From Sphingobacteriales bacterium (GTDB taxonomy: Bacteria; Bacteroidota; Bacteroidia; Chitinophagales; LD1): 64,000 nucleotides of DNA. Both the position numbers and the translations under genes were made by a program. Positions 1 to 64,000 of the stretch are shown here, piece by piece. The notes under the pieces were generated by a model, which saw nothing but the letters and a program-made list of their open reading frames with translations, searched no databases and was not told the origin of the DNA. Positions within the stretch are counted from its first letter, which is position 1. Each line of letters begins with the position of its first letter. Location: NCBI GenBank assembly GCA_018262795.1, contig JADFDM010000013.1:8159-72158 (forward strand), in the 5' to 3' direction.

Positions 1-157
1 ATAGCAGTGGTTGTTGATTTGAATATTTTGATGTAAGCTATTATCCCAGATTTGCAGTGGGTCGTTTAACCCCAAAGTGCAAACTTTTTTCGGGACGATA
101 CAAAATAAAGAAGCCTAACCGAGTCCTTGTATTGTCTGGCAAACAAGCACAAATTAA

Positions 158-1849
158 TTACTGCTTTACTAACCTTCGCACCACCATTGCTTTGCCGTTT
201 ATGCGTACCTCCACGAAGTAAAGCCCGGAACTGAGTGGTTGCAGTGGCAAAGTAATCGTGTGCAGTCCGGTGTTCAGGCTTTCGGCAGGGTAGGAATAAA
301 CTAATTGACCGATTGTTGTGCGCAGGTTTATCTCTAAGGTAAGCGGGCAACTTAACTCAAAGCGCAAGGTGCTTTCTTCTGAAGCCGGATTGGGTAGCAA
401 TGAAACTTTTTGCACCCAAGTGTTAAGTTCGTTCAAGCCCGTTACGCAACTGCCTGTGTAATAGCGGCTCACTCCAAACATATTGATCGCCTCGCAGGCA
501 TTGTTGTAAGTCACGCTATCGCAGCCGCAAACCGGAATGGGCGGTACAAAATCACAGCAAAAGGTTGGGTTGCTACAAGTAATCTGTGAAGAATCAATAC
601 AGGCATGAGTGATGGTAATAGTGTCACAAAAATGATCGTAGCAGAGTTGGTTCAGGCTGTCTAGACTGGTCAAAAACAGACAAACAGTATAGGTGCTGTC
701 CTGCGCATAAAGGTGCATTGGGTGAGTGGTGGAGTCACTTTGCCCGTCACCGAAAAGCCACTGATAGCTGAGTATGGTCGGGGCGGAAGACTGATTGCTG
801 AACCAAACAGAATCCATGTGTTTCTCAAAAGAGAACATGGCGAGGCACGAGCCTGTTCCCTGTTGGTTTGTATCCACCGCAGCCGTCAACACTTGGAAAC
901 AAGTAAAGTTTGCTCCCAAGCCCTGCATACAGAAAGAAGCGCAGGTGACAGGGGTGTAATTATACGAAACGGTATCGCCTAAATGCAGAACCGCACCGGT
1001 TGGCAAACTGCATGGCATCAGCAGGTTGCTTGTCTGTAAGTCTGTCACCAACAAACATTCCACTCCTTGCGTTACTACTCCAATATAAATGCAACTATCC
1101 GGAGGTGATTGCGAGCAAGCACCCGTATTCCAAGCCGTCACTCCCGAATGATAGGCTACGCAATCGTTTCCATAAGTTTTACCATCGCAGCCACACACCG
1201 GGTCATAGAGGGTGATGCAAAAACAAGTGTCGCAAATTTGAGCGCTATCAATACACGAAGTGGAAGAGGAATACTTCAGTTCCAGATGATCTACTTTAAA
1301 CTCAGTGGGCGCAGCAATAATGCCACAACCTCCATTTACCTTTCCCCCGTGAATCGTTATTCTACAAGAATCAAAAACGGAAGTATTGTTTGAAATCGGA
1401 ACCGATAAAAACTGATAGTTCGGCAAGTAGCCCGCCTGATGATATTCCCAATGGCCGTTGTCCACCACAGCGCTGCCGTTCAGCAATTCCACATCTATCG
1501 AAATGGTATCCTGATCTACAAAGCCGCTATCATTCACGCAAGGAGCAAAATTGTATCGAATCCATGCGGTGAGTGCTTGCGGATGAAAATGTATCGGGAA
1601 AGTAGTAGTGGCAAATGCTTTGAACACTCCGTTGGCATAAAAGTAAGCGGCATAATTTCCACTGTAACGGTTCGTATCCTGCCGAACTATGTAAGGCTCC
1701 CACGCAGGTAAAGTGAGCGGATGACTGTTGGTGTACCAGCCCTTTAAGGTCGGTTGAGAATCCCACTGCTCAAAGTCGCTGTTGGGAATCTGTGCCTGAT
1801 TCATCAAACAAACAAAAAGAAGAAGGAGGAGAAGAAAAATATTTTTCAT
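158..1849 (-). CDS. T9SS-secreted protein with two Kazal-type domains, a PKD domain and a C-terminal sorting domain
   Basis: Signal peptide; Kazal motifs CITLYDPVCGCDGKTYGNDC and VPPIPVCGCDSVTYNNAC; PKD motif YQWLFGDG...HPMHLY; CTD LLPNPA...SGLYFVEV. Confidence 0.8.
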   Translation of the reverse strand: MKNIFLLLLLLFVCLMNQAQIPNSDFEQWDSQPTLKGWYTNSHPLTLPAWEPYIVRQDTNRYSGNYAAYFYANGVFKAFATTTFPIHFHPQALTAWIRYNFAPCVNDSGFVDQDTISIDVELLNGSAVVDNGHWEYHQAGYLPNYQFLSVPISNNTSVFDSCRITIHGGKVNGGCGIIAAPTEFKVDHLELKYSSSTSCIDSAQICDTCFCITLYDPVCGCDGKTYGNDCVAYHSGVTAWNTGACSQSPPDSCIYIGVVTQGVECLLVTDLQTSNLLMPCSLPTGAVLHLGDTVSYNYTPVTCASFCMQGLGANFTCFQVLTAAVDTNQQGTGSCLAMFSFEKHMDSVWFSNQSSAPTILSYQWLFGDGQSDSTTHPMHLYAQDSTYTVCLFLTSLDSLNQLCYDHFCDTITITHACIDSSQITCSNPTFCCDFVPPIPVCGCDSVTYNNACEAINMFGVSRYYTGSCVTGLNELNTWVQKVSLLPNPASEESTLRFELSCPLTLEINLRTTIGQLVYSYPAESLNTGLHTITLPLQPLSSGLYFVEVRINGKAMVVRRLVKQ

Positions 1850-1979
1850 GGCTCAAGGGATTAATCAAACATAGTGCTATATCTAAAACGAGAAAAAACT
1901 TTCTAACGTTGCTTCGCCTCGAATTTTAGCAGGAAGAATATTTTTGCGTCTCCGACCCAAAGAGATAAAGCAGATAGAA

Positions 1980-2666
1980 ATGGCCAAAGCCAAAATGTTC
2001 AAAATAAATTCGGTAGCTACATTCCCCAATGTGTTTCAGAATCCGCATTTTACCCAACCCTCACTGATAAACAGTGCCGGAGAGGAAATGGATTTGAAAG
2101 GTGTGTGGAACGAAAAGGTATTCGGCAATCGCCATCCACTCACTCTCGAATTGGCTTGCGGCAAGGGCGATTACACCGTGGCACTGGCGGCAAAATATCC
2201 CGAAAGAAATTTTATCGGAATAGATGTAAAAGGAGCGCGGCTGTTTACGGGAGCTAAAAAAGCATTAGAGGCGAATCAAAAGAATGTGGCTTTTGGACGG
2301 ATGCGTATTGAGAACATTACGAATTTTTTCGCTCCCGGTGAAGTGGACGAAATTTGGATCACTTTCCCCGATCCCTTTCCGCGCAAAGGCGATGCGAAAC
2401 GAAGGCTCACGGCTCCGAGTTTCCTGCAACGATACCGGCAGATTTGCACCCCCCAGGCAACCATTCATTTTAAAACCGATGATTTACCTTTATTTCACTA
2501 CACCCGCGATATGGTGGTGGAGGCAGGGCTGCCGCTTCAATATTATAGGGAGGATATTTATGCTGCTCCACTCGAATTTGAGGAGCTTGGCATACAGACT
2601 TATTACGAGAAGTCACACCTCGCCAATGGCCGCAAAATCAATTATCTAAAGTTCAGCTTGCCATGA
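1980..2666 (+). CDS. trmB: tRNA (guanine-N7)-methyltransferase
   Basis: ELACGKG, GIDVKGAR, ITFPDPFP...RRL and FKTD motifs; ATG at 1980 preferred over the upstream TTG. Confidence 0.93.
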   Translation: MAKAKMFKINSVATFPNVFQNPHFTQPSLINSAGEEMDLKGVWNEKVFGNRHPLTLELACGKGDYTVALAAKYPERNFIGIDVKGARLFTGAKKALEANQKNVAFGRMRIENITNFFAPGEVDEIWITFPDPFPRKGDAKRRLTAPSFLQRYRQICTPQATIHFKTDDLPLFHYTRDMVVEAGLPLQYYREDIYAAPLEFEELGIQTYYEKSHLANGRKINYLKFSLP

Positions 2667-3028
2667 AACAAAGCCAGAAGGAACGGAGCCGAGAAGAAAG
2701 AACCTTCTCCTTTTTTGAGAACGTATGGGCAGTAACCCGTTTAATCCCGAAAGGACGGGTGACGAGTTATGGTGCCATCGCCAAATATCTGGGAGCCGCC
2801 AAATCGGCCCGCACGGTTGGCTATGCTTTGAACGCCTGCCATGGACATAAACCCAAAGTGCCTGCTCATCGGGTGTTGAACCGCAATGGAATGCTATCGG
2901 GCAAACATCATTTTGGAGCCTCTGATGTGATGCAAAAATTACTCGAAAAAGAAAGCATCCGGGTCGAAAAAGATACCGTAGTTGATTTTAAGAAATTATT
3001 TTGGGATCCGATGAAAGAGCTGGCCTAA
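2663..3028 (+). CDS. MGMT-family / alkyltransferase-like DNA-binding protein
   Basis: IPKGRVTSYGAIA, ARTVGYAL, and PAHRV (active-site Cys replaced by Ala, as in ATL proteins). Confidence 0.85.
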   Translation: MKQSQKERSREERTFSFFENVWAVTRLIPKGRVTSYGAIAKYLGAAKSARTVGYALNACHGHKPKVPAHRVLNRNGMLSGKHHFGASDVMQKLLEKESIRVEKDTVVDFKKLFWDPMKELA

Positions 3029-3069
3029 AGCTGAAAGCTAAAGCAGTTGTGAGCAAAAAATTCTTGCGC

Positions 3070-3852
3070 TTACTTTCCTTTAAACTCAGGGTTTCTTTTT
3101 TCAATGAAGGCGGTTACTCCTTCTTTATAGTCGGCACTTCTGCCCGCCATTTCCTGCCCGTAATACTCCTGTTGCAACATCTCGCTGAGTGAAGAAGAGT
3201 AAGCTTTGTTTAGCATTTTCTTTGTGATGGCGTACGATTTGGTGGGGCCTACGGCATACCGCTGTGCCAGTTCACTGACCGCGCGGTCTAATTCATTTGC
3301 GGGCACTACTTTATAAATAATACCGAGCTGCCGCGCTTCCTCCGCGCTTACTTTTGAGGCTAATGTAATCAGTTCAAAGGCCTTGTTGTAGCCGACTAAA
3401 TGCGGAAGAAAAAAAGAGGAGCCGGAGTCGGGCACTAATCCCACATTGGCAAATACTTCAATCAACGAGGCATTTTCGGCAGCAATAATGATATCGCAAG
3501 CCAATGCCAAAGAAGCACCGGCTCCGGCAGCGACTCCATTAAGCCGACATATCACCGGCTTAGGCATTTCCCGAATGGCCAAAATCATAGGGTTATATCT
3601 GCGAAGCACCGAATCACCGAGGCTTCTGTCGCCTACCTCTCCTTTTATATCTTTCAAATCCTGCCCGGAGCAAAAAGCTTTTCCCGTTCCGCTGATGACG
3701 ACTGTTCTTACCATCTCATCTTTTGAAGCCTTTTTTAAAGCATCAATAAATTCAGCACTCAGTTCTTCATTAAAAGAGTTGAATACCTCCGGTCGGTTTA
3801 AGGTAATTCTACAAATACCTTCTTCGTTTGAAAACAGAATGGTGTGGTACAT
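3070..3852 (-). CDS. Enoyl-CoA hydratase/isomerase (crotonase, PaaG-like)
   Basis: ITLNRPE, FCSGQDL, NGVAAGAG, GLVPDSG, EGVTAFIEKR motifs. Confidence 0.9.
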   Translation of the reverse strand: MYHTILFSNEEGICRITLNRPEVFNSFNEELSAEFIDALKKASKDEMVRTVVISGTGKAFCSGQDLKDIKGEVGDRSLGDSVLRRYNPMILAIREMPKPVICRLNGVAAGAGASLALACDIIIAAENASLIEVFANVGLVPDSGSSFFLPHLVGYNKAFELITLASKVSAEEARQLGIIYKVVPANELDRAVSELAQRYAVGPTKSYAITKKMLNKAYSSSLSEMLQQEYYGQEMAGRSADYKEGVTAFIEKRNPEFKGK

Positions 3853-3864
3853 AGTTTGAAAAAT

Positions 3865-4500
3865 TTAGAGAAAATGTGGGATGATCATAAAAGCAATAAG
3901 TTGTCCTGCGAAACCAATAGAATAGCCGATCAAGATTTGTCGTATAGTATGTGCACCTAATAGCAGTCGTGCAGTACCGATAAGTCCGGCCAGCACTATT
4001 AAGATAATTAAAGCCGGGCGCAAATCGTAAGTGGAAGAGTTTGCCAATGCTAACAGTAGCCCTATTAAGCCTCCGGCACCAATCGCATGTAAACTTATCT
4101 TGGTAAAAATATTGATGAAGAACCCTAAGAAAATAGCAATGCTGGCTCCCAGCAACATGTAGAATAAAAGAATGTTGGGAGGAATTTTCATTGTTACGCT
4201 TGGTTTAAACATCCAAGTGGCCCATAAATAAAAGGTGGCGGTAGCAATGTAGGGGATAATGCGGTCATTAGCATTTTCAAATTCTAAACTGTCTATCATT
4301 TCCAATCGCCTCATCATAAAAATCCAGATAGCGGGAAACATGAAAGTGAGTGCAAACACAATAAATACCCACACCACATGCACCTTTTCTCCCAGGTATC
4401 CAAACAAGTTGGGATTGGTAATAAGAACCAACAAGGTGCCGAAAGTAGGGAAGAGCAAAGGATGAAAAAGCAGGGAAATAGCTTTTGAAAGTTTTTTCAT
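3865..4500 (-). CDS. Multi-pass membrane protein (PAP2-like)
   Basis: Hydrophobic helices; KISLHA and ARLLLGAH motifs. Confidence 0.6.
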   Translation of the reverse strand: MKKLSKAISLLFHPLLFPTFGTLLVLITNPNLFGYLGEKVHVVWVFIVFALTFMFPAIWIFMMRRLEMIDSLEFENANDRIIPYIATATFYLWATWMFKPSVTMKIPPNILLFYMLLGASIAIFLGFFINIFTKISLHAIGAGGLIGLLLALANSSTYDLRPALIILIVLAGLIGTARLLLGAHTIRQILIGYSIGFAGQLIAFMIIPHFL

Positions 4501-4514
4501 GGCGGCTGTTCAGG

Positions 4515-6020
4515 TTAGAGCTCTTTTCGAAGTCGGGCAACGGGAATGTTGAGCATTTCGCGGTACTTCGCTACCGTTCGTCTCGCAATATTATATCCTT
4601 TCTCATTTAAAATCTCAGTTAGCTTTTGGTCGCTGATGGGTTTACTCTTGTCTTCTACGGCTATCAGATCACTCAAAATTTTCTTTACCTCGCGAGTCGA
4701 AACTTCCTCGCCACTTTCGGTAGAAAGAGACTCGCTGAAAAAATATTTCAGTGAAATAGTTCCGAATTCCGTTTGCAAATATTTGCTGTTGGCCACACGA
4801 GAAACCGTGGAAATATCTAAACCGGTGCGGTCGGCAATGTCTTTCAAAATCATGGGTCGCAAACGAGTTTCATCTCCGGTAAGTAAATATTCCTTTTGGT
4901 AATCCATAATGGCTTGCATCGTCATCAGCATGGTTTGGTAACGGCTCTGAATGGCATCAATAAACCACTTGGCGGAATCTAACTTTTGCTTAATAAATAG
5001 AATGGCCTCTTTTTGTGCTTTGTTTTTCTCCTTTGTTTTCCGGTAGTCCGCAATCATTTCGCGGAAGTGGTTGCTCACTTTCAGTTCGGGGGCATTGGCC
5101 GAGTTGAGGGAAAGTTGAAGATCTCCGGAGTTATTAGTCAGAATAAAATCGGGAACTATCACGAATTGTTCTCCGCCTCCTCCCGAAAAAGCGCTACCGG
5201 GTTTGGGGTTTAGTTTCGTGATTTCATCTACTATGGCTTTAAGTATGTCGGAATCAACGCCTAACTGTCGCTCTAATTTATCGTAGTGCTTCTTGGCAAA
5301 CACATCAAAGTACTTCTCAATTACTTTAATAGCCAAATCGGTCAGAGGGGTCGGTTCTTCTTTGCGCCTTAACTGTATCAGCAAACATTCTTCTAAAGAA
5401 CGGGCGGCTACACCTGGAGGATCAAATTTTTGTACTTCGGCCAGAATTTCTTTCAGTTCTATTTCATTGGTGGACACGTTTTGCCGAAAAACCAAGTCAT
5501 CTACCATTGCATCTAATTCTCTGCGCAAATAGCCATCATCATCCAAACTGCCGATAATGTGCATCGCAATTTGCTTTTGCCTATCGTTCAATCGCAGCAG
5601 CCCCACCTGCGACTCTAAATATTCGTGAAAAGTAGAGGTAGTGGCTACGGGGATCGTTTTCTTGTCATCATCCGGATCGTGATATTCACTCGGATCCTTT
5701 GTTTTATAATCGGCCACTCCTTCGTCATCTTCATTGTAGTATTCGCTTAGGTCAACATCATCCTCCGGATTTATTTCCTCATTTTCTGTCTCGGTATCGT
5801 GTTCGCTTTCTTCTATTTCGGGACTATCACTCAGCACAATTTCCTCCGCTTCATCTTCCGCATCATCGCCTACTCCTTCTTCTAAAGCAGGATTTGATTC
5901 CAGCTCTTCCTTTATGCGCTGCTCTAAATTGGCAGTTGGCACTTGCAACAGTTTCATCAGTTGAATCTGTTGGGGCGATAGTTTCTGTAATAATTTTTGT
6001 TGTAATCCTTGTTTTAGCAT
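4515..6020 (-). CDS. rpoN: RNA polymerase sigma-54 factor
   Basis: Region I QKLSPQQIQ; RpoN box ARRTVAKYRE; start moved to ATG at 6020. Confidence 0.95.
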   Translation of the reverse strand: MLKQGLQQKLLQKLSPQQIQLMKLLQVPTANLEQRIKEELESNPALEEGVGDDAEDEAEEIVLSDSPEIEESEHDTETENEEINPEDDVDLSEYYNEDDEGVADYKTKDPSEYHDPDDDKKTIPVATTSTFHEYLESQVGLLRLNDRQKQIAMHIIGSLDDDGYLRRELDAMVDDLVFRQNVSTNEIELKEILAEVQKFDPPGVAARSLEECLLIQLRRKEEPTPLTDLAIKVIEKYFDVFAKKHYDKLERQLGVDSDILKAIVDEITKLNPKPGSAFSGGGGEQFVIVPDFILTNNSGDLQLSLNSANAPELKVSNHFREMIADYRKTKEKNKAQKEAILFIKQKLDSAKWFIDAIQSRYQTMLMTMQAIMDYQKEYLLTGDETRLRPMILKDIADRTGLDISTVSRVANSKYLQTEFGTISLKYFFSESLSTESGEEVSTREVKKILSDLIAVEDKSKPISDQKLTEILNEKGYNIARRTVAKYREMLNIPVARLRKEL

Positions 6021-6162
6021 CCCTAAATCTCTTTTCTCCTTCAACGTGTCGCGAGTGGAGGAGTTTATCGTTTCCGACAAAAATTCAAAAAACTACCGAC
6101 ATCTATACCATTTCTCAAGAACAAACGCTTTCCTATATTCGCAGTCCTCTAAAATCAAGGTG

Positions 6163-7680
6163 ATGGTTTATATCAAAGATTTATCGGAACACGAAGGAAA
6201 AGAAGTGCAACTCAAGGGCTGGAATGCACAAAAGCGCGATAGCAAAGGCTTGGTATTTATGACATTTCGCGATGGCACGGGCTATTGCCAAGCAGTGATA
6301 TCACTGGACGTGGTAGGAGAAGAATCCTTTGAAGCCGCTAAACGCTTGCCGCAAGAAAGCTCGCTGGCTATCACCGGTAAAGTGTTGAAAGATGAAAGAC
6401 AGATTGGAGGTTTTGAAATTCAGGTGCAGTCATTAAAGGTGATTGCCGAAGCAGAGGATTATCCGATAACACCTAAAGAACACGGAGTTGATTTTTTGAT
6501 GGATAAGCGCCACTTGTGGCTTCGCTCCCGCAGGCAGTGGGCAATCATGCGAGTTCGCAACGAAATCATCTATTCTATTCACCGCTTTTTTCAAGAGCAC
6601 GGTTTTGTGCAGATGGATGCTCCAATCTTTACAGGCAACGCTTGCGAAGGCACCACTACTTTGTTTGAAACCGACTACTACGGAGAGCCGGCTTATCTGT
6701 CGCAATCGGGCCAGTTATATGGCGAGGCAATGGCAATGGCACAGGGACTTATTTATACGTTCGGCCCCACTTTCCGTGCCGAAAAATCAAAGACGCGCAG
6801 ACACCTTTCGGAATTTTGGATGATAGAACCCGAAATGGCCTTCTATGATTTAAAGATGGATATGGATTTGATGGAGCAATTTATTCAGTATGTAGTCGGC
6901 AGTGTATTGGTAAAGTGCAAGGATGAATTGAAAGTGTTGGAGCGCGATACTACTTATCTCGATAAAGTGTGCGAACCGTTTATTCGGATGAAATACGAAG
7001 ATGCGGTGAGTGTGATTAAAGGAGAAAAAGAAGTGAACGGAAAAACTTCGTTGCAAATGTTGGCTGAAGAAGATGCTGCTTTGAAAGCACAGAAAGCACA
7101 ATTAGAATCAGAGATCAAAGAGAGAGAAGATAAAATTGCAGGAGGCACTTTAAAGAAAGGAGAAATCAACTTTAACCAAAACAAGGTAGATAAATTAAAA
7201 AACGAAATCAAGGAATTAGACGAGAAGCTCGCCAATATTCCGCAATGGTTGAACAGCGCCCAAAACTTTAAACGAGGAGATGATTTTGGTGGAAGTGATG
7301 AAACTGTTCTTACCAAAATGTTTGGCCAGCCGGTGATGGTGTACAACTGGCCGCAAGAGGTGAAAGCCTTTTACATGAAAGAAGATGAAACCGATACAGG
7401 TTATGCGAAAGGGGTAGATTTATTAGCTCCCGAAGGCTATGGGGAAGTAGTGGGCGGAGGCGAGCGCGAAACCGATATAGAGCGACTGAAAAGAAAAATA
7501 GAGGAGCATCAACTCCCGATGAGTGCCTTTGAATGGTATTTGGATTTGCGCAAGTTTGGCAACGTACCTCATGCCGGCTTTGGCTTAGGGCTCGAAAGGT
7601 TAGTAGCGTGGATCTGCGGCCTGCAACACATCCGCGAAACCATCCCCTTCCCGAGAAGTTACGGAAGATTATTACCATAG
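6163..7680 (+). CDS. asnS: Asparagine--tRNA ligase with a coiled-coil insertion
   Basis: OB-fold N-terminus; LSQSGQLY, FGPTFRAEKS...RHLSEFWMIEPE, PHAGFGLGLER motifs; ATG at 6163. Confidence 0.93.
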   Translation: MVYIKDLSEHEGKEVQLKGWNAQKRDSKGLVFMTFRDGTGYCQAVISLDVVGEESFEAAKRLPQESSLAITGKVLKDERQIGGFEIQVQSLKVIAEAEDYPITPKEHGVDFLMDKRHLWLRSRRQWAIMRVRNEIIYSIHRFFQEHGFVQMDAPIFTGNACEGTTTLFETDYYGEPAYLSQSGQLYGEAMAMAQGLIYTFGPTFRAEKSKTRRHLSEFWMIEPEMAFYDLKMDMDLMEQFIQYVVGSVLVKCKDELKVLERDTTYLDKVCEPFIRMKYEDAVSVIKGEKEVNGKTSLQMLAEEDAALKAQKAQLESEIKEREDKIAGGTLKKGEINFNQNKVDKLKNEIKELDEKLANIPQWLNSAQNFKRGDDFGGSDETVLTKMFGQPVMVYNWPQEVKAFYMKEDETDTGYAKGVDLLAPEGYGEVVGGGERETDIERLKRKIEEHQLPMSAFEWYLDLRKFGNVPHAGFGLGLERLVAWICGLQHIRETIPFPRSYGRLLP

Positions 7681-7805
7681 GTCACTGCGTGAAATTAATA
7701 GAGTTGCTTTGCTGATGTTTGTCTTTGCAGGCCGCAGAAGGAATTAAGTGTTTCTTTGCATTTTCATTTTCAAATTCTCACATTCGCTCATTCTCTCATT
7801 AATTT

Positions 7806-9359
7806 ATGGATTTTCTCAAACGCACTTTCCCTCTTTTATTCGGCATTTTTTTGCTGAGTGTGGTCGTGCGTCTACCGCAACTCAATCGTCCGCTTTCGCG
7901 CCATCACGAATTTTGCACTGCTATCTCCCTTCGCATTATGCAAATATGGTACGACAATGGAATAATGAAGTACCACTACAATCCGGTAATGACTTACAAC
8001 CGCCCGGCAGATAAATTCATTAATAATTACGCCAACCAAACGGGTAAAATGATGGATACAGAGGGAAACTATTATTATGTTTCTCATCCGCCTTTTGCCT
8101 ATTACGCGCCTTTTGCGCTTTTTAAACTGCTGCACGTGCGACCCGATGTGTTGCCCTTGCAGTTATTTAATCTGCTGTTGCATTTTATCAGCGCACTATT
8201 CGTGTATTTTACCGTTTGTCTGCTCAGCTTTAACCGTGCGCGCAGTTTGCCGTACCGATCGGCATTGGTGGCGTACGCCATCTATTTGTTTATGCCTGTT
8301 ACGCTTTGGTTTCAGGGCAATGTTTATATGAGCGATATGGCAGTGCATACACTGTTCATTATTGGAGTTTACACAGCTCTAAAAATGATTATCCGGCAAA
8401 AATTCTATTCGTTTAAGTATTTCTTCCTCTACTCGCTGGTGCTTGCTCTTATGATTTATACTTCTTGGCTTGGCTTGTTCTTTGCCTTCAGCGTATTTAT
8501 TTACTCGCTGCTTCATGTGCGCGGCAATCGCGGCTTTAAAGTGCTGTTGTGGTCCACCACCATTATTTCACTGGTCATGCTACGACTGATTATCTATCAA
8601 TATTCGCAAATCAACGGCCCCATCGCTTATTTTGAAGAAATGTTCAGCCGCTATCTGGTGCGCGGTAGTTTAGCCGAAACAGATCATGGTCTGTTCCATT
8701 TTATGTTCGATTATCTGTGGTTGATTAAAACACTTCTCTATAACTACGTGGTCAGCTACGTTGTCATCTATGCCGCCTTGCTACTCTTTTTCTTTTTGGC
8801 CATGAGCCGCAAAAAAATGAAGATAGTTTTCAGCGAAAATGGGTATCGCTTTATATGGCTAAGTGTTACGCCCATTTTGCTGTTGCATGTGTTTTTACTG
8901 AATTATTCCGAGCACGACTTTACCGCTCTGTATGCTTCGCTTTTTTTCAGTGTGCTTCTCGGAATTTTATATGATAAGGTGAAGAAGAGTGGAACCGTTC
9001 CGCTCAAAAAAATGAGAATCGGATTATTGGCGATGCTACTCTTATTGGTGGTTCAATACGAGTTGACAAACCGCAATGTCAATATAGAACACGACCGGCA
9101 GATAGGCGCACAAGTAATTGCAAAGAACACCTCTGAGAATCAGGTGATATTTTGGAATAACAATGAAACCCTGAGTCCGCAAATGGTTTTTTATGCGCAG
9201 CGGAATATCCGGTTTGCTACTGACCCGAAAGATGCGCAAGACTTTTTGAAAAAAACACAGCGAACGGAAGGAGTTTATTTTTCAGAATCAGAAAAAGGAA
9301 TCAGCAGCACGCAGATTTTTCTCGATACAGTAATGGCAACTGTTTTTATAGAAAAATGA
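7806..9359 (+). CDS. Polytopic GT-C glycosyltransferase-like membrane protein (ArnT/PMT-like)
   Basis: N-terminal TM followed by a loop with YYVSHPPF, about 12 TM helices, C-terminal soluble tail. Confidence 0.55.
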   Translation: MDFLKRTFPLLFGIFLLSVVVRLPQLNRPLSRHHEFCTAISLRIMQIWYDNGIMKYHYNPVMTYNRPADKFINNYANQTGKMMDTEGNYYYVSHPPFAYYAPFALFKLLHVRPDVLPLQLFNLLLHFISALFVYFTVCLLSFNRARSLPYRSALVAYAIYLFMPVTLWFQGNVYMSDMAVHTLFIIGVYTALKMIIRQKFYSFKYFFLYSLVLALMIYTSWLGLFFAFSVFIYSLLHVRGNRGFKVLLWSTTIISLVMLRLIIYQYSQINGPIAYFEEMFSRYLVRGSLAETDHGLFHFMFDYLWLIKTLLYNYVVSYVVIYAALLLFFFLAMSRKKMKIVFSENGYRFIWLSVTPILLLHVFLLNYSEHDFTALYASLFFSVLLGILYDKVKKSGTVPLKKMRIGLLAMLLLLVVQYELTNRNVNIEHDRQIGAQVIAKNTSENQVIFWNNNETLSPQMVFYAQRNIRFATDPKDAQDFLKKTQRTEGVYFSESEKGISSTQIFLDTVMATVFIEK

Positions 9360-9413
9360 TCTGCGAAATATTTTTCAATTTCACCTCTACTTCGCAAAAC
9401 AATTTATTCATTT

Positions 9414-10364
9414 ATGTCGCTACACTCCATCCCCATTGTTGATCTTTCTGATTTTTTAGAAGGAGGAGAGAAGAAGCAAAAGTTTGTTTATGAGTTAGGA
9501 ACTGCTTTTGAAGATATTGGTTTTGTATCCGTTCGAAATCACGGAGTGCCGCAAGAATTGATAGAGGCGTACTATGCGGCCATACAACAATTTTTTGCGC
9601 TTCCCATAGAAGTAAAGAAGAAATATGAAGTGCCGGGGCTGGCGGGGCAGCGGGGCTATACTTCCTTTGGCAAAGAAACAGCGAAGGGATATCAATCTCC
9701 CGATTTAAAAGAGTTTTGGCAAATGGGACAGATTGTTGAAGGGGAAGATTTGCCAAAGGAAAATTACCCCGATAACCTTGTTGTAGATGAAATTCCGGAG
9801 TTCAACCGATTGAGTGTAGCCCTTTTTGAAGCGTTTGAGGCTTCGGCACGCGAGTTGTTAAGAGCCATCGCTATTCGTTTGGGCATAGGTGAGTTTTATT
9901 TCGATCGCCACATTCACAACGGCAATTCCATTCTGAGAGCTATCCATTATCCCCCAATCACGAAAGAACCGCAAAGTGCCATCCGAGCCGAACAACACGA
10001 GGATATTAATCTGATTACGCTATTGGTAGGTGCTAGCGCTGAAGGCTTGCAATTACTCACGAGAAATAATGAATGGTTAGATATTACTGCACCCGATGGT
10101 TGCTTGGTGATAAATGTGGGCGATATGTTGCAACGCCTCACCAATAACAAGTTGAAGTCAACCACGCACCGGGTGGTCAATCCTCCGAGAGAGAAATGGC
10201 ATACTTCGCGTTTTTCTATTCCTTTCTTTACCCATCCCCGAAGTGAAATGCGATTGGATTGCCTGCCCGATTGTGTGGAGGAGCGGCACCCTTTGCAATA
10301 CCAACCTATCTCTGCCGGGGAATACCTAAACGAGCGATTAGTTGAGATTGGCTTAAAGAAATAA
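9414..10364 (+). CDS. Isopenicillin N synthase-family 2OG-Fe(II) oxygenase
   Basis: IPIVDL N-terminus, HED (HxD), HRV and RFS (RxS) motifs. Confidence 0.9.
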   Translation: MSLHSIPIVDLSDFLEGGEKKQKFVYELGTAFEDIGFVSVRNHGVPQELIEAYYAAIQQFFALPIEVKKKYEVPGLAGQRGYTSFGKETAKGYQSPDLKEFWQMGQIVEGEDLPKENYPDNLVVDEIPEFNRLSVALFEAFEASARELLRAIAIRLGIGEFYFDRHIHNGNSILRAIHYPPITKEPQSAIRAEQHEDINLITLLVGASAEGLQLLTRNNEWLDITAPDGCLVINVGDMLQRLTNNKLKSTTHRVVNPPREKWHTSRFSIPFFTHPRSEMRLDCLPDCVEERHPLQYQPISAGEYLNERLVEIGLKK

Positions 10365-10366
10365 AG

Positions 10367-11617
10367 CTATCCCTTCACAGCCTTAAAGGCCAGCATTAGC
10401 ACCGGTACTAAAGCGGTAGTGCCAATTGTGACTAATTTAAGGCACTCTGTGTAGTAATTAATTTCCTTACCTACAATTCCATCGGTAGTTAGTGTGGTCA
10501 ACACGAAAACTATCACCAGTAAAGCAAGTTCTGCTCCCCGATGTTTCCACTTGCTGTTGAGTAGCAGTGAATAAAACACAAAGCCAAAGGCGGGCAGTAA
10601 ATACACAAAGGCCCATTTATTCTGTTGAGGAAAAATAAGTGGGGTAATTAATAGCAGGTAAGCTGTTTCTGCTACAAATTGTTTTTTGTTCCTTGCCTTT
10701 CTGAATGGAGGCAGGCGCAAGAAGAAAAGTGTTGAAGTCAGGAGTAGTAACCTTGCTCCGTTAATCATCCATTGTAAGGTGGCAGGATTTACGTCTGCCA
10801 GTAATATCTGGAAATAATCAGTTGTATTCTTCGAAAAGTAAGCAGCAAATAAAGCAGCCAATCCGTGTATGCGGTAACTCCCGGCATTTTGGCCGGCATT
10901 GTATTGAGCGTTCATCGGATTAATGATGCTCCACCACTCACTGTGAAGCTGCGTATTCATATCCCAACCCCACATCAATGCGGGAGTAAGCAGAAATATA
11001 CCCGAGAGTAAAACTACTGCCCCGAAAGCCTTCCATTGTCTGCGGTAAAGTAAATAGGGAAGAAACACGAGTGGTAATAGTTTGAAATTAATACCCAGCG
11101 CTAAGAGTAAACTACCCATAAAGATTCGGTTTCGGAAAAAAATCTGATAAAGTCCTTCCATAGAAAACCACAGTAGGAGAATATTCAGTTGCACCATTTC
11201 TAAGTTGTGCAGTATAAAGCGGATGGAAAATAACAACACCAGTACCAGCCATTTCAACTTAATGTTTCCTCCATTTAGACTCAATAACTCCATTAACATT
11301 TTCAATATCCTAACCAGCATAAACACATCGGCTATCAAAAACAATAACTGAGGCAGCCCGATTGGTAAGTATGTAACCGGGATTAGCAAAGTAGCAAACA
11401 GCGGACTGTAGCCATACTGCAAAGGCACCTGACTGTTTCCATAACTCAACCAACTGTGGTAGCAGCTCATCCCATTACTCAGGTTTTGCGCGGCAGCCAA
11501 GTAAGTATTAAAGTCACCGCCATTCCATGCCTTTAACCCGAGATAAGGCAGCATTAACAGTGCGATGATCGCTGCGGGGAATTGTTGGATAAGCCCTAAA
11601 AATCGCTGTCGGGTCAT
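10367..11617 (-). CDS. GT87/DUF2029-like membrane glycosyltransferase
   Basis: DFNTY, YGYSPLF, QLNILL and NFKLLP motifs; many TM helices. Confidence 0.75.
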   Translation of the reverse strand: MTRQRFLGLIQQFPAAIIALLMLPYLGLKAWNGGDFNTYLAAAQNLSNGMSCYHSWLSYGNSQVPLQYGYSPLFATLLIPVTYLPIGLPQLLFLIADVFMLVRILKMLMELLSLNGGNIKLKWLVLVLLFSIRFILHNLEMVQLNILLLWFSMEGLYQIFFRNRIFMGSLLLALGINFKLLPLVFLPYLLYRRQWKAFGAVVLLSGIFLLTPALMWGWDMNTQLHSEWWSIINPMNAQYNAGQNAGSYRIHGLAALFAAYFSKNTTDYFQILLADVNPATLQWMINGARLLLLTSTLFFLRLPPFRKARNKKQFVAETAYLLLITPLIFPQQNKWAFVYLLPAFGFVFYSLLLNSKWKHRGAELALLVIVFVLTTLTTDGIVGKEINYYTECLKLVTIGTTALVPVLMLAFKAVKG

Positions 11618-11794
11618 ATTTTATGGTTCTTTGAGAAACTAAGGTATTCGATTTTCGGTCTATTGCTTTTCTTTGCTTTAGAAGGTCGTTTCCCCTCTTA
11701 ACGGCAGGCGTTTAACAGGCAAAATCAGGTTCAGAAATCCGTAAAAAACGTTAAACCACAAGGGCTACGAGGTTCTAAAAGCTATAAAAGGCAT

Positions 11795-11802
11795 TACATT
11801 TG
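11795..11802 (+). promoter_or_regulatory. Bacteroidota sigmaA -7 element (TACATTTG)
   Basis: Exact TAnnTTTG match about 50 nt upstream of the DUF1573 gene. Confidence 0.55.
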
Positions 11803-11850
11803 TTTCTCTTGAAACGACAACTGAATTTTTTAAACTAAAATCAAAAAGCA

Positions 11851-12306
11851 ATGAGAAAATTATTTTTGATGTTGAGCTTTGCAGGTGTAAGCATGTTTGC
11901 TGTTGCACAGGAAAGTACAACAACTCCAGCTCCAGATCCAAACGCACCTGAGTTCAAGTGGGAAAGCACCACGATTGACTACGGCACCGTTAAGAAAGGA
12001 GACGAAACAAATTCCACTCGGTACTTCAAATTTACCAACGTGGGCAAATCACCGTTAATCATATCGAATTGTCGGGGCAGTTGTGGATGTACAGTCCCTC
12101 AATGCCCTACTGAACCAATTCTTGCCGGAAAAACCAGCGAGATTAAAGTTCACTACGATATCAATCGCGTAGGGCCTTTCACCAAAACTGTAACGGTAAC
12201 TTCCAATGCGAAGAATCCAAACGAAACATTAAAAATAACAGGTACCGTAAATGATGTTCCTGCTGCTCCGGCAGAAGGCGCTCCGGCACCAGAAAAGAAG
12301 AACTAA
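11851..12306 (+). CDS. DUF1573 Ig-like exported protein
   Basis: Signal peptide; FKFTNVGKSPLII..GSCGCTVP motif. Confidence 0.85.
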   Translation: MRKLFLMLSFAGVSMFAVAQESTTTPAPDPNAPEFKWESTTIDYGTVKKGDETNSTRYFKFTNVGKSPLIISNCRGSCGCTVPQCPTEPILAGKTSEIKVHYDINRVGPFTKTVTVTSNAKNPNETLKITGTVNDVPAAPAEGAPAPEKKN

Positions 12307-12326
12307 TACAAAAGTTCAAGGAACAC

Positions 12327-12359
12327 AAAACGGGTTTGAGATTTTCTCAAGCCCGTTTT
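12327..12359 (+). terminator. Intrinsic terminator hairpin
   Basis: AAAACGGGTTTGAGA-TTT-TCTCAAGCCCGTTTT inverted repeat after the stop codon. Confidence 0.7.
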
Positions 12360-12373
12360 CATTTTAGTTAAGC

Positions 12374-12381
12374 TACTTTTG
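12374..12381 (+). promoter_or_regulatory. -7 element (TACTTTTG) upstream of rlmN
   Basis: Exact TAnnTTTG ending 7 nt before the ATG. Confidence 0.55.
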
Positions 12382-12388
12382 CGCCCCC

Positions 12389-13435
12389 ATGAAACAGAAC
12401 AAGGATATCCGTCAACTTTCACTGGAAGCACTGACAACCGAATTGGAGAAATTGGGCGAGCCAAAATTTCGCGCCCGCCAGATATACGAATGGTTGTGGC
12501 AAAAATCGGCTCGCTCATTCGAGGAGATGACTAACCTTTCAAAAACGCTGCGACAAAAACTGAGGGATGAGTTTGTGTTCAACACTGCTGCCGAGAGCAT
12601 TGTTCAAAAAAGTAAAGACGGGACGGTAAAGCTGGGGATGCGCTTGCAGGATGGCCGCATGATTGAAGGGGTGATGATTCCCGATCGCGACAGAAACACC
12701 GCTTGCGTTTCGTCTCAAGTAGGCTGTTCGCTGGCTTGCACTTTTTGCGCCACCGGCTTTTTAGAACGGGAGCGAAATTTAGAGGCCGGAGAAATATACG
12801 ATCAGGTAGTGCTGTTGAATAAGCACTCACTGGAGCATAGCGGTAAGCCGCTTACAAACATTGTATATATGGGCATGGGCGAGCCTTTGCTGAATTTCAG
12901 CAATGTGATGGAGAGTATCCGAATTATTACTTCTCCCGAAGGGCTGAACATGGCTCCCTGGCGAATTACGGTTTCTACTTCGGGCATTGTAAAGGGTATC
13001 AGACGAATGGCGGAGGAGGGAGTGAAATTTAATTTGGCACTTTCGCTACATGCAGCTACAGATGAGAAACGCGACAAGATCATGGACATCAATCTCTCTA
13101 ACCCATTAGATGATTTGATGAGTGCGCTGCAATATTTTTATGAAAAAACGGGTAACAAAATCACTTTCGAATATATTTTGTTCGATCACTTTAACGATAC
13201 CCCGCAGGACGCTGATAATCTAATCGGGCTTTATCGCAAGGTTCCTGCTTTCATCAATATCATTGAGTACAACAATGTGGAAGGCGTGAAATTGAAAAGA
13301 GCGAAAAGCGATCGAAGAGATGCATTTGTAAATTATCTGAGAAGTAAAAATATTGAGGTAGGCGTGCGCAGAAGCCGGGGAAAAGATATTGATGCCGCCT
13401 GCGGTCAATTAGCCAATAAGAACGAAACTACCTGA
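12389..13435 (+). CDS. rlmN: 23S rRNA m2A2503 / tRNA radical-SAM methyltransferase
   Basis: CVSSQVGCSLACTFCATG, MGMGEP and DAACGQL motifs. Confidence 0.95.
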   Translation: MKQNKDIRQLSLEALTTELEKLGEPKFRARQIYEWLWQKSARSFEEMTNLSKTLRQKLRDEFVFNTAAESIVQKSKDGTVKLGMRLQDGRMIEGVMIPDRDRNTACVSSQVGCSLACTFCATGFLERERNLEAGEIYDQVVLLNKHSLEHSGKPLTNIVYMGMGEPLLNFSNVMESIRIITSPEGLNMAPWRITVSTSGIVKGIRRMAEEGVKFNLALSLHAATDEKRDKIMDINLSNPLDDLMSALQYFYEKTGNKITFEYILFDHFNDTPQDADNLIGLYRKVPAFINIIEYNNVEGVKLKRAKSDRRDAFVNYLRSKNIEVGVRRSRGKDIDAACGQLANKNETT

Positions 13436-13862
13436 AGCACTAACCGGTTCGAGTATTCAGTTCCGTTTAAACGGAAAGAGAGAGCAAGCATACTGCCTTG
13501 TCTCGATTTGGTGAAGCTGCCCTGCGAACAAAAATCCCCCTTTTTAAGTTCAAGAAGATGGATGCAATGGTCATGTTTTATTTTTGAGATTAAAGCGTAG
13601 AGAGTGCATTTGCCACCTGCTGCGCTGTCAACCCAACGACCTGATGGTATGGATGCCCAACCACAAAACGCAGAACGAGGCAAACAGAAACATTTTGAAA
13701 GACCACTTAAAGATATTTGACAGTCCGCTTATTGAAGATATTTGAAAATTTGCTTAGTAAGCCTAACTCGTTCGAGGCACCTTGTTCGTACCCGGAGTAA
13801 AATAGTATAAAGACACGAACGAATATTCACCCCAGTATTTTCCATTCTCTGCTAACAAAAAC

Positions 13863-15230
13863 CTATTGCCCCGCAGCCTCTTTAATGGCGCCTACATAAT
13901 CGAAACGCTCTAACAAGCCGGTGTCGAATTTGCCGGAGCGAAACTCTTCATTGTCCATCAACGCAATGTGAAAGGGGATGGTGGTCTTGATGCCTTCAAT
14001 GATAAACTCTTGCATGGCGCGTTTCATCTTCACGATGCACTCCTCGCGGCTTTTGGCGCGACATATCACCTTTGCCAAAAGACTATCATAGTAAGGCGGC
14101 ACGGTGTAGCCGGCATAAATGTGAGTGTCCACCCGCACGCCATAACCCTTGGGCGTGTGCAAGGCAGTTATCTTGCCGGGGTTGGGGGCAAAGTTATTCA
14201 AGGGGTCTTCGGCATTTACGCGGCACTCAATGGCGTGCATCCGGTCGGGGAAATACAACACGCCCGAAATAGGAGTGCCGGCCGCTATCATGATTTGTTC
14301 CTTTACTAAGTCAAAATCCATCACCTCTTCGGTTACGGTATGCTCTACCTGTATCCGCGTATTCATTTCCATGAAGTAGAAATTCTCATCGCGATCTACC
14401 AAGAACTCCACCGTTCCCACACTTTCGTAGTTGATAGCTTTCACGGCTTTCACCGCAGCATCTCCCATCTTTTTGCGCAAGGCTTCATTTACAAAAGGAG
14501 AGGGAGCTTCCTCCACTAATTTCTGATGCCTGCGCTGCACAGAGCAATCGCGCTCACTCAGGTGGCAGGCCTCGCCATATTGGTCGCCTGCTACCTGTAT
14601 CTCAATATGATGCGGTTCTATAATAAACTTTTCCAAGTACACGCCATCGTTTCCGAACGAAGCACCGGCCTCGCTGCGAGCCATGGTATAGGCTTTTTCT
14701 AATTCACTTTCCTCGTGCACAATGCGCATGCCTTTCCCGCCACCACCGGCCGTGGCTTTCAGAATAACCGGGTAGCCAATCTTCTTGGCTATTTTTTTGG
14801 CTTCGGGCATACTCTCCACTAATCCACCGCTGCCGGGAATACAAGGTACCCCTGCTTTTAGCATGGTGTCTTTTGCGGTAATCTTATCGCCCATAGCGCG
14901 TATCTGGTGACCGGGAGGGCCTATAAATTTGATCTTATACTTAGTGCACAGGTCGCTGAATTCGGCATTCTCTGCCAGGAATCCGTAACCAGGGTGAATG
15001 GCATCGGCATTCGTCAGTTCGGCTACCGCCATAATGTTTTGCATGTTCAGATAGCTGTCGCGGCTGCGCGGAGGACCTATACATACGGCTTCATCGGCAA
15101 AGCGCACATGCAGGCTTTCGATATCGGCAGTGCTATAAACGGCTACGGTTTTGATGCCCATTTCCTTGCAGGTCCGAATAATACGGAGGGCAATTTCACC
15201 ACGATTGGCAATTAGTATTTTCTTGAACAT
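13863..15230 (-). CDS. accC: Acetyl-CoA carboxylase, biotin carboxylase subunit
   Basis: [28 protein letters not shown] and [10 protein letters not shown] motifs. Confidence 0.96.
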
Positions 15231-15357
15231 GGGTGAAGGGTAATTTGTTATTCCTGATTTGTTACTCGCATATTTGTTTGATCGTGTACTGGTTATTCGA
15301 CAATGAAAAGCCGATACACTCGATTAACTAAAAACGAATACACGACAATCATCAACA

Positions 15358-15837
15358 TCAAACTTTTTCGATTAAGAACAGCGGTTGGTCGTATTCTACC
15401 GGAGAAGAATCTTCTGCAACTATTTTTACTACGCGACCTTCGCCACCGTCAAATTCTATTTCGTTGAACAGCTTCATGGCCTCGATAATACAAAGCACAT
15501 CACCATTCTTTATCACATCTCCTACTTTCACATAAGGCTCCTTATCGGCACTGGGCTTGCGGTAAAAAGTGCCCACCATTGGGGAACGGAAAGTAAGCAG
15601 GTTATCATTGACCACCGGAGTGGCAGATGTGGTGCCGGCCTGTTCTTCTGTATTGGTTTTGGCAGTAGGCTGTGCCTGAGTGGCCGGAGGGGCCATAATA
15701 GTGGGCTGAGTATAGGCAACGGTTTCGCTGCCTTTGTTTTTAATACTGATGGCGAAATTCCCTTCGCGCAGTTTTAACTCGCAAAGGTCAGCCTTCTTTA
15801 CTAACTTAATTAATTCCTGTATCTGCTTAATATCCAT
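15358..15837 (-). CDS. accB: Biotin carboxyl carrier protein
   Basis: SPMVGTFY and EAMKLFNE biotinylation motif. Confidence 0.96.
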   Translation of the reverse strand: MDIKQIQELIKLVKKADLCELKLREGNFAISIKNKGSETVAYTQPTIMAPPATQAQPTAKTNTEEQAGTTSATPVVNDNLLTFRSPMVGTFYRKPSADKEPYVKVGDVIKNGDVLCIIEAMKLFNEIEFDGGEGRVVKIVAEDSSPVEYDQPLFLIEKV

Positions 15838-15949
15838 AGCAATAGTTTTCGGTGAATGTAGGGAAGTCGAAAGTAGGAAAAGTTTGGTTTTTTTATGGGG
15901 TGTGCTGAAACTGGTACTTCCCCCAAGGGAAGTTCCGTTGCTGCACGGG

Positions 15950-16519
15950 TTACTTATCCTTTGCTCTTTCTACATACGAACGGGTGCGGGTATCTACCTT
16001 TAGTTTATCACCGGTATTTACAAACATAGGTACAGTGATGGTGGCACCTGTTTCAAGGGTCGCTGATTTTTGTGCATTGGTAGCGGTATTCCCGGCAACG
16101 GCATCCTCGGTGTAAGTGACTTCCAGAATTACATGAGCCGGTAATTCGCAACCCAAAATTAGATTGTTTTCCTCGTGAATGATTATTTCGCACACATCGC
16201 CTTCGCGCAGAAAGTCGTTGTTTTCTATCATCTTTCCATCCACTGAAATCTGGTCAAAGGTTTCCTGATCCATAAAGTTGAAACCCATGTCATCTTTATA
16301 CAGAAACTGGAAAGACTTGCGCACAACCCGCGCAGTAATAATTTCGTGACCGGCCGGGAAAGTGTGCTCCAACATACGGCCGGTGCGCATTCCTTTCATA
16401 CGGCAGCGCACAAAGGCATTGCCTTTGCCCGGCTTTACGTGTTGAAACTCGACAAACTGATAAATGTCGTTGTTAAACTCTATGCACAATCCGTTTCTGA
16501 TATCTGCCGTGGTAGCCAT
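15950..16519 (-). CDS. efp: Elongation factor P
   Basis: HVKPGKGNAF and ATLETGA..VPMFV..GD...VDTR motifs. Confidence 0.96.
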   Translation of the reverse strand: MATTADIRNGLCIEFNNDIYQFVEFQHVKPGKGNAFVRCRMKGMRTGRMLEHTFPAGHEIITARVVRKSFQFLYKDDMGFNFMDQETFDQISVDGKMIENNDFLREGDVCEIIIHEENNLILGCELPAHVILEVTYTEDAVAGNTATNAQKSATLETGATITVPMFVNTGDKLKVDTRTRSYVERAKDK

Positions 16520-16708
16520 ACTTTTGTTTTAGTTTTGAGCGTGCGAATATAGCAGGTATGGGGGAAACGGCAAGGGGGCTGATTTATCGCCTTTTTCCCC
16601 TTTTTGAGAGAAGGCTTTAAAACGCTATGATTATTTTTTTGTTTTTCCGAAAACTCATCTTACTTTTTCAGCCTCAATCAGCGATTAATCACTTTATCCC
16701 ATTTAATT

Positions 16709-17683
16709 ATGAAGACCGTTTTACGCTTCTTCCTATACCTAATTATCTCTATCGTAGTAATTGGAGTATGTTTTGTTCTTTACATCCAGATGGATGGAAT
16801 CCCCAAGTATTCTGTTGAGAAAACAGAATTCCCGCAAGTAATCCCTGACTCGGCATCGGTGGTGTTGGGCGCTAAAATTGCTTCGGTGCAGTGCGTGGTG
16901 TGCCATACAGGCTCAGACCATAAATTGAGCGGAAAACTGCTTACTGAGGTTCCGCCTGAGTTTGGGGAAATACACTCCGCTAATATAACGCAGAGCAAAG
17001 AGCATGGTATTGGCAATTGGTCTGATGCAGAGATCGTTTATTTCCTTCGCACGGGAGTAAAACCTAAAACCGGGCAGTTTGTGCCTTTGTACATGCCTAA
17101 GTTTCCGCACATGAGCGATAAGGATGTAAAGTGTGTGCTGGCTTTCCTTCATTCAGATATGCCGATAGTGCAGCCTTCTGAAATAGCTACCGTGCCTTGT
17201 AAGCCTTCGTTTCTTACCAAGTTTTTAAGCCATGTAGCGTTTAAGAAAATACCGTATCCCTCTGCTACTATTGTTGCCCCGGATACCAATAACATGGTAA
17301 CATTCGGAAAGTATCTGGTGACCGGGCGTTACGATTGTTACGCCTGTCACTCAGCCGACTTTAAAACCGTGAACATGGCCGACCCGGAAAAGAGTCCGGG
17401 GTATCTTGGTGGAGGCAACGCTTTGATTACTGAAAATGGGAATAAAATTTTCTCGGCAAACATTACCAGTGATGAAGAAACCGGCATTGGCACTTGGACG
17501 GAAGAGGATTTTGCGAACGTGATGAGAAATATGAAAAATAAGGATGGGCATGCCGTTCGCCCTCCCATGATTCCAATGAATGGGTTGAGCGATTTAGAAG
17601 TAAATGCGATGTATGCGTATCTCAGGTCAGTCCCAAAGATTAAAGATAATGTAAATCGGCAGTGGGATAATGAAGATTTATAA
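16709..17683 (+). CDS. Membrane-anchored diheme c-type cytochrome
   Basis: N-terminal TM; two CxxCH motifs (CVVCH, CYACH), each followed by ANIT...GIG.W. Confidence 0.85.
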   Translation: MKTVLRFFLYLIISIVVIGVCFVLYIQMDGIPKYSVEKTEFPQVIPDSASVVLGAKIASVQCVVCHTGSDHKLSGKLLTEVPPEFGEIHSANITQSKEHGIGNWSDAEIVYFLRTGVKPKTGQFVPLYMPKFPHMSDKDVKCVLAFLHSDMPIVQPSEIATVPCKPSFLTKFLSHVAFKKIPYPSATIVAPDTNNMVTFGKYLVTGRYDCYACHSADFKTVNMADPEKSPGYLGGGNALITENGNKIFSANITSDEETGIGTWTEEDFANVMRNMKNKDGHAVRPPMIPMNGLSDLEVNAMYAYLRSVPKIKDNVNRQWDNEDL

Positions 17684-17833
17684 CCCGGATTGGAGGAAAC
17701 TTCGGGTATCCCCGTGACGGAGCAATTCGTCCGGGGTTTTTTATTTTATAGGATTGAATATTCTCAGCACTGAGGCTTACCGGATAGATTTTGAGAAGCG
17801 CATCCACTAAAATTCAGTGGTGCGAACAGACAC

Positions 17834-17867
17834 AAAAAAAACCTGTGGCAACGCCAACAGGTTTTTT
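17834..17867 (-). terminator. Intrinsic terminator after rpmF
   Basis: A8-CCTGT-GGC-AAC-GCC-A-ACAGG-T6 hairpin flanked by A/T runs. Confidence 0.65.
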
Positions 17868-17888
17868 AAAACTTTTGAATTGTCTCTC

Positions 17889-18077
17889 TTATTTCTGGCT
17901 TTTGTCCACTACCACTTTGCCGCGATACATCAATTTGTCTTCGCTCCAGTGAGCACGGTGCATCAAGTGTGCTTCTCCGGTGGTTTGATCTACTCCGGTA
18001 GTAGGCGCTTCGGCCTTGTAGTGAGTTCTTCTCTTGTCTCTTCTTTGTTTCGAGATTTTATGTTTTGGATGTGGCAT
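17889..18077 (-). CDS. rpmF: 50S ribosomal protein L32
   Basis: [22 protein letters not shown]-terminus; lies downstream of yceD. Confidence 0.95.
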
Positions 18078-18107
18078 GGTGTTAAATTTTAGTTAGTTGA
18101 ATTGTTT

Positions 18108-18665
18108 TTAGTTTTTACTTTTTATGTTTTTTAAAGCGGCCCATCTCGGATCCGGCTCTGTATCTTTTGCTTTTTCGTTTGACTTTGCTAACCGACTTAG
18201 ATATTTCAAGACTTCAGGATTGCAACCTTCTTCCCCATTCCCCTTTTTAGGATGAATAATCTGCATGGGCAAGCAGAGATTGATATACTCATATACTAAC
18301 TGAGAAACATCGAGTATCTGCATATCTCTGGAAATGAATATTACCTCATCTTCATCAGAAATGTTGGAAGGGTCTTCCGAAAACTTTACATAAGTAGTAA
18401 AGTCTCCAAAAATTTCCTTGTCAAAAGGTTCTAAGCAACGGTCACATTCTACGTGAACGGTTCCATCAATGAAAAACTTTAGAATAAAGAACGTTTCCTT
18501 TTTTTCAAACTCCAGTTTGACGCGCACCTTGCAGTCTTGAATTGGTGAGTCTTCAAAATGACTAAAAAACTTACCATCTATCTCGTATTCAAACCTGTGA
18601 ATACCTATCTTTAATCCCACATAAGGAATCTCAAACTCCCTTAAACCTTTCACAGCACATTCCAT
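18108..18665 (-). CDS. yceD: DUF177/YceD family protein
   Basis: ECDRCLE and DPRWAALK motifs; lies upstream of rpmF. Confidence 0.88.
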   Translation of the reverse strand: MECAVKGLREFEIPYVGLKIGIHRFEYEIDGKFFSHFEDSPIQDCKVRVKLEFEKKETFFILKFFIDGTVHVECDRCLEPFDKEIFGDFTTYVKFSEDPSNISDEDEVIFISRDMQILDVSQLVYEYINLCLPMQIIHPKKGNGEEGCNPEVLKYLSRLAKSNEKAKDTEPDPRWAALKNIKSKN

Positions 18666-18854
18666 TTATATTGTGATGCTACGGCCTCCATCTCAAACAA
18701 TTTCCAAACAACACTCATTAGCTTTCGCGAAAAGGACGGCAAATATAGTGTAATAAGGGTAAAAACAAAATGCCTTTAAGGGATAAATTCGGGAATGGCT
18801 GGATTTTCCCCCAAAATACAAAATCGAACGTATTGTTCTCTTACTTTAGAAACA

Positions 18855-20777
18855 CTATACTTCTCCTGCGCGCTCGCTCAACTCTAACCAACGCAATTCT
18901 TTTTCTTCGAGTTGTTTGCTCACTTCGCCAAAGCGTTCAATCATTTGGTTCATCTCGTTGTAAGGAATATTGCCCCCTACTAATTTTTCGTTTAATTCAG
19001 CTTTCTCCTTTTCCAATTCAGGAATTTCCTTGCCCAGCTTTTCAAATTCACTTTTTTCTTTAAAGCTCATTTTTCGTTTGGTGGAGGTCGGTGACTGGGG
19101 CTTTATCACCGGCTCCGGCACCACTTCCTTCACCTCCGGCTTTCGTTCTTTTGTTTCTTGCCTTCCCAGCCTTGCATTTTTTTTCTTCTGCACCTCGCTG
19201 ATTCGCCACTGGGTGTAGTTGCCGGGGAAGTCGGTGATAACTCCATCGCCCTCAAACACAAACAGGTGATCTACCAACTTATCCATAAAGTATCGGTCGT
19301 GCGATACGATAATTACGCAACCTTGATATTGCTCTAAGAACTCTTCGAGCACGCTCAAGGTCACTAAATCAAGATCGTTGGTAGGCTCATCGAGGATGAG
19401 GAAATTTGGATTGCAGAAAAGCAGGGAAATGAGTTGCAATCTTTTCTTTTCGCCTCCGCTCAACTTACTGATGTAAGTAAACTGTGCTTCCGGGGGAAAT
19501 TGAAACAATTGTAGAAATTGTCCGGCCGATACTTTGGTGCCATCGGCTAAAGGAAAATTCTCGGCTATGTCGCGCACATATTCAATCACCCGCTTATCTT
19601 CTTTCACCTGCAAACCTTGCTGTGAGAAATACCCAAACACAATGGTCTCTCCTTGATTCACCTTGCCGGAGTTGGCCGGTTCCAATCCGAGAATAACATT
19701 CAAAAAAGTAGTCTTGCCCACTCCATTCTTCCCGATGATGCCAATGCGCTCGCCCTTCTTAAAAGTATAGTCGAAGCCCTGAATAATTTTAAGATCGCCA
19801 AAACTCTTGTACACTTTTTTCAACTCCAGAATTTTACCGCCTATGCGGCTCATCTTCACGTTTAGTTCTAACTTATCATCATTTCGTTGGGCATTCGCTT
19901 TTTCTTCCACATCATAGAAAGCGTCAATTCGCGATTTGCTTTTGGTGGTGCGAGCCTTGGGCTGTTTGAGCATCCATTCTAGCTCTTTGCGGTACATGTT
20001 CTTCGCTTTATCTACAGAAGCGGCTTCGCTTATTTCGCGTTCGGCCTTGCGTTGCAAGTAAGTTTCAAAATTTCCTTTGTGGATATAGAGTTGTTGGTTT
20101 TCTAACTCTATAATTTCATTGCATACGATGTCGAGAAAAAAGCGGTCGTGCGACACCAGCAATAAAGTGGTTTTAGCATCTGAAAGAAACTGAGCCAGCC
20201 ACTCAATCATTTCAAAATCGAGGTGGTTGGTTGGCTCATCCAAAATCAAGAAGTTGTTGCGCTCTCCAAAACTGATTTCGATAAGCACCTTGGCTAATGA
20301 AAGTCTTTTGCGCTGCCCCCCCGAAAGAGATTGAGCCATTTGATCGAGGTCGGTAATATTAAGGGAGGAAAGGATTTCCTTCACCTTGCTTTCAAAGTTC
20401 CAAGCTCCTAATTCATCCATCTTTTCCATCATCTCCCCGATCTTTACATTGTCATGATGTTGCAGTGCTATTTCGTATTCGCGCACTGTGTTAATGGCCG
20501 GGTGGTCGTGGTTCAGGATATTATCCAACACACTTTTGTTTTCCTCAAACTGGGGGTTCTGATCCAGAAAACAAACATTGACATCGCGGTTAATCCAAAA
20601 TTTACCGGAGTCGGCTGCATCCTTACCGGCCAATACTCGTAGCAAACTGGTTTTGCCCGCACCATTGCGGGCGACTAAAGCAATTTTATCACCCTGCTCA
20701 ATGTTGAAGGAGATATCGGTGAAAAGCGGTTTTTCAATGAATGATTTGGTAAGATTTTCGGCTGAGAGGTAGTGCAT
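18855..20777 (-). CDS. ABC-F family ATPase (Uup-like)
   Basis: Two ABC cassettes (NGAGKT, LSGGQ, LDEPTNHLD; NGVGKT, LSGGE, LDEPTNDLD) and a C-terminal coiled coil; ATG at 20777. Confidence 0.9.
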   Translation of the reverse strand: MHYLSAENLTKSFIEKPLFTDISFNIEQGDKIALVARNGAGKTSLLRVLAGKDAADSGKFWINRDVNVCFLDQNPQFEENKSVLDNILNHDHPAINTVREYEIALQHHDNVKIGEMMEKMDELGAWNFESKVKEILSSLNITDLDQMAQSLSGGQRKRLSLAKVLIEISFGERNNFLILDEPTNHLDFEMIEWLAQFLSDAKTTLLLVSHDRFFLDIVCNEIIELENQQLYIHKGNFETYLQRKAEREISEAASVDKAKNMYRKELEWMLKQPKARTTKSKSRIDAFYDVEEKANAQRNDDKLELNVKMSRIGGKILELKKVYKSFGDLKIIQGFDYTFKKGERIGIIGKNGVGKTTFLNVILGLEPANSGKVNQGETIVFGYFSQQGLQVKEDKRVIEYVRDIAENFPLADGTKVSAGQFLQLFQFPPEAQFTYISKLSGGEKKRLQLISLLFCNPNFLILDEPTNDLDLVTLSVLEEFLEQYQGCVIIVSHDRYFMDKLVDHLFVFEGDGVITDFPGNYTQWRISEVQKKKNARLGRQETKERKPEVKEVVPEPVIKPQSPTSTKRKMSFKEKSEFEKLGKEIPELEKEKAELNEKLVGGNIPYNEMNQMIERFGEVSKQLEEKELRWLELSERAGEV

Positions 20778-20885
20778 GGTTTTTTTAAAAGAGGTGCAAA
20801 TAAAGTGAAACAGATTTACTACTGCGCACAAAGCACTGTTTACAAGCAATGAGCAAAATCATGTACTTCTAAATATGCTGCGCAA

Positions 20886-20893
20886 TACATTTG
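20886..20893 (+). promoter_or_regulatory. -7 element (TACATTTG) upstream of the SulP gene
   Basis: Exact TAnnTTTG ending 7 nt before the ATG. Confidence 0.5.
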
Positions 20894-20900
20894 CGCACTC

Positions 20901-22454
20901 ATGACAAATACACGTAAACTCCGCTACCATGCGGGCATCTATCTCAAGCACGACTTACCGGCCGGTCTCACTGTTTTCTTTGTAGCATTGCCGCTTTGCC
21001 TCGGCATAGCATTAGCATCGGGAGCGCCTTTGTACACCGGTATCGTCTCCGGCATCATTGGCGGTTTGGTGGCTTCGTTAATCAGTGACTCTCAGTTAGT
21101 GGTATCGGGCCCGGCAGCCGGGCTTACCACGGTAGTGGCGTTTGTTTTGGCAAATTACAACTTCAATATTTTTATGGCGGTGGTGGCCGGTGCAGGGTTG
21201 TTGCAGATATTGATGGGGCTGCTCAGATTGGGAAATATTGCGGGGTATTTCCCTTCGGCTGTGATCAAAGGAATGATGGCGGCCATCGGAATTATTCTTA
21301 TCTCAAAACAATTACCGGTAGCACTGGGCTATCAGCAGCCCGACTTTTGGTCGAAGGAATTTATTAACCTGATTACCGATACCCATTTGTTCTCCAACAT
21401 GCGGGAGTTTTACTCGCAGCTTTCTGCCGGTACACTACTCATTACCGCTCTATCGCTGGCGGCATATACATTTTGGGAGAAACCAATGTTCGATAAGTTG
21501 CGCTTTATTCCGGTGCCCTTGTTTGTGGTGGCTACCAGTATTTCGCTCACGATTATTTTTAGAGACTATGTTCCGGCTTTAGCGCTAAATCCAAACGAAA
21601 TGGTGAAACTACCGGAACACATTTTCAGTTCGTTTCAACTCCCAGATTTCTCTATCCTAAAAAGTGATTTCACTGTGGTGAAGTACGTGTTTGTTTTTGC
21701 CATGCTGGCTTCGTTAGAAACATTGCTTTGCATAGAAGCCATAGATAACATTGATCCGCTGCACCGAACCACTTCGGCTAATAGAGAATTGTTAGCCCAA
21801 GGCACGGGCAATGTGTTGTGCGGTTTTATGGGAGGCATCCCGATGACTGGAGTTATTGTACGCGGCTCCGCCAATGTGGAAGCAGGAGCACGTACCCGCT
21901 GGGCTTCGTTTACACACGGAGTTTTTATGCTGATAGCGGTTATTGGAATTCCTTTTATCATCAATAAAATTCCCTTGTGTGCGCTGGCTTCTATCCTGAT
22001 TGTTACCGGATATAAACTGACAAAACCAAAGTTGTATTCGCATACCTTTCGCCTCGGATGGAATCAGTTTTTACCTTTTATCATTACCATTTTGGTCATT
22101 CTTTTTACCGATTTGCTGATTGGGGTAAGTATAGGCTTGCTGTTGTCTATTTTCTTTATTGTGCGCAATAACTATATAGCTGATTATGATGTAAAGAAGG
22201 AAACTCATCTCGGCATCACCACCTATACTGTAAAGCTGCATACCAACGTGACCTTTCTTGATAAATCGAAAATGAAAGACGTATTAGAGAATGTTCCCGA
22301 CTACTCTAAAGTGATTATTGATGGTTCCTTTACTAAGCATATTGACCATGATGTATTGGAAATGATTAGCGGATATAGGATGAATGCAAAGAGGAGAGGA
22401 ATAGAGCTTGAGTTAAAGAATGTTGAGTTGGTAGAAGTGACAGAAATGCACTAA
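20901..22454 (+). CDS. SulP/SLC26 inorganic anion transporter
   Basis: DLPAGLTVFFVALPLCLGIA, SGPAAGL, NRELLAQG motifs; STAS-like C-terminus. Confidence 0.92.
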   Translation: MTNTRKLRYHAGIYLKHDLPAGLTVFFVALPLCLGIALASGAPLYTGIVSGIIGGLVASLISDSQLVVSGPAAGLTTVVAFVLANYNFNIFMAVVAGAGLLQILMGLLRLGNIAGYFPSAVIKGMMAAIGIILISKQLPVALGYQQPDFWSKEFINLITDTHLFSNMREFYSQLSAGTLLITALSLAAYTFWEKPMFDKLRFIPVPLFVVATSISLTIIFRDYVPALALNPNEMVKLPEHIFSSFQLPDFSILKSDFTVVKYVFVFAMLASLETLLCIEAIDNIDPLHRTTSANRELLAQGTGNVLCGFMGGIPMTGVIVRGSANVEAGARTRWASFTHGVFMLIAVIGIPFIINKIPLCALASILIVTGYKLTKPKLYSHTFRLGWNQFLPFIITILVILFTDLLIGVSIGLLLSIFFIVRNNYIADYDVKKETHLGITTYTVKLHTNVTFLDKSKMKDVLENVPDYSKVIIDGSFTKHIDHDVLEMISGYRMNAKRRGIELELKNVELVEVTEMH

Positions 22455-22493
22455 CACAAAAAACTATTTTTGCGTTTCATTCGTTATTTAGCT

Positions 22494-22892
22494 ATGAACT
22501 TTGTCCTCAAACTTTTTTTAAATGCTATTGCAGTCGTACTCACCGCCTACATTTTGCCGGGAGTACATTTAGCGAGCTTTGGTTATGCCTTGCTGTTAGC
22601 CGCTTTATTAGCGGTGTTGAATGTGTCGCTGAAGCCTATTCTTATTTTCCTCACTATTCCGGCTACTATCTTTTCGCTTGGACTTTTTCTGTTGGTGATT
22701 AATGCCTTTATTATTCTCACAGCAGAATGGATTTTGGGAAGTGGTTTTCGAGTAGATAGTTTTTGGTGGGCATTGGCTTTTAGTATTGTCCTTTCTATCA
22801 TCAACGGTATTTTTGATCGGTTGGCCATTAAAGCGGATCGAGATGATGATTCAATGAAGGTGTTTGACAAAGACGGCAAGCGCATTGTGTAA
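22494..22892 (+). CDS. YvlD-like 4-TM membrane protein (often annotated phage holin family)
   Basis: LNVSLKPILIFLTIP..IFSLGLFLLVINA and F.VDSFWWAL motifs. Confidence 0.8.
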   Translation: MNFVLKLFLNAIAVVLTAYILPGVHLASFGYALLLAALLAVLNVSLKPILIFLTIPATIFSLGLFLLVINAFIILTAEWILGSGFRVDSFWWALAFSIVLSIINGIFDRLAIKADRDDDSMKVFDKDGKRIV

Positions 22893-22970
22893 TACTTCGG
22901 ATTTGAATCATCCTACCCCACAACTAAATTCTTCTATTTTCACGCAGTTTAATTATTGAATGCGATTACT

Positions 22971-25037
22971 ATGAGAGGAAGTTTGTTACTCTGCCTGGTG
23001 CTTTGGGGTTCTTTTGCTATAGCACAAAACCCTGAGCGTTGCGGAACCGACCGACTGCTGCAAAATATACTAAAGAACGATTCCGCTGCTACTCAAAGAC
23101 TGGAGCAGAACTGGCAGCAAATCGGAAATTACATTCATTCCCAAGCTGCTCGCGATAATCGAAATACTGTTGTCACCATTCCTGTGGTGTTTCATGTGAT
23201 TCACAGTGGGCAAGCTCTCGGAATGGGATTTAATATTGCTGATACACAAATTATTTCGCAGATAGCTGTACTCAATGAATGTTACCGCAAGCGAAATGCC
23301 GATACCGCTTTAATTCCCGGATGGTTCAAAGATCGCTCAGCCGATATTGAAATAGAATTTTGCTTAGCTCATACCGATCCGCAAGGAAACCCCACCAGCG
23401 GTATCACGCGCGATTTTTATCCAAACACCGCCAACTTTGATGTGAACGTGAAACCTTTTACGCAGTGGGATCCGACTAACTATCTAAATATCTGGACTAC
23501 TATTCTCACCGGAAATATTCTGGGCTATGCTACGCCCCCCAACATGGGGCCCGCCAATCAAGATGGCGTAGTGCTGGACTATCGGCATGTGGGCTGTGCT
23601 CCTGCCAATCCTTTTCATTCCAGCGATACGCTGGGGCGAACCTGCGTACACGAAGTGGGTCATTGGCTGGGATTGTTTCATACTTTTCAGGATAGCTGTG
23701 CCGGGATGACTCCGCAAGATTGCGATTTGGGAGGCGACCGAGTTTGTGATACTCCACCGGAGGCAGAGGCTACTTATGGCAGTTCGCCCAGTTTCTCACA
23801 GAACACCTGCCTTGAATCACCGGTAGATGAATATGATATGTGGATGAACTTCATGGATTATGTAGATGATAAATGGCTGCTGATGTTTACCAATGGGCAA
23901 AAGGAGGTGATGCGTGCCGTGTTGAATACTTCGAGGCTTTCTATTCAAAGTAGTTTGGGATGTACCAACACTGCCACCGCATTTACCTACACGGGAAAAG
24001 TTGTGGATGCAAGTACAAATCAGGCATTGGAAAACGCCAAAGTGCTTTTTGACGGGCCACAGGATTTTGAAGTCACTACCGATGTGAATGGCAACTTTAC
24101 GGTTAGTAACCTCTATGAAGGCTATTACGATATATATGCCGGCAAATGGGGCTATATGGAAAACTTCTATGCCGGCCATCAGTGGCTACATTCAGGCGCT
24201 GCTCCGATTACTATTCCCATTCATGGGCATCATTACTATGATGATTTCAATCTTAATTACAACTGGTCGGTGAGCGGTTCTGCCGGTGGCGGTTTTTGGA
24301 CACGTGATGTGCCTATCGGTACTTTCTTTCAGAGTGCTGCGGCCAATCCTTCGCAGGATGTGCCGGATGACTTTGGTTTAAAGTGCTTTGTGACGGGCAA
24401 TGCAGGCGGAGCCGCTGATGCGGATGATGTGGACAACGGAAGCGTTACTCTTATTTCTCCTGTCTTTGATTTGTCGGGATATACGGATCCTTATGTGCGA
24501 CTTTATCGCTGGTTTTTTGCGGGAGCATTTGGCGGAAATTCTCCGGATGATGTGATGACTATTAAGTTGAATAACGGAACCTCCACTGCAATTGTGGAAA
24601 CCCTTACCGCCTCCGAAAATCAGTGGACGCAAAAGGTATTTCATGTCTCTGATTTTGTTCCTGCCACCGCAAACATGCGGCTGATTGTAGAAGTGAGCGA
24701 TCTCTCTTCGGGAAATCCAAATATTGTGGAAGCAGGTATTGATAAATTTGAAGCGCTGGAAGCGGTAACGCTGGATATACCGGAGTACACTGCCTTCAAG
24801 AATTTGTCGGTGTTCCCCAATCCTTCCACCGGAATAGTGAATATAGGTTGGGATGCGAGCGACAAAGACCCACACACCCTCACCGTCCGAAATATTTTGG
24901 GGGAGGAAGTTCTTCGCGCGGAAGGTTCCGGGAATCGCGTTCAATTAGATTTTAGCCGACAAGTTTTCGGCATCTATTTCATTTCCGTCAGCAACAGTCA
25001 TTCAGAAAAAGTGGTAAAATTTTTATTGGCTCGCTAA
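22971..25037 (+). CDS. M43 (pappalysin/ulilysin-like) zinc metalloprotease with T9SS CTD
   Basis: RCGT cysteine switch, HEVGHWLGLFH zinc site, NFMDY Met-turn, CTD VFPNPS. Confidence 0.9.
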   Translation: MRGSLLLCLVLWGSFAIAQNPERCGTDRLLQNILKNDSAATQRLEQNWQQIGNYIHSQAARDNRNTVVTIPVVFHVIHSGQALGMGFNIADTQIISQIAVLNECYRKRNADTALIPGWFKDRSADIEIEFCLAHTDPQGNPTSGITRDFYPNTANFDVNVKPFTQWDPTNYLNIWTTILTGNILGYATPPNMGPANQDGVVLDYRHVGCAPANPFHSSDTLGRTCVHEVGHWLGLFHTFQDSCAGMTPQDCDLGGDRVCDTPPEAEATYGSSPSFSQNTCLESPVDEYDMWMNFMDYVDDKWLLMFTNGQKEVMRAVLNTSRLSIQSSLGCTNTATAFTYTGKVVDASTNQALENAKVLFDGPQDFEVTTDVNGNFTVSNLYEGYYDIYAGKWGYMENFYAGHQWLHSGAAPITIPIHGHHYYDDFNLNYNWSVSGSAGGGFWTRDVPIGTFFQSAAANPSQDVPDDFGLKCFVTGNAGGAADADDVDNGSVTLISPVFDLSGYTDPYVRLYRWFFAGAFGGNSPDDVMTIKLNNGTSTAIVETLTASENQWTQKVFHVSDFVPATANMRLIVEVSDLSSGNPNIVEAGIDKFEALEAVTLDIPEYTAFKNLSVFPNPSTGIVNIGWDASDKDPHTLTVRNILGEEVLRAEGSGNRVQLDFSRQVFGIYFISVSNSHSEKVVKFLLAR

Positions 25038-25110
25038 ACCTACTCCGCTTATTTTCATCTTACAATAATTGGCACCCTTATTGAAATTTGACGTTACAAT
25101 CTACTGAGCT

Positions 25111-25641
25111 ATGAAACGAATACTTTTTTTTGTTCTGATTGTTTTTGCCCTGCCGTCTTGCAAAAATCTTGTGCCTTATACCAACGCCATGAAACAACAA
25201 CATGGCTGGTTCGATAATCAGGTGCAGCAAATTCAGTTTTATGTGTCGCACAACATTGTTCTGCATCGGGAGCTTTCGCAGGGATCTACGGATATTATTC
25301 ACGGAAAAATTAAAACTATTAATGGCCGGAAAGTGGAGGAAATTATTATTCCTCAAGGCACTCCGGGAGTAGTTACTCAGATTCCTCGGGAAAGTAAACT
25401 GTTGGTCAGTTTTGAAATGGGAGATGACTATTATTTGAGTTTTGGGGTAAATCCGAATTTGAGTGATAAATATGTGTTACTGGCTTCTGATTGGAACAAA
25501 GGAATGGGGGCCGTACATTATGCCGGGCAAGAATACACGACTGACCCTGATAGCAAATATGCTTATCTGTTAGTGGATTTGCGCAAGATCCAAAAAATGG
25601 AATTGAAGCAGCGAATAGTAAAAGGCCGAAAAGTAAAATAG
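25111..25641 (+). CDS. Hypothetical lipoprotein
   Basis: Lipobox LPSC after a hydrophobic signal; 176 aa. Confidence 0.7.
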   Translation: MKRILFFVLIVFALPSCKNLVPYTNAMKQQHGWFDNQVQQIQFYVSHNIVLHRELSQGSTDIIHGKIKTINGRKVEEIIIPQGTPGVVTQIPRESKLLVSFEMGDDYYLSFGVNPNLSDKYVLLASDWNKGMGAVHYAGQEYTTDPDSKYAYLLVDLRKIQKMELKQRIVKGRKVK

Positions 25642-25648
25642 GTGTTGT

Positions 25649-26647
25649 TTACCAGCGAATGAGTGCGCTGGCCCACATAAATCCGGAGCCAAAGGCGGCT
25701 ATGGCAATTAAATCTCCGTCCTTTATTCTTCCTTGTTCCCAAGCTTCACATAAACCAATAGGGATTGAGGCAGCAGTAGTATTTCCGAAACGGTCAATGT
25801 TAGATACTACCTTCTCATCAGGAAGTTTCATTTCTTTTTGAACAGCCGTAGTAATGCGTGCATTGGCCTGATGGGGTATCAGCAAATCAATGTCGCTGTC
25901 CTTTAAGTTGCAATCGGCCAGTGCCTCGCGAATCACTTCGGGGAAATACTTGAGCGCATTCACAAACACCAATTTGCCGTTCATGTAGGGGAGTAATTCT
26001 CCATTTTCCATCATGTCTGGATTAAATCTCTCCTTCCTTCTAGAGCCGGGATGCTCTAAGTAAAGCTCTTCGGCAAATCGTCCATCGCTGTGCAGTCTGG
26101 TGGTCAAAATTCCTTTGTTGGATTCTTCCGTAGCTTCCAGTACCACTGCTCCGGCTCCATCACCGAAAATCACTGCCAGGCTTCTGCCTCGGTCGCTCTT
26201 TTCAAATACGTTTGATTGCACTTCGGAACCTACAACCAAAATGGTCTTATAAGTACCGGTGCGGATGTATTGGTCGGCCACACTTAAAGCATAAATGAAG
26301 CCTGAACATTGAGCGCGAATATCTACTGCTCCGATTTGTCGAAAGGGAAGTTTGCGCTGTAATAAAACCCCCGAACCGGGGAAATTATAGTCGGAACTAA
26401 GGGTGGCGAAAACAATAAAGTCCACGTCTTCGGCCTTTTTACCGGCTCTTTCCAAAGCAACGGCAGCCGCCTTAGCCGCCATGCTGGAAACTGTATCTTC
26501 TCCCTCTTTAAAGAATCTTCTTTCCTTAATACCTGTGCGTTCCACAATCCATTCGTCACTCGTATCCATCATTTTAGAGAGATCGTGATTGGTCACCACA
26601 GTTTCTGGCACATACATGCCTACTCCTGTTATTTTGCTGTGTAGCAT
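25649..26647 (-). CDS. fabH: Beta-ketoacyl-ACP synthase III
   Basis: AQCSGF, FGDGAGA, PHQAN and GNTTAAS catalytic motifs. Confidence 0.9.
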   Translation of the reverse strand: MLHSKITGVGMYVPETVVTNHDLSKMMDTSDEWIVERTGIKERRFFKEGEDTVSSMAAKAAAVALERAGKKAEDVDFIVFATLSSDYNFPGSGVLLQRKLPFRQIGAVDIRAQCSGFIYALSVADQYIRTGTYKTILVVGSEVQSNVFEKSDRGRSLAVIFGDGAGAVVLEATEESNKGILTTRLHSDGRFAEELYLEHPGSRRKERFNPDMMENGELLPYMNGKLVFVNALKYFPEVIREALADCNLKDSDIDLLIPHQANARITTAVQKEMKLPDEKVVSNIDRFGNTTAASIPIGLCEAWEQGRIKDGDLIAIAAFGSGFMWASALIRW

Positions 26648-26653
26648 ATATCT

Positions 26654-26941
26654 TTATTGCTGAGATAAATATTTTTCAGGGTCTGCCATAAAACCTTCCT
26701 TACACTCATCTGAGCAGAATCCGTAAGTTTTTCCGTTATAAGAAGCAGTATCGGCTATGGAACCTTCTTCGAGATCCATCCCGCAGTAAAAATCCTTAGT
26801 GGTAGCTAAGTCTGCCAGTTTTACATTTACTCCCTTGCTTTCAGTGGTCATGGTAGCTTCCTTGTTTTCTTCTTTTGCTTTGGTATCGCAGGAGCTTAAG
26901 ATAGCCAACCCAATCATTGCGCTAAAAATCATTTTTTTCAT
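26654..26941 (-). CDS. YHS-domain lipoprotein
   Basis: Lipobox LSSC; DFYCGM...YNGKTYGFCSDECK..F..DPEKY. Confidence 0.85.
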   Translation of the reverse strand: MKKMIFSAMIGLAILSSCDTKAKEENKEATMTTESKGVNVKLADLATTKDFYCGMDLEEGSIADTASYNGKTYGFCSDECKEGFMADPEKYLSQQ

Positions 26942-27002
26942 TTTTCCTGTTTTAGTTCAGAGGCTAATTTAACCCAAATACTTAAAGTGCTTAGCTGTAG
27001 TA

Positions 27003-27950
27003 TTAATAGGTTCTGGCAATGCCGCTAATCACTAATATGATAACCGGAACGGGAATCGCTCCATCGGTGTGCCATTCCTTTTCGGGATGAACGTTTGACC
27101 AGGGCTTTACTACTCCATCGTCTATTGTATATTGATTTGCCCAGTCAGTATCCCAAGTGGGTTTCATTATCCGACCGTCCCAACTCCATTCCTGCGCCCG
27201 ATTAGTTCGCCATAGTGGTTTAAAGGTTTCGCCATCCCACTCATACTGTTCGTAAATATTGCTTTCATATTGTTGCTTCAGAATTTGCCCGTCAAACGAC
27301 CAGACCAAGCGTGGATCTACATTCCATCTTGGTCGCAAGGTGTGGCCATCCCAAAGCCATTCATTGGCCGTTACATTGCCCCATATTGGTTTGATGGTCG
27401 AGTACGTGTTTTGAGTAAAGGGGCCTGCTGCCTTTTGATCCGCTAATTTTTCCGACAGTTTGTATTTCACCATCACGGAGTATGCCGTAAGCACAGCCGA
27501 AAAATGCGGCAGAGAATCAGCCAAATAATAAGCCAAGAGCGAATCGGTAATGGAGGAGTAGAAAGCCATCCATTTACCGCTTTTTTCTACATGCAGCAAT
27601 TCACTTTGAGCCTTTATATCTTCGCTTTGTGGATTTCCCAGGTACCATTTCCCATCGCTGAAAGTGTAGGAAGGTGCTCGGTTATCTTTCTCGTAAATCA
27701 TCTGCGTTTTCTCACTGTTTATATCCATCGAGGTAGCCAGCAGAAAAATATTTTGCTTCTCATCGGTTTCACCCGTAAAGAATATGTTGCCTTTTATAAA
27801 ATACTGTAGTTGCGTCCCATCGGGGGAGTACACATTATCTTTGCTTATAAAGAAGAGTGGAGTTTTATTGGATAGATAGATGTAGCCATCCGCAAAAGTG
27901 AATTGAGTACAGCTAAGGAAAAACAGTATTGGGAGGAGCTTCAGTCTCAT
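27003..27950 (-). CDS. Exported hypothetical protein with C-terminal Trp-rich repeats of about 19 aa
   Basis: Signal peptide; repeated W.(W/F)DG...(K/R)P.W units. Confidence 0.65.
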   Translation of the reverse strand: MRLKLLPILFFLSCTQFTFADGYIYLSNKTPLFFISKDNVYSPDGTQLQYFIKGNIFFTGETDEKQNIFLLATSMDINSEKTQMIYEKDNRAPSYTFSDGKWYLGNPQSEDIKAQSELLHVEKSGKWMAFYSSITDSLLAYYLADSLPHFSAVLTAYSVMVKYKLSEKLADQKAAGPFTQNTYSTIKPIWGNVTANEWLWDGHTLRPRWNVDPRLVWSFDGQILKQQYESNIYEQYEWDGETFKPLWRTNRAQEWSWDGRIMKPTWDTDWANQYTIDDGVVKPWSNVHPEKEWHTDGAIPVPVIILVISGIARTY

Positions 27951-28576
27951 ATTATTTTCAACTCTACAAGCAGTGTCGTCAGTTTATCGGGGTGCTCCAA
28001 ATGAAAAGCCCGCCATCCCACTTTTTTAGCTGCTTCTACATTTTCGGGCATATCATCCACAAAAAACGTTTCATCGGGGATTAAATTCTCCTTTTGAGTT
28101 ATCAAGTCATATATCTCTGCCTCCGGTTTTCGGCAGCCAATTTCATTGGAATAATAAGCCACATCGAAATAATCAGAAAAGGCTTTGGCTCCAAATTTTT
28201 CGCGAACGGCTGTATTGATGGCCTCTACGTGCGTTTCATTGATGTTGGAGAGCGCATAAATCTTATAGGATGATTTCAGGCGATGCAGCAGTTCAAACTT
28301 TTCCTTTGGATAGTGTATCAAGATACTATTCCATGCGCGTTGGATTTCTTCATCGGTGACTCCGGGGCGCAAAAACTGCTTTAATTCTTTGTGAAAATCG
28401 GGGACGCTGATCTGTCCTTTTTCAAATTGGTGGAAAATAGGTTGTTGCTTGGAGTAAGAAACTATCCGGCTGAAGTCTGCATCTGATAATTTCTGAAACT
28501 CTTTCATTGGAATGCTGTAGTCAATATCAACGATTACATTTCCAATATCAAAAATCAGGTTTTTAAATGGTCGCAT
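27947..28576 (-). CDS. HAD-superfamily phosphatase (YihX-like)
   Basis: IFDIGNV, LSN, KP and FVDD..ENV motifs. Confidence 0.9.
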   Translation of the reverse strand: MRPFKNLIFDIGNVIVDIDYSIPMKEFQKLSDADFSRIVSYSKQQPIFHQFEKGQISVPDFHKELKQFLRPGVTDEEIQRAWNSILIHYPKEKFELLHRLKSSYKIYALSNINETHVEAINTAVREKFGAKAFSDYFDVAYYSNEIGCRKPEAEIYDLITQKENLIPDETFFVDDMPENVEAAKKVGWRAFHLEHPDKLTTLLVELKII

Positions 28577-28663
28577 AATAATTCCAAAAATAGACGCGAA
28601 TATTTATTTTCGTGCGCTGTTTTTAAAGATATAACAGTTGTTCGTTCACAGACGAAAATTTTT

Positions 28664-28737
28664 GGTCCTATAGCTCATTCGGTTAGAGCAACTGACTCAT
28701 AATCAGTAGGTGCCTGGTTCGATTCCAGGTGGGACCA
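28664..28737 (+). tRNA. tRNA with CAT anticodon, probably tRNA-Ile2 (lysidine) rather than elongator Met
   Basis: Cloverleaf with GGTCCTA/TGGGACC acceptor stem, CTGA-CTCATAA-TCAG anticodon arm and GGTTCGATTCC T-arm; GACTCATAATC arm resembles E. coli Ile2. Confidence 0.9.
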
Positions 28738-28749
28738 CTTACAAATGTT

Positions 28750-28778
28750 ACAAAAGCCTTGCCTCGCAGGGCTTTTGT
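28750..28778 (+). terminator. Intrinsic terminator after the CAT tRNA
   Basis: ACAAAAGCCTTGC-CTC-GCAGGGCTTTTGT hairpin. Confidence 0.75.
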
Positions 28779-28869
28779 TATTTGAAAACTATCACATTGC
28801 CCAGCCTTAGCGCAATCCGACCTACACCCCCTTTAATTTTCTTCCTCTTTCTTTTGTGCTTACATTTTT

Positions 28870-28877
28870 TACTTTTG
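28870..28877 (+). promoter_or_regulatory. -7 element (TACTTTTG) upstream of tRNA-Leu
   Basis: Exact TAnnTTTG about 33 nt before the tRNA. Confidence 0.55.
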
Positions 28878-28910
28878 CGCCTCCTTTTTAAAAGGTAAAG
28901 TTCATTACAT

Positions 28911-28992
28911 GCGGGCGTGGCGAAATTGGCAGACGCACTAGACTTAGGATCTAGCGCCTCACGGCATGGGGGTTCAAGTCCCTCCGCCCGCA
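28911..28992 (+). tRNA. tRNA-Leu(TAG)
   Basis: GCGGGCG/CGCCCGC acceptor stem, CTAGA-CTTAGGA-TCTAG anticodon arm, long variable arm, GGTTCAAGTCC. Confidence 0.95.
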
Positions 28993-29083
28993 CTTATTAA
29001 ACTCGTTCAGGGGCGAAGGTGAAGAGGGTACATCTACCCTCTTCGCATTTCACCGCATCACTTAACATTTCAATTTCATTGCC

Positions 29084-30448
29084 ATGACCATTACTCAAGA
29101 AAAAATTGACCCTCTACTTTCAAACATCAAAATATCTCTACAAAAAGAGGATTATGAACCTCTGGTAAAGAAACAGCTTAAAGCTCTTAACAAGAAAGTG
29201 CAGATCAAAGGCTTCCGCCCCGGTATGGTGCCTTCTGATATGGTTAAAAAGATGTACGGCAACGAAGTGTTGGCCGAAGAGTTGGATAAGATGCTGAACG
29301 ATGAAATATATAAATACATCAACGAGAATAAACTCGACATCATCGCTTCACCAATCCCTGCTCAGGGACAGAAATTAGATATAGATATTGACAACATTCG
29401 CGATGTGGAGTTCAACTTCGAGATTGGGCACAATCCCGAAGTGAGTTTGGCTTATTTGGAAAGTTCACCCGGCTTTACCAAATACAGAATTCAAGCCGAT
29501 GATAAAATGGTGGAGGAAGAGGTGCTTCGCATTCGCAACAGATTTGCCACTTATGAGTATCCTGAAACTGTAGGCGAAAAGGATGTGCTCACGGTAACTA
29601 TTGAAGAATTGGGCGAAGATGGAAATCTGAAACCCGGTGGCGTGAGCACGGTCTCGTCCTTGATGCCCGACTTATTGAAAGAGGAATATAGATCGAAAGT
29701 GATCGCACTCAAAAAACAAGAAAGTTTTGAGGCAGATGTTTTTGACCTGATGGATCGCGACCGACAAAGCATGGCAAAGAATGTGTTGAACTTGGAGGAT
29801 ACCGCCAACATAGAAGAGATAGGTAATAAGTTTCGGATCACGCTCGATAACATTACTCGCTCAGTACCGGCTGAAATAAACGAAGAGTTTTTTCAGAAGG
29901 TGTATGGCGAACATGGGCCTAAGACAGAGGAAGAGATGCGCAAAAATATTAAGCAGGATCTCGAATCTTACTTTGATGGACAAACCGATAGTTATGTGGT
30001 GAACGACCTGTACAAGGCGATGATGGAAAACGTAGAGATTGCGCTGCCGGAAGATTTCTTGAAGCGCTGGCTTCTGCTGACCAATAAAGATATTATTTCG
30101 GAAGAAAACATAGAAACAGACTTTCCGCTGTTTATTAAGCAAATGCGCTGGGATCTAATTCAGAAAAAGATTAAGGAGCAGGAAAATATAAATGTGACTT
30201 CTGAAGAAATTCACGATCGCGTTCGCAATAATATTATTCAACAACTCTATAGCTACGGCCTTAAAAATATTGAGGAAGAATGGGTAGAGCAGCTGATGAA
30301 GAAACAACTCACCGATAATAAAGTCCTTTCCCAAACTCGCGACCAAATACTGGAAGATAAAGTAATGGCCTATCTTAAAACTAAAGTCACCCTTCATGAT
30401 AAGCCGGTGACGATGGAGGAGTTTAAGGCGTTGGTCGAAAAGAAATAG
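29084..30448 (+). CDS. tig: Trigger factor
   Basis: KGFRPGMVP ribosome-binding signature; follows tRNA-Leu. Confidence 0.92.
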   Translation: MTITQEKIDPLLSNIKISLQKEDYEPLVKKQLKALNKKVQIKGFRPGMVPSDMVKKMYGNEVLAEELDKMLNDEIYKYINENKLDIIASPIPAQGQKLDIDIDNIRDVEFNFEIGHNPEVSLAYLESSPGFTKYRIQADDKMVEEEVLRIRNRFATYEYPETVGEKDVLTVTIEELGEDGNLKPGGVSTVSSLMPDLLKEEYRSKVIALKKQESFEADVFDLMDRDRQSMAKNVLNLEDTANIEEIGNKFRITLDNITRSVPAEINEEFFQKVYGEHGPKTEEEMRKNIKQDLESYFDGQTDSYVVNDLYKAMMENVEIALPEDFLKRWLLLTNKDIISEENIETDFPLFIKQMRWDLIQKKIKEQENINVTSEEIHDRVRNNIIQQLYSYGLKNIEEEWVEQLMKKQLTDNKVLSQTRDQILEDKVMAYLKTKVTLHDKPVTMEEFKALVEKK

Positions 30449-30459
30449 GGTAGGGGAGA

Positions 30460-30725
30460 GTTAATCGGGTATTGGTTAATAGTTAATCGTGTATTGGTTA
30501 ATGATCAATCCGCAATCCGTAATTGTTGCTAATTGAACGTTAACACAGCTTGTTCCTTGCCGATGCCTGCGTCTGCCTTACCGATGTCTGTGTCTCTGCC
30601 GATGTCTGTGTCTTCACAGACATCTATATTCAACATTGCTGGCGCGTCTGTGAGGACACAGACGTGGGTAAAGTAGAAGGGAGTTAATCGCGTGTTGGTT
30701 GTTAGTTAAAGGTCAATTCGCAATT
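30460..30725. repeat. Repeat-rich intergenic region: three GTTAATCGnGTRTTGGTT copies enclosing an inverted REP-like palindrome pair
   Basis: Copies at 30460, 30482 and 30683; palindromes GATGTCTGTG-TCTT-CACAGACATC (30601-30624) and CGTCTGTG-AGGA-CACAGACG (30645-30664). Confidence 0.75.
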
Positions 30726-30727
30726 GC

Positions 30728-31348
30728 TCATTTAATACTCTTCAAACCTTCTAATGCCGATTTATCATCGGGCGCGAGCAGCAATGTTTTGTTGAACAGC
30801 ACTTTCGCTTCATTCACTTTGCCCAACTGTAAATTGCACCAAGCGTAAAGCAGCAATCCATCATAGTCAAAAGGATATAGGTTCACCACCTTCTCTAAAT
30901 ATTCAAAAGCCTTAGAGTAGTCCTTTCTACCGTAATAAATAGAGCCTATCCGATAATTGGCTTTGGTGTTTTGAGGATCAATCTTTGTGATTTCTAAATA
31001 CTGATTCAGCACAGCATCCCAATTGCCGGCAGCCGCAGCGGGAAGCACATACCCAAATTTCGCTTCAATGCTGTAAGGCATCAAATTCATTGCCCGCTGA
31101 TAATAACTCATAGACTCGGTAAACAAGCCCGCTTCATAGTTCAGGTAAGCCAGCCGCAGGTTGATCTCGTAACTTTTCTCATCGTAAATGGCAGCCACCT
31201 CTTTAATGGCATCACTGTATTTCCCCGACTTCTCGGAGGTGTAACTTTTGGTGAATGCGCTCTGCACGGCACTCTGCGCAAACGCAGAACTACCGGTTAA
31301 AAAAAGCAGCACGAAGAAAAGTGAGGTGATTTTTGTGATTGGTTTCAT
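30728..31348 (-). CDS. Exported TPR protein
   Basis: Signal peptide ending SAFA-Q; consecutive TPR-like helical repeats; ATG at 31348. Confidence 0.8.
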   Translation of the reverse strand: MKPITKITSLFFVLLFLTGSSAFAQSAVQSAFTKSYTSEKSGKYSDAIKEVAAIYDEKSYEINLRLAYLNYEAGLFTESMSYYQRAMNLMPYSIEAKFGYVLPAAAAGNWDAVLNQYLEITKIDPQNTKANYRIGSIYYGRKDYSKAFEYLEKVVNLYPFDYDGLLLYAWCNLQLGKVNEAKVLFNKTLLLAPDDKSALEGLKSIK

Positions 31349-31358
31349 AACTATTGGT

Positions 31359-32528
31359 TTAGAAAATAATTTTTGTTCCGAATGAAATTCCATGACTAAT
31401 GTAATTGGTTTGAAGCGTCTGCTCTTTCTTAAATTCTAATTGGTAAAGCGCATATATACGGTAACGGTTCTGGATGATAAACTCCGGTACAAAAGTCAAA
31501 TTATCATTCAACCTATCGTAACCGTTTTGAACGATAGCTCCGTTGTACAAATTGAAATTGCGAACCCGCGCATAAGTGTAAGCAGCGCTGAACGAAAAAT
31601 AACGCGGGAAGTTAAAACTCACCTTGGCCTGAAACAAGGGATGAACCTTCTGATACAGATTGTCTGTAAAAAGTATCATCGTGCCACTCAAGGATAAGCG
31701 CTGATTGGCCAGCGGATAAACCGTAACACCCAAGCTGTGTTGTAGCTGATAAGAAGTGTCGAAATTTGAAAATGAGTTAGCCAGCGCCACCTTCGCATAA
31801 GAGAAATTCTTTGTCACATTCAAAGAACCTAAGAAATAAGCCTTCTTAGTTTTCACTATCTTATCCGTAGAGTTGAACACAGCATACAACACACTGAAGG
31901 CGGGAGTAAGAGAGAACCCTTTTTTGAGAGGAAGATTTGCACTCACGTAATATTGATGCTGCTGATAAGTGCCATAATAATATTGCTGCTGTACGTAACT
32001 ATAAGAATGAAATAAGGAATAGCCGCGAACCAGCAAGTGATTTAAGCCGAAAGAAACATAATACAATGGCTTCACGGTTTTGGAGGCAGAAGAAAACTTC
32101 ATCCCTACCTCTGCGGTCGCAGCATTTATGAGAGATGCTTTTTTCGTATGCGTAATAGCGCGAAGTGAATCTGAAAAATGGGCCGTCATTCGTTCCCCTT
32201 CATTATATAGGTCACTAAAAAGATAGCTGTAGTACAGATATTCTTTCGTCCACTCGTTGGATGAATTAAACTGCTGTGCTTTTTCAAAATGAGAAAGCGC
32301 TAAGCGATATTTTTGTTGCTCGTAGCAGGCAATGCCTACTCGCATTCGCAGGTAGTAATAATCAATATGCCGATGAATAGCCTTGCGGCCCTGTTGCTCC
32401 AACGCTTTCCATTTTCCCGATTGATAAAGCGCATAGGTGCTGTCGTTCACTAATTTTGAATCAAGCTCCGTTTGCGCAGAGGCCGACACCGAAACGCAGG
32501 CGAGAAGAACAGAAATCAACTTATACAT
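31359..32528 (-). CDS. TPR plus predicted beta-barrel outer-membrane protein
   Basis: Signal peptide, TPR-like N-terminus, aromatic-rich amphipathic strands, terminal Phe (GISFGTKIIF). Confidence 0.6.
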   Translation of the reverse strand: MYKLISVLLACVSVSASAQTELDSKLVNDSTYALYQSGKWKALEQQGRKAIHRHIDYYYLRMRVGIACYEQQKYRLALSHFEKAQQFNSSNEWTKEYLYYSYLFSDLYNEGERMTAHFSDSLRAITHTKKASLINAATAEVGMKFSSASKTVKPLYYVSFGLNHLLVRGYSLFHSYSYVQQQYYYGTYQQHQYYVSANLPLKKGFSLTPAFSVLYAVFNSTDKIVKTKKAYFLGSLNVTKNFSYAKVALANSFSNFDTSYQLQHSLGVTVYPLANQRLSLSGTMILFTDNLYQKVHPLFQAKVSFNFPRYFSFSAAYTYARVRNFNLYNGAIVQNGYDRLNDNLTFVPEFIIQNRYRIYALYQLEFKKEQTLQTNYISHGISFGTKIIF

Positions 32529-34720
32529 TCCGCTGTTATCGTATGGTGATGGTGGGTTACCTTAAAAGTGCTAATCTTTCCTTGCGCTACCGAAATTTCA
32601 AAATCCATTCTCTTTAAAATACCGGAGGCAGCATGAACGGTGGCGGAAGATTCAATTACCACAAGACTTGGTTGATGCGGGTCATCGGTGCTTTTAAATT
32701 TCGAGGAATAATCTGCTTTTAAGTAGATGTAGAAAGGAGCGATAAAATCTTGCAGAAATTTAGCGACTCCCGAATAGAAACCGCTCATGGGCAACACATC
32801 GCTCACTTCTAAGCGGTCGTAATAGCCCAACACAATCTTATAGGCTCCGAGATAGAATTGGTAGAGCAAAGATTTCTTATCGCCATAAAAATCGGTGAAG
32901 TAATGCACCGTGCCGTTGTTTACAAAATAGGCATAGGCTTTTGATTGGTGGCAATAGAGATAGGTGTGGTTGTAAGCATCGGTAAATACTTCCCACCTCA
33001 GCAGCTGTTTTTTGTTATGGTCCGAGCGGCTCACCTCAAACTTTAATTCCTTCCCGGGAATAAAGTCAAAGGCACTTTTTAAGATGGGCGTTATCTGTAT
33101 GCCCGAAATAGTTGATCGCTCTTCGGGGTAATCAAAGGAGTGAAAGGTGTACTCTCCTTCTTTCTTCTCTACATAATAACTGATGGGATACTTCATAGTT
33201 TTAGACCCCACAAAGGGAGTGGCCTGTAATTGGAAATGTATGTGCGGCTCTGGAGAACGACCCGAACTGCCGCAAGCAGCCACTACTTGCCCTTTGTAAA
33301 CATACTCTCCCGGCTTCACTTTAAAACTCCCCTTGCGAAGGTGGCTTATCTTTGAATAAAGCGCATCACTGTGTTTAATGATGAGCGTATTGCCCCAGTT
33401 ATGTTCCAGATTTACTTCTCCAATCGGATTGTCTTCCACTTCATCTACAAGGTCGTACACATAGCCGGCAGCCGGGGCCAACACGGGTGCATTGTAACCA
33501 TAGAAATCACTCACCGCAGTGCCGGGAAGCCGAAAGGTTATCTTCATGTCGTCAGTCACTACAAAATCCCATGCATATTTCCATTCTCCTTTGTGCGTAA
33601 TATTTCCTTCGTGCCCTTGCGATACATACCATTCTCCAAAAAATGGCAGATGAATATGGAAATATGATTGATTGCTGAAACGATCTTTTCCGTTGCGGTG
33701 TTTATACAAATTCTTCTCCGGAGAAAACTGTTGAATCCACACTAACTCAAGTTGGTTCGACTCTGTGCGATACTTCAGCGTGAGCAACAACACAATCAGA
33801 ATAATATTAAACGGCAGCGAATAAATAGGCAATTGAAAAGAACCGAACACCACCATCATAGAAGTGTGCATGATAGCAATGATGGGAGCTGTAAGAAGAG
33901 CGAGTAAATAAGATTTTGGGGAGGGAATCAAGAAGAATCCTCCGATGCAAATGGCAGATAGGATATAATTGAAGCCGATGAAATTATAGTTGAGCGGCTC
34001 GGCACTTCCGTTGAGGAATTGAAAAAAATAATAGCCGGTCACAAAACCCACCAAAGAGAGCGTAAAGGCAATGCGCGAGTAAATGAGCAACCCCACTGCA
34101 ATCAACAAACCGGAGATAATGTTGTACTGAAAATAGATGGCCCCCAACGATTTAAAATAAGCATCGGCCCAGCGAGGTATTGGCAGGGCATCTAAGTACT
34201 GAAACCATTCTACCAAGTGAATTCCTCCGAGCGAGTACAACTCATTATTTACAAAAATCCCTGTTTGGCTGAGGGTGACCACCGAAGAAGTGCGAAGAGT
34301 CACAATTAAAGCCCATACAGATAGCAAGAAAGGGAAAGCGAGAATCGGTAAGTTGTATTTTGAAAACACAATAGCAATAGCCTTAGAGAGCAGTGTGGTG
34401 AAAACAGAAATTACAAAAAGGATGATGAAGAACTGAATGCTGAAATTAAAATACAGCCCCATCACCAAGCCTATCATCAAGCTGTTGAAACTATACACGC
34501 CCGTTTGCAAATACGTTTTATTGAAGCCGAGCCACCAAGCGATTAATATACCCGATGTGAGCGCAAACACTCCGCTAAAACCCGAATACGGATTTACGAA
34601 AGAAGAGAGGAGAATGAGATAAGCAAAGGTGCGATTGTCCGAAAAGAACATTTGCGAATAGCTATGAATAAAGCTATCTGCAAAGAATTTCAATGCGTGT
34701 TTACGGTGTGCCGCTAACAT
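32516..34720 (-). CDS. Urea-transporter-family membrane domain fused to an M23 metallopeptidase domain
   Basis: Two UT half-repeats (SYSQMFFSDN...LPILAFPF; SLGAIYFQYN...LPIYSLPF), then M23 motifs TH.....AWDF, SHL..GS and GSSGRSPEPHIHFQ. Confidence 0.8.
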   Translation of the reverse strand: MLAAHRKHALKFFADSFIHSYSQMFFSDNRTFAYLILLSSFVNPYSGFSGVFALTSGILIAWWLGFNKTYLQTGVYSFNSLMIGLVMGLYFNFSIQFFIILFVISVFTTLLSKAIAIVFSKYNLPILAFPFLLSVWALIVTLRTSSVVTLSQTGIFVNNELYSLGGIHLVEWFQYLDALPIPRWADAYFKSLGAIYFQYNIISGLLIAVGLLIYSRIAFTLSLVGFVTGYYFFQFLNGSAEPLNYNFIGFNYILSAICIGGFFLIPSPKSYLLALLTAPIIAIMHTSMMVVFGSFQLPIYSLPFNIILIVLLLTLKYRTESNQLELVWIQQFSPEKNLYKHRNGKDRFSNQSYFHIHLPFFGEWYVSQGHEGNITHKGEWKYAWDFVVTDDMKITFRLPGTAVSDFYGYNAPVLAPAAGYVYDLVDEVEDNPIGEVNLEHNWGNTLIIKHSDALYSKISHLRKGSFKVKPGEYVYKGQVVAACGSSGRSPEPHIHFQLQATPFVGSKTMKYPISYYVEKKEGEYTFHSFDYPEERSTISGIQITPILKSAFDFIPGKELKFEVSRSDHNKKQLLRWEVFTDAYNHTYLYCHQSKAYAYFVNNGTVHYFTDFYGDKKSLLYQFYLGAYKIVLGYYDRLEVSDVLPMSGFYSGVAKFLQDFIAPFYIYLKADYSSKFKSTDDPHQPSLVVIESSATVHAASGILKRMDFEISVAQGKISTFKVTHHHHTITAECIS

Positions 34721-34733
34721 GGAGTCTTAAAAA

Positions 34734-36092
34734 TCACAGTTTAAACTTCGCTAAATAATCCGGCTTTACCTCGCTGGACTCAATGGAGCTGAGCGTTTCT
34801 CTTTTGCGAATGAGATGCGGTTGATGCTCCATATCTATCATTACTACAGCCGGCCGCAGCGAAATGAACTGCATCCATTGCGTCATGTTATACGCTCCAA
34901 CATTATGCACCACTACATGGTCATCTTTTTTCAATGGAGGCAGCGTTACGTTTTCGCGAATCACATCAATATTCATACACAAGGGGCCGTATAGCACACA
35001 ATCCTCGGTGTAGTTGCTAAACTCCTGTGCCGGACTTATTTTATGGTCATACCAAAAGGACGTGAACATTACATTCACTCCAAAGTCCAGAATGGTAGCT
35101 CGCCTTCCATCGCTCAGTCGCTTATTTGAAATTACAGTGCCTAACAAGTACCCTGCTTCGTCAATCAGTGCGCGGCCGGTTTCTAAAATGAGCAAAGGCA
35201 ATTCATCGGTGCCAAAACCGGAGTTGAGGATAGCGGCACAAATCGCTTCGGCAAACTGATCGAAATTCGGATTGGCATCTACCCCCTGCAAATAAGAGCC
35301 CTTCAGAGTATTTTTTGAAGCGAAGCCACCGCCCATATCAATATATTCAATATTGCGCTTGTATTTTTTGCGAATGCCGAGAGCCAAGTCGCTTATTTTA
35401 GAGGCAGCAATACCGTAAGCGCTGGGCGAAAGCATAAAAGTGCCGATGTGACAATGCAGCCCCACCAATTCCAATTTATCCGTCAGTATAATTTTATTGA
35501 TGGCATCCCAGGCTTGTCCGTTTTCGTAATTGAAGCCGAAGCGATCCCAAATTGGATAAATGCCCGTGTCCATGTTTACCCGAATTGCTACCCGTGGGCG
35601 CAGCTTTAGTTCTTCTGCAATCTCCGTTAAGCGGTAAAGTTCATCGAGGTGATCAATGTGAATAGGCGAATTGTTTCTCACCGCCATCTTCAACTCCTCA
35701 TCTGTTTTATCAGGGCCGTTGAAAATCACTTTGTTGCCCGGCACTCCGTTGTTGATAGCCTTCTGATATTCAAAACCCGATACTACTTCGCCCCACGAAC
35801 CCTCCTGATGAAAAACATTGCAGACCGCATTGATGTAATTCGTTTTATACGACCAGGCAAACTGCACCTTCGGGTAGCGCGTTTTAAAGGCACGAGTAGC
35901 TTCGCGGTAGGTTTGGCGAATCGTTCTTTCTGAAATAGCAAAAAGTGGCGAGCCAAAATCTTCGAGCAACTTTACGACCGACACATCATCAATATGCGTG
36001 AGCGGAGTATATTCTGTGCGCATACCGAATTTGTTCATCAGTCCGGCATTCAGTCGCTGAATCAGCGGGCGTTCATATTGTAGTTTCTTCAT
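34734..36092 (-). CDS. Fold-type III PLP decarboxylase (DAP/Orn/Arg decarboxylase family, BtrK-like)
   Basis: WSYKTN (PLP Lys), HCHIG, DMGGGF, ETGRAL, GPLCMNID and VGAY motifs; ATG at 36092. Confidence 0.85.
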   Translation of the reverse strand: MKKLQYERPLIQRLNAGLMNKFGMRTEYTPLTHIDDVSVVKLLEDFGSPLFAISERTIRQTYREATRAFKTRYPKVQFAWSYKTNYINAVCNVFHQEGSWGEVVSGFEYQKAINNGVPGNKVIFNGPDKTDEELKMAVRNNSPIHIDHLDELYRLTEIAEELKLRPRVAIRVNMDTGIYPIWDRFGFNYENGQAWDAINKIILTDKLELVGLHCHIGTFMLSPSAYGIAASKISDLALGIRKKYKRNIEYIDMGGGFASKNTLKGSYLQGVDANPNFDQFAEAICAAILNSGFGTDELPLLILETGRALIDEAGYLLGTVISNKRLSDGRRATILDFGVNVMFTSFWYDHKISPAQEFSNYTEDCVLYGPLCMNIDVIRENVTLPPLKKDDHVVVHNVGAYNMTQWMQFISLRPAVVMIDMEHQPHLIRKRETLSSIESSEVKPDYLAKFKL

Positions 36093-36112
36093 GAGAAGGT
36101 TTTTAAATTTTA

Positions 36113-37162
36113 TCAATACTCTCCAAAGGTGGAGATGGTTTCAAATTCTTTCAGATCGCAAATCATGTCGTAGCTATAGCGGATAAACATTTTGCCCACT
36201 TCATATTCCGCAAAGGATTTCACCTCTTCCCCCATCGCCATCCGCATCATGGCATCGGGGTGGTTTTGCCCGGCTCCCACAGCGAGATATACCCAGGCCG
36301 GAAACCGCGGATTGATTTCGATGAGGTAATACTCGTTGTTATTCGTCTTTATCATTTCCAATTCGCAAGGGCCTTTCCATTTTGAGTGGCGGATGAGTTT
36401 TTGGGTGATTTGCAGCAGCTTGTCATCTTCAAGAGTAATACCTGCCCATGCTTTCCCTTTGTCGGTAATCACTTGCTTGCGCATAGGTACCGCGCCAATG
36501 GTGTTTCCCTTGCCATCGCCCAGCGCAGTCACGTTTACCTCAGTGCCGTAAGTGAATTGTTGAATGATAATAGGCAGCCCCCATTTGGCACTTATTTTAT
36601 TGAAATATTGCGCGGCCTGATCGGGTGTGTAAGCAACGTTGGCATCGTAAAATTTCCCTTTCACTACTAAGGGATATGAAAACTGCTGCGATAGGGAAGG
36701 AATTTCAGAGAGGCTGAAAACCATTTTGCTCTTAGGTACTTTGATTTCATATTTCTTTCCAAACTCGGTGAGGTTTGCTTTGTGCCTCTCTTCAAATTGA
36801 TCGAGGGTAGGCAGAAAGGTTTGAATGTTCAATTCTTTCTCCAGCACCGGAGCCAGCTTAATAAAGTTGAAAAGCTCGGCATCAAAATTTGGAATAATCA
36901 AATCAATCTTCTCTTGGTTGTGGATGTATCGGAGACGCTCTAAGAGACTACTTTGCCCGGCTGTGGGCAGTGGAATATGATAGGTTTTCGCTACCAAGTT
37001 GCGCATGTATATTCCCGGTTCCAACGCATCATAGGCAAGGCCGATAATGCGAACCTCATAATCTTTGCTATCGAGCAAACCGCGAATTACGGGAATGCCG
37101 GGGCCGGGGCTGTCAATATTATTGAGGCCGGTCACGGCCACGTTAATCTTTTTCTTTCCCAT
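36113..37162 (-). CDS. ATP-grasp ligase
   Basis: IDLIIPNFDAEL, YPLVVKG, IIQQF..G.E and LIEINPRF motifs. Confidence 0.88.
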   Translation of the reverse strand: MGKKKINVAVTGLNNIDSPGPGIPVIRGLLDSKDYEVRIIGLAYDALEPGIYMRNLVAKTYHIPLPTAGQSSLLERLRYIHNQEKIDLIIPNFDAELFNFIKLAPVLEKELNIQTFLPTLDQFEERHKANLTEFGKKYEIKVPKSKMVFSLSEIPSLSQQFSYPLVVKGKFYDANVAYTPDQAAQYFNKISAKWGLPIIIQQFTYGTEVNVTALGDGKGNTIGAVPMRKQVITDKGKAWAGITLEDDKLLQITQKLIRHSKWKGPCELEMIKTNNNEYYLIEINPRFPAWVYLAVGAGQNHPDAMMRMAMGEEVKSFAEYEVGKMFIRYSYDMICDLKEFETISTFGEY

Positions 37163-37403
37163 CGGTATCGGTTAGTTTTACCTGCTCCAGCATTTTGGTG
37201 AAATCATAATAATCCTTTTCTACCGTATCGCGATCGGTGGCATACTTGCCCAGCAGATGCTTTTTAATCTCCTCCTCCGGCTTATTCTCTTTTAGCATTT
37301 TCAGTATTTCCAGCCCGATAGGGTTCACTGAAAAAGAGTCGCCTGTGGAAGGGTTAAACACAAAGCCCGTATCGCTCAAAGCGATGTTCTTCTTTATTAT
37401 CAT
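37143..37403 (-). CDS. Stand-alone PqqD-family / RiPP recognition element (RRE) protein
   Basis: 86 aa; beta strands GFVFNPSTGDSFSVN, then helices PIGLEILKML...EIKKHL...Y...TVEKDYYDF..ML, matching the PqqD pattern. Confidence 0.78.
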   Translation of the reverse strand: MIIKKNIALSDTGFVFNPSTGDSFSVNPIGLEILKMLKENKPEEEIKKHLLGKYATDRDTVEKDYYDFTKMLEQVKLTDTDGKEKD

Positions 37404-37458
37404 AGCAACAAATTTTTTCTAAGACGGAACAAAAGTGCGCAGGTTTAGCGGCATCCGT

Positions 37459-37486
37459 GTTACAAAGTTTTTGGAAAAAGTTATAA
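37459..37486 (-). promoter_or_regulatory. Candidate AraC-type operator: direct repeat TT(A/G)TAAC with 21-bp period
   Basis: GTTACAA at 37459 and GTTATAA at 37480 on the + strand, just upstream of a variant -7 element CACTTTTG (minus strand, about 37430-37437) for the PqqD operon. Confidence 0.4.
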
Positions 37487-37488
37487 GA

Positions 37489-38094
37489 TTAGGAGGAGGG
37501 GAGTTGATTGACCGGTATCCGTTTGCGGTGAAACTCCTTCTTGTAATCCTGCACATTGATACCCGTAATCTGCTTAAACTGGTTCGACAAATATTGCACG
37601 CTGCTATAGTCGAGCAGGTGTGCAATCTCGCTCAACGTAAGCTCTCCGTAAGAAATAAGTTCCTTCACCTTTTCCATTTTTATTTGGATGATATACTTCT
37701 CTAAAGTAGTGCCGGTTTTTTGTGAAAATACTTTGCTGAGGTGGGAGTAAGACTCCCCTAATCGCTGACTTAAATAGTCGGAGTTGCGAAGGATGGTATT
37801 GGTGTTGTTGCCGTAAAAAATCAATTGGATGATGGCTTGCTTCATCTGCTCCACCAACTTCAACTCCCGGTCATCTATCAACCCAAATCCGTGATTGCCT
37901 AACAATTCTTGAAGCGCTTCGTGACCAATCACTTGATTGTTGTAACTAATCACCGCCATCCCCAATTCAATGTGGTGTACCTTGATAAAGCCCGTGCGCT
38001 CCAACTCCCAGCGAACCACCTTGATGCAGCTATCGCTCACCATATTGCGGATGTAGATGGTCATTTGCTTGTTATTAAGAGTGGATGGCTGCAT
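37489..38094 (-). CDS. AraC-family transcriptional regulator with an HMA-like N-terminal domain
   Basis: IYIRNMVSDSCIKVV N-terminus; HLSKVFS...GTTLEKY and LTLSEIAHLLDYSSVQYLSNQFKQITG HTH; the start may be at 38064. Confidence 0.88.
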   Translation of the reverse strand: MQPSTLNNKQMTIYIRNMVSDSCIKVVRWELERTGFIKVHHIELGMAVISYNNQVIGHEALQELLGNHGFGLIDDRELKLVEQMKQAIIQLIFYGNNTNTILRNSDYLSQRLGESYSHLSKVFSQKTGTTLEKYIIQIKMEKVKELISYGELTLSEIAHLLDYSSVQYLSNQFKQITGINVQDYKKEFHRKRIPVNQLPSS

Positions 38095-38516
38095 GATGAA
38101 GGCAGAATTTATCTGTTAATCCTGAATAAATATAACGAACCGAGAAAACTTGTAGATAAAACGAAGAAGAGAAAGGTTAATTTTTTTGACTGTAAAGACG
38201 GCTTGTAATCGGAGGACTCAAACATCTATTTATAAGGCATAAAGAATGGACAAACCTGCGACTAAGTAGAGGCTATTTCTGTGATTTTTTGTAATGGAAA
38301 TAATTTGGTTTGTAAATACAGATAGGCGTTTAATGTTTCATCTAAACAGCATGATTTTTTAAAATCGGTTCCGTACAAACACACGTGGTGCAAAGGCTTT
38401 AGAAACGAAGCACAACAGTAAGGTGCCGAATAAATGGATACTTGTTGCCGAAAGGGAAGCGGCACTATTGTTGAAACCTGAACGGGCTTTTCAATTTCAA
38501 TTATCTTCACGCTTCT

Positions 38517-39116
38517 ATGCTTCTATTGCTTGCCTTTGCTTTAGGTTTTGTGGGTTATCTGCCATTGGGAAATATCAATCTCACGGTGTTGCAGTTGAGC
38601 ATGGAACAGCAGAAAAGACATTGGCAGGCGTTTATCGCGTTCGCGGCTCTGATGGAATTCATTTATTGCTATGCTTGCATTTCGGGTCTTGAATTACTGC
38701 GCAGAGAAACACAACTAATAGTGATGTTTAACTGGAGTGCGGTGATTATTTTTCTGCTGCTCGGTATTTTTACTTTCACTCATACCGAAACAGTAAGGCC
38801 CGATTCGCGATTGTCACCGGGGGTAAAACGGGGTATATTATTGGCGGTGTTTAACCCTTTACAAATTCCGTTTTGGATGGTGTGGGGGGTGTATATGATG
38901 CAGAATGGCTGGCTCCAAAGCAGCGCGATTTCTATTGCGCTGTTCAGTTTTATTTGTGCGTTGGGCGCGGCCTCCATTCTCTACATTTATGCGCTGGCGG
39001 GGAAAAAAGTGGTGGAGAAACTGAATGTGAACGGGAATATTTTGAACCGCTTTATCGGCTCTATTTTTATTTTGCTGGCGGTGTATGAGACCATAAAAAT
39101 TATTTACCACTTGTAA
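38517..39116 (+). CDS. LysE-superfamily membrane transporter
   Basis: GYLPLGNINL and GILLAVFNPLQIPFW motifs; about 6 TM helices. Confidence 0.8.
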   Translation: MLLLLAFALGFVGYLPLGNINLTVLQLSMEQQKRHWQAFIAFAALMEFIYCYACISGLELLRRETQLIVMFNWSAVIIFLLLGIFTFTHTETVRPDSRLSPGVKRGILLAVFNPLQIPFWMVWGVYMMQNGWLQSSAISIALFSFICALGAASILYIYALAGKKVVEKLNVNGNILNRFIGSIFILLAVYETIKIIYHL

Positions 39117-39281
39117 ATAGGCCGCCCAACAGAGATGCCTCTGTCGGTCAAAATTTATCCGGGTCCTTCATCCTCCATTTTTACCGGAATCGTATGCCGC
39201 TTTAGCTCTTTTTTGTAACGCTTTATAAATCAATAGAGCGGAAGCGTTTATATGAAAGCCTCAGAAAAAAATCGCAAAATT

Positions 39282-40004
39282 TCAATCCACCTTATTTAAT
39301 CTCGAAGTTGCTACTATTCGCCCTCCTTCATCCGCTACTTTTAAAATGTAAGTTCCTTTCGCCAATGTCTCAATAGAAATTTCTATCTGATCTCCCACGG
39401 TGCTATTGACACTCGACTTCACCAAGTCGCCTTTCATATTATATACCTCGAAAGATAAATTGCCTGCATCGGATAAGCCATTCACCGTAAATGTCCCTTT
39501 CACCGGATTGGGATACAGACGAAGATTTGAATGCGGAATATCCGTGATGGCATTCGGACAATTGGCAATAAGGTTAGCCGTAAAGTGGATCATCAGTGCA
39601 GTATTAGCGCTATCCCCCGTTAGCCATACCAGCACATCCGCATCTCCCGTTCCCGAAACGCAATGGGGTGAAAACTGAAATTTAAAATCCATTGTGTCTC
39701 CCGCAGAAACATTTAATGACTCATAAGGCCCTGGGTTGAATAGCAAATCATAGCAGTTCTTGTTATCGCACAACTTTACTTCCCAATTAGTAGAAGGAGT
39801 GGAATAATTCTTCAACATCCAGCTAAAAGTCTGGCTGTTCACCGTATTATTTTTCACTTCTAAATGAATATCCTGCGGATCGAATTCATCGGTAATAGTA
39901 CCCGATGCAACCGAAGTGTCAGACGGAATAGGAATAATCCCTTGTGAATGAGAAATCGCTACACTTCCAACCAAAAGGGACAAACAGATACAAATTTTTT
40001 TCAT
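39282..40004 (-). CDS. T9SS-secreted protein (Ig-like domain plus CTD)
   Basis: Signal peptide; CTD LYPNPVK...KGTYILKV. Confidence 0.8.
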   Translation of the reverse strand: MKKICICLSLLVGSVAISHSQGIIPIPSDTSVASGTITDEFDPQDIHLEVKNNTVNSQTFSWMLKNYSTPSTNWEVKLCDNKNCYDLLFNPGPYESLNVSAGDTMDFKFQFSPHCVSGTGDADVLVWLTGDSANTALMIHFTANLIANCPNAITDIPHSNLRLYPNPVKGTFTVNGLSDAGNLSFEVYNMKGDLVKSSVNSTVGDQIEISIETLAKGTYILKVADEGGRIVATSRLNKVD

Positions 40005-40164
40005 TGGTTTTGTTAATTAATTAAAGTGGAATAGTCAACGAAAATAGGGCTTGCTGTGACATGTGCAAGTCAAAATTTGTTTACATCTTATCCCACCTTG
40101 CTAATCAAGTATTAATTTCATTGTTTAGTTTTCTACCTTCGTTACCTAAAAATAATTTCAAACA

Positions 40165-42117
40165 ATGAAAAGATTTACACTTACTATCGCAGTACTGGTA
40201 GTGGCGGGTTTCGGGCTGATGGCTCAAACCACCATTTTTACCGAAAACTTCAGCAGCACCAACTTGCCTTCAGGATGGCAAAACGTAGATAACTCCGGTG
40301 GCGGCACTTGGGCTAGAAAAACCAGTTCTCATAGCTTTGCTTCTACTACGGCATCGAACGGCTTCATGATTTTTGACGCGGATGCGAAAGGAAATGATAG
40401 CAAAGCTGAAAATGCCGATTTAATTACGGCAGCTATAAATTGTTCGGGGCATAATCATGTAGCCCTGCAGTTTGAACAGTATTTTCAACAATATGCGGCT
40501 GCATTGGGCACTGTTTTCGTCAGTACCGATGGGATTAGTTGGAGTCAGGTATATACAGTCACCAACACAACCGACAACCCGGAAGTAACACTCATTGACA
40601 TAACTACTGCTGCCGCCAATCAACCTACAGTGTATATCAAATTTAATTACACCGGGGATTACGATTACTGGTGGGCTATTGATGACATTAAGTTATTTGA
40701 GCCGGCCGCTTTAGACATTTCTGTGGAGTCTATTACCAACAATCAGTATGTGGGTTTAAGCAACCAGACCGTGAGCGGTGTGGTAAAAAATAATGGAGCT
40801 GAAACCATCACTTCATTTGATATGACCTACACCGATAATGGGGGTAGTGCCGTGGTTCAGAGTGTCTCCGGTGTAAATATTCAATCTTTCCAGACATACA
40901 GTTTTAGCTTTAATCAACCTATCGCAATGTCCACTCCTATGTTGCACACTATAGTGGTAAATGTTTCTGCTCCCAATAATGGAAGCGAAACGAACTTGGC
41001 CAACAACTCTGCCACAAAAGATGTAACCGCGCTTAGCGCCATTCCGGTGAAGAATGCTTTAATAGAAGAGTTTACTACGGCACAATGCCAATATTGCCCC
41101 AGAGGAACCAGCACCATGAATGGTATTCTTGCCGGTCATAGCAATATCATTGGCGTTGCACTTCATGCGGGTTTCGGAACCGATGCCATGACTACCGCTG
41201 ACCATTCAACAGTGGCTGCGGCCTTTACTTCGGGAGCACCTACTGCTGCTGTGGACAGAGTTCTTTTTGCCGGGGAAGAAGCGGTGGGAGTGGACGATGG
41301 TAACTGGGAAACCTACGGTGTGCAAGAAACCAACCGAGTGACTCCCGTAGCTATCATTGCCGATAATACATATAACAGTGGAACCCGTGAATTAGTAGTA
41401 AATACTTCTGCAAAATTCTTCGGCCCGATTAATGACGACTTCCGTATCAACTGCTACATCATAGAAGACAGTGTAACCGGAACGGGAAGTGGCTATAACC
41501 AAATAAATGCTTACAATAATGTATCCTCCAGCGAATGGTATCAAAAAGGAAACCCTATTGTTGGATTCCAACACCGCCACGTTTGCCGCCAAATGTTAGG
41601 TGGCGCTTGGGGTTCTACCGGAGTAATCAGCACTCCCACGACTGATGGAGGAGTTTATTCAAAACAATACACTTACACACTACCTGCCGGTTGGAATGAT
41701 TCCCGAGTTAAATTGGTTGTTCTGGTGCAGCACTATGCCGCCAATAAAAATGACCGCAACATTCTCAACGCTATGGAATTGGATTTGAATAGCGCTGACT
41801 CTACCCGCTACGTTGCGGCTGTTTACAACGGAATTAAAGAAGTGAGTGCCACCAATGTTGGCGAAGTAAGTTTGTATCCTAATCCTGCTGCTGATATTCT
41901 TAACATCAGCTATACGCTGAGTAAAGATGCTACCGTAAGTTTTGGGATTTACAACATCATAGGTCAAAATGTAATGAACATTGAACCTTCGGCACTCAAC
42001 AAAGGCGACTACAGAACACGAGTAAATACTGCTGACCTGAAAAACGGAGTTTATTTCGTTTCAGTAAAGGAAAACAACAAAACAGTGAACACACTGAAAT
42101 TTGTCGTAAATAAATAA
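40165..42117 (+). CDS. Omp28-related T9SS-secreted protein
   Basis: Signal peptide; adhesin-like N-domain; IEEFTTAQCQYCP and YIIEDSV...HRHVCR Omp28 motifs; CTD LYPNPA. Confidence 0.82.
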   Translation: MKRFTLTIAVLVVAGFGLMAQTTIFTENFSSTNLPSGWQNVDNSGGGTWARKTSSHSFASTTASNGFMIFDADAKGNDSKAENADLITAAINCSGHNHVALQFEQYFQQYAAALGTVFVSTDGISWSQVYTVTNTTDNPEVTLIDITTAAANQPTVYIKFNYTGDYDYWWAIDDIKLFEPAALDISVESITNNQYVGLSNQTVSGVVKNNGAETITSFDMTYTDNGGSAVVQSVSGVNIQSFQTYSFSFNQPIAMSTPMLHTIVVNVSAPNNGSETNLANNSATKDVTALSAIPVKNALIEEFTTAQCQYCPRGTSTMNGILAGHSNIIGVALHAGFGTDAMTTADHSTVAAAFTSGAPTAAVDRVLFAGEEAVGVDDGNWETYGVQETNRVTPVAIIADNTYNSGTRELVVNTSAKFFGPINDDFRINCYIIEDSVTGTGSGYNQINAYNNVSSSEWYQKGNPIVGFQHRHVCRQMLGGAWGSTGVISTPTTDGGVYSKQYTYTLPAGWNDSRVKLVVLVQHYAANKNDRNILNAMELDLNSADSTRYVAAVYNGIKEVSATNVGEVSLYPNPAADILNISYTLSKDATVSFGIYNIIGQNVMNIEPSALNKGDYRTRVNTADLKNGVYFVSVKENNKTVNTLKFVVNK

Positions 42118-42137
42118 TCGCAACGTTAAGGATTCGC

Positions 42138-42163
42138 AAAGCCGCTCAGCAATGGGCGGCTTT
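42138..42163. terminator. Bidirectional terminator between convergent genes
   Basis: AAAGCCGCTCA-GCAA-TGGGCGGCTTT hairpin. Confidence 0.7.
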
Positions 42164-42170
42164 GTTGTTT

Positions 42171-42869
42171 TTACAGAATGGCTTCATCCGCAAAACTATA
42201 GTAGTTCTTATCGCCAATAATCAAATGATCCAAAAGGGCAATATCCATCCACTTGGCTGCTTCCTTTAACTGATGCGTCAAATCCACATCAGCCTGACTC
42301 GGTTTTAGATTCCCTGACGGATGATTGTGCACAGCTATCATAGCAGAACTTAAGAGTTCAAGACCGTACTTCAAAATTATTTTAATGTCGGCCACCGTTC
42401 CCGAAACTCCACCTTTACTAATATGTCGGTGAGTAATCACGCGATTTGACTTATTCAGATAGAGCATATAAAACTCTTCGTGACTCAAGTCAGCCATCTC
42501 CGGATAAATGTAATCAAAGCTGTCGCGGCTGGAACGAATCAGAGGCTTCTCTCTTATATCCTCCGATTGCCGTCTGCGGCCAAGTTCTAAAGCGGCTACA
42601 ATGGTAATAGACTTGGTATCGCCCAAACCCTTTTCCAATTTTCGGATGTCGTTCACAGAGAGCTTGCCCAACTCATTCAGATTGCCCGACACTTTATCCA
42701 ACACTTTTCTGGCTAAGTCTAATGCCGAAGTTCCTCTGACTCCCGTTCGCAGTAAAATAGCGATCAACTCAGCATCGCTCAATGCAGCTTTCCCTTTCAG
42801 CAGAAGTTTTTCACGTGGGCGGTCTTCCTCTGCCCAACTCTTAATGGATAAAAAGTCGTTCCCTTCCAT
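42171..42869 (-). CDS. radC: RadC / JAB-domain protein
   Basis: DRPREKL, LSDAELIAILL, HNHPSG...PS..D and LLDHLII motifs; ATG at 42869. Confidence 0.93.
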   Translation of the reverse strand: MEGNDFLSIKSWAEEDRPREKLLLKGKAALSDAELIAILLRTGVRGTSALDLARKVLDKVSGNLNELGKLSVNDIRKLEKGLGDTKSITIVAALELGRRRQSEDIREKPLIRSSRDSFDYIYPEMADLSHEEFYMLYLNKSNRVITHRHISKGGVSGTVADIKIILKYGLELLSSAMIAVHNHPSGNLKPSQADVDLTHQLKEAAKWMDIALLDHLIIGDKNYYSFADEAIL

Positions 42870-42887
42870 TCTTAAATATACAAAAAC

Positions 42888-42920
42888 AAAAAAAGGCATC
42901 CTTGAGCAGGGTGCCTTTTT
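42888..42920 (-). terminator. Intrinsic terminator after rpsT
   Basis: AAAAAAGGCATCCT-TGAGC-AGGGTGCCTTTTT hairpin. Confidence 0.7.
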
Positions 42921-42941
42921 AAATTTATCGAATGAATTGAT

Positions 42942-43196
42942 TTACTTCTTAGCGGAAAACTTCTTCATCAAACTCGATTTCAAGTTTGATGCTTTGTTCT
43001 TATGAATATATCCGCGCTTGGCTAATTTATCGAGCAGCGAAAGCACAGCCGGAAGATCCTTCTGAATATCCTTTTCCCCGGTTTCGCTTCTTAAATCGCG
43101 AATAGCGTTACGGGTAGTCTTCGCATAATATCTGTTTGCCAATCTGCGTTTTGCTGATTGTCTGGTGCGCTTTTCGGCTGATTTGTGGTTTGCCAT
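42942..43196 (-). CDS. rpsT: 30S ribosomal protein S20
   Basis: MANHKSAEKR...IHKNKASNLKS. Confidence 0.96.
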   Translation of the reverse strand: MANHKSAEKRTRQSAKRRLANRYYAKTTRNAIRDLRSETGEKDIQKDLPAVLSLLDKLAKRGYIHKNKASNLKSSLMKKFSAKK

Positions 43197-43343
43197 TTCT
43201 TGTATCTTTTAAAAAAGGACTGCAAATATAGACTTCTGCTACTCATTTCCAAAACCATACTAAGAAATCAATTTTAAAGCAAGGTTTTCCGTTAAAGCCC
43301 TTGAAACGAGCCTACAATCTTTGACTTATTAGAACAGATGGCT

Positions 43344-43351
43344 TAGGTTTG
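43344..43351 (+). promoter_or_regulatory. -7 element (TAGGTTTG) upstream of sucA
   Basis: Exact TAnnTTTG; a divergent TATATTTG for rpsT lies at 43223-43230 on the minus strand. Confidence 0.5.
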
Positions 43352-43372
43352 CGGAAATTTTTGTGATAGATA

Positions 43373-46078
43373 ATGGATAATTATTCTTATTTGAGCAATG
43401 CCACCCCGGAATTCATAGAAAATTTATATCAGGATTTTAAAAAGAATCCCACTTCAGTTGACCCGGAATTTAGGAAATTTTTTGAAGGTTTTGATTTCGC
43501 TACCTATAACTTTAGTGGCAAGGATACTTCACTCTCCGCTGACGAGATTAAGGTTTTTCGACTGATAGATGCTTATCGTAAAAGAGGGCATTTAATAGCT
43601 GACACTAACCCCTTAAAACCGCGCAAAGATCGAATTGCCCAATTAGATTTATCCTTTTTCGGATTATCTGAAAAGGATTTAGAAAGGCATTTCACCATTG
43701 GCGATATCTTGGGTTTGAAAAATGCAACTTTACAGGAAATCATCAACAGCCTGCGCAAAACCTATTGTGGCACTATTGGTTTCGATTTCAGATGTGTGCG
43801 CTTGAAAGACGAGGTTGAATTTTTGCGCAGCCGAATTGAAAAGAAGGAAAAACTGATTGATTTTTCGATTGAGAAAAGAGAGCACATCTTTCGGGTACTG
43901 AACAAAGCCGTAGGCTTTGAGAAATTTTTGGGCACCAAATACATTGGCGAAAAGCGATTCTCTTTAGAAGGAGGCGAGGCAGCTATTCCGGCCTTAGATG
44001 CTATTATTCGAAGTTCAGCCAAGTTAGGAGTAAAAGAGGTGCTGTTCGGGATGGCACACCGGGGTCGCTTAAATGTACTGGCCAATATCATGGGGAAAAC
44101 CTATGAAGAGATATTCAATGAATTTGAGGGAAATACCACTTACGATCTCACGATGGGGGATGGTGACGTGAAATATCACTTGGGATTTTCTCACCAATGT
44201 CCGGTGGGCGATAACCAATGTGTTTACTTGAAACTAATGCCAAACCCTTCACATTTGGAGGCGGTAAGCCCTGTCGTTATCGGATTTGCCAGAGCCAAGG
44301 CAGACGCTATTTACAATTCCGATTACGACAAGCTCTTCCCTATTCTGATTCATGGTGATGCCTCTGTTACCGGTCAAGGAATTGTGTATGAAGTGCTCCA
44401 AATGGCTAAGTTGGAAGGGTATTACACAGGTGGCACTCTTCATTTCGTTATCAATAATCAAATAGGCTTTACTGCCGATTTTGATGAAACTCGTTCCTCC
44501 GATTATTCCACTTCCATAGCTTCCGCTTTTGATTCCCCAGTGTTTCACGTAAATGGGGATGATGTGGATGCCGTGGTGTTTGTTTGCGAACTGGCAGCCG
44601 AATACCGCCAGGAATTTAATAAGGATGTTTGGATTGATATGGTGTGCTACCGCAAGTGGGGCCACAATGAAAGTGACGATCCTAAATACACTCAACCCGG
44701 TTTGTACAAACTGATTGATAAACATCCCAACCCACGCGAAGTGTACTCAAAAAAGTTAGAGGCAGAGGGAGCCATGCATGCCGAAATGGCAAAGCAAGTC
44801 GAAAAAGAATTTTGGAGTGAATTACAGGAGCGCTTAGATATGGTGAAGCAGAAACCACTGCCTTACAAGCCACAACCGAATGAATTGGCTTGGCAAAAAC
44901 TCCGCAAAGCACAAATAGAAGATTTCTTCAAATCGCCCGACACTTCCATTTCAGAAGAAACCGCCCAACATCTAATAGAAGGGCTCAATAAAATTCCTGC
45001 GGGATTTACCCCTCTTCGAAAAGTGAAAAAGTATTTGGATGAGCGAAACAAATTGATGAAAGCAGAGCGCAAGTTAGATTGGGCGGCTGCTGAGTTAATG
45101 GCCTATGGTTCTTTGTTGTTAGAAGGGCGAGATGTTCGGTTGAGCGGAGAGGATGTGAAGCGCGGTACCTTTACCCATCGCCACGCAGTGATTACCGATG
45201 AAAATACCGACAAAGAATACTGCCGCCTTTGTAACCTCGATAAAAAACAAGGTAGATTTTTTGTGTACAACTCACACCTAAGTGAATACGGAGTGCTTGG
45301 ATTTGAGTATGGCTATTCTTTGCCCAACCCGGAACCTTTAGTGCTGTGGGAAGCTCAATTTGGTGACTTTGCCAACGGGGCACAAATAATTATAGACCAG
45401 TTTATAGCAGTGGGGGAAAGCAAATGGCAGCGCAGTTCAGGATTAGTGATGTTGTTGCCGCATGGGTACGAAGGGCAAGGGCCTGAACATTCCTCGGCTC
45501 GCTTAGAGCGGTACTTGCAGATGTGTGCAGAGATGAATATGGTCGTGGTGAATATTACGGAGCCGGCAAACTTTTTTCACGCGCTGCGCAGGCAGGTAGC
45601 CTGGCCGTTCCGGAAACCTTTGGTGGTGATGAGCCCCAAGTCATTGCTTCGCCACCCGCTTTGCATCTCGCCCTTAGAAAAAGTAACTAATGGTACGTTT
45701 GAAGAACTGTTGATAGATGAAGCCGCCTCTAAGAAGGTGCGCAAGATTCTTTTTTGCTCCGGCAAAATCTATTACGATTTGAGAGAGCGAAGAGAACGAG
45801 ATAAAATAAAAGATGTGGTAATAGCCAGAGTAGAGCAGTTGTATCCGACCCCACAGGATAAAATGTTGGAATTAGTAGCCAAACACCCCAATGCTGAAGT
45901 GCGTTGGGTGCAGGAAGAGCCGGAGAATATGGGAGCATGGTATTTTATACATGCCCGCTTACATGAAAAAATCGGATTAAAAGGGATTGCGAGAAAAAAT
46001 TCGGCATCCACTGCTACCGGTTACAAAAAAGTTCATCTCGAAGAGCAGGAAAGAATATTGATCAGAGCATTTGAATAA
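43373..46078 (+). CDS. sucA: 2-oxoglutarate dehydrogenase E1
   Basis: RFSLEG, GMAHRGRLN, GDVKYHLG, NPSHLE, HGDA, WEAQFGDF and LPHGYEGQGPEHSS motifs. Confidence 0.97.
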   Translation: MDNYSYLSNATPEFIENLYQDFKKNPTSVDPEFRKFFEGFDFATYNFSGKDTSLSADEIKVFRLIDAYRKRGHLIADTNPLKPRKDRIAQLDLSFFGLSEKDLERHFTIGDILGLKNATLQEIINSLRKTYCGTIGFDFRCVRLKDEVEFLRSRIEKKEKLIDFSIEKREHIFRVLNKAVGFEKFLGTKYIGEKRFSLEGGEAAIPALDAIIRSSAKLGVKEVLFGMAHRGRLNVLANIMGKTYEEIFNEFEGNTTYDLTMGDGDVKYHLGFSHQCPVGDNQCVYLKLMPNPSHLEAVSPVVIGFARAKADAIYNSDYDKLFPILIHGDASVTGQGIVYEVLQMAKLEGYYTGGTLHFVINNQIGFTADFDETRSSDYSTSIASAFDSPVFHVNGDDVDAVVFVCELAAEYRQEFNKDVWIDMVCYRKWGHNESDDPKYTQPGLYKLIDKHPNPREVYSKKLEAEGAMHAEMAKQVEKEFWSELQERLDMVKQKPLPYKPQPNELAWQKLRKAQIEDFFKSPDTSISEETAQHLIEGLNKIPAGFTPLRKVKKYLDERNKLMKAERKLDWAAAELMAYGSLLLEGRDVRLSGEDVKRGTFTHRHAVITDENTDKEYCRLCNLDKKQGRFFVYNSHLSEYGVLGFEYGYSLPNPEPLVLWEAQFGDFANGAQIIIDQFIAVGESKWQRSSGLVMLLPHGYEGQGPEHSSARLERYLQMCAEMNMVVVNITEPANFFHALRRQVAWPFRKPLVVMSPKSLLRHPLCISPLEKVTNGTFEELLIDEAASKKVRKILFCSGKIYYDLRERRERDKIKDVVIARVEQLYPTPQDKMLELVAKHPNAEVRWVQEEPENMGAWYFIHARLHEKIGLKGIARKNSASTATGYKKVHLEEQERILIRAFE

Positions 46079-46106
46079 AATACTAACCACTTAATTATTT
46101 GACACT

Positions 46107-47351
46107 ATGACTGAAATTAAAGTACCGGCTCTTGCGGAATCAATTACCGAAGTCACTCTTTCGAAATACTTAGTAAAGGAGGGGGATTATATAGAGATGG
46201 ATCAGCCTATCTGCGAACTGGAAACAGACAAAGCCTCTCAGGAAATTCCATCCCCCGTATCGGGCAAAATAAAATTTGTAGCCAGCGAAGGAGATGATTT
46301 GAAAATTGGGGCAGTGATTTGTCAGATAGACGAAAGTGCCGCCAAACCTGAAGCCACCTCTCCTCAGGTGGAGGCTCCAAAAGCAGAAGTGAAAGAAGAA
46401 CCTAAAAAGGAAACTCCTAAAAAAGAAGAACCCAAACAGGAAGAACCTACGAAGGATACTTACGCAAAAGGAACTCCCTCTCCGGCTGCGAAAAAGATTT
46501 TGGAAGAAGGCAGTCTGAAAACAGCCGAAGTGAAAGGCACGGGAGTGAGCGGAAGAATCACGAAAGAAGATGCTATCAAAGCGGTTCGGGATAAAGCCCA
46601 ACTTCCGCAGCGTGAAGCCTTCAGCAGAAATGAACGAAGAGAGAAAATGAGTCGCCTTCGCAAAACCGTTGCAGAGCGCTTGGTTTACTCAAAAAATTCT
46701 ACCGCCATGCTCACCACTTTCAATGAGATGGATATGACGGCTATCAACAAAATACGCGAGAAGTATGGCGATGCGTTCAAAAAGAAAAATGAAGTATCGT
46801 TGGGCATAATGAGTTTCTTTAGCAAAGCCGTTTGCTTGGCGCTTGAAAAATTCCCTGCGGTGAACGCCTCTATTGAAGAAAATGAAATTATCTACCACGA
46901 TTACTGCGACATCTCTATTGCGGTATCTACTCCAAAGGGTTTAGTGGTGCCGGTGATTCGCAATGCAGAGTCGCTTTCCTTGGCTGGCATTGAAAAGAAA
47001 GTGAAAGAGTTGGCTATTAAAGGCCGCGATGGATTGCTCACGATGGAGGAAATGACCGGTGGCACTTTCACGATTTCTAACGGAGGCGTGTTTGGTTCGC
47101 TCATGTCCACGCCTATTATCAATCCTCCGCAAGTAGCCATCCTCGGGATGCACAAAACTGAAGATCGCCCGATAGTGATAGATAAGCAAATTACGATTCG
47201 CCCGATGATGTATTTAGCACTGAGCTACGACCACCGAGTGATTGACGGAAAAGAAAGCGTGAGCTTTTTGGTAGCGGTAAAAGACTTCTTAGAAAACCCG
47301 CATAAGATGTTGTTAGGAGCCGACCCGGTAGATTTGCTGTTAGAGATTTAA
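46107..47351 (+). CDS. sucB: Dihydrolipoyllysine succinyltransferase E2
   Basis: Lipoyl ELETDKA, E3-binding [11 protein letters not shown] and catalytic DHRVIDG motifs. Confidence 0.97.
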
Positions 47352-47354
47352 TTA

Positions 47355-47821
47355 ACTGCACAGAGGTACGCAAAGAAGCACAGAGTTTCACAAAGATATA
47401 GCAGAACGTGAGCAACGATCTTACATACAAAATAATTGCCGGTGCTATGGAAGTGTACCGAAATCTAGGATCCGGATTATTAGAATCTTCCTACCAGAAA
47501 TGTTTACAGCACGAACTCCAACCGGCCGTGTTGACTTATGAAGCGGAAATGCCAATGCCTTTAGTGTATAAGGAAATTACACTGGATCAGGGTTATAGAA
47601 TTGATTTGTTAGTCCTAAATAATGTAGTAGTTGAATTGAAAGCGGTGAATGCGATATTGGCGGTTCACCAAGCACAAATACTTACTTATATGAAGTTGAG
47701 CGGCTACCCATTAGGCTTGCTGATCAATTTCAATATACCGCTATTAAAAAACGGTATCAAACGATTTATAAATACTTAAACTCAGTGTTCCTCTGATTCA
47801 TTCCGTGTAACTCTGTGTAGT
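47355..47821. repeat. Imperfect inverted repeat pair flanking the GxxExxY gene
   Basis: ACTGCACAGAGGTACGC (47355-47371) versus GTGTAACTCTGTGTAGT (47805-47821): 14/17 Watson-Crick pairs, 16/17 with G-U. Confidence 0.65.
47408..47779 (+). CDS. GxxExxY protein (PD-(D/E)XK nuclease-like)
   Basis: LGSGLLESSY, RIDLLV..VVVELKAV, AQILTYMK and GLLINF motifs; GTG start. Confidence 0.9.
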   Translation: MSNDLTYKIIAGAMEVYRNLGSGLLESSYQKCLQHELQPAVLTYEAEMPMPLVYKEITLDQGYRIDLLVLNNVVVELKAVNAILAVHQAQILTYMKLSGYPLGLLINFNIPLLKNGIKRFINT

Positions 47822-47839
47822 AAAAAAAACAAAGAAGAT

Positions 47840-49243
47840 ATGTCGAAGTACAATGTGGTGGTGATTGGTTCGGGACCCGGAGGGTATATAGCTGCTATTC
47901 GCTGTGCTCAGTTGGGAATGAAAGTGGCTATCATTGAAAAATACAAGGTGTTGGGAGGCACTTGCACCAATGTTGGCTGCATTCCCTCAAAAGCCTTATT
48001 GGATTCATCGGAGCATTATCACAATGCCGAAAATTCATTGGCCGATCACGGTATTGGTGTGAAAGGACTTTCCATTGATTTCAAGAAAACCGTAGAGCGG
48101 AAGAACGGAGTGGTGAAAGCCAATAACGATGGCATTGCCTTCCTGATGAAGAAAAATAAAATTGATTCCTATTTCGGCATCGCTTCTTTCGTCAGCAACA
48201 ACAAAATTGCCGTAACAGATGCCAAAGGAGAACAAACAGAAATAGAAGGAGAGAAAATAATTATCGCCACCGGCTCAAAACCAACGGAACTTCCATTTCT
48301 CAAAACAGACAAGAAACGAATCATCACCTCTACCGAAGCACTGTCGCTGACCGAAGTGCCCAAGCATCTCGTAATTATTGGTGGAGGAATTATAGGTGTG
48401 GAACTCGGCTCGGTGTATCAGCGCCTCGGCTCAAAAGTGACCATTGTAGAGTTCTTAGATAAAATTGTTCCCAGCATGGATGACGAAGTGGGCAAAGAGC
48501 TACTTCGCGTATTGCGCAAACAAGGCATTGAGTTTCTGCTCTCCACTAAAGTTACCGGAGCCACCGCAAAAGGAAAAGAAGTAACGGTAACAGCCGAAAA
48601 CAAAGCCGGTGAAAAGGTAGCACTGAAAGGCGACTATTGCTTAGTAGCCGTTGGCCGCGTTCCCTTTACCACGGGATTAAATTTAGCGGCAGTCGGAGTA
48701 GCAAAAGATGAAAAAGGTCGCATCACCGTCAATGAGAAATTAGAAACAAACGTGCCCGGGATTTATGCTTTAGGCGATGTGGTGCGCGGTGCTATGCTGG
48801 CGCATAAAGCCGAAGAAGAAGGCGTGTATCTCGCAGAAATTCTTGCCGGACAAAAACCGCATATCAATTACAACCTGATTCCCGGAGTGGCTTACACCTG
48901 GCCGGAGGCTGCCGGAGTAGGTGCTACCGAGCAAGAATTAAAGCAAAAGGGCGTGGCCTATAAAAGTGGCAAGTTCCCCTTTCGCGCACTCGGCCGCGCT
49001 CGCGCCAGTGGCGACTTAGACGGCTTTGTGAAAATTCTCGCTTCTAAAGAAACCGATGAAATTCTTGGAGTGCATATCATTGGTGCGCGCGCAGCCGATC
49101 TGATTATTGAAGGAGTAGTGGCTATGGAATACCGCGCCAGCGCAGAAGATATTTCGCGCATGAGCCATCCGCATCCCACTTATACCGAAGCATTCAAAGA
49201 AGCCTGCCTCATTGCAACAGAGAACCGGCCTTTAAATATGTAG
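47840..49243 (+). CDS. lpdA: Dihydrolipoyl dehydrogenase E3
   Basis: GSGPGG, GGTCTNVGCIPSK, GGGIIG and HPTYTE motifs. Confidence 0.97.
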   Translation: MSKYNVVVIGSGPGGYIAAIRCAQLGMKVAIIEKYKVLGGTCTNVGCIPSKALLDSSEHYHNAENSLADHGIGVKGLSIDFKKTVERKNGVVKANNDGIAFLMKKNKIDSYFGIASFVSNNKIAVTDAKGEQTEIEGEKIIIATGSKPTELPFLKTDKKRIITSTEALSLTEVPKHLVIIGGGIIGVELGSVYQRLGSKVTIVEFLDKIVPSMDDEVGKELLRVLRKQGIEFLLSTKVTGATAKGKEVTVTAENKAGEKVALKGDYCLVAVGRVPFTTGLNLAAVGVAKDEKGRITVNEKLETNVPGIYALGDVVRGAMLAHKAEEEGVYLAEILAGQKPHINYNLIPGVAYTWPEAAGVGATEQELKQKGVAYKSGKFPFRALGRARASGDLDGFVKILASKETDEILGVHIIGARAADLIIEGVVAMEYRASAEDISRMSHPHPTYTEAFKEACLIATENRPLNM

Positions 49244-49328
49244 CTCGCATTTCGGCCCCACACTGTTTTCAGCGCGAAGGCTCTTTCCATTTCATTGATT
49301 TTACTTTTCTTGCAGTAAAATTATTTCT

Positions 49329-50648
49329 ATGTCCGATTGGTCTTCCACTCCCAGTAATTTCTTTACCCGATTTGTAGTACCACTTTTTTTGGTAGTCGTT
49401 ACTCCGCCATTCGCCATGCTGTTTTGGCATGTAAATGTAGAACTGAACGGCTCCTTCCTCGCTTTGTGGAATGAAATACTCGACAAGGGCTTGCTCAGAA
49501 TCATCAACGAAGTTTGGCTCGCTCGTTTCTTCGGCTCTGCTATTGCTTGGAAAATGATTGGTCTTTTCGCAGCGCTGCAATTGCTGCTGATGCGCATCGT
49601 GCCCGGCAGAAAATACAAAGGCACCATCACCCCCAAAGGCAATGTGCCCGAGTATGTAGATAACGGATTGGCCACTTACCTGCTCACCTTTGTCATTTAC
49701 TTTACTTGTGCTTACGGCTTTCATTTATTCCCCGCAGGCATCATTTACACCCACTTTGGCGACCTATTAGGCGCGCTCAATTTTACCGCCTTAGCCTTTT
49801 GCCTGTTGCTTTATTTCAAAGGGAAATACTTCCCCTCTTCAAGCGACCATTCCCACACCGGCAATTTCATCTTCGATTATTACTGGGGCACCGAGTTGTT
49901 TCCCCGCCTCTTCGGCTGGGATGTGAAGCAGTTCACTAATTGCCGCTTCGGGATGACGGGCTGGTCGCTCGCAGTGGTGTCATTTGCCTTTGCGCAATAT
50001 GAAATATACGGCCGTGCCGACTGGAGCATTATCCTCTCTGCCGCTCTCATTTTTATTTACCTCTTCAAATTTTTTATTTGGGAAGAAGGCTACATGAAAA
50101 GTATGGACATACAAGTAGATCGCGCGGGTTTTTACATCTGTTGGGGTTGCTTAGTGTGGGTGCCCGCAGTGTACACCTCTCCCGTGATGTTTATGGTGAA
50201 ACATCCCATTGGATTAAGCATGGGAGTAGCCGCAGTTATTTTTATACTTGGACTGGCCAGCATCTGGGTCAATTACTGGGCCGATTATCAACGCCAAAAA
50301 GTGAGAGCCACCAACGGCAAAACTACCATTTGGGGAAAAGCACCCATACTTATACAGGCCGAATACACCACCGAAACCGGAAAGAAAAAAAACAACCTTT
50401 TGCTCGCCTCCGGTTTTTGGGGCATCAGCCGCCACTTTCACTACGTGCCCGAAATTTTCTCGGCATTTTTCTGGAGTTGCGCTACGGGGTTCAGTTTCTT
50501 CGCCCCATTCTTCTACGTTATTTTCCTGACTATTCTGCTCACCCATCGCGCCTTTCGGGACGATACCAAATGCCGCAATAAATACGGAAAATATTGGGAA
50601 GAATACTGCCGGTTGGTACCCTATAAGATAGTGCCGGGAATCGTGTAG
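49329..50648 (+). CDS. ERG4/ERG24-family sterol reductase, most like 7-dehydrocholesterol reductase (DHCR7/DWF5)
   Basis: DYYWGTELFPR, DVKQFTNCRFGM, DRAGFYICWGCLVWVP, LLASGFWGISRHFHYVPE and RDDTKCRNKYGKYWEEYC motifs. Confidence 0.88.
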   Translation: MSDWSSTPSNFFTRFVVPLFLVVVTPPFAMLFWHVNVELNGSFLALWNEILDKGLLRIINEVWLARFFGSAIAWKMIGLFAALQLLLMRIVPGRKYKGTITPKGNVPEYVDNGLATYLLTFVIYFTCAYGFHLFPAGIIYTHFGDLLGALNFTALAFCLLLYFKGKYFPSSSDHSHTGNFIFDYYWGTELFPRLFGWDVKQFTNCRFGMTGWSLAVVSFAFAQYEIYGRADWSIILSAALIFIYLFKFFIWEEGYMKSMDIQVDRAGFYICWGCLVWVPAVYTSPVMFMVKHPIGLSMGVAAVIFILGLASIWVNYWADYQRQKVRATNGKTTIWGKAPILIQAEYTTETGKKKNNLLLASGFWGISRHFHYVPEIFSAFFWSCATGFSFFAPFFYVIFLTILLTHRAFRDDTKCRNKYGKYWEEYCRLVPYKIVPGIV

Positions 50649-50690
50649 GGAGTCTTGCCGTTTAAAGGTGGAAGAAGCATCCGTTATGGC

Positions 50691-51110
50691 AGAAAATAAA
50701 TCATTGCCTGACTTTATGGCAGCATTTTACACGACTAAATGCTATTTGTCGCAATACGTTGCAGCGCACCAGGGCTGAAATAGATATTTGTTGCAATACA
50801 TTACAGCGTACCACACTGAAAATTTATATTTGATGCAATCGGTTACAGCGTACCGTGTCCGGAAGAAATATTTAGTGTCATCCGATGCAGCGGACTGCCT
50901 CCGGAAGAAATATTTAGTGCCATCCGATGCAGCGAACTGCCTCCAGAAGAAATATTTAGTGCCATCCGATGCAGCGGACTGCCTCCGGAAGAAATATTTA
51001 GTGTCATCCGATGCAACATACTGCTGCCAGAAGAAATATTTAGTGTCATCCGATGCAACGTATTAAATCGCCAATAGATATGGGGTGCTATCCGATTTAA
51101 AGTTTTGATC
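50691..51110. repeat. 42-bp tandem repeat array of about 10 units
   Basis: Five near-identical units CCGGAAGAAATATTTAGTGTCATCCGATGCAGCGGACTGCCT at 50859, 50901, 50943, 50985 and 51027; in-register diverged units at 50691, 50733, 50775, 50817 and 51069. Confidence 0.9.
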
Positions 51111-51276
51111 GCAAACTGACGAAAACGTTCGTTTCTGACTTTATGGAAAGGTAAAAACCAAAAAACCATCGTAACACAACCGCACCAAGCCATGAAAGAA
51201 ATGGTATAACTGCGATGGTGAAATTTCACAAATCGGTTTACAACCGTAGATTTGGTGTTCTAAAGGGGTCCAATTC

Positions 51277-52161
51277 TTGAAAAAGAAATTAATCATTACG
51301 GGAGCTTCCGGCTTTCTGGCCTTCCATCTACTCCGAGCGACTGCCGCCACTTGGGATCTGTATGGCTTCACCCATTTGCGCCCGCTTCATTTCGATGCTG
51401 CCACCGCCATACCTTGCAACCTTACCAACTACATTGAATTAGGCAATTACTTAGAAGACATTGAGCCCGATGCCCTCATTCACCTGGCCGCCATTGCCGA
51501 TGCCAATTTTTGTCAGACAAACAAAGCGGCTGCCTATGCCGTAAATGTAGAAGCCACTAAAAATCTGGCGGGTCTTTGCAGCGATTTCCATATTCCATTT
51601 GTGTTCACCTCTACCGACTTGGTGTTTGACGGCATTCGAGGAAATTACAGCGAAGCCGATGCGAAAAATCCCTTGAATGCTTATGGAGAGCAGAAAGCCA
51701 TTGCCGAAGACGAAGTGCTGAAAATTTATCCCGAAGCCACCGTGCTGCGCCTGCCTTTGCTATTTGGCCAACCCGAGGCGAGTGCGGGCAATTATCTGCA
51801 ACAATTTATCCTCCGCTTACAGAAAGGCCAAGCCACTCCTCTCTTCACCGATGAGTATCGCAGCGTGTGCGGTGCCCAAAGTATCAGCCGGGGCATCTTG
51901 CAGGTAATGAACCATCCGGGCATTCTTCATTTGGCAGGAACCGAAAAACTATCTCGTTATGACTTCGGAATGAAGGCCGTTCGCGCCTTCGGTTTGGATG
52001 CCTCCTTCGTGCAGGCCTGCTTACAAAAAGATGTGAAGATGGCCGCCCCCCGCCCACCCGATGTATCGCTCAACATCGCCAAAGCCTTAAATTTGGGTTA
52101 TTCCCCTTTGTCGGTAGAAGAAGAACTTCGTTTAATTTCAACATCAAATTATTTCCCATGA
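51277..52161 (+). CDS. RmlD-like extended SDR oxidoreductase
   Basis: ITGASGFL, HLAA, STDLVFDG, YGEQK and APRPPDVSL motifs; TTG start. Confidence 0.85.
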   Translation: MKKKLIITGASGFLAFHLLRATAATWDLYGFTHLRPLHFDAATAIPCNLTNYIELGNYLEDIEPDALIHLAAIADANFCQTNKAAAYAVNVEATKNLAGLCSDFHIPFVFTSTDLVFDGIRGNYSEADAKNPLNAYGEQKAIAEDEVLKIYPEATVLRLPLLFGQPEASAGNYLQQFILRLQKGQATPLFTDEYRSVCGAQSISRGILQVMNHPGILHLAGTEKLSRYDFGMKAVRAFGLDASFVQACLQKDVKMAAPRPPDVSLNIAKALNLGYSPLSVEEELRLISTSNYFP

Positions 52162-53159
52162 AAAAAATTCTCTTTCTTCTATCGCTGCTCACGGGCGGAA
52201 TATTGTATGCGCAAGATGAACCACTCCTCCAACCGGGTCGGGTAGTTTTTTATAATGTAGAAAACCTGTTCGACACCATCAACGACCCCGCCACCCGAGA
52301 TGAAGACTTTCTTCCCGACTCAAAACGCGCCTGGAATACCAAAAAATACGAAATCAAAATAAGGCATATCGCCAAAGTATTGGGCAGCCTTTTCGACACC
52401 ATACAACCACTCATTATTGGTTTGTCGGAAGTGGAAAACGAAAAAGTGTTACAAGATTTGGTGGCTCAGCCCGAGCTGCAAAAATATAACCTCGGCATTG
52501 TGCACCACGACTCCCCGGACGAAAGAGGCATTGATGTGGCCTTGCTTTATAACCCACTGGTGATTGGCGAAGTGTTCAACACTTTCCTGCCCATTGATTT
52601 GGGGGAAGATAAAACCCGCGACATCGTTTACTTCAAGGCCTACATGGACGAGGGGGCTCCACTTTGGGTGTTTGTCAACCACTGGAGCAGCCGATGGGGC
52701 GGACCGGAAAAAAGTGAAAGCAAACGATTGGTGGAAGAGAAAACACTGAAAGCAAAAATTGAGGATATCTATTTGGGCGAACCCGATTCAAAGGTCATTA
52801 TCATGGGCGACTTTAACGACAACCCCACCGATGAAAGTTTAACGGCTTTAAGCACCGCTAAAAAAAATCAACCCAAACTCATTAACCTCATGAAGCCGCT
52901 GTATGAAAAAGGAAACTTTACTTTGAAGTATAAAGGCGAGAACGACATTTTCGACCAGTTCATTGTTTCTCAAAATTTAATGAACCCCCAATCGGAATAT
53001 TGTGTGCGCAATCTCGCGGCTTATATCTATTCCCCCTCGTGGCTGCTGTTCAATCATCCAAAATACGGGTACATTCCCAACCGCACTTATGTCGGTAGCT
53101 GGTGGGTAGGAGGGTATAGCGATCACCTGCCGGTGTACTTCGATCTCGTTTTTAAATAA
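52158..53159 (+). CDS. Exported endonuclease/exonuclease/phosphatase family protein
   Basis: FYNVENLFD, EVEN, DERGIDV, MGDFND and GYSDHLPV motifs. Confidence 0.9.
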   Translation: MKKILFLLSLLTGGILYAQDEPLLQPGRVVFYNVENLFDTINDPATRDEDFLPDSKRAWNTKKYEIKIRHIAKVLGSLFDTIQPLIIGLSEVENEKVLQDLVAQPELQKYNLGIVHHDSPDERGIDVALLYNPLVIGEVFNTFLPIDLGEDKTRDIVYFKAYMDEGAPLWVFVNHWSSRWGGPEKSESKRLVEEKTLKAKIEDIYLGEPDSKVIIMGDFNDNPTDESLTALSTAKKNQPKLINLMKPLYEKGNFTLKYKGENDIFDQFIVSQNLMNPQSEYCVRNLAAYIYSPSWLLFNHPKYGYIPNRTYVGSWWVGGYSDHLPVYFDLVFK

Positions 53160-53163
53160 AATC

Positions 53164-53580
53164 TCAGGCGGGATATTCAAAATAGTTGCGCTCCGTTTCC
53201 CACAGCCGCACTTGCAAATCATATTTTTTATCGAGACGATGGCGAAGCAGGTTATAAATCACCACTACAATATTTTCTCCCGTAGGATTCAGGTCCTTAA
53301 ACTCCGGGCAATCTAAGTTCAGGTTGTGATGGTCAAAACGGTGGTGCACTTCCTCCTGCATTATCTTTTTCAGTTCATCCAGATTAATCACATAGCCGGT
53401 AATAGGGTCTGTGTCGCCCACTACTCTAACATCTAAGCGGTAGTTGTGACCATGATAATTTTCATTGGCACACAAGCCAAACACTTCCCGATTTTTCTCC
53501 TCACTCCAATTTTTGTAATACAGCCGGTGCGCTGCATTGAAGGTTATTTTCCGAAATACCGCTACTCTGTTTGTTGGCAT
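53164..53580 (-). CDS. queD: 6-carboxytetrahydropterin synthase / PTPS
   Basis: FNAAHRL, CAN..YHGHNY, DH..LN and PTGENI motifs. Confidence 0.85.
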   Translation of the reverse strand: MPTNRVAVFRKITFNAAHRLYYKNWSEEKNREVFGLCANENYHGHNYRLDVRVVGDTDPITGYVINLDELKKIMQEEVHHRFDHHNLNLDCPEFKDLNPTGENIVVVIYNLLRHRLDKKYDLQVRLWETERNYFEYPA

Positions 53581-53835
53581 ATTCTATCATTTATGGAACT
53601 TATCAGTTCCTGTAAAAAGTAAGTGCTAAATTGACCTAAATAATTAATTCTTCTCCCATTCAGAAACTCGGTATGTACTGCTTTGCATACAAAAGAAGCA
53701 AAGGTGTTTCTCTTCATTTGTAATATTCGAAAAACAACGGCATTTTAGAACCGAAAATGAACAAGCCCGAAGACTGCACGAAAAAACTATACCTTGCATT
53801 CCTTCCACCATTACTAAAAAAACAATCCCACGAAT

Positions 53836-54540
53836 ATGAATTTGAAAGAAGCACAAGACTTTAAGAAATACGCGGTAAAGCATCGCGGCATTAACAGCAC
53901 ACAGGTAGAAAGGTATATCAGCAAAGTGCAGGGGCAGCAGGGCATCAACAACCTCACCCGTACCGTTATTGAGGAGCGGCAGATGCCGTTTAGAGAGGTG
54001 GATGTGTTTTCGCGATTGATGATGGATCGCATCATTTTCTTAGGCACTCCCATTGACGATTACATTGCTGCTATTATTCAGGCGCAACTGTTGTTTCTCG
54101 AAAGCAGCGATAGCCGCAGCGATGTGCAGATATACATCAACAGCCCCGGAGGCGAAGTGTATTCCGGCTTGGGAATTTACGATACCATGCAATACGTTTC
54201 GATGGATGTGGCGACCATCTGCACCGGTATGGCCGCCAGCATGGCTGCCGTTCTACTTTGCGCAGGAGCCAAAGGCAAGCGCACTGCGCTGAAGCACGCT
54301 CGCACCATGATTCACCAACCGCTGGGGGGCATCGGTGGCAAGGCCAGCGAAATCGAAATCTCGGTCAAAGAAATTCAGAAAATTAAGGGAGAACTCTACG
54401 AAGTAATTGCTTTCCACACCGGGCAAACGATGGAAAAGGTGGCGCTGGATAGCGATCGCGATTACTGGATGCGCAGTGATGAGGCCAAGGAATACGGAAT
54501 GATTGACGAGATATTAGTACGCAACACTAAGCGCGATTAA
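53836..54540 (+). CDS. clpP: ATP-dependent Clp protease proteolytic subunit
   Basis: DVFSRLMMDRIIFLG, YINSPGG, AASMA and MIHQP motifs. Confidence 0.96.
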   Translation: MNLKEAQDFKKYAVKHRGINSTQVERYISKVQGQQGINNLTRTVIEERQMPFREVDVFSRLMMDRIIFLGTPIDDYIAAIIQAQLLFLESSDSRSDVQIYINSPGGEVYSGLGIYDTMQYVSMDVATICTGMAASMAAVLLCAGAKGKRTALKHARTMIHQPLGGIGGKASEIEISVKEIQKIKGELYEVIAFHTGQTMEKVALDSDRDYWMRSDEAKEYGMIDEILVRNTKRD

Positions 54541-54598
54541 ATCGTCATAGCATAACTATTTATTTTTTTCACCGTAAACAAAACGGAAGGAACCAATT

Positions 54599-55831
54599 AT
54601 GAAGAAGGAAGCAGAACCGTGTTGCTCTTTTTGCGGACGCAAAAAGCGCGAAACTCAAATACTTATTTCAGGCATCGAAGGCCATATTTGCGAAAACTGT
54701 GTCACGCAGGCACAGCAAATCATTGATGAAGAACTATTTCAGAAACACAAAAAGTTTCAGTTCTCCTTGCCTAATTCGGTGAAGCCTAAGGACATCAAGA
54801 AATTTCTCGACCAGTACGTTATCGGGCAAGATGAAGCAAAGAAATACATCAGTGTAGCCGTGTACAATCACTACAAGCGCTTGAACCAAAGCAAGACAGA
54901 TGAAGTGGAGATAGAAAAGAGCAACATATTAATGGTGGGGCAAACCGGTACGGGGAAAACCTTACTGGCTCGCTCTATCGCTAAGTTTCTCAACGTGCCT
55001 TTTACCATCGTAGATGCCACCGTATTTACCGAAGCCGGCTATGTGGGAGAAGATGTAGAAAGTATTCTTTCGCGCCTGTTGCAGGTTTGTAACTACGATG
55101 TAACTGCCGCCCAACACGGTATCATTTACATTGACGAAATGGACAAAATTGCCCGCAAAGGCGACAACCCTTCCATTACCCGCGATGTGAGTGGCGAGGG
55201 AGTGCAGCAAGCGATGTTGAAATTGCTGGAAGGTACCGAAGTGCTGGTTCCGCCACAAGGCGGGCGCAAACATCCGGAACAAAAGATGGTGAAGTTAGAT
55301 ACCTCTAATATTCTGTTTATTTGTGGAGGGGCTTTTGAAGGGATTGACCGGATCATCGCCTCTCGAATGAACCAAAGCAAGGTTGGCTTTAAAAAGAATA
55401 CTGAAAAAGACAAGGTGGACGATACCAATATGCTACAGTATATTTCACCTACTGATTTGCGTACCTTTGGTTTGATTCCCGAATTGATTGGCCGCGTACC
55501 GGTGACCGTTCACTTAGACCCCTTAGATATTACTGCGCTGAAAGCGATTCTCACCGAACCCAAAAACGCTCTGCTAAAACAATACAAGAAGATATTTAAG
55601 GCCGATGGAATCAACTTGAAGTTTGATGAAGATGCCATTGATTTCATAGTAGAAAAAGCGATGGAACTGAAATTAGGTGCTCGCGGGCTTCGCTCCATTT
55701 GCGAAGCTATTATGAACGATGCCATGTTTGAAATGCCTTCACAACCGGAGAAAAAAGAGTTTTTAATCACGCATGACTTTGTGGAGGAGAAATTTGAAAA
55801 ATCAAATATCAACCGACTCAAAGTAGCGTAA
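54599..55831 (+). CDS. clpX: ATP-dependent Clp protease ATP-binding subunit
   Basis: CSFCG zinc finger, GQTGTGKT, EAGYVGEDVE, RDVSGEGVQQ and GARGLR motifs. Confidence 0.97.
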   Translation: MKKEAEPCCSFCGRKKRETQILISGIEGHICENCVTQAQQIIDEELFQKHKKFQFSLPNSVKPKDIKKFLDQYVIGQDEAKKYISVAVYNHYKRLNQSKTDEVEIEKSNILMVGQTGTGKTLLARSIAKFLNVPFTIVDATVFTEAGYVGEDVESILSRLLQVCNYDVTAAQHGIIYIDEMDKIARKGDNPSITRDVSGEGVQQAMLKLLEGTEVLVPPQGGRKHPEQKMVKLDTSNILFICGGAFEGIDRIIASRMNQSKVGFKKNTEKDKVDDTNMLQYISPTDLRTFGLIPELIGRVPVTVHLDPLDITALKAILTEPKNALLKQYKKIFKADGINLKFDEDAIDFIVEKAMELKLGARGLRSICEAIMNDAMFEMPSQPEKKEFLITHDFVEEKFEKSNINRLKVA

Positions 55832-55853
55832 CATTATCATCTTACGAACCGAA

Positions 55854-55898
55854 TAAGCCCTTGACAAAAATTTAGTGACGGAATTTGTCAAGGGTTTA
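55854..55898. terminator. Hairpin between convergent clpX and kinase genes
   Basis: TAAGCCCTTGACAAA...TTTGTCAAGGGTTTA inverted repeat. Confidence 0.55.
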
Positions 55899-56729
55899 TC
55901 ATTTCAAATGCCACTCTAATAGTCTATATACCGGATGGCGATCCACTATCCCCAATTCGCTTCCAAACTCGGCAGCTACCTCTGCTAACTCCTGCTTAAA
56001 TACAAACGCAATGGAGCCTACAAAATGAACCGGATATTGGCGGTAGTTTTTATAACACTGCACATGATATTTAAAAAACTCGCGGAAGCCTTCCTTTACC
56101 AACTCGCTGATGAAAGCCTTATCGGGGCTATCTGTGAGGGCCTGCGTGTAAGTCGCCAAAGCGCGATTGGCATTGGGCTGCCGATACACCAAGTCAAAAA
56201 TCTTTTCTTTGTTCAATTGATACCGGTTGCGCAACAAGGCCTCGGTGGCAGGGGGCAACTGATGGTACAGAAACAAAGCCAGTAATTTTTTACCGAACCA
56301 AGCTCCTCCTCCCTCATCGCCCAACACATAGCCTAATGCGGGCACTACCTCGGTTAATTCACGACCATCGTAGAGGCAAGAGTTAGACCCCGTGCCGAGA
56401 ATACAGGCAATGCCGGGCACCCCGGTAAAAGTAGCTACGGCTGCCGCCTTCAGGTCGTGATCTACTGCTATTACTTCGGCCTTGTCAAAAAATAATTGGA
56501 GGGCTTTGCCAATAATTGCATTGCGCTCGTCACTGGAGCAACTGGCTCCATAGAAAAATATTTTCGTGAACTGATGACGAGCCTTTACCAAGTCTTCGTT
56601 TTTCTGCAGCTCCCCATATACAAAATCAGTGGTGTGAAACATCGGATTAAAGCCAATGGTCTCAAATAATTTTTGGTCTTCGGCCAACCAATTGGTTTTA
56701 GTGCTGCCGCTTTCTGCTATCAGTATCAT
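55899..56729 (-). CDS. BadF/BcrA-type ATPase, N-acetylglucosamine kinase-like
   Basis: MILIAESGSTKT, ILGTGSNS, GYVLGDEG.G and FVGSIA motifs; ATG at 56729. Confidence 0.85.
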   Translation of the reverse strand: MILIAESGSTKTNWLAEDQKLFETIGFNPMFHTTDFVYGELQKNEDLVKARHQFTKIFFYGASCSSDERNAIIGKALQLFFDKAEVIAVDHDLKAAAVATFTGVPGIACILGTGSNSCLYDGRELTEVVPALGYVLGDEGGGAWFGKKLLALFLYHQLPPATEALLRNRYQLNKEKIFDLVYRQPNANRALATYTQALTDSPDKAFISELVKEGFREFFKYHVQCYKNYRQYPVHFVGSIAFVFKQELAEVAAEFGSELGIVDRHPVYRLLEWHLK

Positions 56730-57261
56730 GGTATAAATATTGCGAAAAGAAACTGCTTTCGGAGGGCGAATCTCAGGAACACCAAACAAATTGGGGATGG
56801 TGGAATTTGAATTGCGGATTACCCAATTAACCAGTACCGATTAACCATTAAGGCTTAACCATTACACCATTCCCCTAATTCTCTGACTTGTATGCGGCAA
56901 ACATGGGCTGACTGATCTGCAAATGGGTAAAAAAATTTCTCAACACTGATTTTTACACCTAAAAGTGACCGGAAGAAATTCCCTGCGGCTCACTCCACAA
57001 CCTTCCCGTTTAGGCTTCTCTTTCTGTTATTGCAGCAACTTCATCTTCCATGAGAAGGATTTAATCTTCCGCGGCAGGGACAGTAAGTTTTTCTTTCATC
57101 AGTTAGCAACCTCCTTATTTATTTGTCAGGTTAGTCGAAATGTTTGCAAAGTAATTTTCAGCTTTTCGATGGCTTTTTCGTCTATGCAATTGCAAATGAC
57201 GTTGTCCTCAACGTTTCTCTTTATTAGTTCTGTAGTTTTCAGTTCTTTCGCCAAGTGGCCA

Positions 57262-57927
57262 TTAACTTTTTTCTTTTTCGTGCTTCAGCACTTTGGCTTC
57301 CACATAAAAGATGATCTCTTCGGAGATATTGGAACTTAAGTCGCCTACCCGTTCAATTCTTCTAACAATGGAAATCATGTTTAACAGCGGCATAACAGCT
57401 GCATTTTCTTTGCTTATATAGGAGGCAATAATTCCGGTTGCATCTCTGTTAATGGAGTCCAGTTGTACATCCTTATTGAAAACAGCACGAGCGCGGTTAG
57501 TGTCATCGTGCTGTAGGGCATACATGTTATCTTCAATCATGGAGCTTGCAATTTCATACATCTTTAGTAGTTGTAGATCTCTGAGAAGATCGGGATCAAA
57601 TTTGCTGTTGCTCTCCAATATACACTTTGAAATTCCTTTGGCGCTGTCACCTATACTCTCCAAATGGGAATTGATTTTGAAGGAGGCAAAAACAAAGCGG
57701 AGGTCTATCGCAACAGGATTGAACAGGGCTGTAATGTTTTCGCATTCACGATCAATCTTTAACTCCTCAGCGTTCACTCTTCGTTCGTTGAAAAGAACCT
57801 CTCTTGCCAGATTTTGATCGTTGGCCTCCAGTGCCTGCATACTTTTGCGCAACTGCTTTTGAACCAACAAAAACATTTCAATGAGATTATTTCTTAAATC
57901 TCCTAGTTCATTATCTAAGTGTGTCAT
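57262..57927 (-). CDS. phoU: Phosphate signalling protein PhoU
   Basis: P.AIDLR, LESIGD and IERVGD motifs; last gene of the pst operon. Confidence 0.93.
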   Translation of the reverse strand: MTHLDNELGDLRNNLIEMFLLVQKQLRKSMQALEANDQNLAREVLFNERRVNAEELKIDRECENITALFNPVAIDLRFVFASFKINSHLESIGDSAKGISKCILESNSKFDPDLLRDLQLLKMYEIASSMIEDNMYALQHDDTNRARAVFNKDVQLDSINRDATGIIASYISKENAAVMPLLNMISIVRRIERVGDLSSNISEEIIFYVEAKVLKHEKEKS

Positions 57928-57955
57928 TATTTTTCAGTTTAGGCGTACTCTATAA

Positions 57956-58843
57956 CTATCCGAATCTACCTGTGATATAATTTTGAGTTTTTTCATTCTT
58001 AGGATTTGTAAAAATGGTTTTGGTTTCGTCAAATTCAACTAAATCTCCCAGATAGAAGAAGGCGGTACGGTCGCTTACACGAGCCGCCTGCTGCATGTTG
58101 TGGGTCACAATTAGGATAGTGTATTTCTGCTTTAGGTCATAAATCAGTTCTTCAATCTTTGAGTTAGAAATAGGGTCAAGAGCTGAGGTGGGTTCATCCA
58201 TCAGAATGATAGAAGGCTCAATAGCGATAGCGCGTGCAATACAGAGGCGCTGTTGCTGCCCCCCGGAAAGTCCCAAAGCATTTTTATGTAGCTTATCCTT
58301 TACCTCGCCCCACAAAGCCGATTGCTTTAGGGAGTGCTCAACGGTTTCCGCAATAATTTTTTTGTTTGTAATTCCGTTTACCCGCAGACCATAGGCCACA
58401 TTTTCGAAAATGCTTTTAGGAAAAGGGTTGGGCTTCTGAAAAACCATCCCTACTTTTTTTCTTAATTCATTTACTCTGAGTTCGCGTGAAAAAATGTCTT
58501 TCTTATCAATCATTACCTCACCTTCTAAGCGAAAGCCTTCAATGAGGTCATTCATTCGATTGAAGATGCGCAGAAAGGTTGTTTTGCCACAGCCCGAAGG
58601 ACCAATAAGGGCTGTTACGGTATTGGGGTCAACCGCCATTTCAATATCACGGAGGACGTGAAAATCGCCATACCAGCAGTGCACATTTTTTATTTCTATT
58701 TTTTTCATCGGCTTTGAAGGGTTTTTGCCCAACAGTTTTTCATTTATAGCAGTAGTGGATTCGGCACTTACAATTTCAGACTGCCTTTTAGTGCTTGTTT
58801 TTTTTATGTTACTCATTTTCGTCAGCATTTTATTTTGTTTCAA
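57956..58843 (-). CDS. pstB: Phosphate ABC transporter ATP-binding protein
   Basis: [36 protein letters not shown] and YITGRFG motifs; true start uncertain (58816 or 58708 also possible). Confidence 0.93.
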
Positions 58844-58868
58844 TGCCCATGTTTACCTATCATTCCTT

Positions 58869-59726
58869 TTACCATTTTACTCTGTTCTGCCACCTATTTC
58901 GCAAAATCACCGCAGCTCCATTCATCAGTATTGTTATTAGCATTAGCACGATGATGGCAGCCGCAGCGTTTATGATAAAACCTGCCTGTGGACGTGATAC
59001 CCAGTTGTAAATCTGAATGGGCAATACTGTGAAAGAATCGAAAACTGACTTAGGAACAAATGGAACATACATTAATGCCCCTACAACAATTAGGGGAGCT
59101 GTTTCACCAATAGCCCTTGACAGAGCAAGGATAATACCGGTCATTATACCGCCTGAGGCAGCCGGCAACATCTGCATCCAGATGGTTTGCCATTTGCTGG
59201 CACCTAGTGCATAAGAGGCTTCGCGCATGGTAGAAGGAACGGTTTTAATGGCTTCGCGGGTAGAAACAATAACAATGGGTAGAATAAGCAGTGAAAGAGT
59301 TAGGCTTCCCGAAAGAATGCTCTGGCCTAAGTGAAGAGTGCGCACAAAAATCTCTAATCCAAGTAGCCCGTAAATAATAGAAGGAACACCCGCTAGATTA
59401 GAAATATTGATTTCAAGAAATGAAGACCACCATCCTTTTCGGGCATATTCCTCCAAATAGATACCGGCTCCTATACCGATTGGGATAGCAAAAACAGCCG
59501 TAGTCACCATTACCCATAAAGTGCCTACCAATGCCGTAAGGATACCGGCCTGCTCAGGTCTGCGGCTCGGAAGGGCGGTGAAGAAATCAAAAGACAAACG
59601 GTGCAGGCCATCCATCCCGATTTTAATCAACAGCACAGCAAGCATGATCAGACCAATGGAAGTCGCAATGATTGCCCAAATCTTAAAGGCATTGTTCTTT
59701 AGCGTTTTTACCTGTTCATTATTCAT
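58869..59726 (-). CDS. pstA: Phosphate ABC transporter permease
   Basis: [22 protein letters not shown] and RAIGETAP motifs. Confidence 0.94.
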
Positions 59727-60594
59727 ACTGCTCCCGGTATTTTTTCTTGATGTAGAAACTGATATTGTTCAGAATGAAAGTGATGACAAAAAGAGTAAGT
59801 CCGGCAGCGAAAATAGTTCGGTACTCTAGGGAACCATTGGGCACATCGCCACTGCTTACCTGTACAATATAAGTGGTGATGGTTTCTATAGGAACACGAG
59901 GGTCAAAAGTAAGACGGGGTTGCTGGCCTGCGGCAATAGCAACAATCATGGTTTCGCCAATAGCACGTGAAACAGCAAGGATAACAGATACCATGATGCC
60001 AGAAGACGCAGCCGGAACCGCTACCTTTAAAGATGTTTGAAGGCGGGTGGAGCCTAAAGCGTAAGCCGCCTCCTTAAGAGAAGATGGAACTGCATACAAA
60101 GCATCTTCACTAAGGGATGAAATGAAAGGAACAATCATAATTCCCATTACTATTCCGGGAGACAGCGCATTGAATCCGGAAAGACCGGGGATAATCAACT
60201 GGAGAAATGGAGTGACTACCGTTAAGGCGAAGTATCCGTAAACAACGGTGGGTACAGTAGCGAGAATTTCCAACAGCGGTTTAACTATTTTTCGTACTCC
60301 TTTGGATGAGTATTCGCTCAGATAAATCGCAATAGACAAGCCAATCGGTAAGGCAATGATGATTGCAATAAGAGTAATGAGTAAAGTTCCGGTTACTAAG
60401 GGAAGAATACCGAAATGCTTGATCGCAAAAAGGGGTGTCCATTGGGTATCTGTAAGGAAATCCTTCAAAGACACTTCGCTGAAGAATTCAATGGTTTGAA
60501 AGAAAAGTACCGCAATAATTCCAAGCGTAGTGAGTACACTTATTGCCCCGCATAAAAATAGGAGGGCTTCAATAATCTGTTCTTTTCTGTTCAT
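59719..60594 (-). CDS. pstC: Phosphate ABC transporter permease
   Basis: [18 protein letters not shown] and RAIGETM motifs. Confidence 0.94.
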
Positions 60595-60663
60595 GTTGTA
60601 AAAGTGAAAACAACGGGAACTTATTACAGTTCCTGTTGCTCAACTAAATAACCCTTAAACTAT

Positions 60664-61692
60664 TTATTTCGCAGTTTGCTCAACTTTCAATAGTTCATCC
60701 AGTTTTACACCTACAGGGTCAATACCCGCAAAGGCTGATCCGGTTACTCCATCTGTAAATCGTTTTTTTACCATCGTATAAACTTCATCCGGTAAAGCAA
60801 TGTATCCTACTTCGGTGGCTAATTTACCCGCATTCTCCAGATAGTAATCCACAAAGGCTTTTACTTCAGGTTTATCGGCTGATTTCTTACTTACGTAGAT
60901 AAAGATAGGGCGGGAGAGTGGTTGGTAAGTCCCGTTCTTTACCGTTTCCTGCGAAGCGATCACGGGGCCATCACCGTCTTCTTTCTTCTCATCATCTACG
61001 GGAATAAGTTTCAGTTTGTCTTTGTTCGCCTCAAAGTAAGCCAAGCCGAAAAAGCCTAAAGCGTTCTTGTCGCCATGAATGCCCTCAACCAGTACATTCG
61101 GGTTGGCAGCAGCAGTATAATCACCACGAATGGACTTTGATTTCCCGTTGATGGCTTCGGTAAAGTAATCGAAAGTGCCGGAAGCCGTTCCTGTTCCAAA
61201 AAGGTGGACTTCTTCATCCGGCCAAGCAGGGTTTACCTGATTCCATTTTTTTATTTTATTCTGTGCCCCAGGCTCCCATAATTTATTCAGTTCGTTTACG
61301 GTTATTTTGGTTAGCCAGTTATTATCCTTGTTTACCACAATGGCAATACCATCATAAGCTATGGGCAACTCTATATAATTGATTCCGGCTGCCAGGCAGG
61401 TAGAATCTTCCAGTGGAGTAATAGGCCGTGATGCATTACTGATGTCTGTTTCGCCTCGTTCAAATTTCTTGAATCCGCCTCCCGTACCGGAAAGGCCCAC
61501 AGTAATATTTACGGACTGATTAGTGGCTTTGTAATCTTCGGCTACGGCTTCTGATACCGGATAAACAGTAGAAGATCCATCTAATTTGATTTCCATCTTC
61601 TCTTGACTTCTCTCATTGCTTTGTTGGTTTTGGTTATTGCCACATGAACTAAGCAGGGCAACAATACCAAAGGCTAAAATTGTTTTTTTCAT
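60664..61692 (-). CDS. pstS: Phosphate-binding lipoprotein
   Basis: Lipobox LSSC; DGSSTVYP, SGTGGGF, SGTFDYF and YQPLSRP motifs; ATG at 61692. Confidence 0.94.
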   Translation of the reverse strand: MKKTILAFGIVALLSSCGNNQNQQSNERSQEKMEIKLDGSSTVYPVSEAVAEDYKATNQSVNITVGLSGTGGGFKKFERGETDISNASRPITPLEDSTCLAAGINYIELPIAYDGIAIVVNKDNNWLTKITVNELNKLWEPGAQNKIKKWNQVNPAWPDEEVHLFGTGTASGTFDYFTEAINGKSKSIRGDYTAAANPNVLVEGIHGDKNALGFFGLAYFEANKDKLKLIPVDDEKKEDGDGPVIASQETVKNGTYQPLSRPIFIYVSKKSADKPEVKAFVDYYLENAGKLATEVGYIALPDEVYTMVKKRFTDGVTGSAFAGIDPVGVKLDELLKVEQTAK

Positions 61693-61788
61693 AATTGTTT
61701 TTTTGGGTTGCAAAGTTGTTTTGAATATGCTAGGTGATTGTTATTGGAGCTTTATGTTTTTTAGATTACAGATTTCCCTTTCGCTGCG

Positions 61789-63114
61789 TTATTGTTTGGT
61801 AAACCATTTGGTATCTAAAGCGAACTGGGTGCGGAGGGTGAGCACATTATCGCGCAGGTCACCGGTATAACCGGCTATGTTTGTTTTCTCATTCTTTACA
61901 ATATCGTAATACACCATCAGCTTGAACCATTCGTATGGGCGAAAAATGTATCCTACTCCAAACGTTTGATAAGCGATATCGTTCTTCGTAAACAATGGAT
62001 CCATTGCTAACGAGATATCTCTTCCCTTTTCCCCCGAATTGGGGTCAAATAGATCATATTTAAAAACAAAGTCGTGATACATTTTGTGCCCGTTTTTCAG
62101 TTGGTGCGCAAAGGTTTGCACAAAATAGGCGTAGGCACCAAAGAAAGGTCGGTGATAAAGTGTTTTGCTGTAAGCAGTGGGTACTCCGTTGCTTTCGGAA
62201 GTGCCGGGTTGCACACCGGTAATAAATTCCCCTCGAAGGGTTGTTGAACAGAAAGCATAATTAAAGGTGAGTTGAGCATCGGCTCCCACATATTCTCGCT
62301 TCAAGTACTTTTTATTAATGCTCGCTGAGTCAATAGTGTGAACCACATATCTCTTAATGCCTGCAAAATCTTTTTCAAATTTATTATAGGTAGCTGTTGA
62401 AAGGAGGCTGCCACCGTTATAGTAGGAAGCTCCAACCCCAAGCTGTACCAGATTCTTTGCAAAAGATTTATTTAGCTGAACGTGACCGATAAAGTCTTTG
62501 CGTTTGTCAATTTCGGGACTTATTCCTGTTCCTGAAAAAAGTCCGGCATCTATCTTAATATGAACAGGCTTAAAATTAGAGGGAGATTCCACAATCAGAG
62601 CAAAGCCAAGGCCTGTTTCACCGGGAAAGAGGGTCTGGCTCATACGGCCTCTTTCAGGAGTTTCGCGAGTGCCTGAAGAGTACGGCACTTCAAATCCAAA
62701 AGGCCGGTCGAATATTCCTCCTTTAAATCCTACCCAACCGATCCAGGGATCCACAATTTTCCCGTAAAAGTCTTTGATGCCTACTCCCTTTTCGGTGGCA
62801 TCTAACTGAAAAGCAGCTTCAATTATTTTAAAGCCTTTGGCATTCTCATGTTCAAAGGTCACTTTAAAGCGTCCTCTGCGAAGGGCGAAGCGATTGTTGC
62901 TGTGCTGCGGAAAATTGCCACCCGAAAAGCTGGCTATACCATCCGTATCAGCTAACTGGAACTGCGGTTGGATGTAACCGGATATTCTGAATTTGCGGAG
63001 TACATTCATCAACTTGTCCAATTTGCTGACCTTGTTGTTCAGTGAGTCTAATGGAGATTGAGCGGAAGCACCCATCGAGATGAGTAAAAGAAGGAGGGGT
63101 AATGTTTTTTTCAT
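61789..63114 (-). CDS. Outer-membrane porin, probably phosphate-selective (OprO/P-like)
   Basis: Signal peptide, SGYIQPQFQ, F.LRRGRFK and F.RPFGFE motifs; directly upstream of pstS. Confidence 0.7.
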   Translation of the reverse strand: MKKTLPLLLLLISMGASAQSPLDSLNNKVSKLDKLMNVLRKFRISGYIQPQFQLADTDGIASFSGGNFPQHSNNRFALRRGRFKVTFEHENAKGFKIIEAAFQLDATEKGVGIKDFYGKIVDPWIGWVGFKGGIFDRPFGFEVPYSSGTRETPERGRMSQTLFPGETGLGFALIVESPSNFKPVHIKIDAGLFSGTGISPEIDKRKDFIGHVQLNKSFAKNLVQLGVGASYYNGGSLLSTATYNKFEKDFAGIKRYVVHTIDSASINKKYLKREYVGADAQLTFNYAFCSTTLRGEFITGVQPGTSESNGVPTAYSKTLYHRPFFGAYAYFVQTFAHQLKNGHKMYHDFVFKYDLFDPNSGEKGRDISLAMDPLFTKNDIAYQTFGVGYIFRPYEWFKLMVYYDIVKNEKTNIAGYTGDLRDNVLTLRTQFALDTKWFTKQ

Positions 63115-63306
63115 AATAACATGTTGGGTTCAATTGTTTAAAGTTTTTATGTCCTTGTAGTTTTCTTGAAGCACTGTAGAAGAAATAATTGAAGCCTATT
63201 TTGACAGCAAAGGAGTTTGCAATTCGCTCTTTGGCACGGTCGCAAACAGAAATTAAAAAATAGAAGTCAATATTGTTAGACAGAGGGGGAGGTTTGAAAT
63301 GTCAAT

Positions 63307-63375
63307 TCCATTTTCTAATAGAAATTCAACATTTTGTAAGTTTGGGAAAATTTATTTTACGCCTGATAGTTTCAT
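63307..63375 (-). pseudogene. Truncated 5' remnant of the DUF6428-type gene that follows arsR in Bacteroidota ars operons
   Basis: Reads MKLSGVK*IFPNLQNVEFLLENG, with an in-frame TAA at codon 8; matches the remembered family N-terminus MKLSE.K..L..L..V.F.LENG; similarity ends after ENG. Confidence 0.6.
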
Positions 63376-63420
63376 TGTTTGTTTATAGCTCAAATGCGAT
63401 ATAGCTGGTCAAAAAAATGC

Positions 63421-63747
63421 TTAACAGCATTTTACTTTTGGAACCGTCTGAACTATGTTTAAAAAATAGCTATTTAGGATGTCGATAGTTTTTTCGTTAA
63501 TGCAGTAGCAAATGGAGTTCCCCTCAATGTTGCCCTTAATAATTCCTGCGTTTTTCAGTTCCTTTAAATGTTGCGAAACGGTTGGTTGAGAAAGTGGAAG
63601 TTGATGGACGATGTCACCGCAAATACATTCGTTTACTTTCACTAAGTACTCAATAATTGCAATTCTTGCAGGATGTCCCAACGCTTTTGCAATTGTAGCA
63701 ATTTGGTTTTGTCGATCCGTAAAATGTTCTGTTTTAGTTGCGCCCAT
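63421..63747 (-). CDS. arsR: ArsR/SmtB-family metalloregulator
   Basis: KALGHPARIAI, CICGDIV, LSQPTVSQHLKELK motifs; C-terminal CC. Confidence 0.88.
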   Translation of the reverse strand: MGATKTEHFTDRQNQIATIAKALGHPARIAIIEYLVKVNECICGDIVHQLPLSQPTVSQHLKELKNAGIIKGNIEGNSICYCINEKTIDILNSYFLNIVQTVPKVKCC

Positions 63748-64000
63748 CTTCAATTTGATATTGCAATATTACGATAAAGATTTAGAAAGCAAAATTTATT
63801 TCGAAATTTTCTGTCAAAATAAGATTTGAGAATATTTTTAAGCTGTCGGTACTTAACTGTTCAGGTTAGCACGCACGGTCAGATACGGTGATATATAACG
63901 GAACTGAATTTTGCGAAGGCAAGGAGATTAAGCACAATACTATTTACAAGAGCACCGCATTTTAATAGAATTATTAGGCTCCCATCACCATTCTTAATCC

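Follow-up and report, generated by a model that had tools for sequence, protein, structure and literature searches.

Gene content and conservation of the locus

The window, i.e., the whole stretch of 64,000 nucleotides of Sphingobacteriales DNA that was analyzed, carries an operon of six close-packed genes between positions 30728 and 37403 on the minus strand, on which all features described below reside. In the direction of transcription, these genes encode a PqqD-family RRE protein (37143-37403, 86 aa), an ATP-grasp ligase (36113-37162, 349 aa), an alanine-racemase-fold (fold III) PLP decarboxylase (34734-36116, 460 aa), a fusion of UT channel and M23 metallopeptidase domains (UT-M23; 32516-34720, 734 aa), a predicted outer-membrane protein combining TPRs with a barrel (31359-32528, 389 aa), and a predicted exported TPR protein (30728-31393, longest open reading frame 221 aa). 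The gene for an AraC-type regulator with an HTH_18 domain (37489-38094) is separated from the PqqD gene by 85 nt. A preliminary description had reported the same six minus-strand reading frames and the regulator, and their coordinates were confirmed. Calculated from these coordinates, the PqqD and ATP-grasp genes overlap by 20 nt and the ATP-grasp and decarboxylase genes by 4 nt; the latter overlap becomes a gap of 20 nt if the decarboxylase begins at the ATG at 36092, the likely start and the one used by the orthologues. A gap of 13 nt precedes the UT-M23 gene, which in turn overlaps the barrel gene by 13 nt. The longest reading frame of the TPR protein overlaps the barrel gene by 35 nt, while translation from the internal methionine at 31348, the likely start, leaves a gap of 10 nt.

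The first four genes, PqqD to UT-M23, keep a collinear arrangement in 25 of the 27 loci that were fetched. Among 47 long loci, the ATP-grasp ligase and the decarboxylase occur in all 47, the UT-M23 fusion and the TPR protein in 45 each, and the barrel family (approximately 449 aa) in 43, which bears out the earlier expectation that the genes co-occur in other genomes. A PqqD-like reading frame was found at 89 loci, rendering the RRE near-universal in the cluster. Relatives of the ATP-grasp ligase at E≤1e-40 are present in 31 of 401 genomes of the phylum, and with this enzyme as a marker at least 589 relatives were recovered among 600 candidate stretches from species-representative genomes. The UT-M23 family comprises 2619 members at E≤0.001. 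The gene order is found repeatedly in a sample taken across the phylum, so that chance does not account for this row of reading frames: the six genes are co-inherited and constitute an operon common to hundreds of Bacteroidota and their relatives. No published pathway with this gene set was found in the literature and no specific NCBIfam model was found for the cluster, in agreement with the preliminary description, whose author knew of no characterized counterpart. The cluster represents a real, widespread, and uncharacterized pathway.

The RRE protein and the search for a precursor peptide

The assignment of the 86-aa protein to the PqqD/RRE family, proposed in the preliminary description, is upheld by Pfam (PF05402, 40.2 bits against a cut-off of 23.4 bits, 4.3e-10; here and below, Pfam matches score above the gathering cut-off unless stated otherwise) and by matches to solved RREs. 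A profile of 25 orthologues matches TbiB1 (5v1u, 1.4e-11), TfuB1 (6jx3, 3.4e-8), and PbaB1 (9x90_B, 4.6e-5) in alignments spanning residues 7-78. Residues F24, I29, I33, and Y54 align with Y39, I44, I48, and Y69 of PbaB1, and D64, F68, L72, and L77 with Q79, F83, L87, and L92, the cleft assignments in PbaB1 being those of PMC13381572. These alignments place the protein nearest the lasso-type B1 RREs, and it appears to have conserved the residues of the cleft that accommodates the [Y/W]xxPx[L/V/I] motif.

B1- and LppB-type RREs bind the leaders of precursor peptides (PMC13381572). In 27 sequences (the window and 26 further loci), no small conserved reading frame other than PqqD was found up to about 3 kb away from the cluster, nor was one found at 47 loci between about 4 kb upstream of the ATP-grasp start and about 9.5 kb downstream of it. 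The delivery of a separate peptide substrate by the RRE, implied in the preliminary description, therefore lacks its key part in the vicinity of the cluster. To our knowledge, every characterized PqqD/RRE protein binds a precursor peptide. Scanning the genome for [YFW]E[RK]P.[ILV], a pattern narrower than the general leader motif, did not reveal a convincing small reading frame either. A lasso pathway was rejected, as neither an Asn-synthetase-like cyclase nor a transglutaminase-like B2 protein is encoded among the six genes and no precursor reading frame was detected; the four Asn_synthase genes of the genome are located on contigs C1, C12, C13, and C18, and the cluster on C4. None of the PQQ pathway genes pqqA, pqqB, pqqC, and pqqE is found within the cluster; the pqqC model matched nothing in the genome, its control likewise having matched in no genome.

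The ligase and the decarboxylase

The ATP-grasp ligase matches the Pfam families ATPgrasp_Ter (39.3 against 29.1 bits) and ATP-grasp_3, and, below cut-off, the NCBIfam models PRK12767.1-4 (8.2e-27). Its profile detects the large chain of carbamoyl-phosphate synthase (CPS; 4.2e-16) and 2pn1 (2.7e-14) in the PDB, and 50 columns are invariant across 26 orthologues. Judged by these matches, the enzyme is of the CPS-like/PRK12767 type. A graspetide (microviridin-type) pathway was rejected: the best ATP-grasp models are CPS-like, graspetide- and RimK-type models gave no match at E≤0.01, and no precursor was found.

The decarboxylase belongs to the alanine-racemase-fold decarboxylases, as established by both Pfam domains (Orn_Arg_deC_N, PF02784, 102.2 against 23.4 bits; Orn_DAP_Arg_deC, PF00278, 50.4 against 23 bits) and by its catalytic motifs. 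The pocket motifs YKTN, HCHIG, GGGF, and GPLCMNID are conserved to at least 85%, mostly to at least 98%, in 47 sequences (the window and 46 orthologues), and the PLP lysine and the cysteine loop are intact. The nearest solved relatives are FslC/FigC (7kh2, 4.3e-61), LysA (7e-42), and BtrK (4.7e-23). The cysteine loop reads C-M-N-I-D, compared with C-M-Q-H-D in FslC and C-E-S in LysA. Two identities were considered and rejected. LysA is excluded by score (218.6 against a cut-off of 297.9 bits) and by the replacement of the DAP-binding Cys-Glu-Ser loop by C-M-N; a true lysA resides elsewhere in the genome, on contig C13 (393 bits). The N-citrylornithine decarboxylase FslC is excluded by a score of 244 against 500 bits and by the replacement of its citrate-contacting residues (H357 by I, R387 by Q, and N389 by M, according to the alignment and PMC7857480). 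According to PMC7857480, FslC, SbnH, AcsE, MccE, and BtrK belong to a single clade without a part in polyamine synthesis. The decarboxylase groups with those enzymes that act on side-chain-tethered amino acids (FslC, SbnH, BtrK) and not with housekeeping LysA.

The UT-M23 fusion and the envelope proteins

The fusion protein consists of a UT channel domain (Pfam UT; residues 15-314, 33779-34678), an M23 metallopeptidase domain (Pfam Peptidase_M23; 33191-33658), and a C-terminal beta-rich domain known from structure prediction (residues 511-734, 32519-33190). UT family membership is clear from Pfam (PF03253, 181.8 against 25 bits, 2.2e-53) and the fold from a Foldseek match to dvUT (3k3f, 7.2e-15, TM-score normalized to target 0.80). 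The M23 domain (53.7 against 28.7 bits, 2.4e-14) resembles DipM, EnpA, and lysostaphin (Foldseek, ~1e-6). All 36 sequences compared share H376, D385, H460, H493, and H495, and hence the zinc ligands and catalytic histidines are intact. The spacing between the zinc-binding histidine and aspartate is 8 residues, the usual M23 spacing being 3. The beta-rich domain is confidently modeled, with no Pfam match at E<0.01 and no informative Atlas match; it is missing from a 521-aa variant of the fusion in genome G128. Lysine- and arginine-rich segments occur at the N-terminus of the UT domain and in the linker between its last helix and the M23 domain. Following the positive-inside rule and the topology of UT proteins, the M23 domain is predicted to face the cytoplasm.

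The 389-aa protein yields only a sub-threshold TPR_1 match by sequence. In its AlphaFold2 model (pLDDT 91.1), helices at residues 24-126 are followed by 14 strands, i.e., a signal peptide would precede three TPR-like helix pairs (24-126) and a 14-strand barrel (134-388). Foldseek matches of the barrel include OmpG (1.9e-9), CymA, FadL, and BcsC, and the model identifies the protein as a predicted outer-membrane protein built of TPRs and a 14-strand barrel. The last gene of the operon encodes a TPR protein (TPR_2, 55.3 against 27 bits, 3.4e-15) with a hydrophobic N-terminal segment ending in AFAQ. Signal-peptide-like N-termini are present on these two proteins and absent from PqqD, the ligase, and the decarboxylase. 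With three proteins devoid of a signal peptide, an inner-membrane UT fold, and two proteins with signal-peptide-like N-termini, the layout across both membranes that the preliminary description envisaged is plausible. The AraC-type regulator (HTH_18, 58.7 against 33.6 bits, 7.3e-16) has a beta-alpha-beta-like N-terminal domain; located upstream of the cluster in only 16 of the 47 long loci, it is a frequent but inconstant neighbor.

A leader-like tail on the decarboxylase

The decarboxylase carries an N-terminal tail (35991-36092) outside the region aligned with LysA and FslC, the model and PDB alignments starting at residue 40-45. It contains the sequence YERPLI (36060-36077), in agreement with the leader motif that B1-type RREs bind. 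The pattern [Y/F]E[R/K/P]Px[I/V] is found at the N-terminus of the decarboxylase in 47 of 47 orthologues, and the tail motif is the sole N-terminal occurrence in a long reading frame of the genome. Its first residue varies together with position 64 of PqqD: tyrosine is accompanied by Asp64 at 69 of 69 loci, and phenylalanine by a non-Asp residue (tyrosine, serine, or threonine) at 17 of 17. The pairing is kept in G128 even though PqqD and the decarboxylase are encoded on different contigs. In LppB, the equivalent aspartate forms a hydrogen bond with the hydroxyl group of the leader tyrosine (PMC13381572). These observations suggest that the tail may be the ligand of PqqD in place of a separate precursor.

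Several points temper this suggestion. The switch from Tyr/Asp to Phe/non-Asp maps to one change in one clade of an ATP-grasp tree of 46 sequences and, as a single event, is possibly a coincidence. Matches to [Y/W/F]xxPx[L/I/V] also occur in buried conserved segments of the ligase (WGLPII), the UT domain (YNLPIL), and the M23 domain (YNAPVL), so that the motif alone constitutes weak evidence. Because the segment following the tail motif (NKFG...TEY.P) is likewise conserved, the tail may be no more than a folded portion of the decarboxylase. Moreover, we know of no RRE that binds the tail of an enzyme. The re-use of a lasso-type RRE as an enzyme-docking module on the leader-like [Y/F]ERPx[I/V] tail is put forward as a possible but rather doubtful reading of the sequences.

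Proposed pathway and alternative explanations

The explanation that we prefer, with a confidence that stays somewhat short of even, is a cassette for biosynthesis and export that is conserved in Bacteroidota and allied phyla, its product being amine-bearing and probably small. In the cytoplasm, the ATP-grasp ligase would join an acceptor to the side chain of an amino acid by an amide bond, and the decarboxylase would then strip the alpha-carboxyl group of this amino acid to leave a free amine. This order is assumed; alternatively, the decarboxylase could furnish the ligase with a free amine. The lasso-B1-like RRE would serve no neighboring precursor and instead dock on the [Y/F]ERPx[I/V] tail of the decarboxylase, thereby assembling the enzymes. 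The cytoplasm-facing M23 domain would release the product by cleavage, after which the product would cross the inner membrane either via the UT pore or alongside it, and then the outer membrane via the TPR-barrel protein, aided by the periplasmic TPR protein. It speaks against this route that a UT pore is narrow and would admit nothing but a very small product. In the boldest version, the tail may also act as a covalent carrier: the ligase may load an amino acid onto it via the side chain, the decarboxylase may convert the tail-borne amino acid in cis or across the dimer, and the M23 domain may cut the product off right where the UT channel opens. If true, this would amount to a small-molecule pathway that is scaffolded on a peptide, operates without a free precursor, and is linked to a peptidase-channel exporter of a novel type.

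A classical RiPP pathway, the precursor gene of which lies elsewhere in the genome, is rather unlikely. Its RRE would bind a YxxPxL-type leader, the M23 domain would replace lasso B2/LppS as the leader peptidase, the ATP-grasp ligase would replace the lasso cyclase as the isopeptide or macrolactam former, and the decarboxylase would tailor a side-chain-linked residue or provide an amine. The near-universal RRE, the precursor binding common to its characterized relatives, and the combination of RRE, peptidase, and ATP-dependent amide-forming enzyme, which follows lasso logic, all favor this explanation, and other RiPP classes offer examples of unlinked precursors. However, neither the 27 sequences and 47 loci inspected around the cluster nor the genome scan with the narrower pattern provided a convincing precursor, and the ligase is CPS-like, graspetide/RimK-type models being absent among its matches at E≤0.01. 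In addition, by established chemistry, PLP decarboxylases cannot act on residues in normal peptide linkage.

Synthesis of a metallophore or related amide metabolite, with the ATP-grasp ligase in the role of an NIS synthetase, the decarboxylase in that of FslC/SbnH, PqqD as an accessory, and an HMA-like AraC protein responding to metal, is improbable. The nearest characterized decarboxylases are siderophore enzymes (PMC7857480), and the failure to find a precursor gene near the cluster would be expected. By eye, an MxCxxC-like motif is present in 9 of 16 AraC orthologues, and four of five scanned orthologues give full-length HMA matches. However, these matches (21.4, 20.1, 18.8, and 13.2 against 24.8 bits) all fall below the Pfam cut-off, the AraC protein of the window has no HMA match and lacks the first cysteine, and the regulator is confined to 16 of 47 loci. 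The citrate-binding residues of FslC are replaced, and the conserved neighbors at the 47 loci include neither a TonB-dependent receptor nor an NIS synthetase.

Still less probable is a function in envelope or peptidoglycan remodeling, in which M23 would cut stem-peptide cross-links, the LysA-like enzyme would decarboxylate peptide-bound diaminopimelate, the ligase would add an amino acid to a muropeptide, and the TPR and barrel proteins would fix the complex to the outer membrane. In its favor, every solved relative of the M23 domain either hydrolyzes peptidoglycan or regulates such a hydrolase, LysA ranks second among the relatives of the decarboxylase, and the ligase weakly matches an archaeal pseudomurein ligase model (1.5e-8). 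In contrast, the K/R-rich flanks of the UT domain predict a cytoplasmic M23 domain, for which the sacculus would be out of reach, the DAP-binding loop of LysA is not kept, and the RRE is left without a role. The patchy occurrence of the cluster (31 of 401 genomes) also argues against core wall machinery.

Urea uptake amid unrelated enzymes, suggested by the strong match to a family named "urea transporter", is very improbable, since the UT domain invariably comes as a fusion with an intact M23 domain, collinear with the ligase and decarboxylase, and since the genome (98.4% complete) contains neither a urease alpha subunit nor a urea carboxylase above cut-off. This UT domain, the only one in the genome, scores 105 bits against the 274.6 bits of the yut equivalog cut-off and probably does not serve urea nutrition.

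Comparison with known systems

By sequence, the PqqD protein is nearest to the B1 RREs (TbiB1, TfuB1, PbaB1), which in lasso pathways accompany a B2 protease and a C cyclase, and to LppB, which accompanies LppS; the residues of the leader-binding cleft are kept, and the cluster shares with lasso pathways a peptidase and an ATP-dependent amide-forming enzyme. It differs from them in lacking an Asn-synthetase-like cyclase, a transglutaminase-like B2 protein, and a precursor in cis, and in employing a channel-fused M23 peptidase and an ATP-grasp ligase. The butirosin enzymes BtrI/BtrJ/BtrK provide a similar pairing of an ATP-grasp ligase with an alanine-racemase-fold decarboxylase acting on a side-chain-tethered amino acid. 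However, the cluster described here has no acyl carrier protein, any tether is only conjectural, and its decarboxylase is less similar to BtrK than to FslC or LysA. With FslC/FigC and SbnH, the decarboxylase shares the Cys-Met loop and the enlarged-pocket type, FslC being its best solved relative (PMC7857480); what sets it apart from them is the low FslC score, the replaced citrate-binding residues, and the absence of a nearby NIS synthetase.

In the outer membrane, BcsC and PgaA likewise place a periplasmic TPR module ahead of a barrel, and OmpG and CymA are 14-strand channels; OmpG, CymA, and BcsC are all among the structural matches. In contrast to BcsC and PgaA, the protein described here would have 14 strands and about three TPR pairs, and its cluster encodes no glycosyltransferase or polymer synthase. 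Peptidase-containing ABC transporters (PCATs), found in biosynthetic clusters, also fuse a cytoplasm-facing peptidase to an inner-membrane conduit. They are a functional analogue only and not homologous, as a C39 cysteine peptidase takes the place of the zinc M23 domain and narrow UT channel fold. The fusion itself has a precedent in PMC12998343, which names M23 as one of the domains that follow bacterial UT domains on their C-terminal side, i.e., the same architecture; the available part of this source gives the architecture only, without gene context or function. The database label "urea transporter" is probably misleading for these proteins, and a cytoplasm-facing M23 domain on a urea-channel fold would represent an unstudied membrane machine.

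RREs serve as class-independent beacons in the mining of peptide natural products, and a widespread RRE-containing cluster is encountered here that fits no known class. If its RRE docks on the tail of an enzyme, mining rules that expect a nearby precursor would need revision, and the assembly of enzymes would join the known role of RREs as a second one. As a possible secreted metabolite of Bacteroidota and Ignavibacteria that are abundant in freshwater, sludge, and sediment, the product would be of ecological interest.

Organization and conservation of the gene cluster

Six co-directional open reading frames on the minus strand of the window (30728–37403) encode an 86-aa PqqD-type RRE (37143–37403), an ATP-grasp protein, a decarboxylase, a 734-aa UT-M23 protein, a 389-aa outer-membrane protein (31359–32528), and a TPR protein (30728–31393), with an AraC-type gene located 85 nt upstream. 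At the likely start codons, the junctions are overlaps of 4–20 nt or gaps of 10–20 nt, so that the tight coupling of six genes asserted in the preliminary description is accurate. Pfam gathering scores were exceeded for PqqD, for ATPgrasp_Ter together with ATP-grasp_3, for both domains of the Orn/DAP/Arg decarboxylase family, for TPR, and for UT plus Peptidase_M23 within the single 734-aa protein; the 389-aa protein matched no Pfam sequence family except, weakly, TPR_1. None of the six proteins passed an NCBIfam model; for a "carbamoyl phosphate synthase-like" model whose cut-off is 390 bits, the ATP-grasp protein reached 94. A scan for sigma-70 promoters and terminators, whose coverage does not extend to Bacteroidota promoters, found no more of them than would be expected in shuffled sequence. 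Rfam searches (window 29000–41000, E ≤ 1) returned no riboswitch or leader RNA, only two matches at chance level, and the sole match at gathering score in seven related loci was a tRNA.

The cluster genes are co-inherited, as firmly shown by their recurrence in other genomes. Among 27 loci fetched around ATP-grasp matches at E ≤ 1e-40, tblastn searches with the window proteins showed PqqD, ATP-grasp, decarboxylase, and UT-M23 to be collinear on one strand in 25, and recovered the TPR protein in 22 and the divergent barrel in 13. When all ORFs of at least 90 aa were clustered in those 47 of the best 80 loci that are 15 kb or longer, ATP-grasp and decarboxylase were present in all 47, UT-M23 and the TPR protein in 45 each, and the outer-membrane protein in 43; AraC occurred in 16. 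Two further families, present in 11 and 7 loci, are called response-regulator-like and sigma-factor-like, respectively, from reading of the sequences only. It is likewise firmly shown that the catalytic sites are intact. ATP-grasp was matched in 18 of 41 close relatives at E ≤ 0.001, in 13 of those at E ≤ 1e-120, and phylum-wide in 31 of 401 genomes and 24 of 180 genera at E ≤ 1e-40; the distribution is therefore patchy but broad. An ATP-grasp scan of species-representative genomes confirmed at least 589 relatives among 600 candidate stretches, the best 80 of which are labelled as Chitinophagales, Flavobacteriales, Cytophagales, Bacteroidales, and Marinilabiliales-type genera as well as Ignavibacteria and Chlorobiota. 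Among the matches listed, the nearest loci are labelled as Chitinophaga and Chitinophagales MAGs (L066, 90% identity; L067, 81%).

Several loci depart from the common pattern. One of the two non-collinear loci, L016 from a same-genus genome (G004:C25, 4322–5726), keeps PqqD and ATP-grasp at 73–79% identity; its decarboxylase is frameshifted, being split over two frames, and UT-M23, barrel, and TPR protein were not found by tblastn in the 14-kb locus, which looks like a decaying copy of the cluster. In the other, L053, PqqD is absent at that place. The genome concerned carries a split cluster, L053 (G128:C21) and L153 (G128:C10): one contig encodes ATP-grasp, decarboxylase, and a 521-aa UT-M23 protein without the C-terminal domain, and PqqD lies on the other together with an outer-membrane barrel, an exported protein of 168 aa, and a T9SS-tailed protein of 539 aa that has FG-GAP-like repeats. 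An ATP-grasp match broken by two TGA and one TAA stops (G029:C31:25003-26041) is probably a pseudogene in that genome, and UT-M23 matches falling into two overlapping pieces in different frames (L048, 12028–14171; L055, 14–1853) may reflect a frameshift or an assembly error. Typical cluster copies in MAGs titled "uncultured Bifidobacterium sp." and "Candidatus Melainabacteria" (L081, L132) look more like an error of labelling or binning than like true range, and identical ATP-grasp matches at opposite ends of a 3.74-Mb contig (G375:C1:3928-4956 and 3735344-3736372) suggest an untrimmed overlap of a circular assembly.

Further genes adjoin the cluster. A LysE-type exporter gene (38517–39116, plus strand) diverges from the AraC gene in the window and is absent among the conserved neighbours of other loci. 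T9SS-sorted proteins with DxDxDG-type repeats adjoin PqqD in four loci from two families, directly upstream in L051, L060, and L065 and at 7582–9201 in L153. The T9SS-tail protein of the window (39282–40004) was rejected as a conserved partner, since it is dissimilar to the T9SS proteins beside PqqD in those four loci, reaching at best E 3.1 against the one of L051.

The PqqD-type RRE and the decarboxylase tail

A profile of 25 PqqD orthologues is closest to the RREs of lasso-peptide pathways (TbiB1, 1.4e-11; TfuB1, 3.4e-8; PbaB1, 4.6e-5), true PqqD reaching only 0.015. According to the available text of PMC13381572 (2026), which presents crystal structures of PbaB1 and LppB, such RREs bind a [Y/W]xxPx[L/V/I/F/A] leader motif in a cleft split by a conserved Phe, with Asp70 of LppB hydrogen-bonding the leader Tyr; PMC10368454 likewise describes the YxxPxL motif. 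In HMMER alignments, F24, I29, I33, Y54, D64, F68, L72, and L77 of the window protein correspond to Y39, I44, I48, Y69, Q79, F83, L87, and L92 of PbaB1, and several of the cleft residues are invariant or nearly so within the family.

A candidate ligand is the N-terminal tail of the decarboxylase, which is about 33 residues long and lies outside the part of the protein that aligns with the LysA and FslC models. The motif [Y/F]E[R/K/P]Px[I/V], YERPLI in the window, is present in all 47 decarboxylase orthologues at five to seven residues from the likely start. Scanned in six frames, the genome contains [YFW]E[RK]P.[ILV] 11 times; the decarboxylase is the only long ORF with it at the N-terminus. 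In a MAFFT alignment of the 86 loci in which both tail and PqqD are readable (13 of them metagenomic loci of a divergent clade), all 69 loci with a tail Tyr have Asp64 in PqqD, and all 17 with a tail Phe have Tyr, Ser, or Thr there; the genome with PqqD and decarboxylase on separate contigs has a YEKP tail and Asp at the equivalent position. The Phe group forms one clade that arose by one change in the ATP-grasp tree (46 rows; SH-aLRT 99), so that the covariation amounts to one evolutionary event, which is suggestive and not statistical proof. Alternatively, given that the stretch following the motif is conserved as well, the tail may fold as part of the enzyme; the three-letter pattern recurs in other cluster proteins, within conserved segments that are buried. 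The predicted complex of ATP-grasp and PqqD scored 0.11, which counts neither for nor against binding, and a search turned up no fused PqqD of greater length, which is weak evidence. That PqqD serves as a LysW-like carrier loaded on a C-terminal acid is unlikely: among 89 loci the protein ends in E in 29 and in D in 16, but K, N, A, or Y is terminal in many others, and tail length ranges from 0 to about 15 residues.

Substrate of the decarboxylase

The best solved relative of the decarboxylase is the N-citrylornithine decarboxylase FslC/FigC (4.3e-61), followed by LysA (7e-42) and BtrK (4.7e-23); against NCBIfam, it scores 244 bits for FslC (cut-off 500) and 218.6 for lysA (cut-off 297.9). Its placement within the clade that unites FigC, SbnH, AcsE, MccE, BtrK, DAP decarboxylases, and D-ornithine decarboxylase, unrelated to polyamine synthesis, is firmly shown; this clade and the specificity elements of FigC, with H357, R387, and N389 tied to citrate, are described in the accessible part of PMC7857480. 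In HMMER alignments, the three citrate-linked residues are I, Q, and M in the window protein, and the Cys loop reads C-M-N-I-D versus C-M-Q-H-D in FigC and C-E-S in LysA. The specificity helix has the sequence F-T-S-F-W-Y. Conservation at these positions is at least 85%, mostly at least 98%, among the window protein and 46 orthologues; the substrate is therefore conserved as well and is neither a citryl conjugate nor free DAP. A true lysA (393 bits) lies on another contig. By established chemistry, decarboxylation by PLP enzymes requires a free alpha-amino acid, so that, if the decarboxylase acts after the ligase, the substrate amino acid would have to be attached through its side chain.

The UT-M23 fusion and the outer-membrane barrel

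At E ≤ 0.001, the UT-M23 family numbers 2619 proteins, which are named in the sources only as "urea transporter" or "MepM/NlpD". In structure searches of the predicted fold (pLDDT 89.8, pTM 0.80), the N-terminal half resembles bacterial and human urea channels (3k3f, 7.2e-15) and the middle LytM/M23 domains (about 1e-6). The beta-rich residues 511–734 had no listed structural match and nothing usable in Pfam at E ≤ 5, an Atlas search returning scores of 0.81 and 0.79 that are leads only. The zinc and catalytic residues of M23 (H376, D385, H460, H493, and H495) are invariant in 36 sequences. In UT proteins, both termini are cytoplasmic; since Lys and Arg, as read from the sequence, also abound at the N-terminus and in the linker that follows the final UT helix, the M23 domain probably faces the cytoplasm, which would be unusual for the family. 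In the predicted model of the 389-aa protein (pLDDT 91.1), a signal peptide is followed by three pairs of TPR-like helices and then a barrel of 14 strands. The closest resemblance is to OmpG, CymA, and FadL, and BcsC is a further match; at the level of this model, the TPR-plus-barrel architecture is firmly shown.

Proposed pathway and alternatives

The pathway we favour, at somewhat less than even odds, is a cytoplasmic ligase-decarboxylase pair that would be joined by docking of the RRE on the decarboxylase tail, followed by processing by the channel-tethered M23 domain and exit of the product through the UT domain and then the TPR-barrel. We infer the order of reactions, the RRE ligand, the membrane side of M23, the direction of transport, and the size of the product.

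Chief among the rivals is a classical RiPP pathway with an unlinked precursor, in which M23 would be the leader peptidase and ATP-grasp a ring- or branch-forming enzyme. That no precursor is encoded in cis is firmly shown: when all ORFs of 12–110 aa outside large ORFs were clustered, PqqD was the only real small-ORF family, both within about 3 kb of the cluster (27 sequences, the window and 26 loci) and, in 47 loci, over a span reaching from about 4 kb upstream of the ATP-grasp start to 9.5 kb beyond it, the remaining multi-locus clusters being shadow ORFs on or opposite PqqD. Two further elements were seen. Immediately downstream of the TPR gene, a 35-aa ORF (30529–30636, minus strand) repeats the motif DTDIG and adjoins a GTCTGTG...CACAGAC inverted repeat; it was rejected as a conserved small gene, as no related locus has that DNA. 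A tandem short repeat between ATP-grasp and decarboxylase in L064 (about 8868–9084; ...SPEGATSP..GHSPG... in translation) looks like an intergenic repeat element rather than a peptide gene.

A metallophore pathway is a lesser rival, which draws on the heavy-metal-associated-like domain at the N-terminus of the AraC regulators (37489–38094 in the window, and orthologues). HMA matches, all sub-threshold, were obtained for four of the five orthologues scanned and an MxCxxC-like motif was seen by eye in 9 of 16, but the window copy gives no HMA match and reads S-D-S-C. Envelope remodelling likewise ranks as a lesser rival to the RRE-held pair. Plain urea transport is weaker still, urea nutrition being an unlikely role since the 98.4%-complete genome has neither a urease alpha subunit nor a urea carboxylase above cut-off, and the UT of the cluster is its only one.

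Comparison with known systems

The component families are known, and their combination matches no characterised system, in agreement with the preliminary description, which knew of no characterised pathway with this gene set. Full-text literature searches, Bacteroidota included, found no paper on a set of PqqD/RRE, ATP-grasp, decarboxylase, UT, and M23 genes, and membership criteria place the cluster outside the lasso, graspetide, LysA, and FslC families. The UT-M23 architecture is noted in PMC12998343 (2026) and is given, in the part available, without gene context; the accessible portions of an RRE survey list ATP-grasp only as a neighbourhood marker, and those of a graspetide survey mention PqqD only by analogy. 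We rate the cluster as an RRE-dependent biosynthetic cluster of a variant not described before, with a real chance that the mode of action of the RRE is without precedent. The side-chain attachment proposed for the substrate does have counterparts: in the reactions of FslC, SbnH, and BtrK, the amino acid is likewise attached through its side chain.

Follow-up and report, generated by a model that had tools for sequence, protein, structure and literature searches.

The window (the whole stretch of DNA that was analysed, 64,000 nucleotides) contains a decarboxylase gene whose product begins with a leader-type motif. The gene is part of a six-gene operon that also encodes a PqqD-family protein, an ATP-grasp ligase, a urea-transporter-like channel with an M23 metallopeptidase domain (UT-M23), and, completing the operon downstream of UT-M23, two TPR-containing proteins. 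The features that matter here are:

37143..37403, minus strand: stand-alone PqqD-family RRE of the lasso B1 type, 86 amino acids (PF05402, profile, and fold)
37323-37325, 37212-37214, and 37200-37202, minus strand: RRE cleft residues N27, D64, and F68 (alignment to solved complexes)
36113..37162, minus strand: ATP-grasp ligase, 349 amino acids (Pfam and NCBIfam ATP-grasp matches)
34734..36092, minus strand: decarboxylase of the fold-type III PLP class, 452 amino acids (PF02784 and PF00278)
35997..36092, minus strand: N-terminal tail of the decarboxylase, residues 1-32 (translation, conservation, and pLDDT)
36060..36077, minus strand: leader-type [Y/W/F]xxPx[I/L/V] motif, Y6-E-R-P9-L-I11 (conservation across 184 tails)
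36030..36032, minus strand: conserved K21, within NKFG, 15 residues past the aromatic (Lys in 169 of 184 tails)
32516..34720, minus strand: urea-transporter-like channel, M23 metallopeptidase domain, and C-terminal domain, 734 amino acids (PF03253 and PF01551)
30728..32528, minus strand: two secreted TPR-containing proteins, 389 and 221 amino acids (TPR matches)

The ATP-grasp gene overlaps the PqqD gene by 20 nt, and the EINPR motif of the ligase's catalytic region is at residues 282-286. The gap between the AraC and PqqD genes is 85 nt, as the initial annotation had it. None of the five operon proteins that we scanned (AraC to UT-M23) matched a carrier-protein family.

We examined the start of the decarboxylase. 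Window positions 36024-36092, translated on the minus strand, give MKKLQYERPLIQRLNAGLMNKFG, which is the YxxP opening that had been reported. The start codon (ATG, 36090-36092) is the one that relatives use: M-x-K-x-x-YERP opens 116 of the 120 closest database proteins among the matches listed, and the other four are shorter calls from an internal methionine. (The in-frame sequence upstream is not conserved, and we therefore ruled out a start at the TTG at 36116.) After a basic start, the tail has the Y6-x-x-P9-x-I11 motif (with codons at 36075-36077 for Y6, 36066-36068 for P9, and 36060-36062 for I11), a G17-x-x-N-K21-F-G23 segment, and a variable linker, whose length differs by up to 8 residues among orthologues. 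The profiles for LysA and FslC, as well as the solved structure of FslC, align only from residue 32-37 onwards, so residues 1-31 are an extension. The extension is predicted to be disordered, with pLDDT below 50 across residues 1-25.

By profile comparison, the decarboxylase is a LysA paralogue. It scores 218.7 bits against LysA (TIGR01048), which is below the equivalog cutoff of 297.9, and 244.1 bits against FslC (NF041039), which is below the curated cutoff of 500. A true LysA, at 393 bits, is encoded on another contig of the same genome. The best solved relative is FslC (PDB:7KH2), and BtrK is another (E = 3.5e-23).

The motif does not look like an accident of this one protein. Short patterns of this kind are common: in the same genome, 50 of 2,363 ORFs (2.1%) have the motif at residues 2-12, so a single motif-bearing ORF would mean little. 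But [YFW]xxPx[ILVMF] is found at the N-terminus of all 189 orthologues, from many phyla, whose N-terminus lies on the contig. In an alignment of 184 tails, the proline is invariant and is the sole universal residue; the aromatic is tyrosine in 79%, phenylalanine in 18%, and tryptophan in 3%; and position +5 (counting from the aromatic) is I, L, V, or M. Judged by this conservation, the tail motif is not due to chance. Lys21 is invariant in a separate alignment of the decarboxylase, and the 14 tails without lysine at +15 are a divergent group with YSPPTI or YLPPSI, along with the tail from locus L196. Ordinary LysA-like relatives lack the extension, and the expectation that YxxP would be conserved only alongside the RRE holds. 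Some close relatives (P0140, P0144, and others, at 38-44% identity) are called without a tail. When we scanned metagenomes with an alignment of these seemingly tail-less relatives, only tailed members of the cassette were returned.

The decarboxylase travels with the PqqD protein. Among 401 sampled genomes of the phylum, 31 have an orthologue of the decarboxylase (47-100% identity, aligned from residue 1-5), and the same 31 have a strong match to PqqD (at least 57 bits; the next best match has 44.6). In 29 of 30 loci the gene order is PqqD, ATP-grasp, decarboxylase, UT-M23, and the 30th locus ends at a contig edge. The same four-gene order recurs in 160 loci from other phyla and from metagenomes. 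Carriers include Bacteroidota, Ignavibacteriota, Myxococcota (including cultured Sorangium), Marinimicrobia, Lentisphaerota, Planctomycetota, and Omnitrophota. Where at least 1450 nt of upstream sequence is available, PqqD lies upstream of the decarboxylase in 151 of 156 loci, and four of the five exceptions are explained. (The metagenome contig L139, 8,127 bases long, encodes a tailed decarboxylase, but we found neither PqqD nor ATP-grasp nor UT-M23 on it. In two genomes, PqqD is unlinked to the decarboxylase.) ATP-grasp always lies between PqqD and the decarboxylase in the loci we examined, and UT-M23 is the fourth gene wherever the locus extends far enough. Of 138 aligned rows of the M23 domain, 119 have H493 and 116 have H495 of the HxH motif, and the other rows have gaps. 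Relatives of the TPR genes lie immediately downstream in 19 of 20 larger loci. With truncations at contig ends excluded, only 2 of 180 loci have a UT gene without M23, and in both of them a Sir2-family gene follows directly. In the cassette loci, the neighbors of the RRE are always ATP-grasp, the decarboxylase, and UT-M23, and no lasso B2 protease or C cyclase lies beside it.

We then compared the PqqD protein to characterized RREs. It matches PF05402 at 40.2 bits (the gathering score is 23.4), and its profile matches the lasso proteins TbiB1 (1.4e-12) and TfuB1 (4.4e-8). It does not reach the curated NCBIfam models for lasso PqqD proteins (30.4 bits versus 70 for NF033530 and 18 versus 80 for NF033536). 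Among solved structures, it is closest to lasso B1 proteins with a bound leader. An AF2 model (pLDDT 82) superposes on TbiB1 (PDB:5v1u and 5v1v) with Foldseek TM scores of 0.80-0.82 and rmsd of 1.6-2.8 Å. The model has a winged-helix fold of three strands and three helices (strands 14-17 and 22-25, with a two-residue strand at 8-9 added by DSSP; helices 28-38, 43-53, and 58-74). Columns 28, 65, and 69 of the RRE profile align with N33, D70, and F74 of LppB and with Q79 and F83 of PbaB1. According to PMC13381572, these residues of LppB and PbaB1 hold the proline kink, form a hydrogen bond with the tyrosine or tryptophan, and divide the pockets, respectively. (The contacts in TbiB1 are taken as cited by Popov 2026.) The counterparts in the operon's RRE are N27, D64, and F68. 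Across 148 sequences, column 28 is N in 139, column 65 is D in 114 (D or N in 120), and column 69 is F in 139. From these comparisons, we assign the PqqD protein to the lasso B1-type RREs, with its leader-contact residues kept. We also considered a role as a carrier. In the LysW/LysX system, a small carrier has a conserved terminal glutamate that is ligated. We rejected a LysW-like role for the PqqD protein because the C-termini of 21 aligned PqqD proteins vary in both length and sequence.

Residues of the tail and of the RRE change together. The top inter-protein pair is the aromatic of the tail and RRE column 65 (z = 8.7, or 9.1 against all four proteins of the cassette). All 117 tails with tyrosine are paired with D (111) or N (6) at this column. 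None of the 27 tails with phenylalanine are; instead, the RRE has Y (19), S (5), F (1), T (1), or H (1). With tryptophan, column 65 is D (3) or E (1). Of 1,322 columns in the four cassette proteins, column 65 alone partitions perfectly, and the next best column has 8 mismatches. A second pair joins position -2 of the tail to RRE column 54, which aligns with D68 of PbaB1. This pair is charge-complementary: 41 pairs are basic with acidic and 4 are basic with basic. A caveat is that the switch between tyrosine and phenylalanine, and the switch at column 65, each map to only about 4 events on the tree of the decarboxylases. This gives 3-4 independent pairs of switches, all in the same direction, and a sign test with so few events cannot reach significance (p = 0.25). 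We therefore put the weight on the control with all 1,322 columns.

The usual ligand of such an RRE would be a small precursor peptide, and the initial annotation found no free precursor ORF in or around the operon. Our searches extend this to the rest of the genome. Near the operon and its relatives, we found no conserved flanking ORF of at least 25 amino acids other than the two TPR genes in 20 loci, each about 14 kb long, and no recurrent ATG ORF of 12-90 amino acids upstream of PqqD. There were 123 tiny ORFs with the motif in 275,106 nt, and none of them recurred in place. We also searched with an HMM of the tail. Among 134,264 six-frame ORFs from the organism's own genome, it found only the decarboxylase (E = 9.6e-15; the next best was 0.33). 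Among 62,680 ORFs from 180 related loci, only long ORFs (179) were found, and the 12 short matches all had E of at least 0.65. Finally, an alignment of 42 amino acids was used to query the proteins of 20-88 amino acids within a set of 5.8 billion proteins. This gave 8 matches and no free-standing tail peptide: all 8 are N-terminal fragments that continue into the decarboxylase core.

The suggestion that the ligand of the RRE is the tail of the enzyme is thus supported by five independent lines of comparative evidence: the decarboxylase and PqqD occur in the same 31 of 401 genomes; PqqD is a lasso B1-type RRE with its leader contacts kept; the tail's aromatic is tracked perfectly by one column alone, the RRE residue that hydrogen-bonds the leader's tyrosine in solved complexes; the tail is predicted to be disordered; and a free peptide was not found. 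We conclude that the Y6-x-x-P9-x-I11 tail probably docks canonically in the cleft of the operon's RRE. This is strongly supported by sequence comparison, and we would put its probability at roughly 0.78. Residues 1-23 of the decarboxylase would then be a built-in leader peptide. The hydroxyl group of the tyrosine would bond to D64 in helix 3 of the RRE, N27 would hold the kink at the proline, F68 would divide the tyrosine pocket from the isoleucine pocket, and the basic residues ahead of the tyrosine would sit close to the acidic end of helix 2.

The discrete lasso RREs (TbiB1-TbiA, PDB:5V1U and 5V1V; TfuB1/FusB1, 6JX3; PbaB1, 9X90; and LppB-LppA, 9X8Z) have the same fold and are the best matches by both sequence and structure. 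They share the Asn, Asp, and Phe of the cleft, and, according to PMC13381572, the same recognition motif, [Y/W]xxPx[L/V/I]. The ligand differs: theirs is a small precursor, while here it would be the N-terminus of an enzyme of 452 residues. Also, the cassette lacks a lasso protease or cyclase, and its RREs have lost the Asp wherever the motif has Phe. As in RiPP leader peptides generally, the motif is near the N-terminus, but the small, separately encoded precursor with a core was not found.

What would the docking accomplish? The RRE gene may be translationally coupled to the ATP-grasp gene, and, as in RiPP pathways, the RRE might pass the sequence after the motif to a partner enzyme. The decarboxylase would thereby be tied to the ligase. 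The G-x-x-N-K21-F-G segment would occupy the place of a RiPP core, and K21 may be a tether or a contact with the ligase. If K21 is a tether, the ligase could acylate it with an amino acid, the decarboxylase core could decarboxylate the tethered amino acid (the reaction that BtrK performs on a carrier), and the cytoplasmic M23 domain could cleave the amide beside the urea-transporter-like channel. Given the docking, this sequence of tethering, decarboxylation, and release by M23 is a tentative proposal, with somewhat less than even odds. As a whole, the idea that the enzyme is its own carrier (with the RRE docking the tail, ATP-grasp linking an amino acid to Lys21, the core decarboxylating it, and M23, or a Sir2-type lysine deacylase in two cassettes, releasing the product for export) is on the unlikely side. 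In its favor, we counted the lysine at +15 in 169 of 184 tails, the relationship to BtrK, and a natural in-frame fusion of ATP-grasp and the decarboxylase that retains YVRPSI. The 14 of 184 tails without this lysine were counted against it. That both of the cassettes without M23 have a Sir2 gene instead hints at a tether.

Other known systems share features with the cassette. The butirosin enzymes BtrI/BtrJ/BtrK likewise include an ATP-grasp ligase and a decarboxylase with the LysA fold, and that decarboxylase acts on a tethered amino acid. In the cassette, the genes for these two enzymes are adjacent or overlapping. Unlike the butirosin system, the cassette has an RRE, and the domain scan detected neither an acyl carrier protein nor a site for phosphopantetheine; a tether, if there is one, would have to be an amide bond to a lysine in the tail of the enzyme itself. 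FslC/FigC, the N-citrylornithine decarboxylase of the rhizoferrin pathway (7KH2), is the closest characterized enzyme by profile and by solved sequence, and the amino acid that it decarboxylates has beforehand been linked to an acid through an amide. However, FslC aligns only from residue 35 and has no equivalent of the tail, its ligase is not of the ATP-grasp family, and it has no RRE. In the fosfazinomycin pathway (FzmZ/FzmA/FzmF), as described in PMC13622209, an RRE reads YxxP, an ATP-grasp enzyme takes part, and a peptide serves as the scaffold for a small molecule. There, the modification is placed on the C-terminus of a free peptide of 21/22 residues; in the cassette, YxxP is part of an enzyme, and our searches found no free peptide.

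The simplest reading of the docking is that it is a plain scaffold. The RRE would hold the decarboxylase on the ligase, nothing would be attached to the tail, and a free intermediate, such as an N-acyl derivative of ornithine or lysine (compare the FslC reaction), would pass from ligase to decarboxylase. All of the evidence for docking fits this equally well, FslC itself works on a free N-acyl amino acid, and the lysine is missing from 14 of the 184 tails. But the 7 residues past the RRE motif (G..NKFG) are conserved as strongly as the motif is, the fusion protein keeps its docking motif even though tethering to the ligase would be redundant, and a scaffold gives no role to the M23 domain or to its Sir2 replacement. 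We view a scaffold as quite possible, though short of probable. The M23 domain could instead be the RRE's partner: the tail would be a propeptide that is presented to M23 and cut near NKFG, which would activate the decarboxylase or release it at the membrane. A lasso B1 RRE does present its leader to a peptidase (PMC13381572), and both the HxH residues and the Gly-flanked segment after the motif are conserved. Yet this would leave ATP-grasp without a role, and in two cassettes the place of M23 is taken by Sir2, which is not a peptidase. A removable propeptide seems improbable to us.

Two other explanations do away with docking of the tail as the RRE's function. The tail might be an intrinsic element of the enzyme, such as a lid or a dimer contact, while the RRE has some other ligand or none at all. 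In 141 of 189 sequences, 74 residues separate the aromatic from the WSYKT of the core, and because the tail was modelled in the monomer only, a contact across the dimer could be missed. On the other hand, this leaves unexplained why, out of 1,322 columns, the only one to follow Tyr/Phe is the RRE residue that binds the leader's tyrosine, and why the second pair is charge-complementary; the RRE would also be without a ligand in all 180 loci. We consider this very improbable. Least probable of all, in our view, is a very short or distant peptide that is the real ligand, with the tail mimicking it or competing with it. Such peptides can be missed: gene callers rarely call ORFs below 30 amino acids, and the fosfazinomycin precursors (FzmZ, 21/22 residues) were long overlooked by ORF finders, according to PMC13622209. 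However, our six-frame scans went down to 10-15 amino acids around 180 cassettes and in the organism's own genome and found nothing recurrent, and the 8 short proteins that did match were all fragments of the decarboxylase.

RREs serve as class-independent beacons in genome mining for RiPPs, and the ligand is assumed to be a small precursor. In this cassette, the leader that a lasso-type RRE appears to recognize is part of an enzyme, and we did not find a paper that describes such a system. If docking of the tail is confirmed, it would widen the repertoire of RREs to protein-protein assembly or self-carrier chemistry, it would account for a class of "orphan" RREs without a precursor, and it would offer a cheap and concrete way into an unstudied six-gene system. 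If the enzyme is also its own carrier, the pathway would make a small molecule in RiPP style, guided by a leader but without any gene for a precursor peptide.

We also looked for signs of contact between the tail and the ligase. The best ATP-grasp partner of tail position +13 is column 287, which is a weak lead, as the co-variation between tail and ligase barely exceeds the background of clade-specific columns. As for the two cassettes with Sir2, both retain the lysine at +15, and the replacement of M23 was probably a single evolutionary event.

The operon is tightly packed and contains these genes:

37489-38094, minus strand: AraC-type regulator
37143-37403, minus strand: PqqD-family protein of 86 residues
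36113-37162, minus strand: ATP-grasp ligase, overlapping the PqqD gene by 20 nt
34734-36092, minus strand: fold-type III PLP decarboxylase
32516-34720, minus strand: urea-transporter-like (UT) channel fused to an M23 peptidase domain
minus strand, same operon: two secreted TPR proteins

(A LysE-type translocator gene, 38517-39116 on the plus strand, lies divergently just past the AraC regulator. AraC relatives are present at only 2 of 20 larger loci.)

Translation showed that the decarboxylase starts with MKKLQYERPLIQRLNAGLMNKFG, at exactly the coordinates in the initial annotation, which had proposed the YxxP motif in this tail (Tyr6, Pro9) as the ligand of the PqqD-family protein, or RRE. 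Alignments to the LysA profile, the FslC profile, and the solved FslC structure start only at residue 32-37, the protein scores below the family cut-offs of both LysA and FslC, and a genuine LysA is encoded elsewhere in the same genome. By sequence, then, the decarboxylase is a LysA paralogue extended at its N-terminus by about 31 residues. AlphaFold2 gave residues 1-25 a pLDDT below 50, versus a mean of 85.9. The linker between tail and core is variable in sequence, and its length differs among orthologues by as many as 8 residues.

We searched 401 genomes sampled from the phylum and found an orthologue in 31, with 47-100% identity and alignments starting at residue 1-5. The remaining matches are ordinary LysA-like genes (24-32% identity), mostly aligned from about residue 28-40. 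To 30 loci from this search we added 80 each from a species-level genome collection and from metagenomes; together they cover Bacteroidota, Ignavibacteriota, Myxococcota (including a cultured Sorangium), Marinimicrobia, Lentisphaeria, Planctomycetota, Omnitrophota, and other lineages. Wherever the contig includes the decarboxylase N-terminus (189 of 189 cases), [YFW]xxPx[ILVMF] lies near the start. Across 184 extracted tails, the proline is invariant, the aromatic residue is Tyr (79%), Phe (18%), or Trp (3%), and position +5 (counting from the aromatic residue) is Ile, Leu, Val, or Met. A G-x-x-N-K-F-G segment is as strongly conserved as the docking motif, and 169 of the 184 tails have Lys at +15. 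The bare motif begins 2.1% of ORFs in this genome; the weight rests on its conservation, not on the single match in the window.

The tail is conserved together with the RRE, which the initial annotation had proposed to check. Every one of the 31 genomes with an orthologue also has a strong PqqD match (at least 57 bits; the next best is 44.6 bits), and no other sampled genome does. The order PqqD, ATP-grasp, decarboxylase, UT-M23 (the cassette) is found in 29 of 30 loci, with the 30th ending at a contig edge, and it recurs over the other 160. Of the 156 loci that extend upstream by 1450 nt or more, 151 contain PqqD. The other five comprise two loci with a divergent PqqD-like ORF at the same position, one locus interrupted by a 100-N gap, one genome with PqqD on a different contig (E = 6e-22), and a metagenome contig (L139) on which only the decarboxylase appears.

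The absence of a free precursor ORF also held up: six-frame scans around 180 cassettes and of the window's own genome found no recurrent small ORF. A search of proteins of 20-88 residues gave only 8 matches, all N-terminal fragments continuing into the decarboxylase core. (Two short gene calls, P0281 with 65 amino acids on 19 contigs of up to 24.6 kb and P0284 with 39 amino acids on 13 contigs of up to 37 kb, cover the tail plus the beginning of the core. Frameshift or pseudogenisation could account for such copies, as could an assembly error that recurs.) In the main texts of the full-text literature, we found no description of the gene combination, or of YxxP with a decarboxylase and an RRE. 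The single match was fosfazinomycin, whose peptide is instead a free 22-mer (PMC13622209).

We then compared the RRE to characterized leader-binding proteins. For a profile built from 21 cassette PqqD proteins, the best solved relatives are TbiB1 (E = 1.4e-12), TfuB1 (4.4e-8), and PbaB1; true PqqD ranks behind. When an AlphaFold2 model of the RRE (pLDDT 82) is superposed on TbiB1 in its leader-bound form, the TM score is 0.80-0.82. According to Popov et al. 2026 (PMC13381572), discrete lasso RREs recognise [Y/W]xxPx[L/V/I/A/F/Y]. In LppB, D70 hydrogen-bonds the leader Tyr, N33 holds the Pro kink, and F74 separates two pockets. The PbaB1 leader Trp is hydrogen-bonded by Q79, and D68 anchors the residues preceding it. 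Profile columns 28, 65, and 69 align with LppB N33, D70, and F74, and column 65 also aligns with PbaB1 Q79 (chain numbering offset of 18). The window's RRE has N27, D64, and F68 at these columns. Over 148 cassettes, column 28 is Asn in 139, column 65 is Asp in 114 (and Asn in 6), and column 69 is Phe in 139.

Co-variation between 148 distinct tails and their own PqqD proteins points to the same contact. The top inter-protein pair is the tail aromatic residue and column 65 (z = 8.7), which still ranks first (z = 9.1) with all columns of the four cassette proteins. With Tyr tails, column 65 is Asp (111) or Asn (6); with Phe tails, it is Tyr (19), Ser (5), Phe, Thr, or His (1 each), and never Asp or Asn; with Trp tails, it is Asp (3) or Glu (1). 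If the aromatic residue occupies the first pocket of the RRE, this loss of Asp/Asn would be as predicted from the lost Tyr hydroxyl. The second-ranked pair, tail position -2 and column 54 (which aligns with PbaB1 D68), is charge-complementary (41 basic-acid pairs, 4 basic-basic).

Shared ancestry might produce such a pattern. In a phylogeny built from the decarboxylase core, the aromatic residue and column 65 each change only about 4 times, giving 3-4 independent pairs, all in the same direction, which are too few events for significance (sign test, p = 0.25). As a control, we scored every column of the four cassette proteins (1,322) against the Tyr/Phe state of the tail. Column 65 alone partitions it perfectly; the next best has 8 mismatches. 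(The next-best trackers, UT-M23 columns 332, 326, and 344, mismatch in 8-12 of about 128 cases and are in the channel-M23 linker, about residues 325-344, window 33710-33745. They may reflect lineage or a third, weak contact.)

Contig-end truncations aside, M23 is missing from the UT gene in only 2 of 180 loci. These are also the only two with a Sir2-family gene, which directly follows and overlaps the UT gene:

L114:3353-9244 and L129:3519-9260 (Omnitrophota and Scalindua MAGs): PqqD, two ATP-grasp genes, tailed decarboxylase, UT without M23, Sir2

Both keep Lys +15, and L114 additionally encodes an aldo/keto reductase.

As for the purpose of docking, we infer either a tether or a scaffold. 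The tail Lys could be a tether in a BtrI/J/K-like scheme (probability roughly 0.3). Sir2 enzymes are chiefly known as lysine deacylases, so their presence where the UT gene lacks M23 hints that the release step cleaves acyl-lysine, which would fit such a tether. Counting against it, Lys +15 is absent in 14 of 184 tails. Docking as a plain scaffold is slightly more probable, though also at less than even odds. For tail position +13, the best-scoring pair is with ATP-grasp residue 287, which adjoins the EINPR motif; other columns are close behind, and this putative pairing is only a lead.

The ATP-grasp and the decarboxylase can also be fused in frame:

P0129 and P0273 (871 amino acids), P0271/P0272: ATP-grasp and decarboxylase joined by an acidic linker, rich in Pro and about 60 residues long

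The two sequence variants, on 7 contigs, keep YVRPSI, with the docking motif internal (MAYVRPSI) and Arg at +15. On a third contig these genes are separate, and a frameshift appears to have split them. A divergent subfamily with YSPPTI or YLPPSI tails (L145, L146, L148, L149, L157-L162, L172, L182, and L204) lacks NKFG and Lys +15 and has an Arg/Asn-rich segment instead; its linker is longer and its PqqD far more divergent. It may combine other chemistry with the same docking logic. Finally, one single-contig genome has the same cassette, with identical scores, at both ends (G337:C1:2580-3911 and G337:C1:3733996-3735327); the simplest explanation is a circular assembly whose overlap was left unclipped, and not a duplication.
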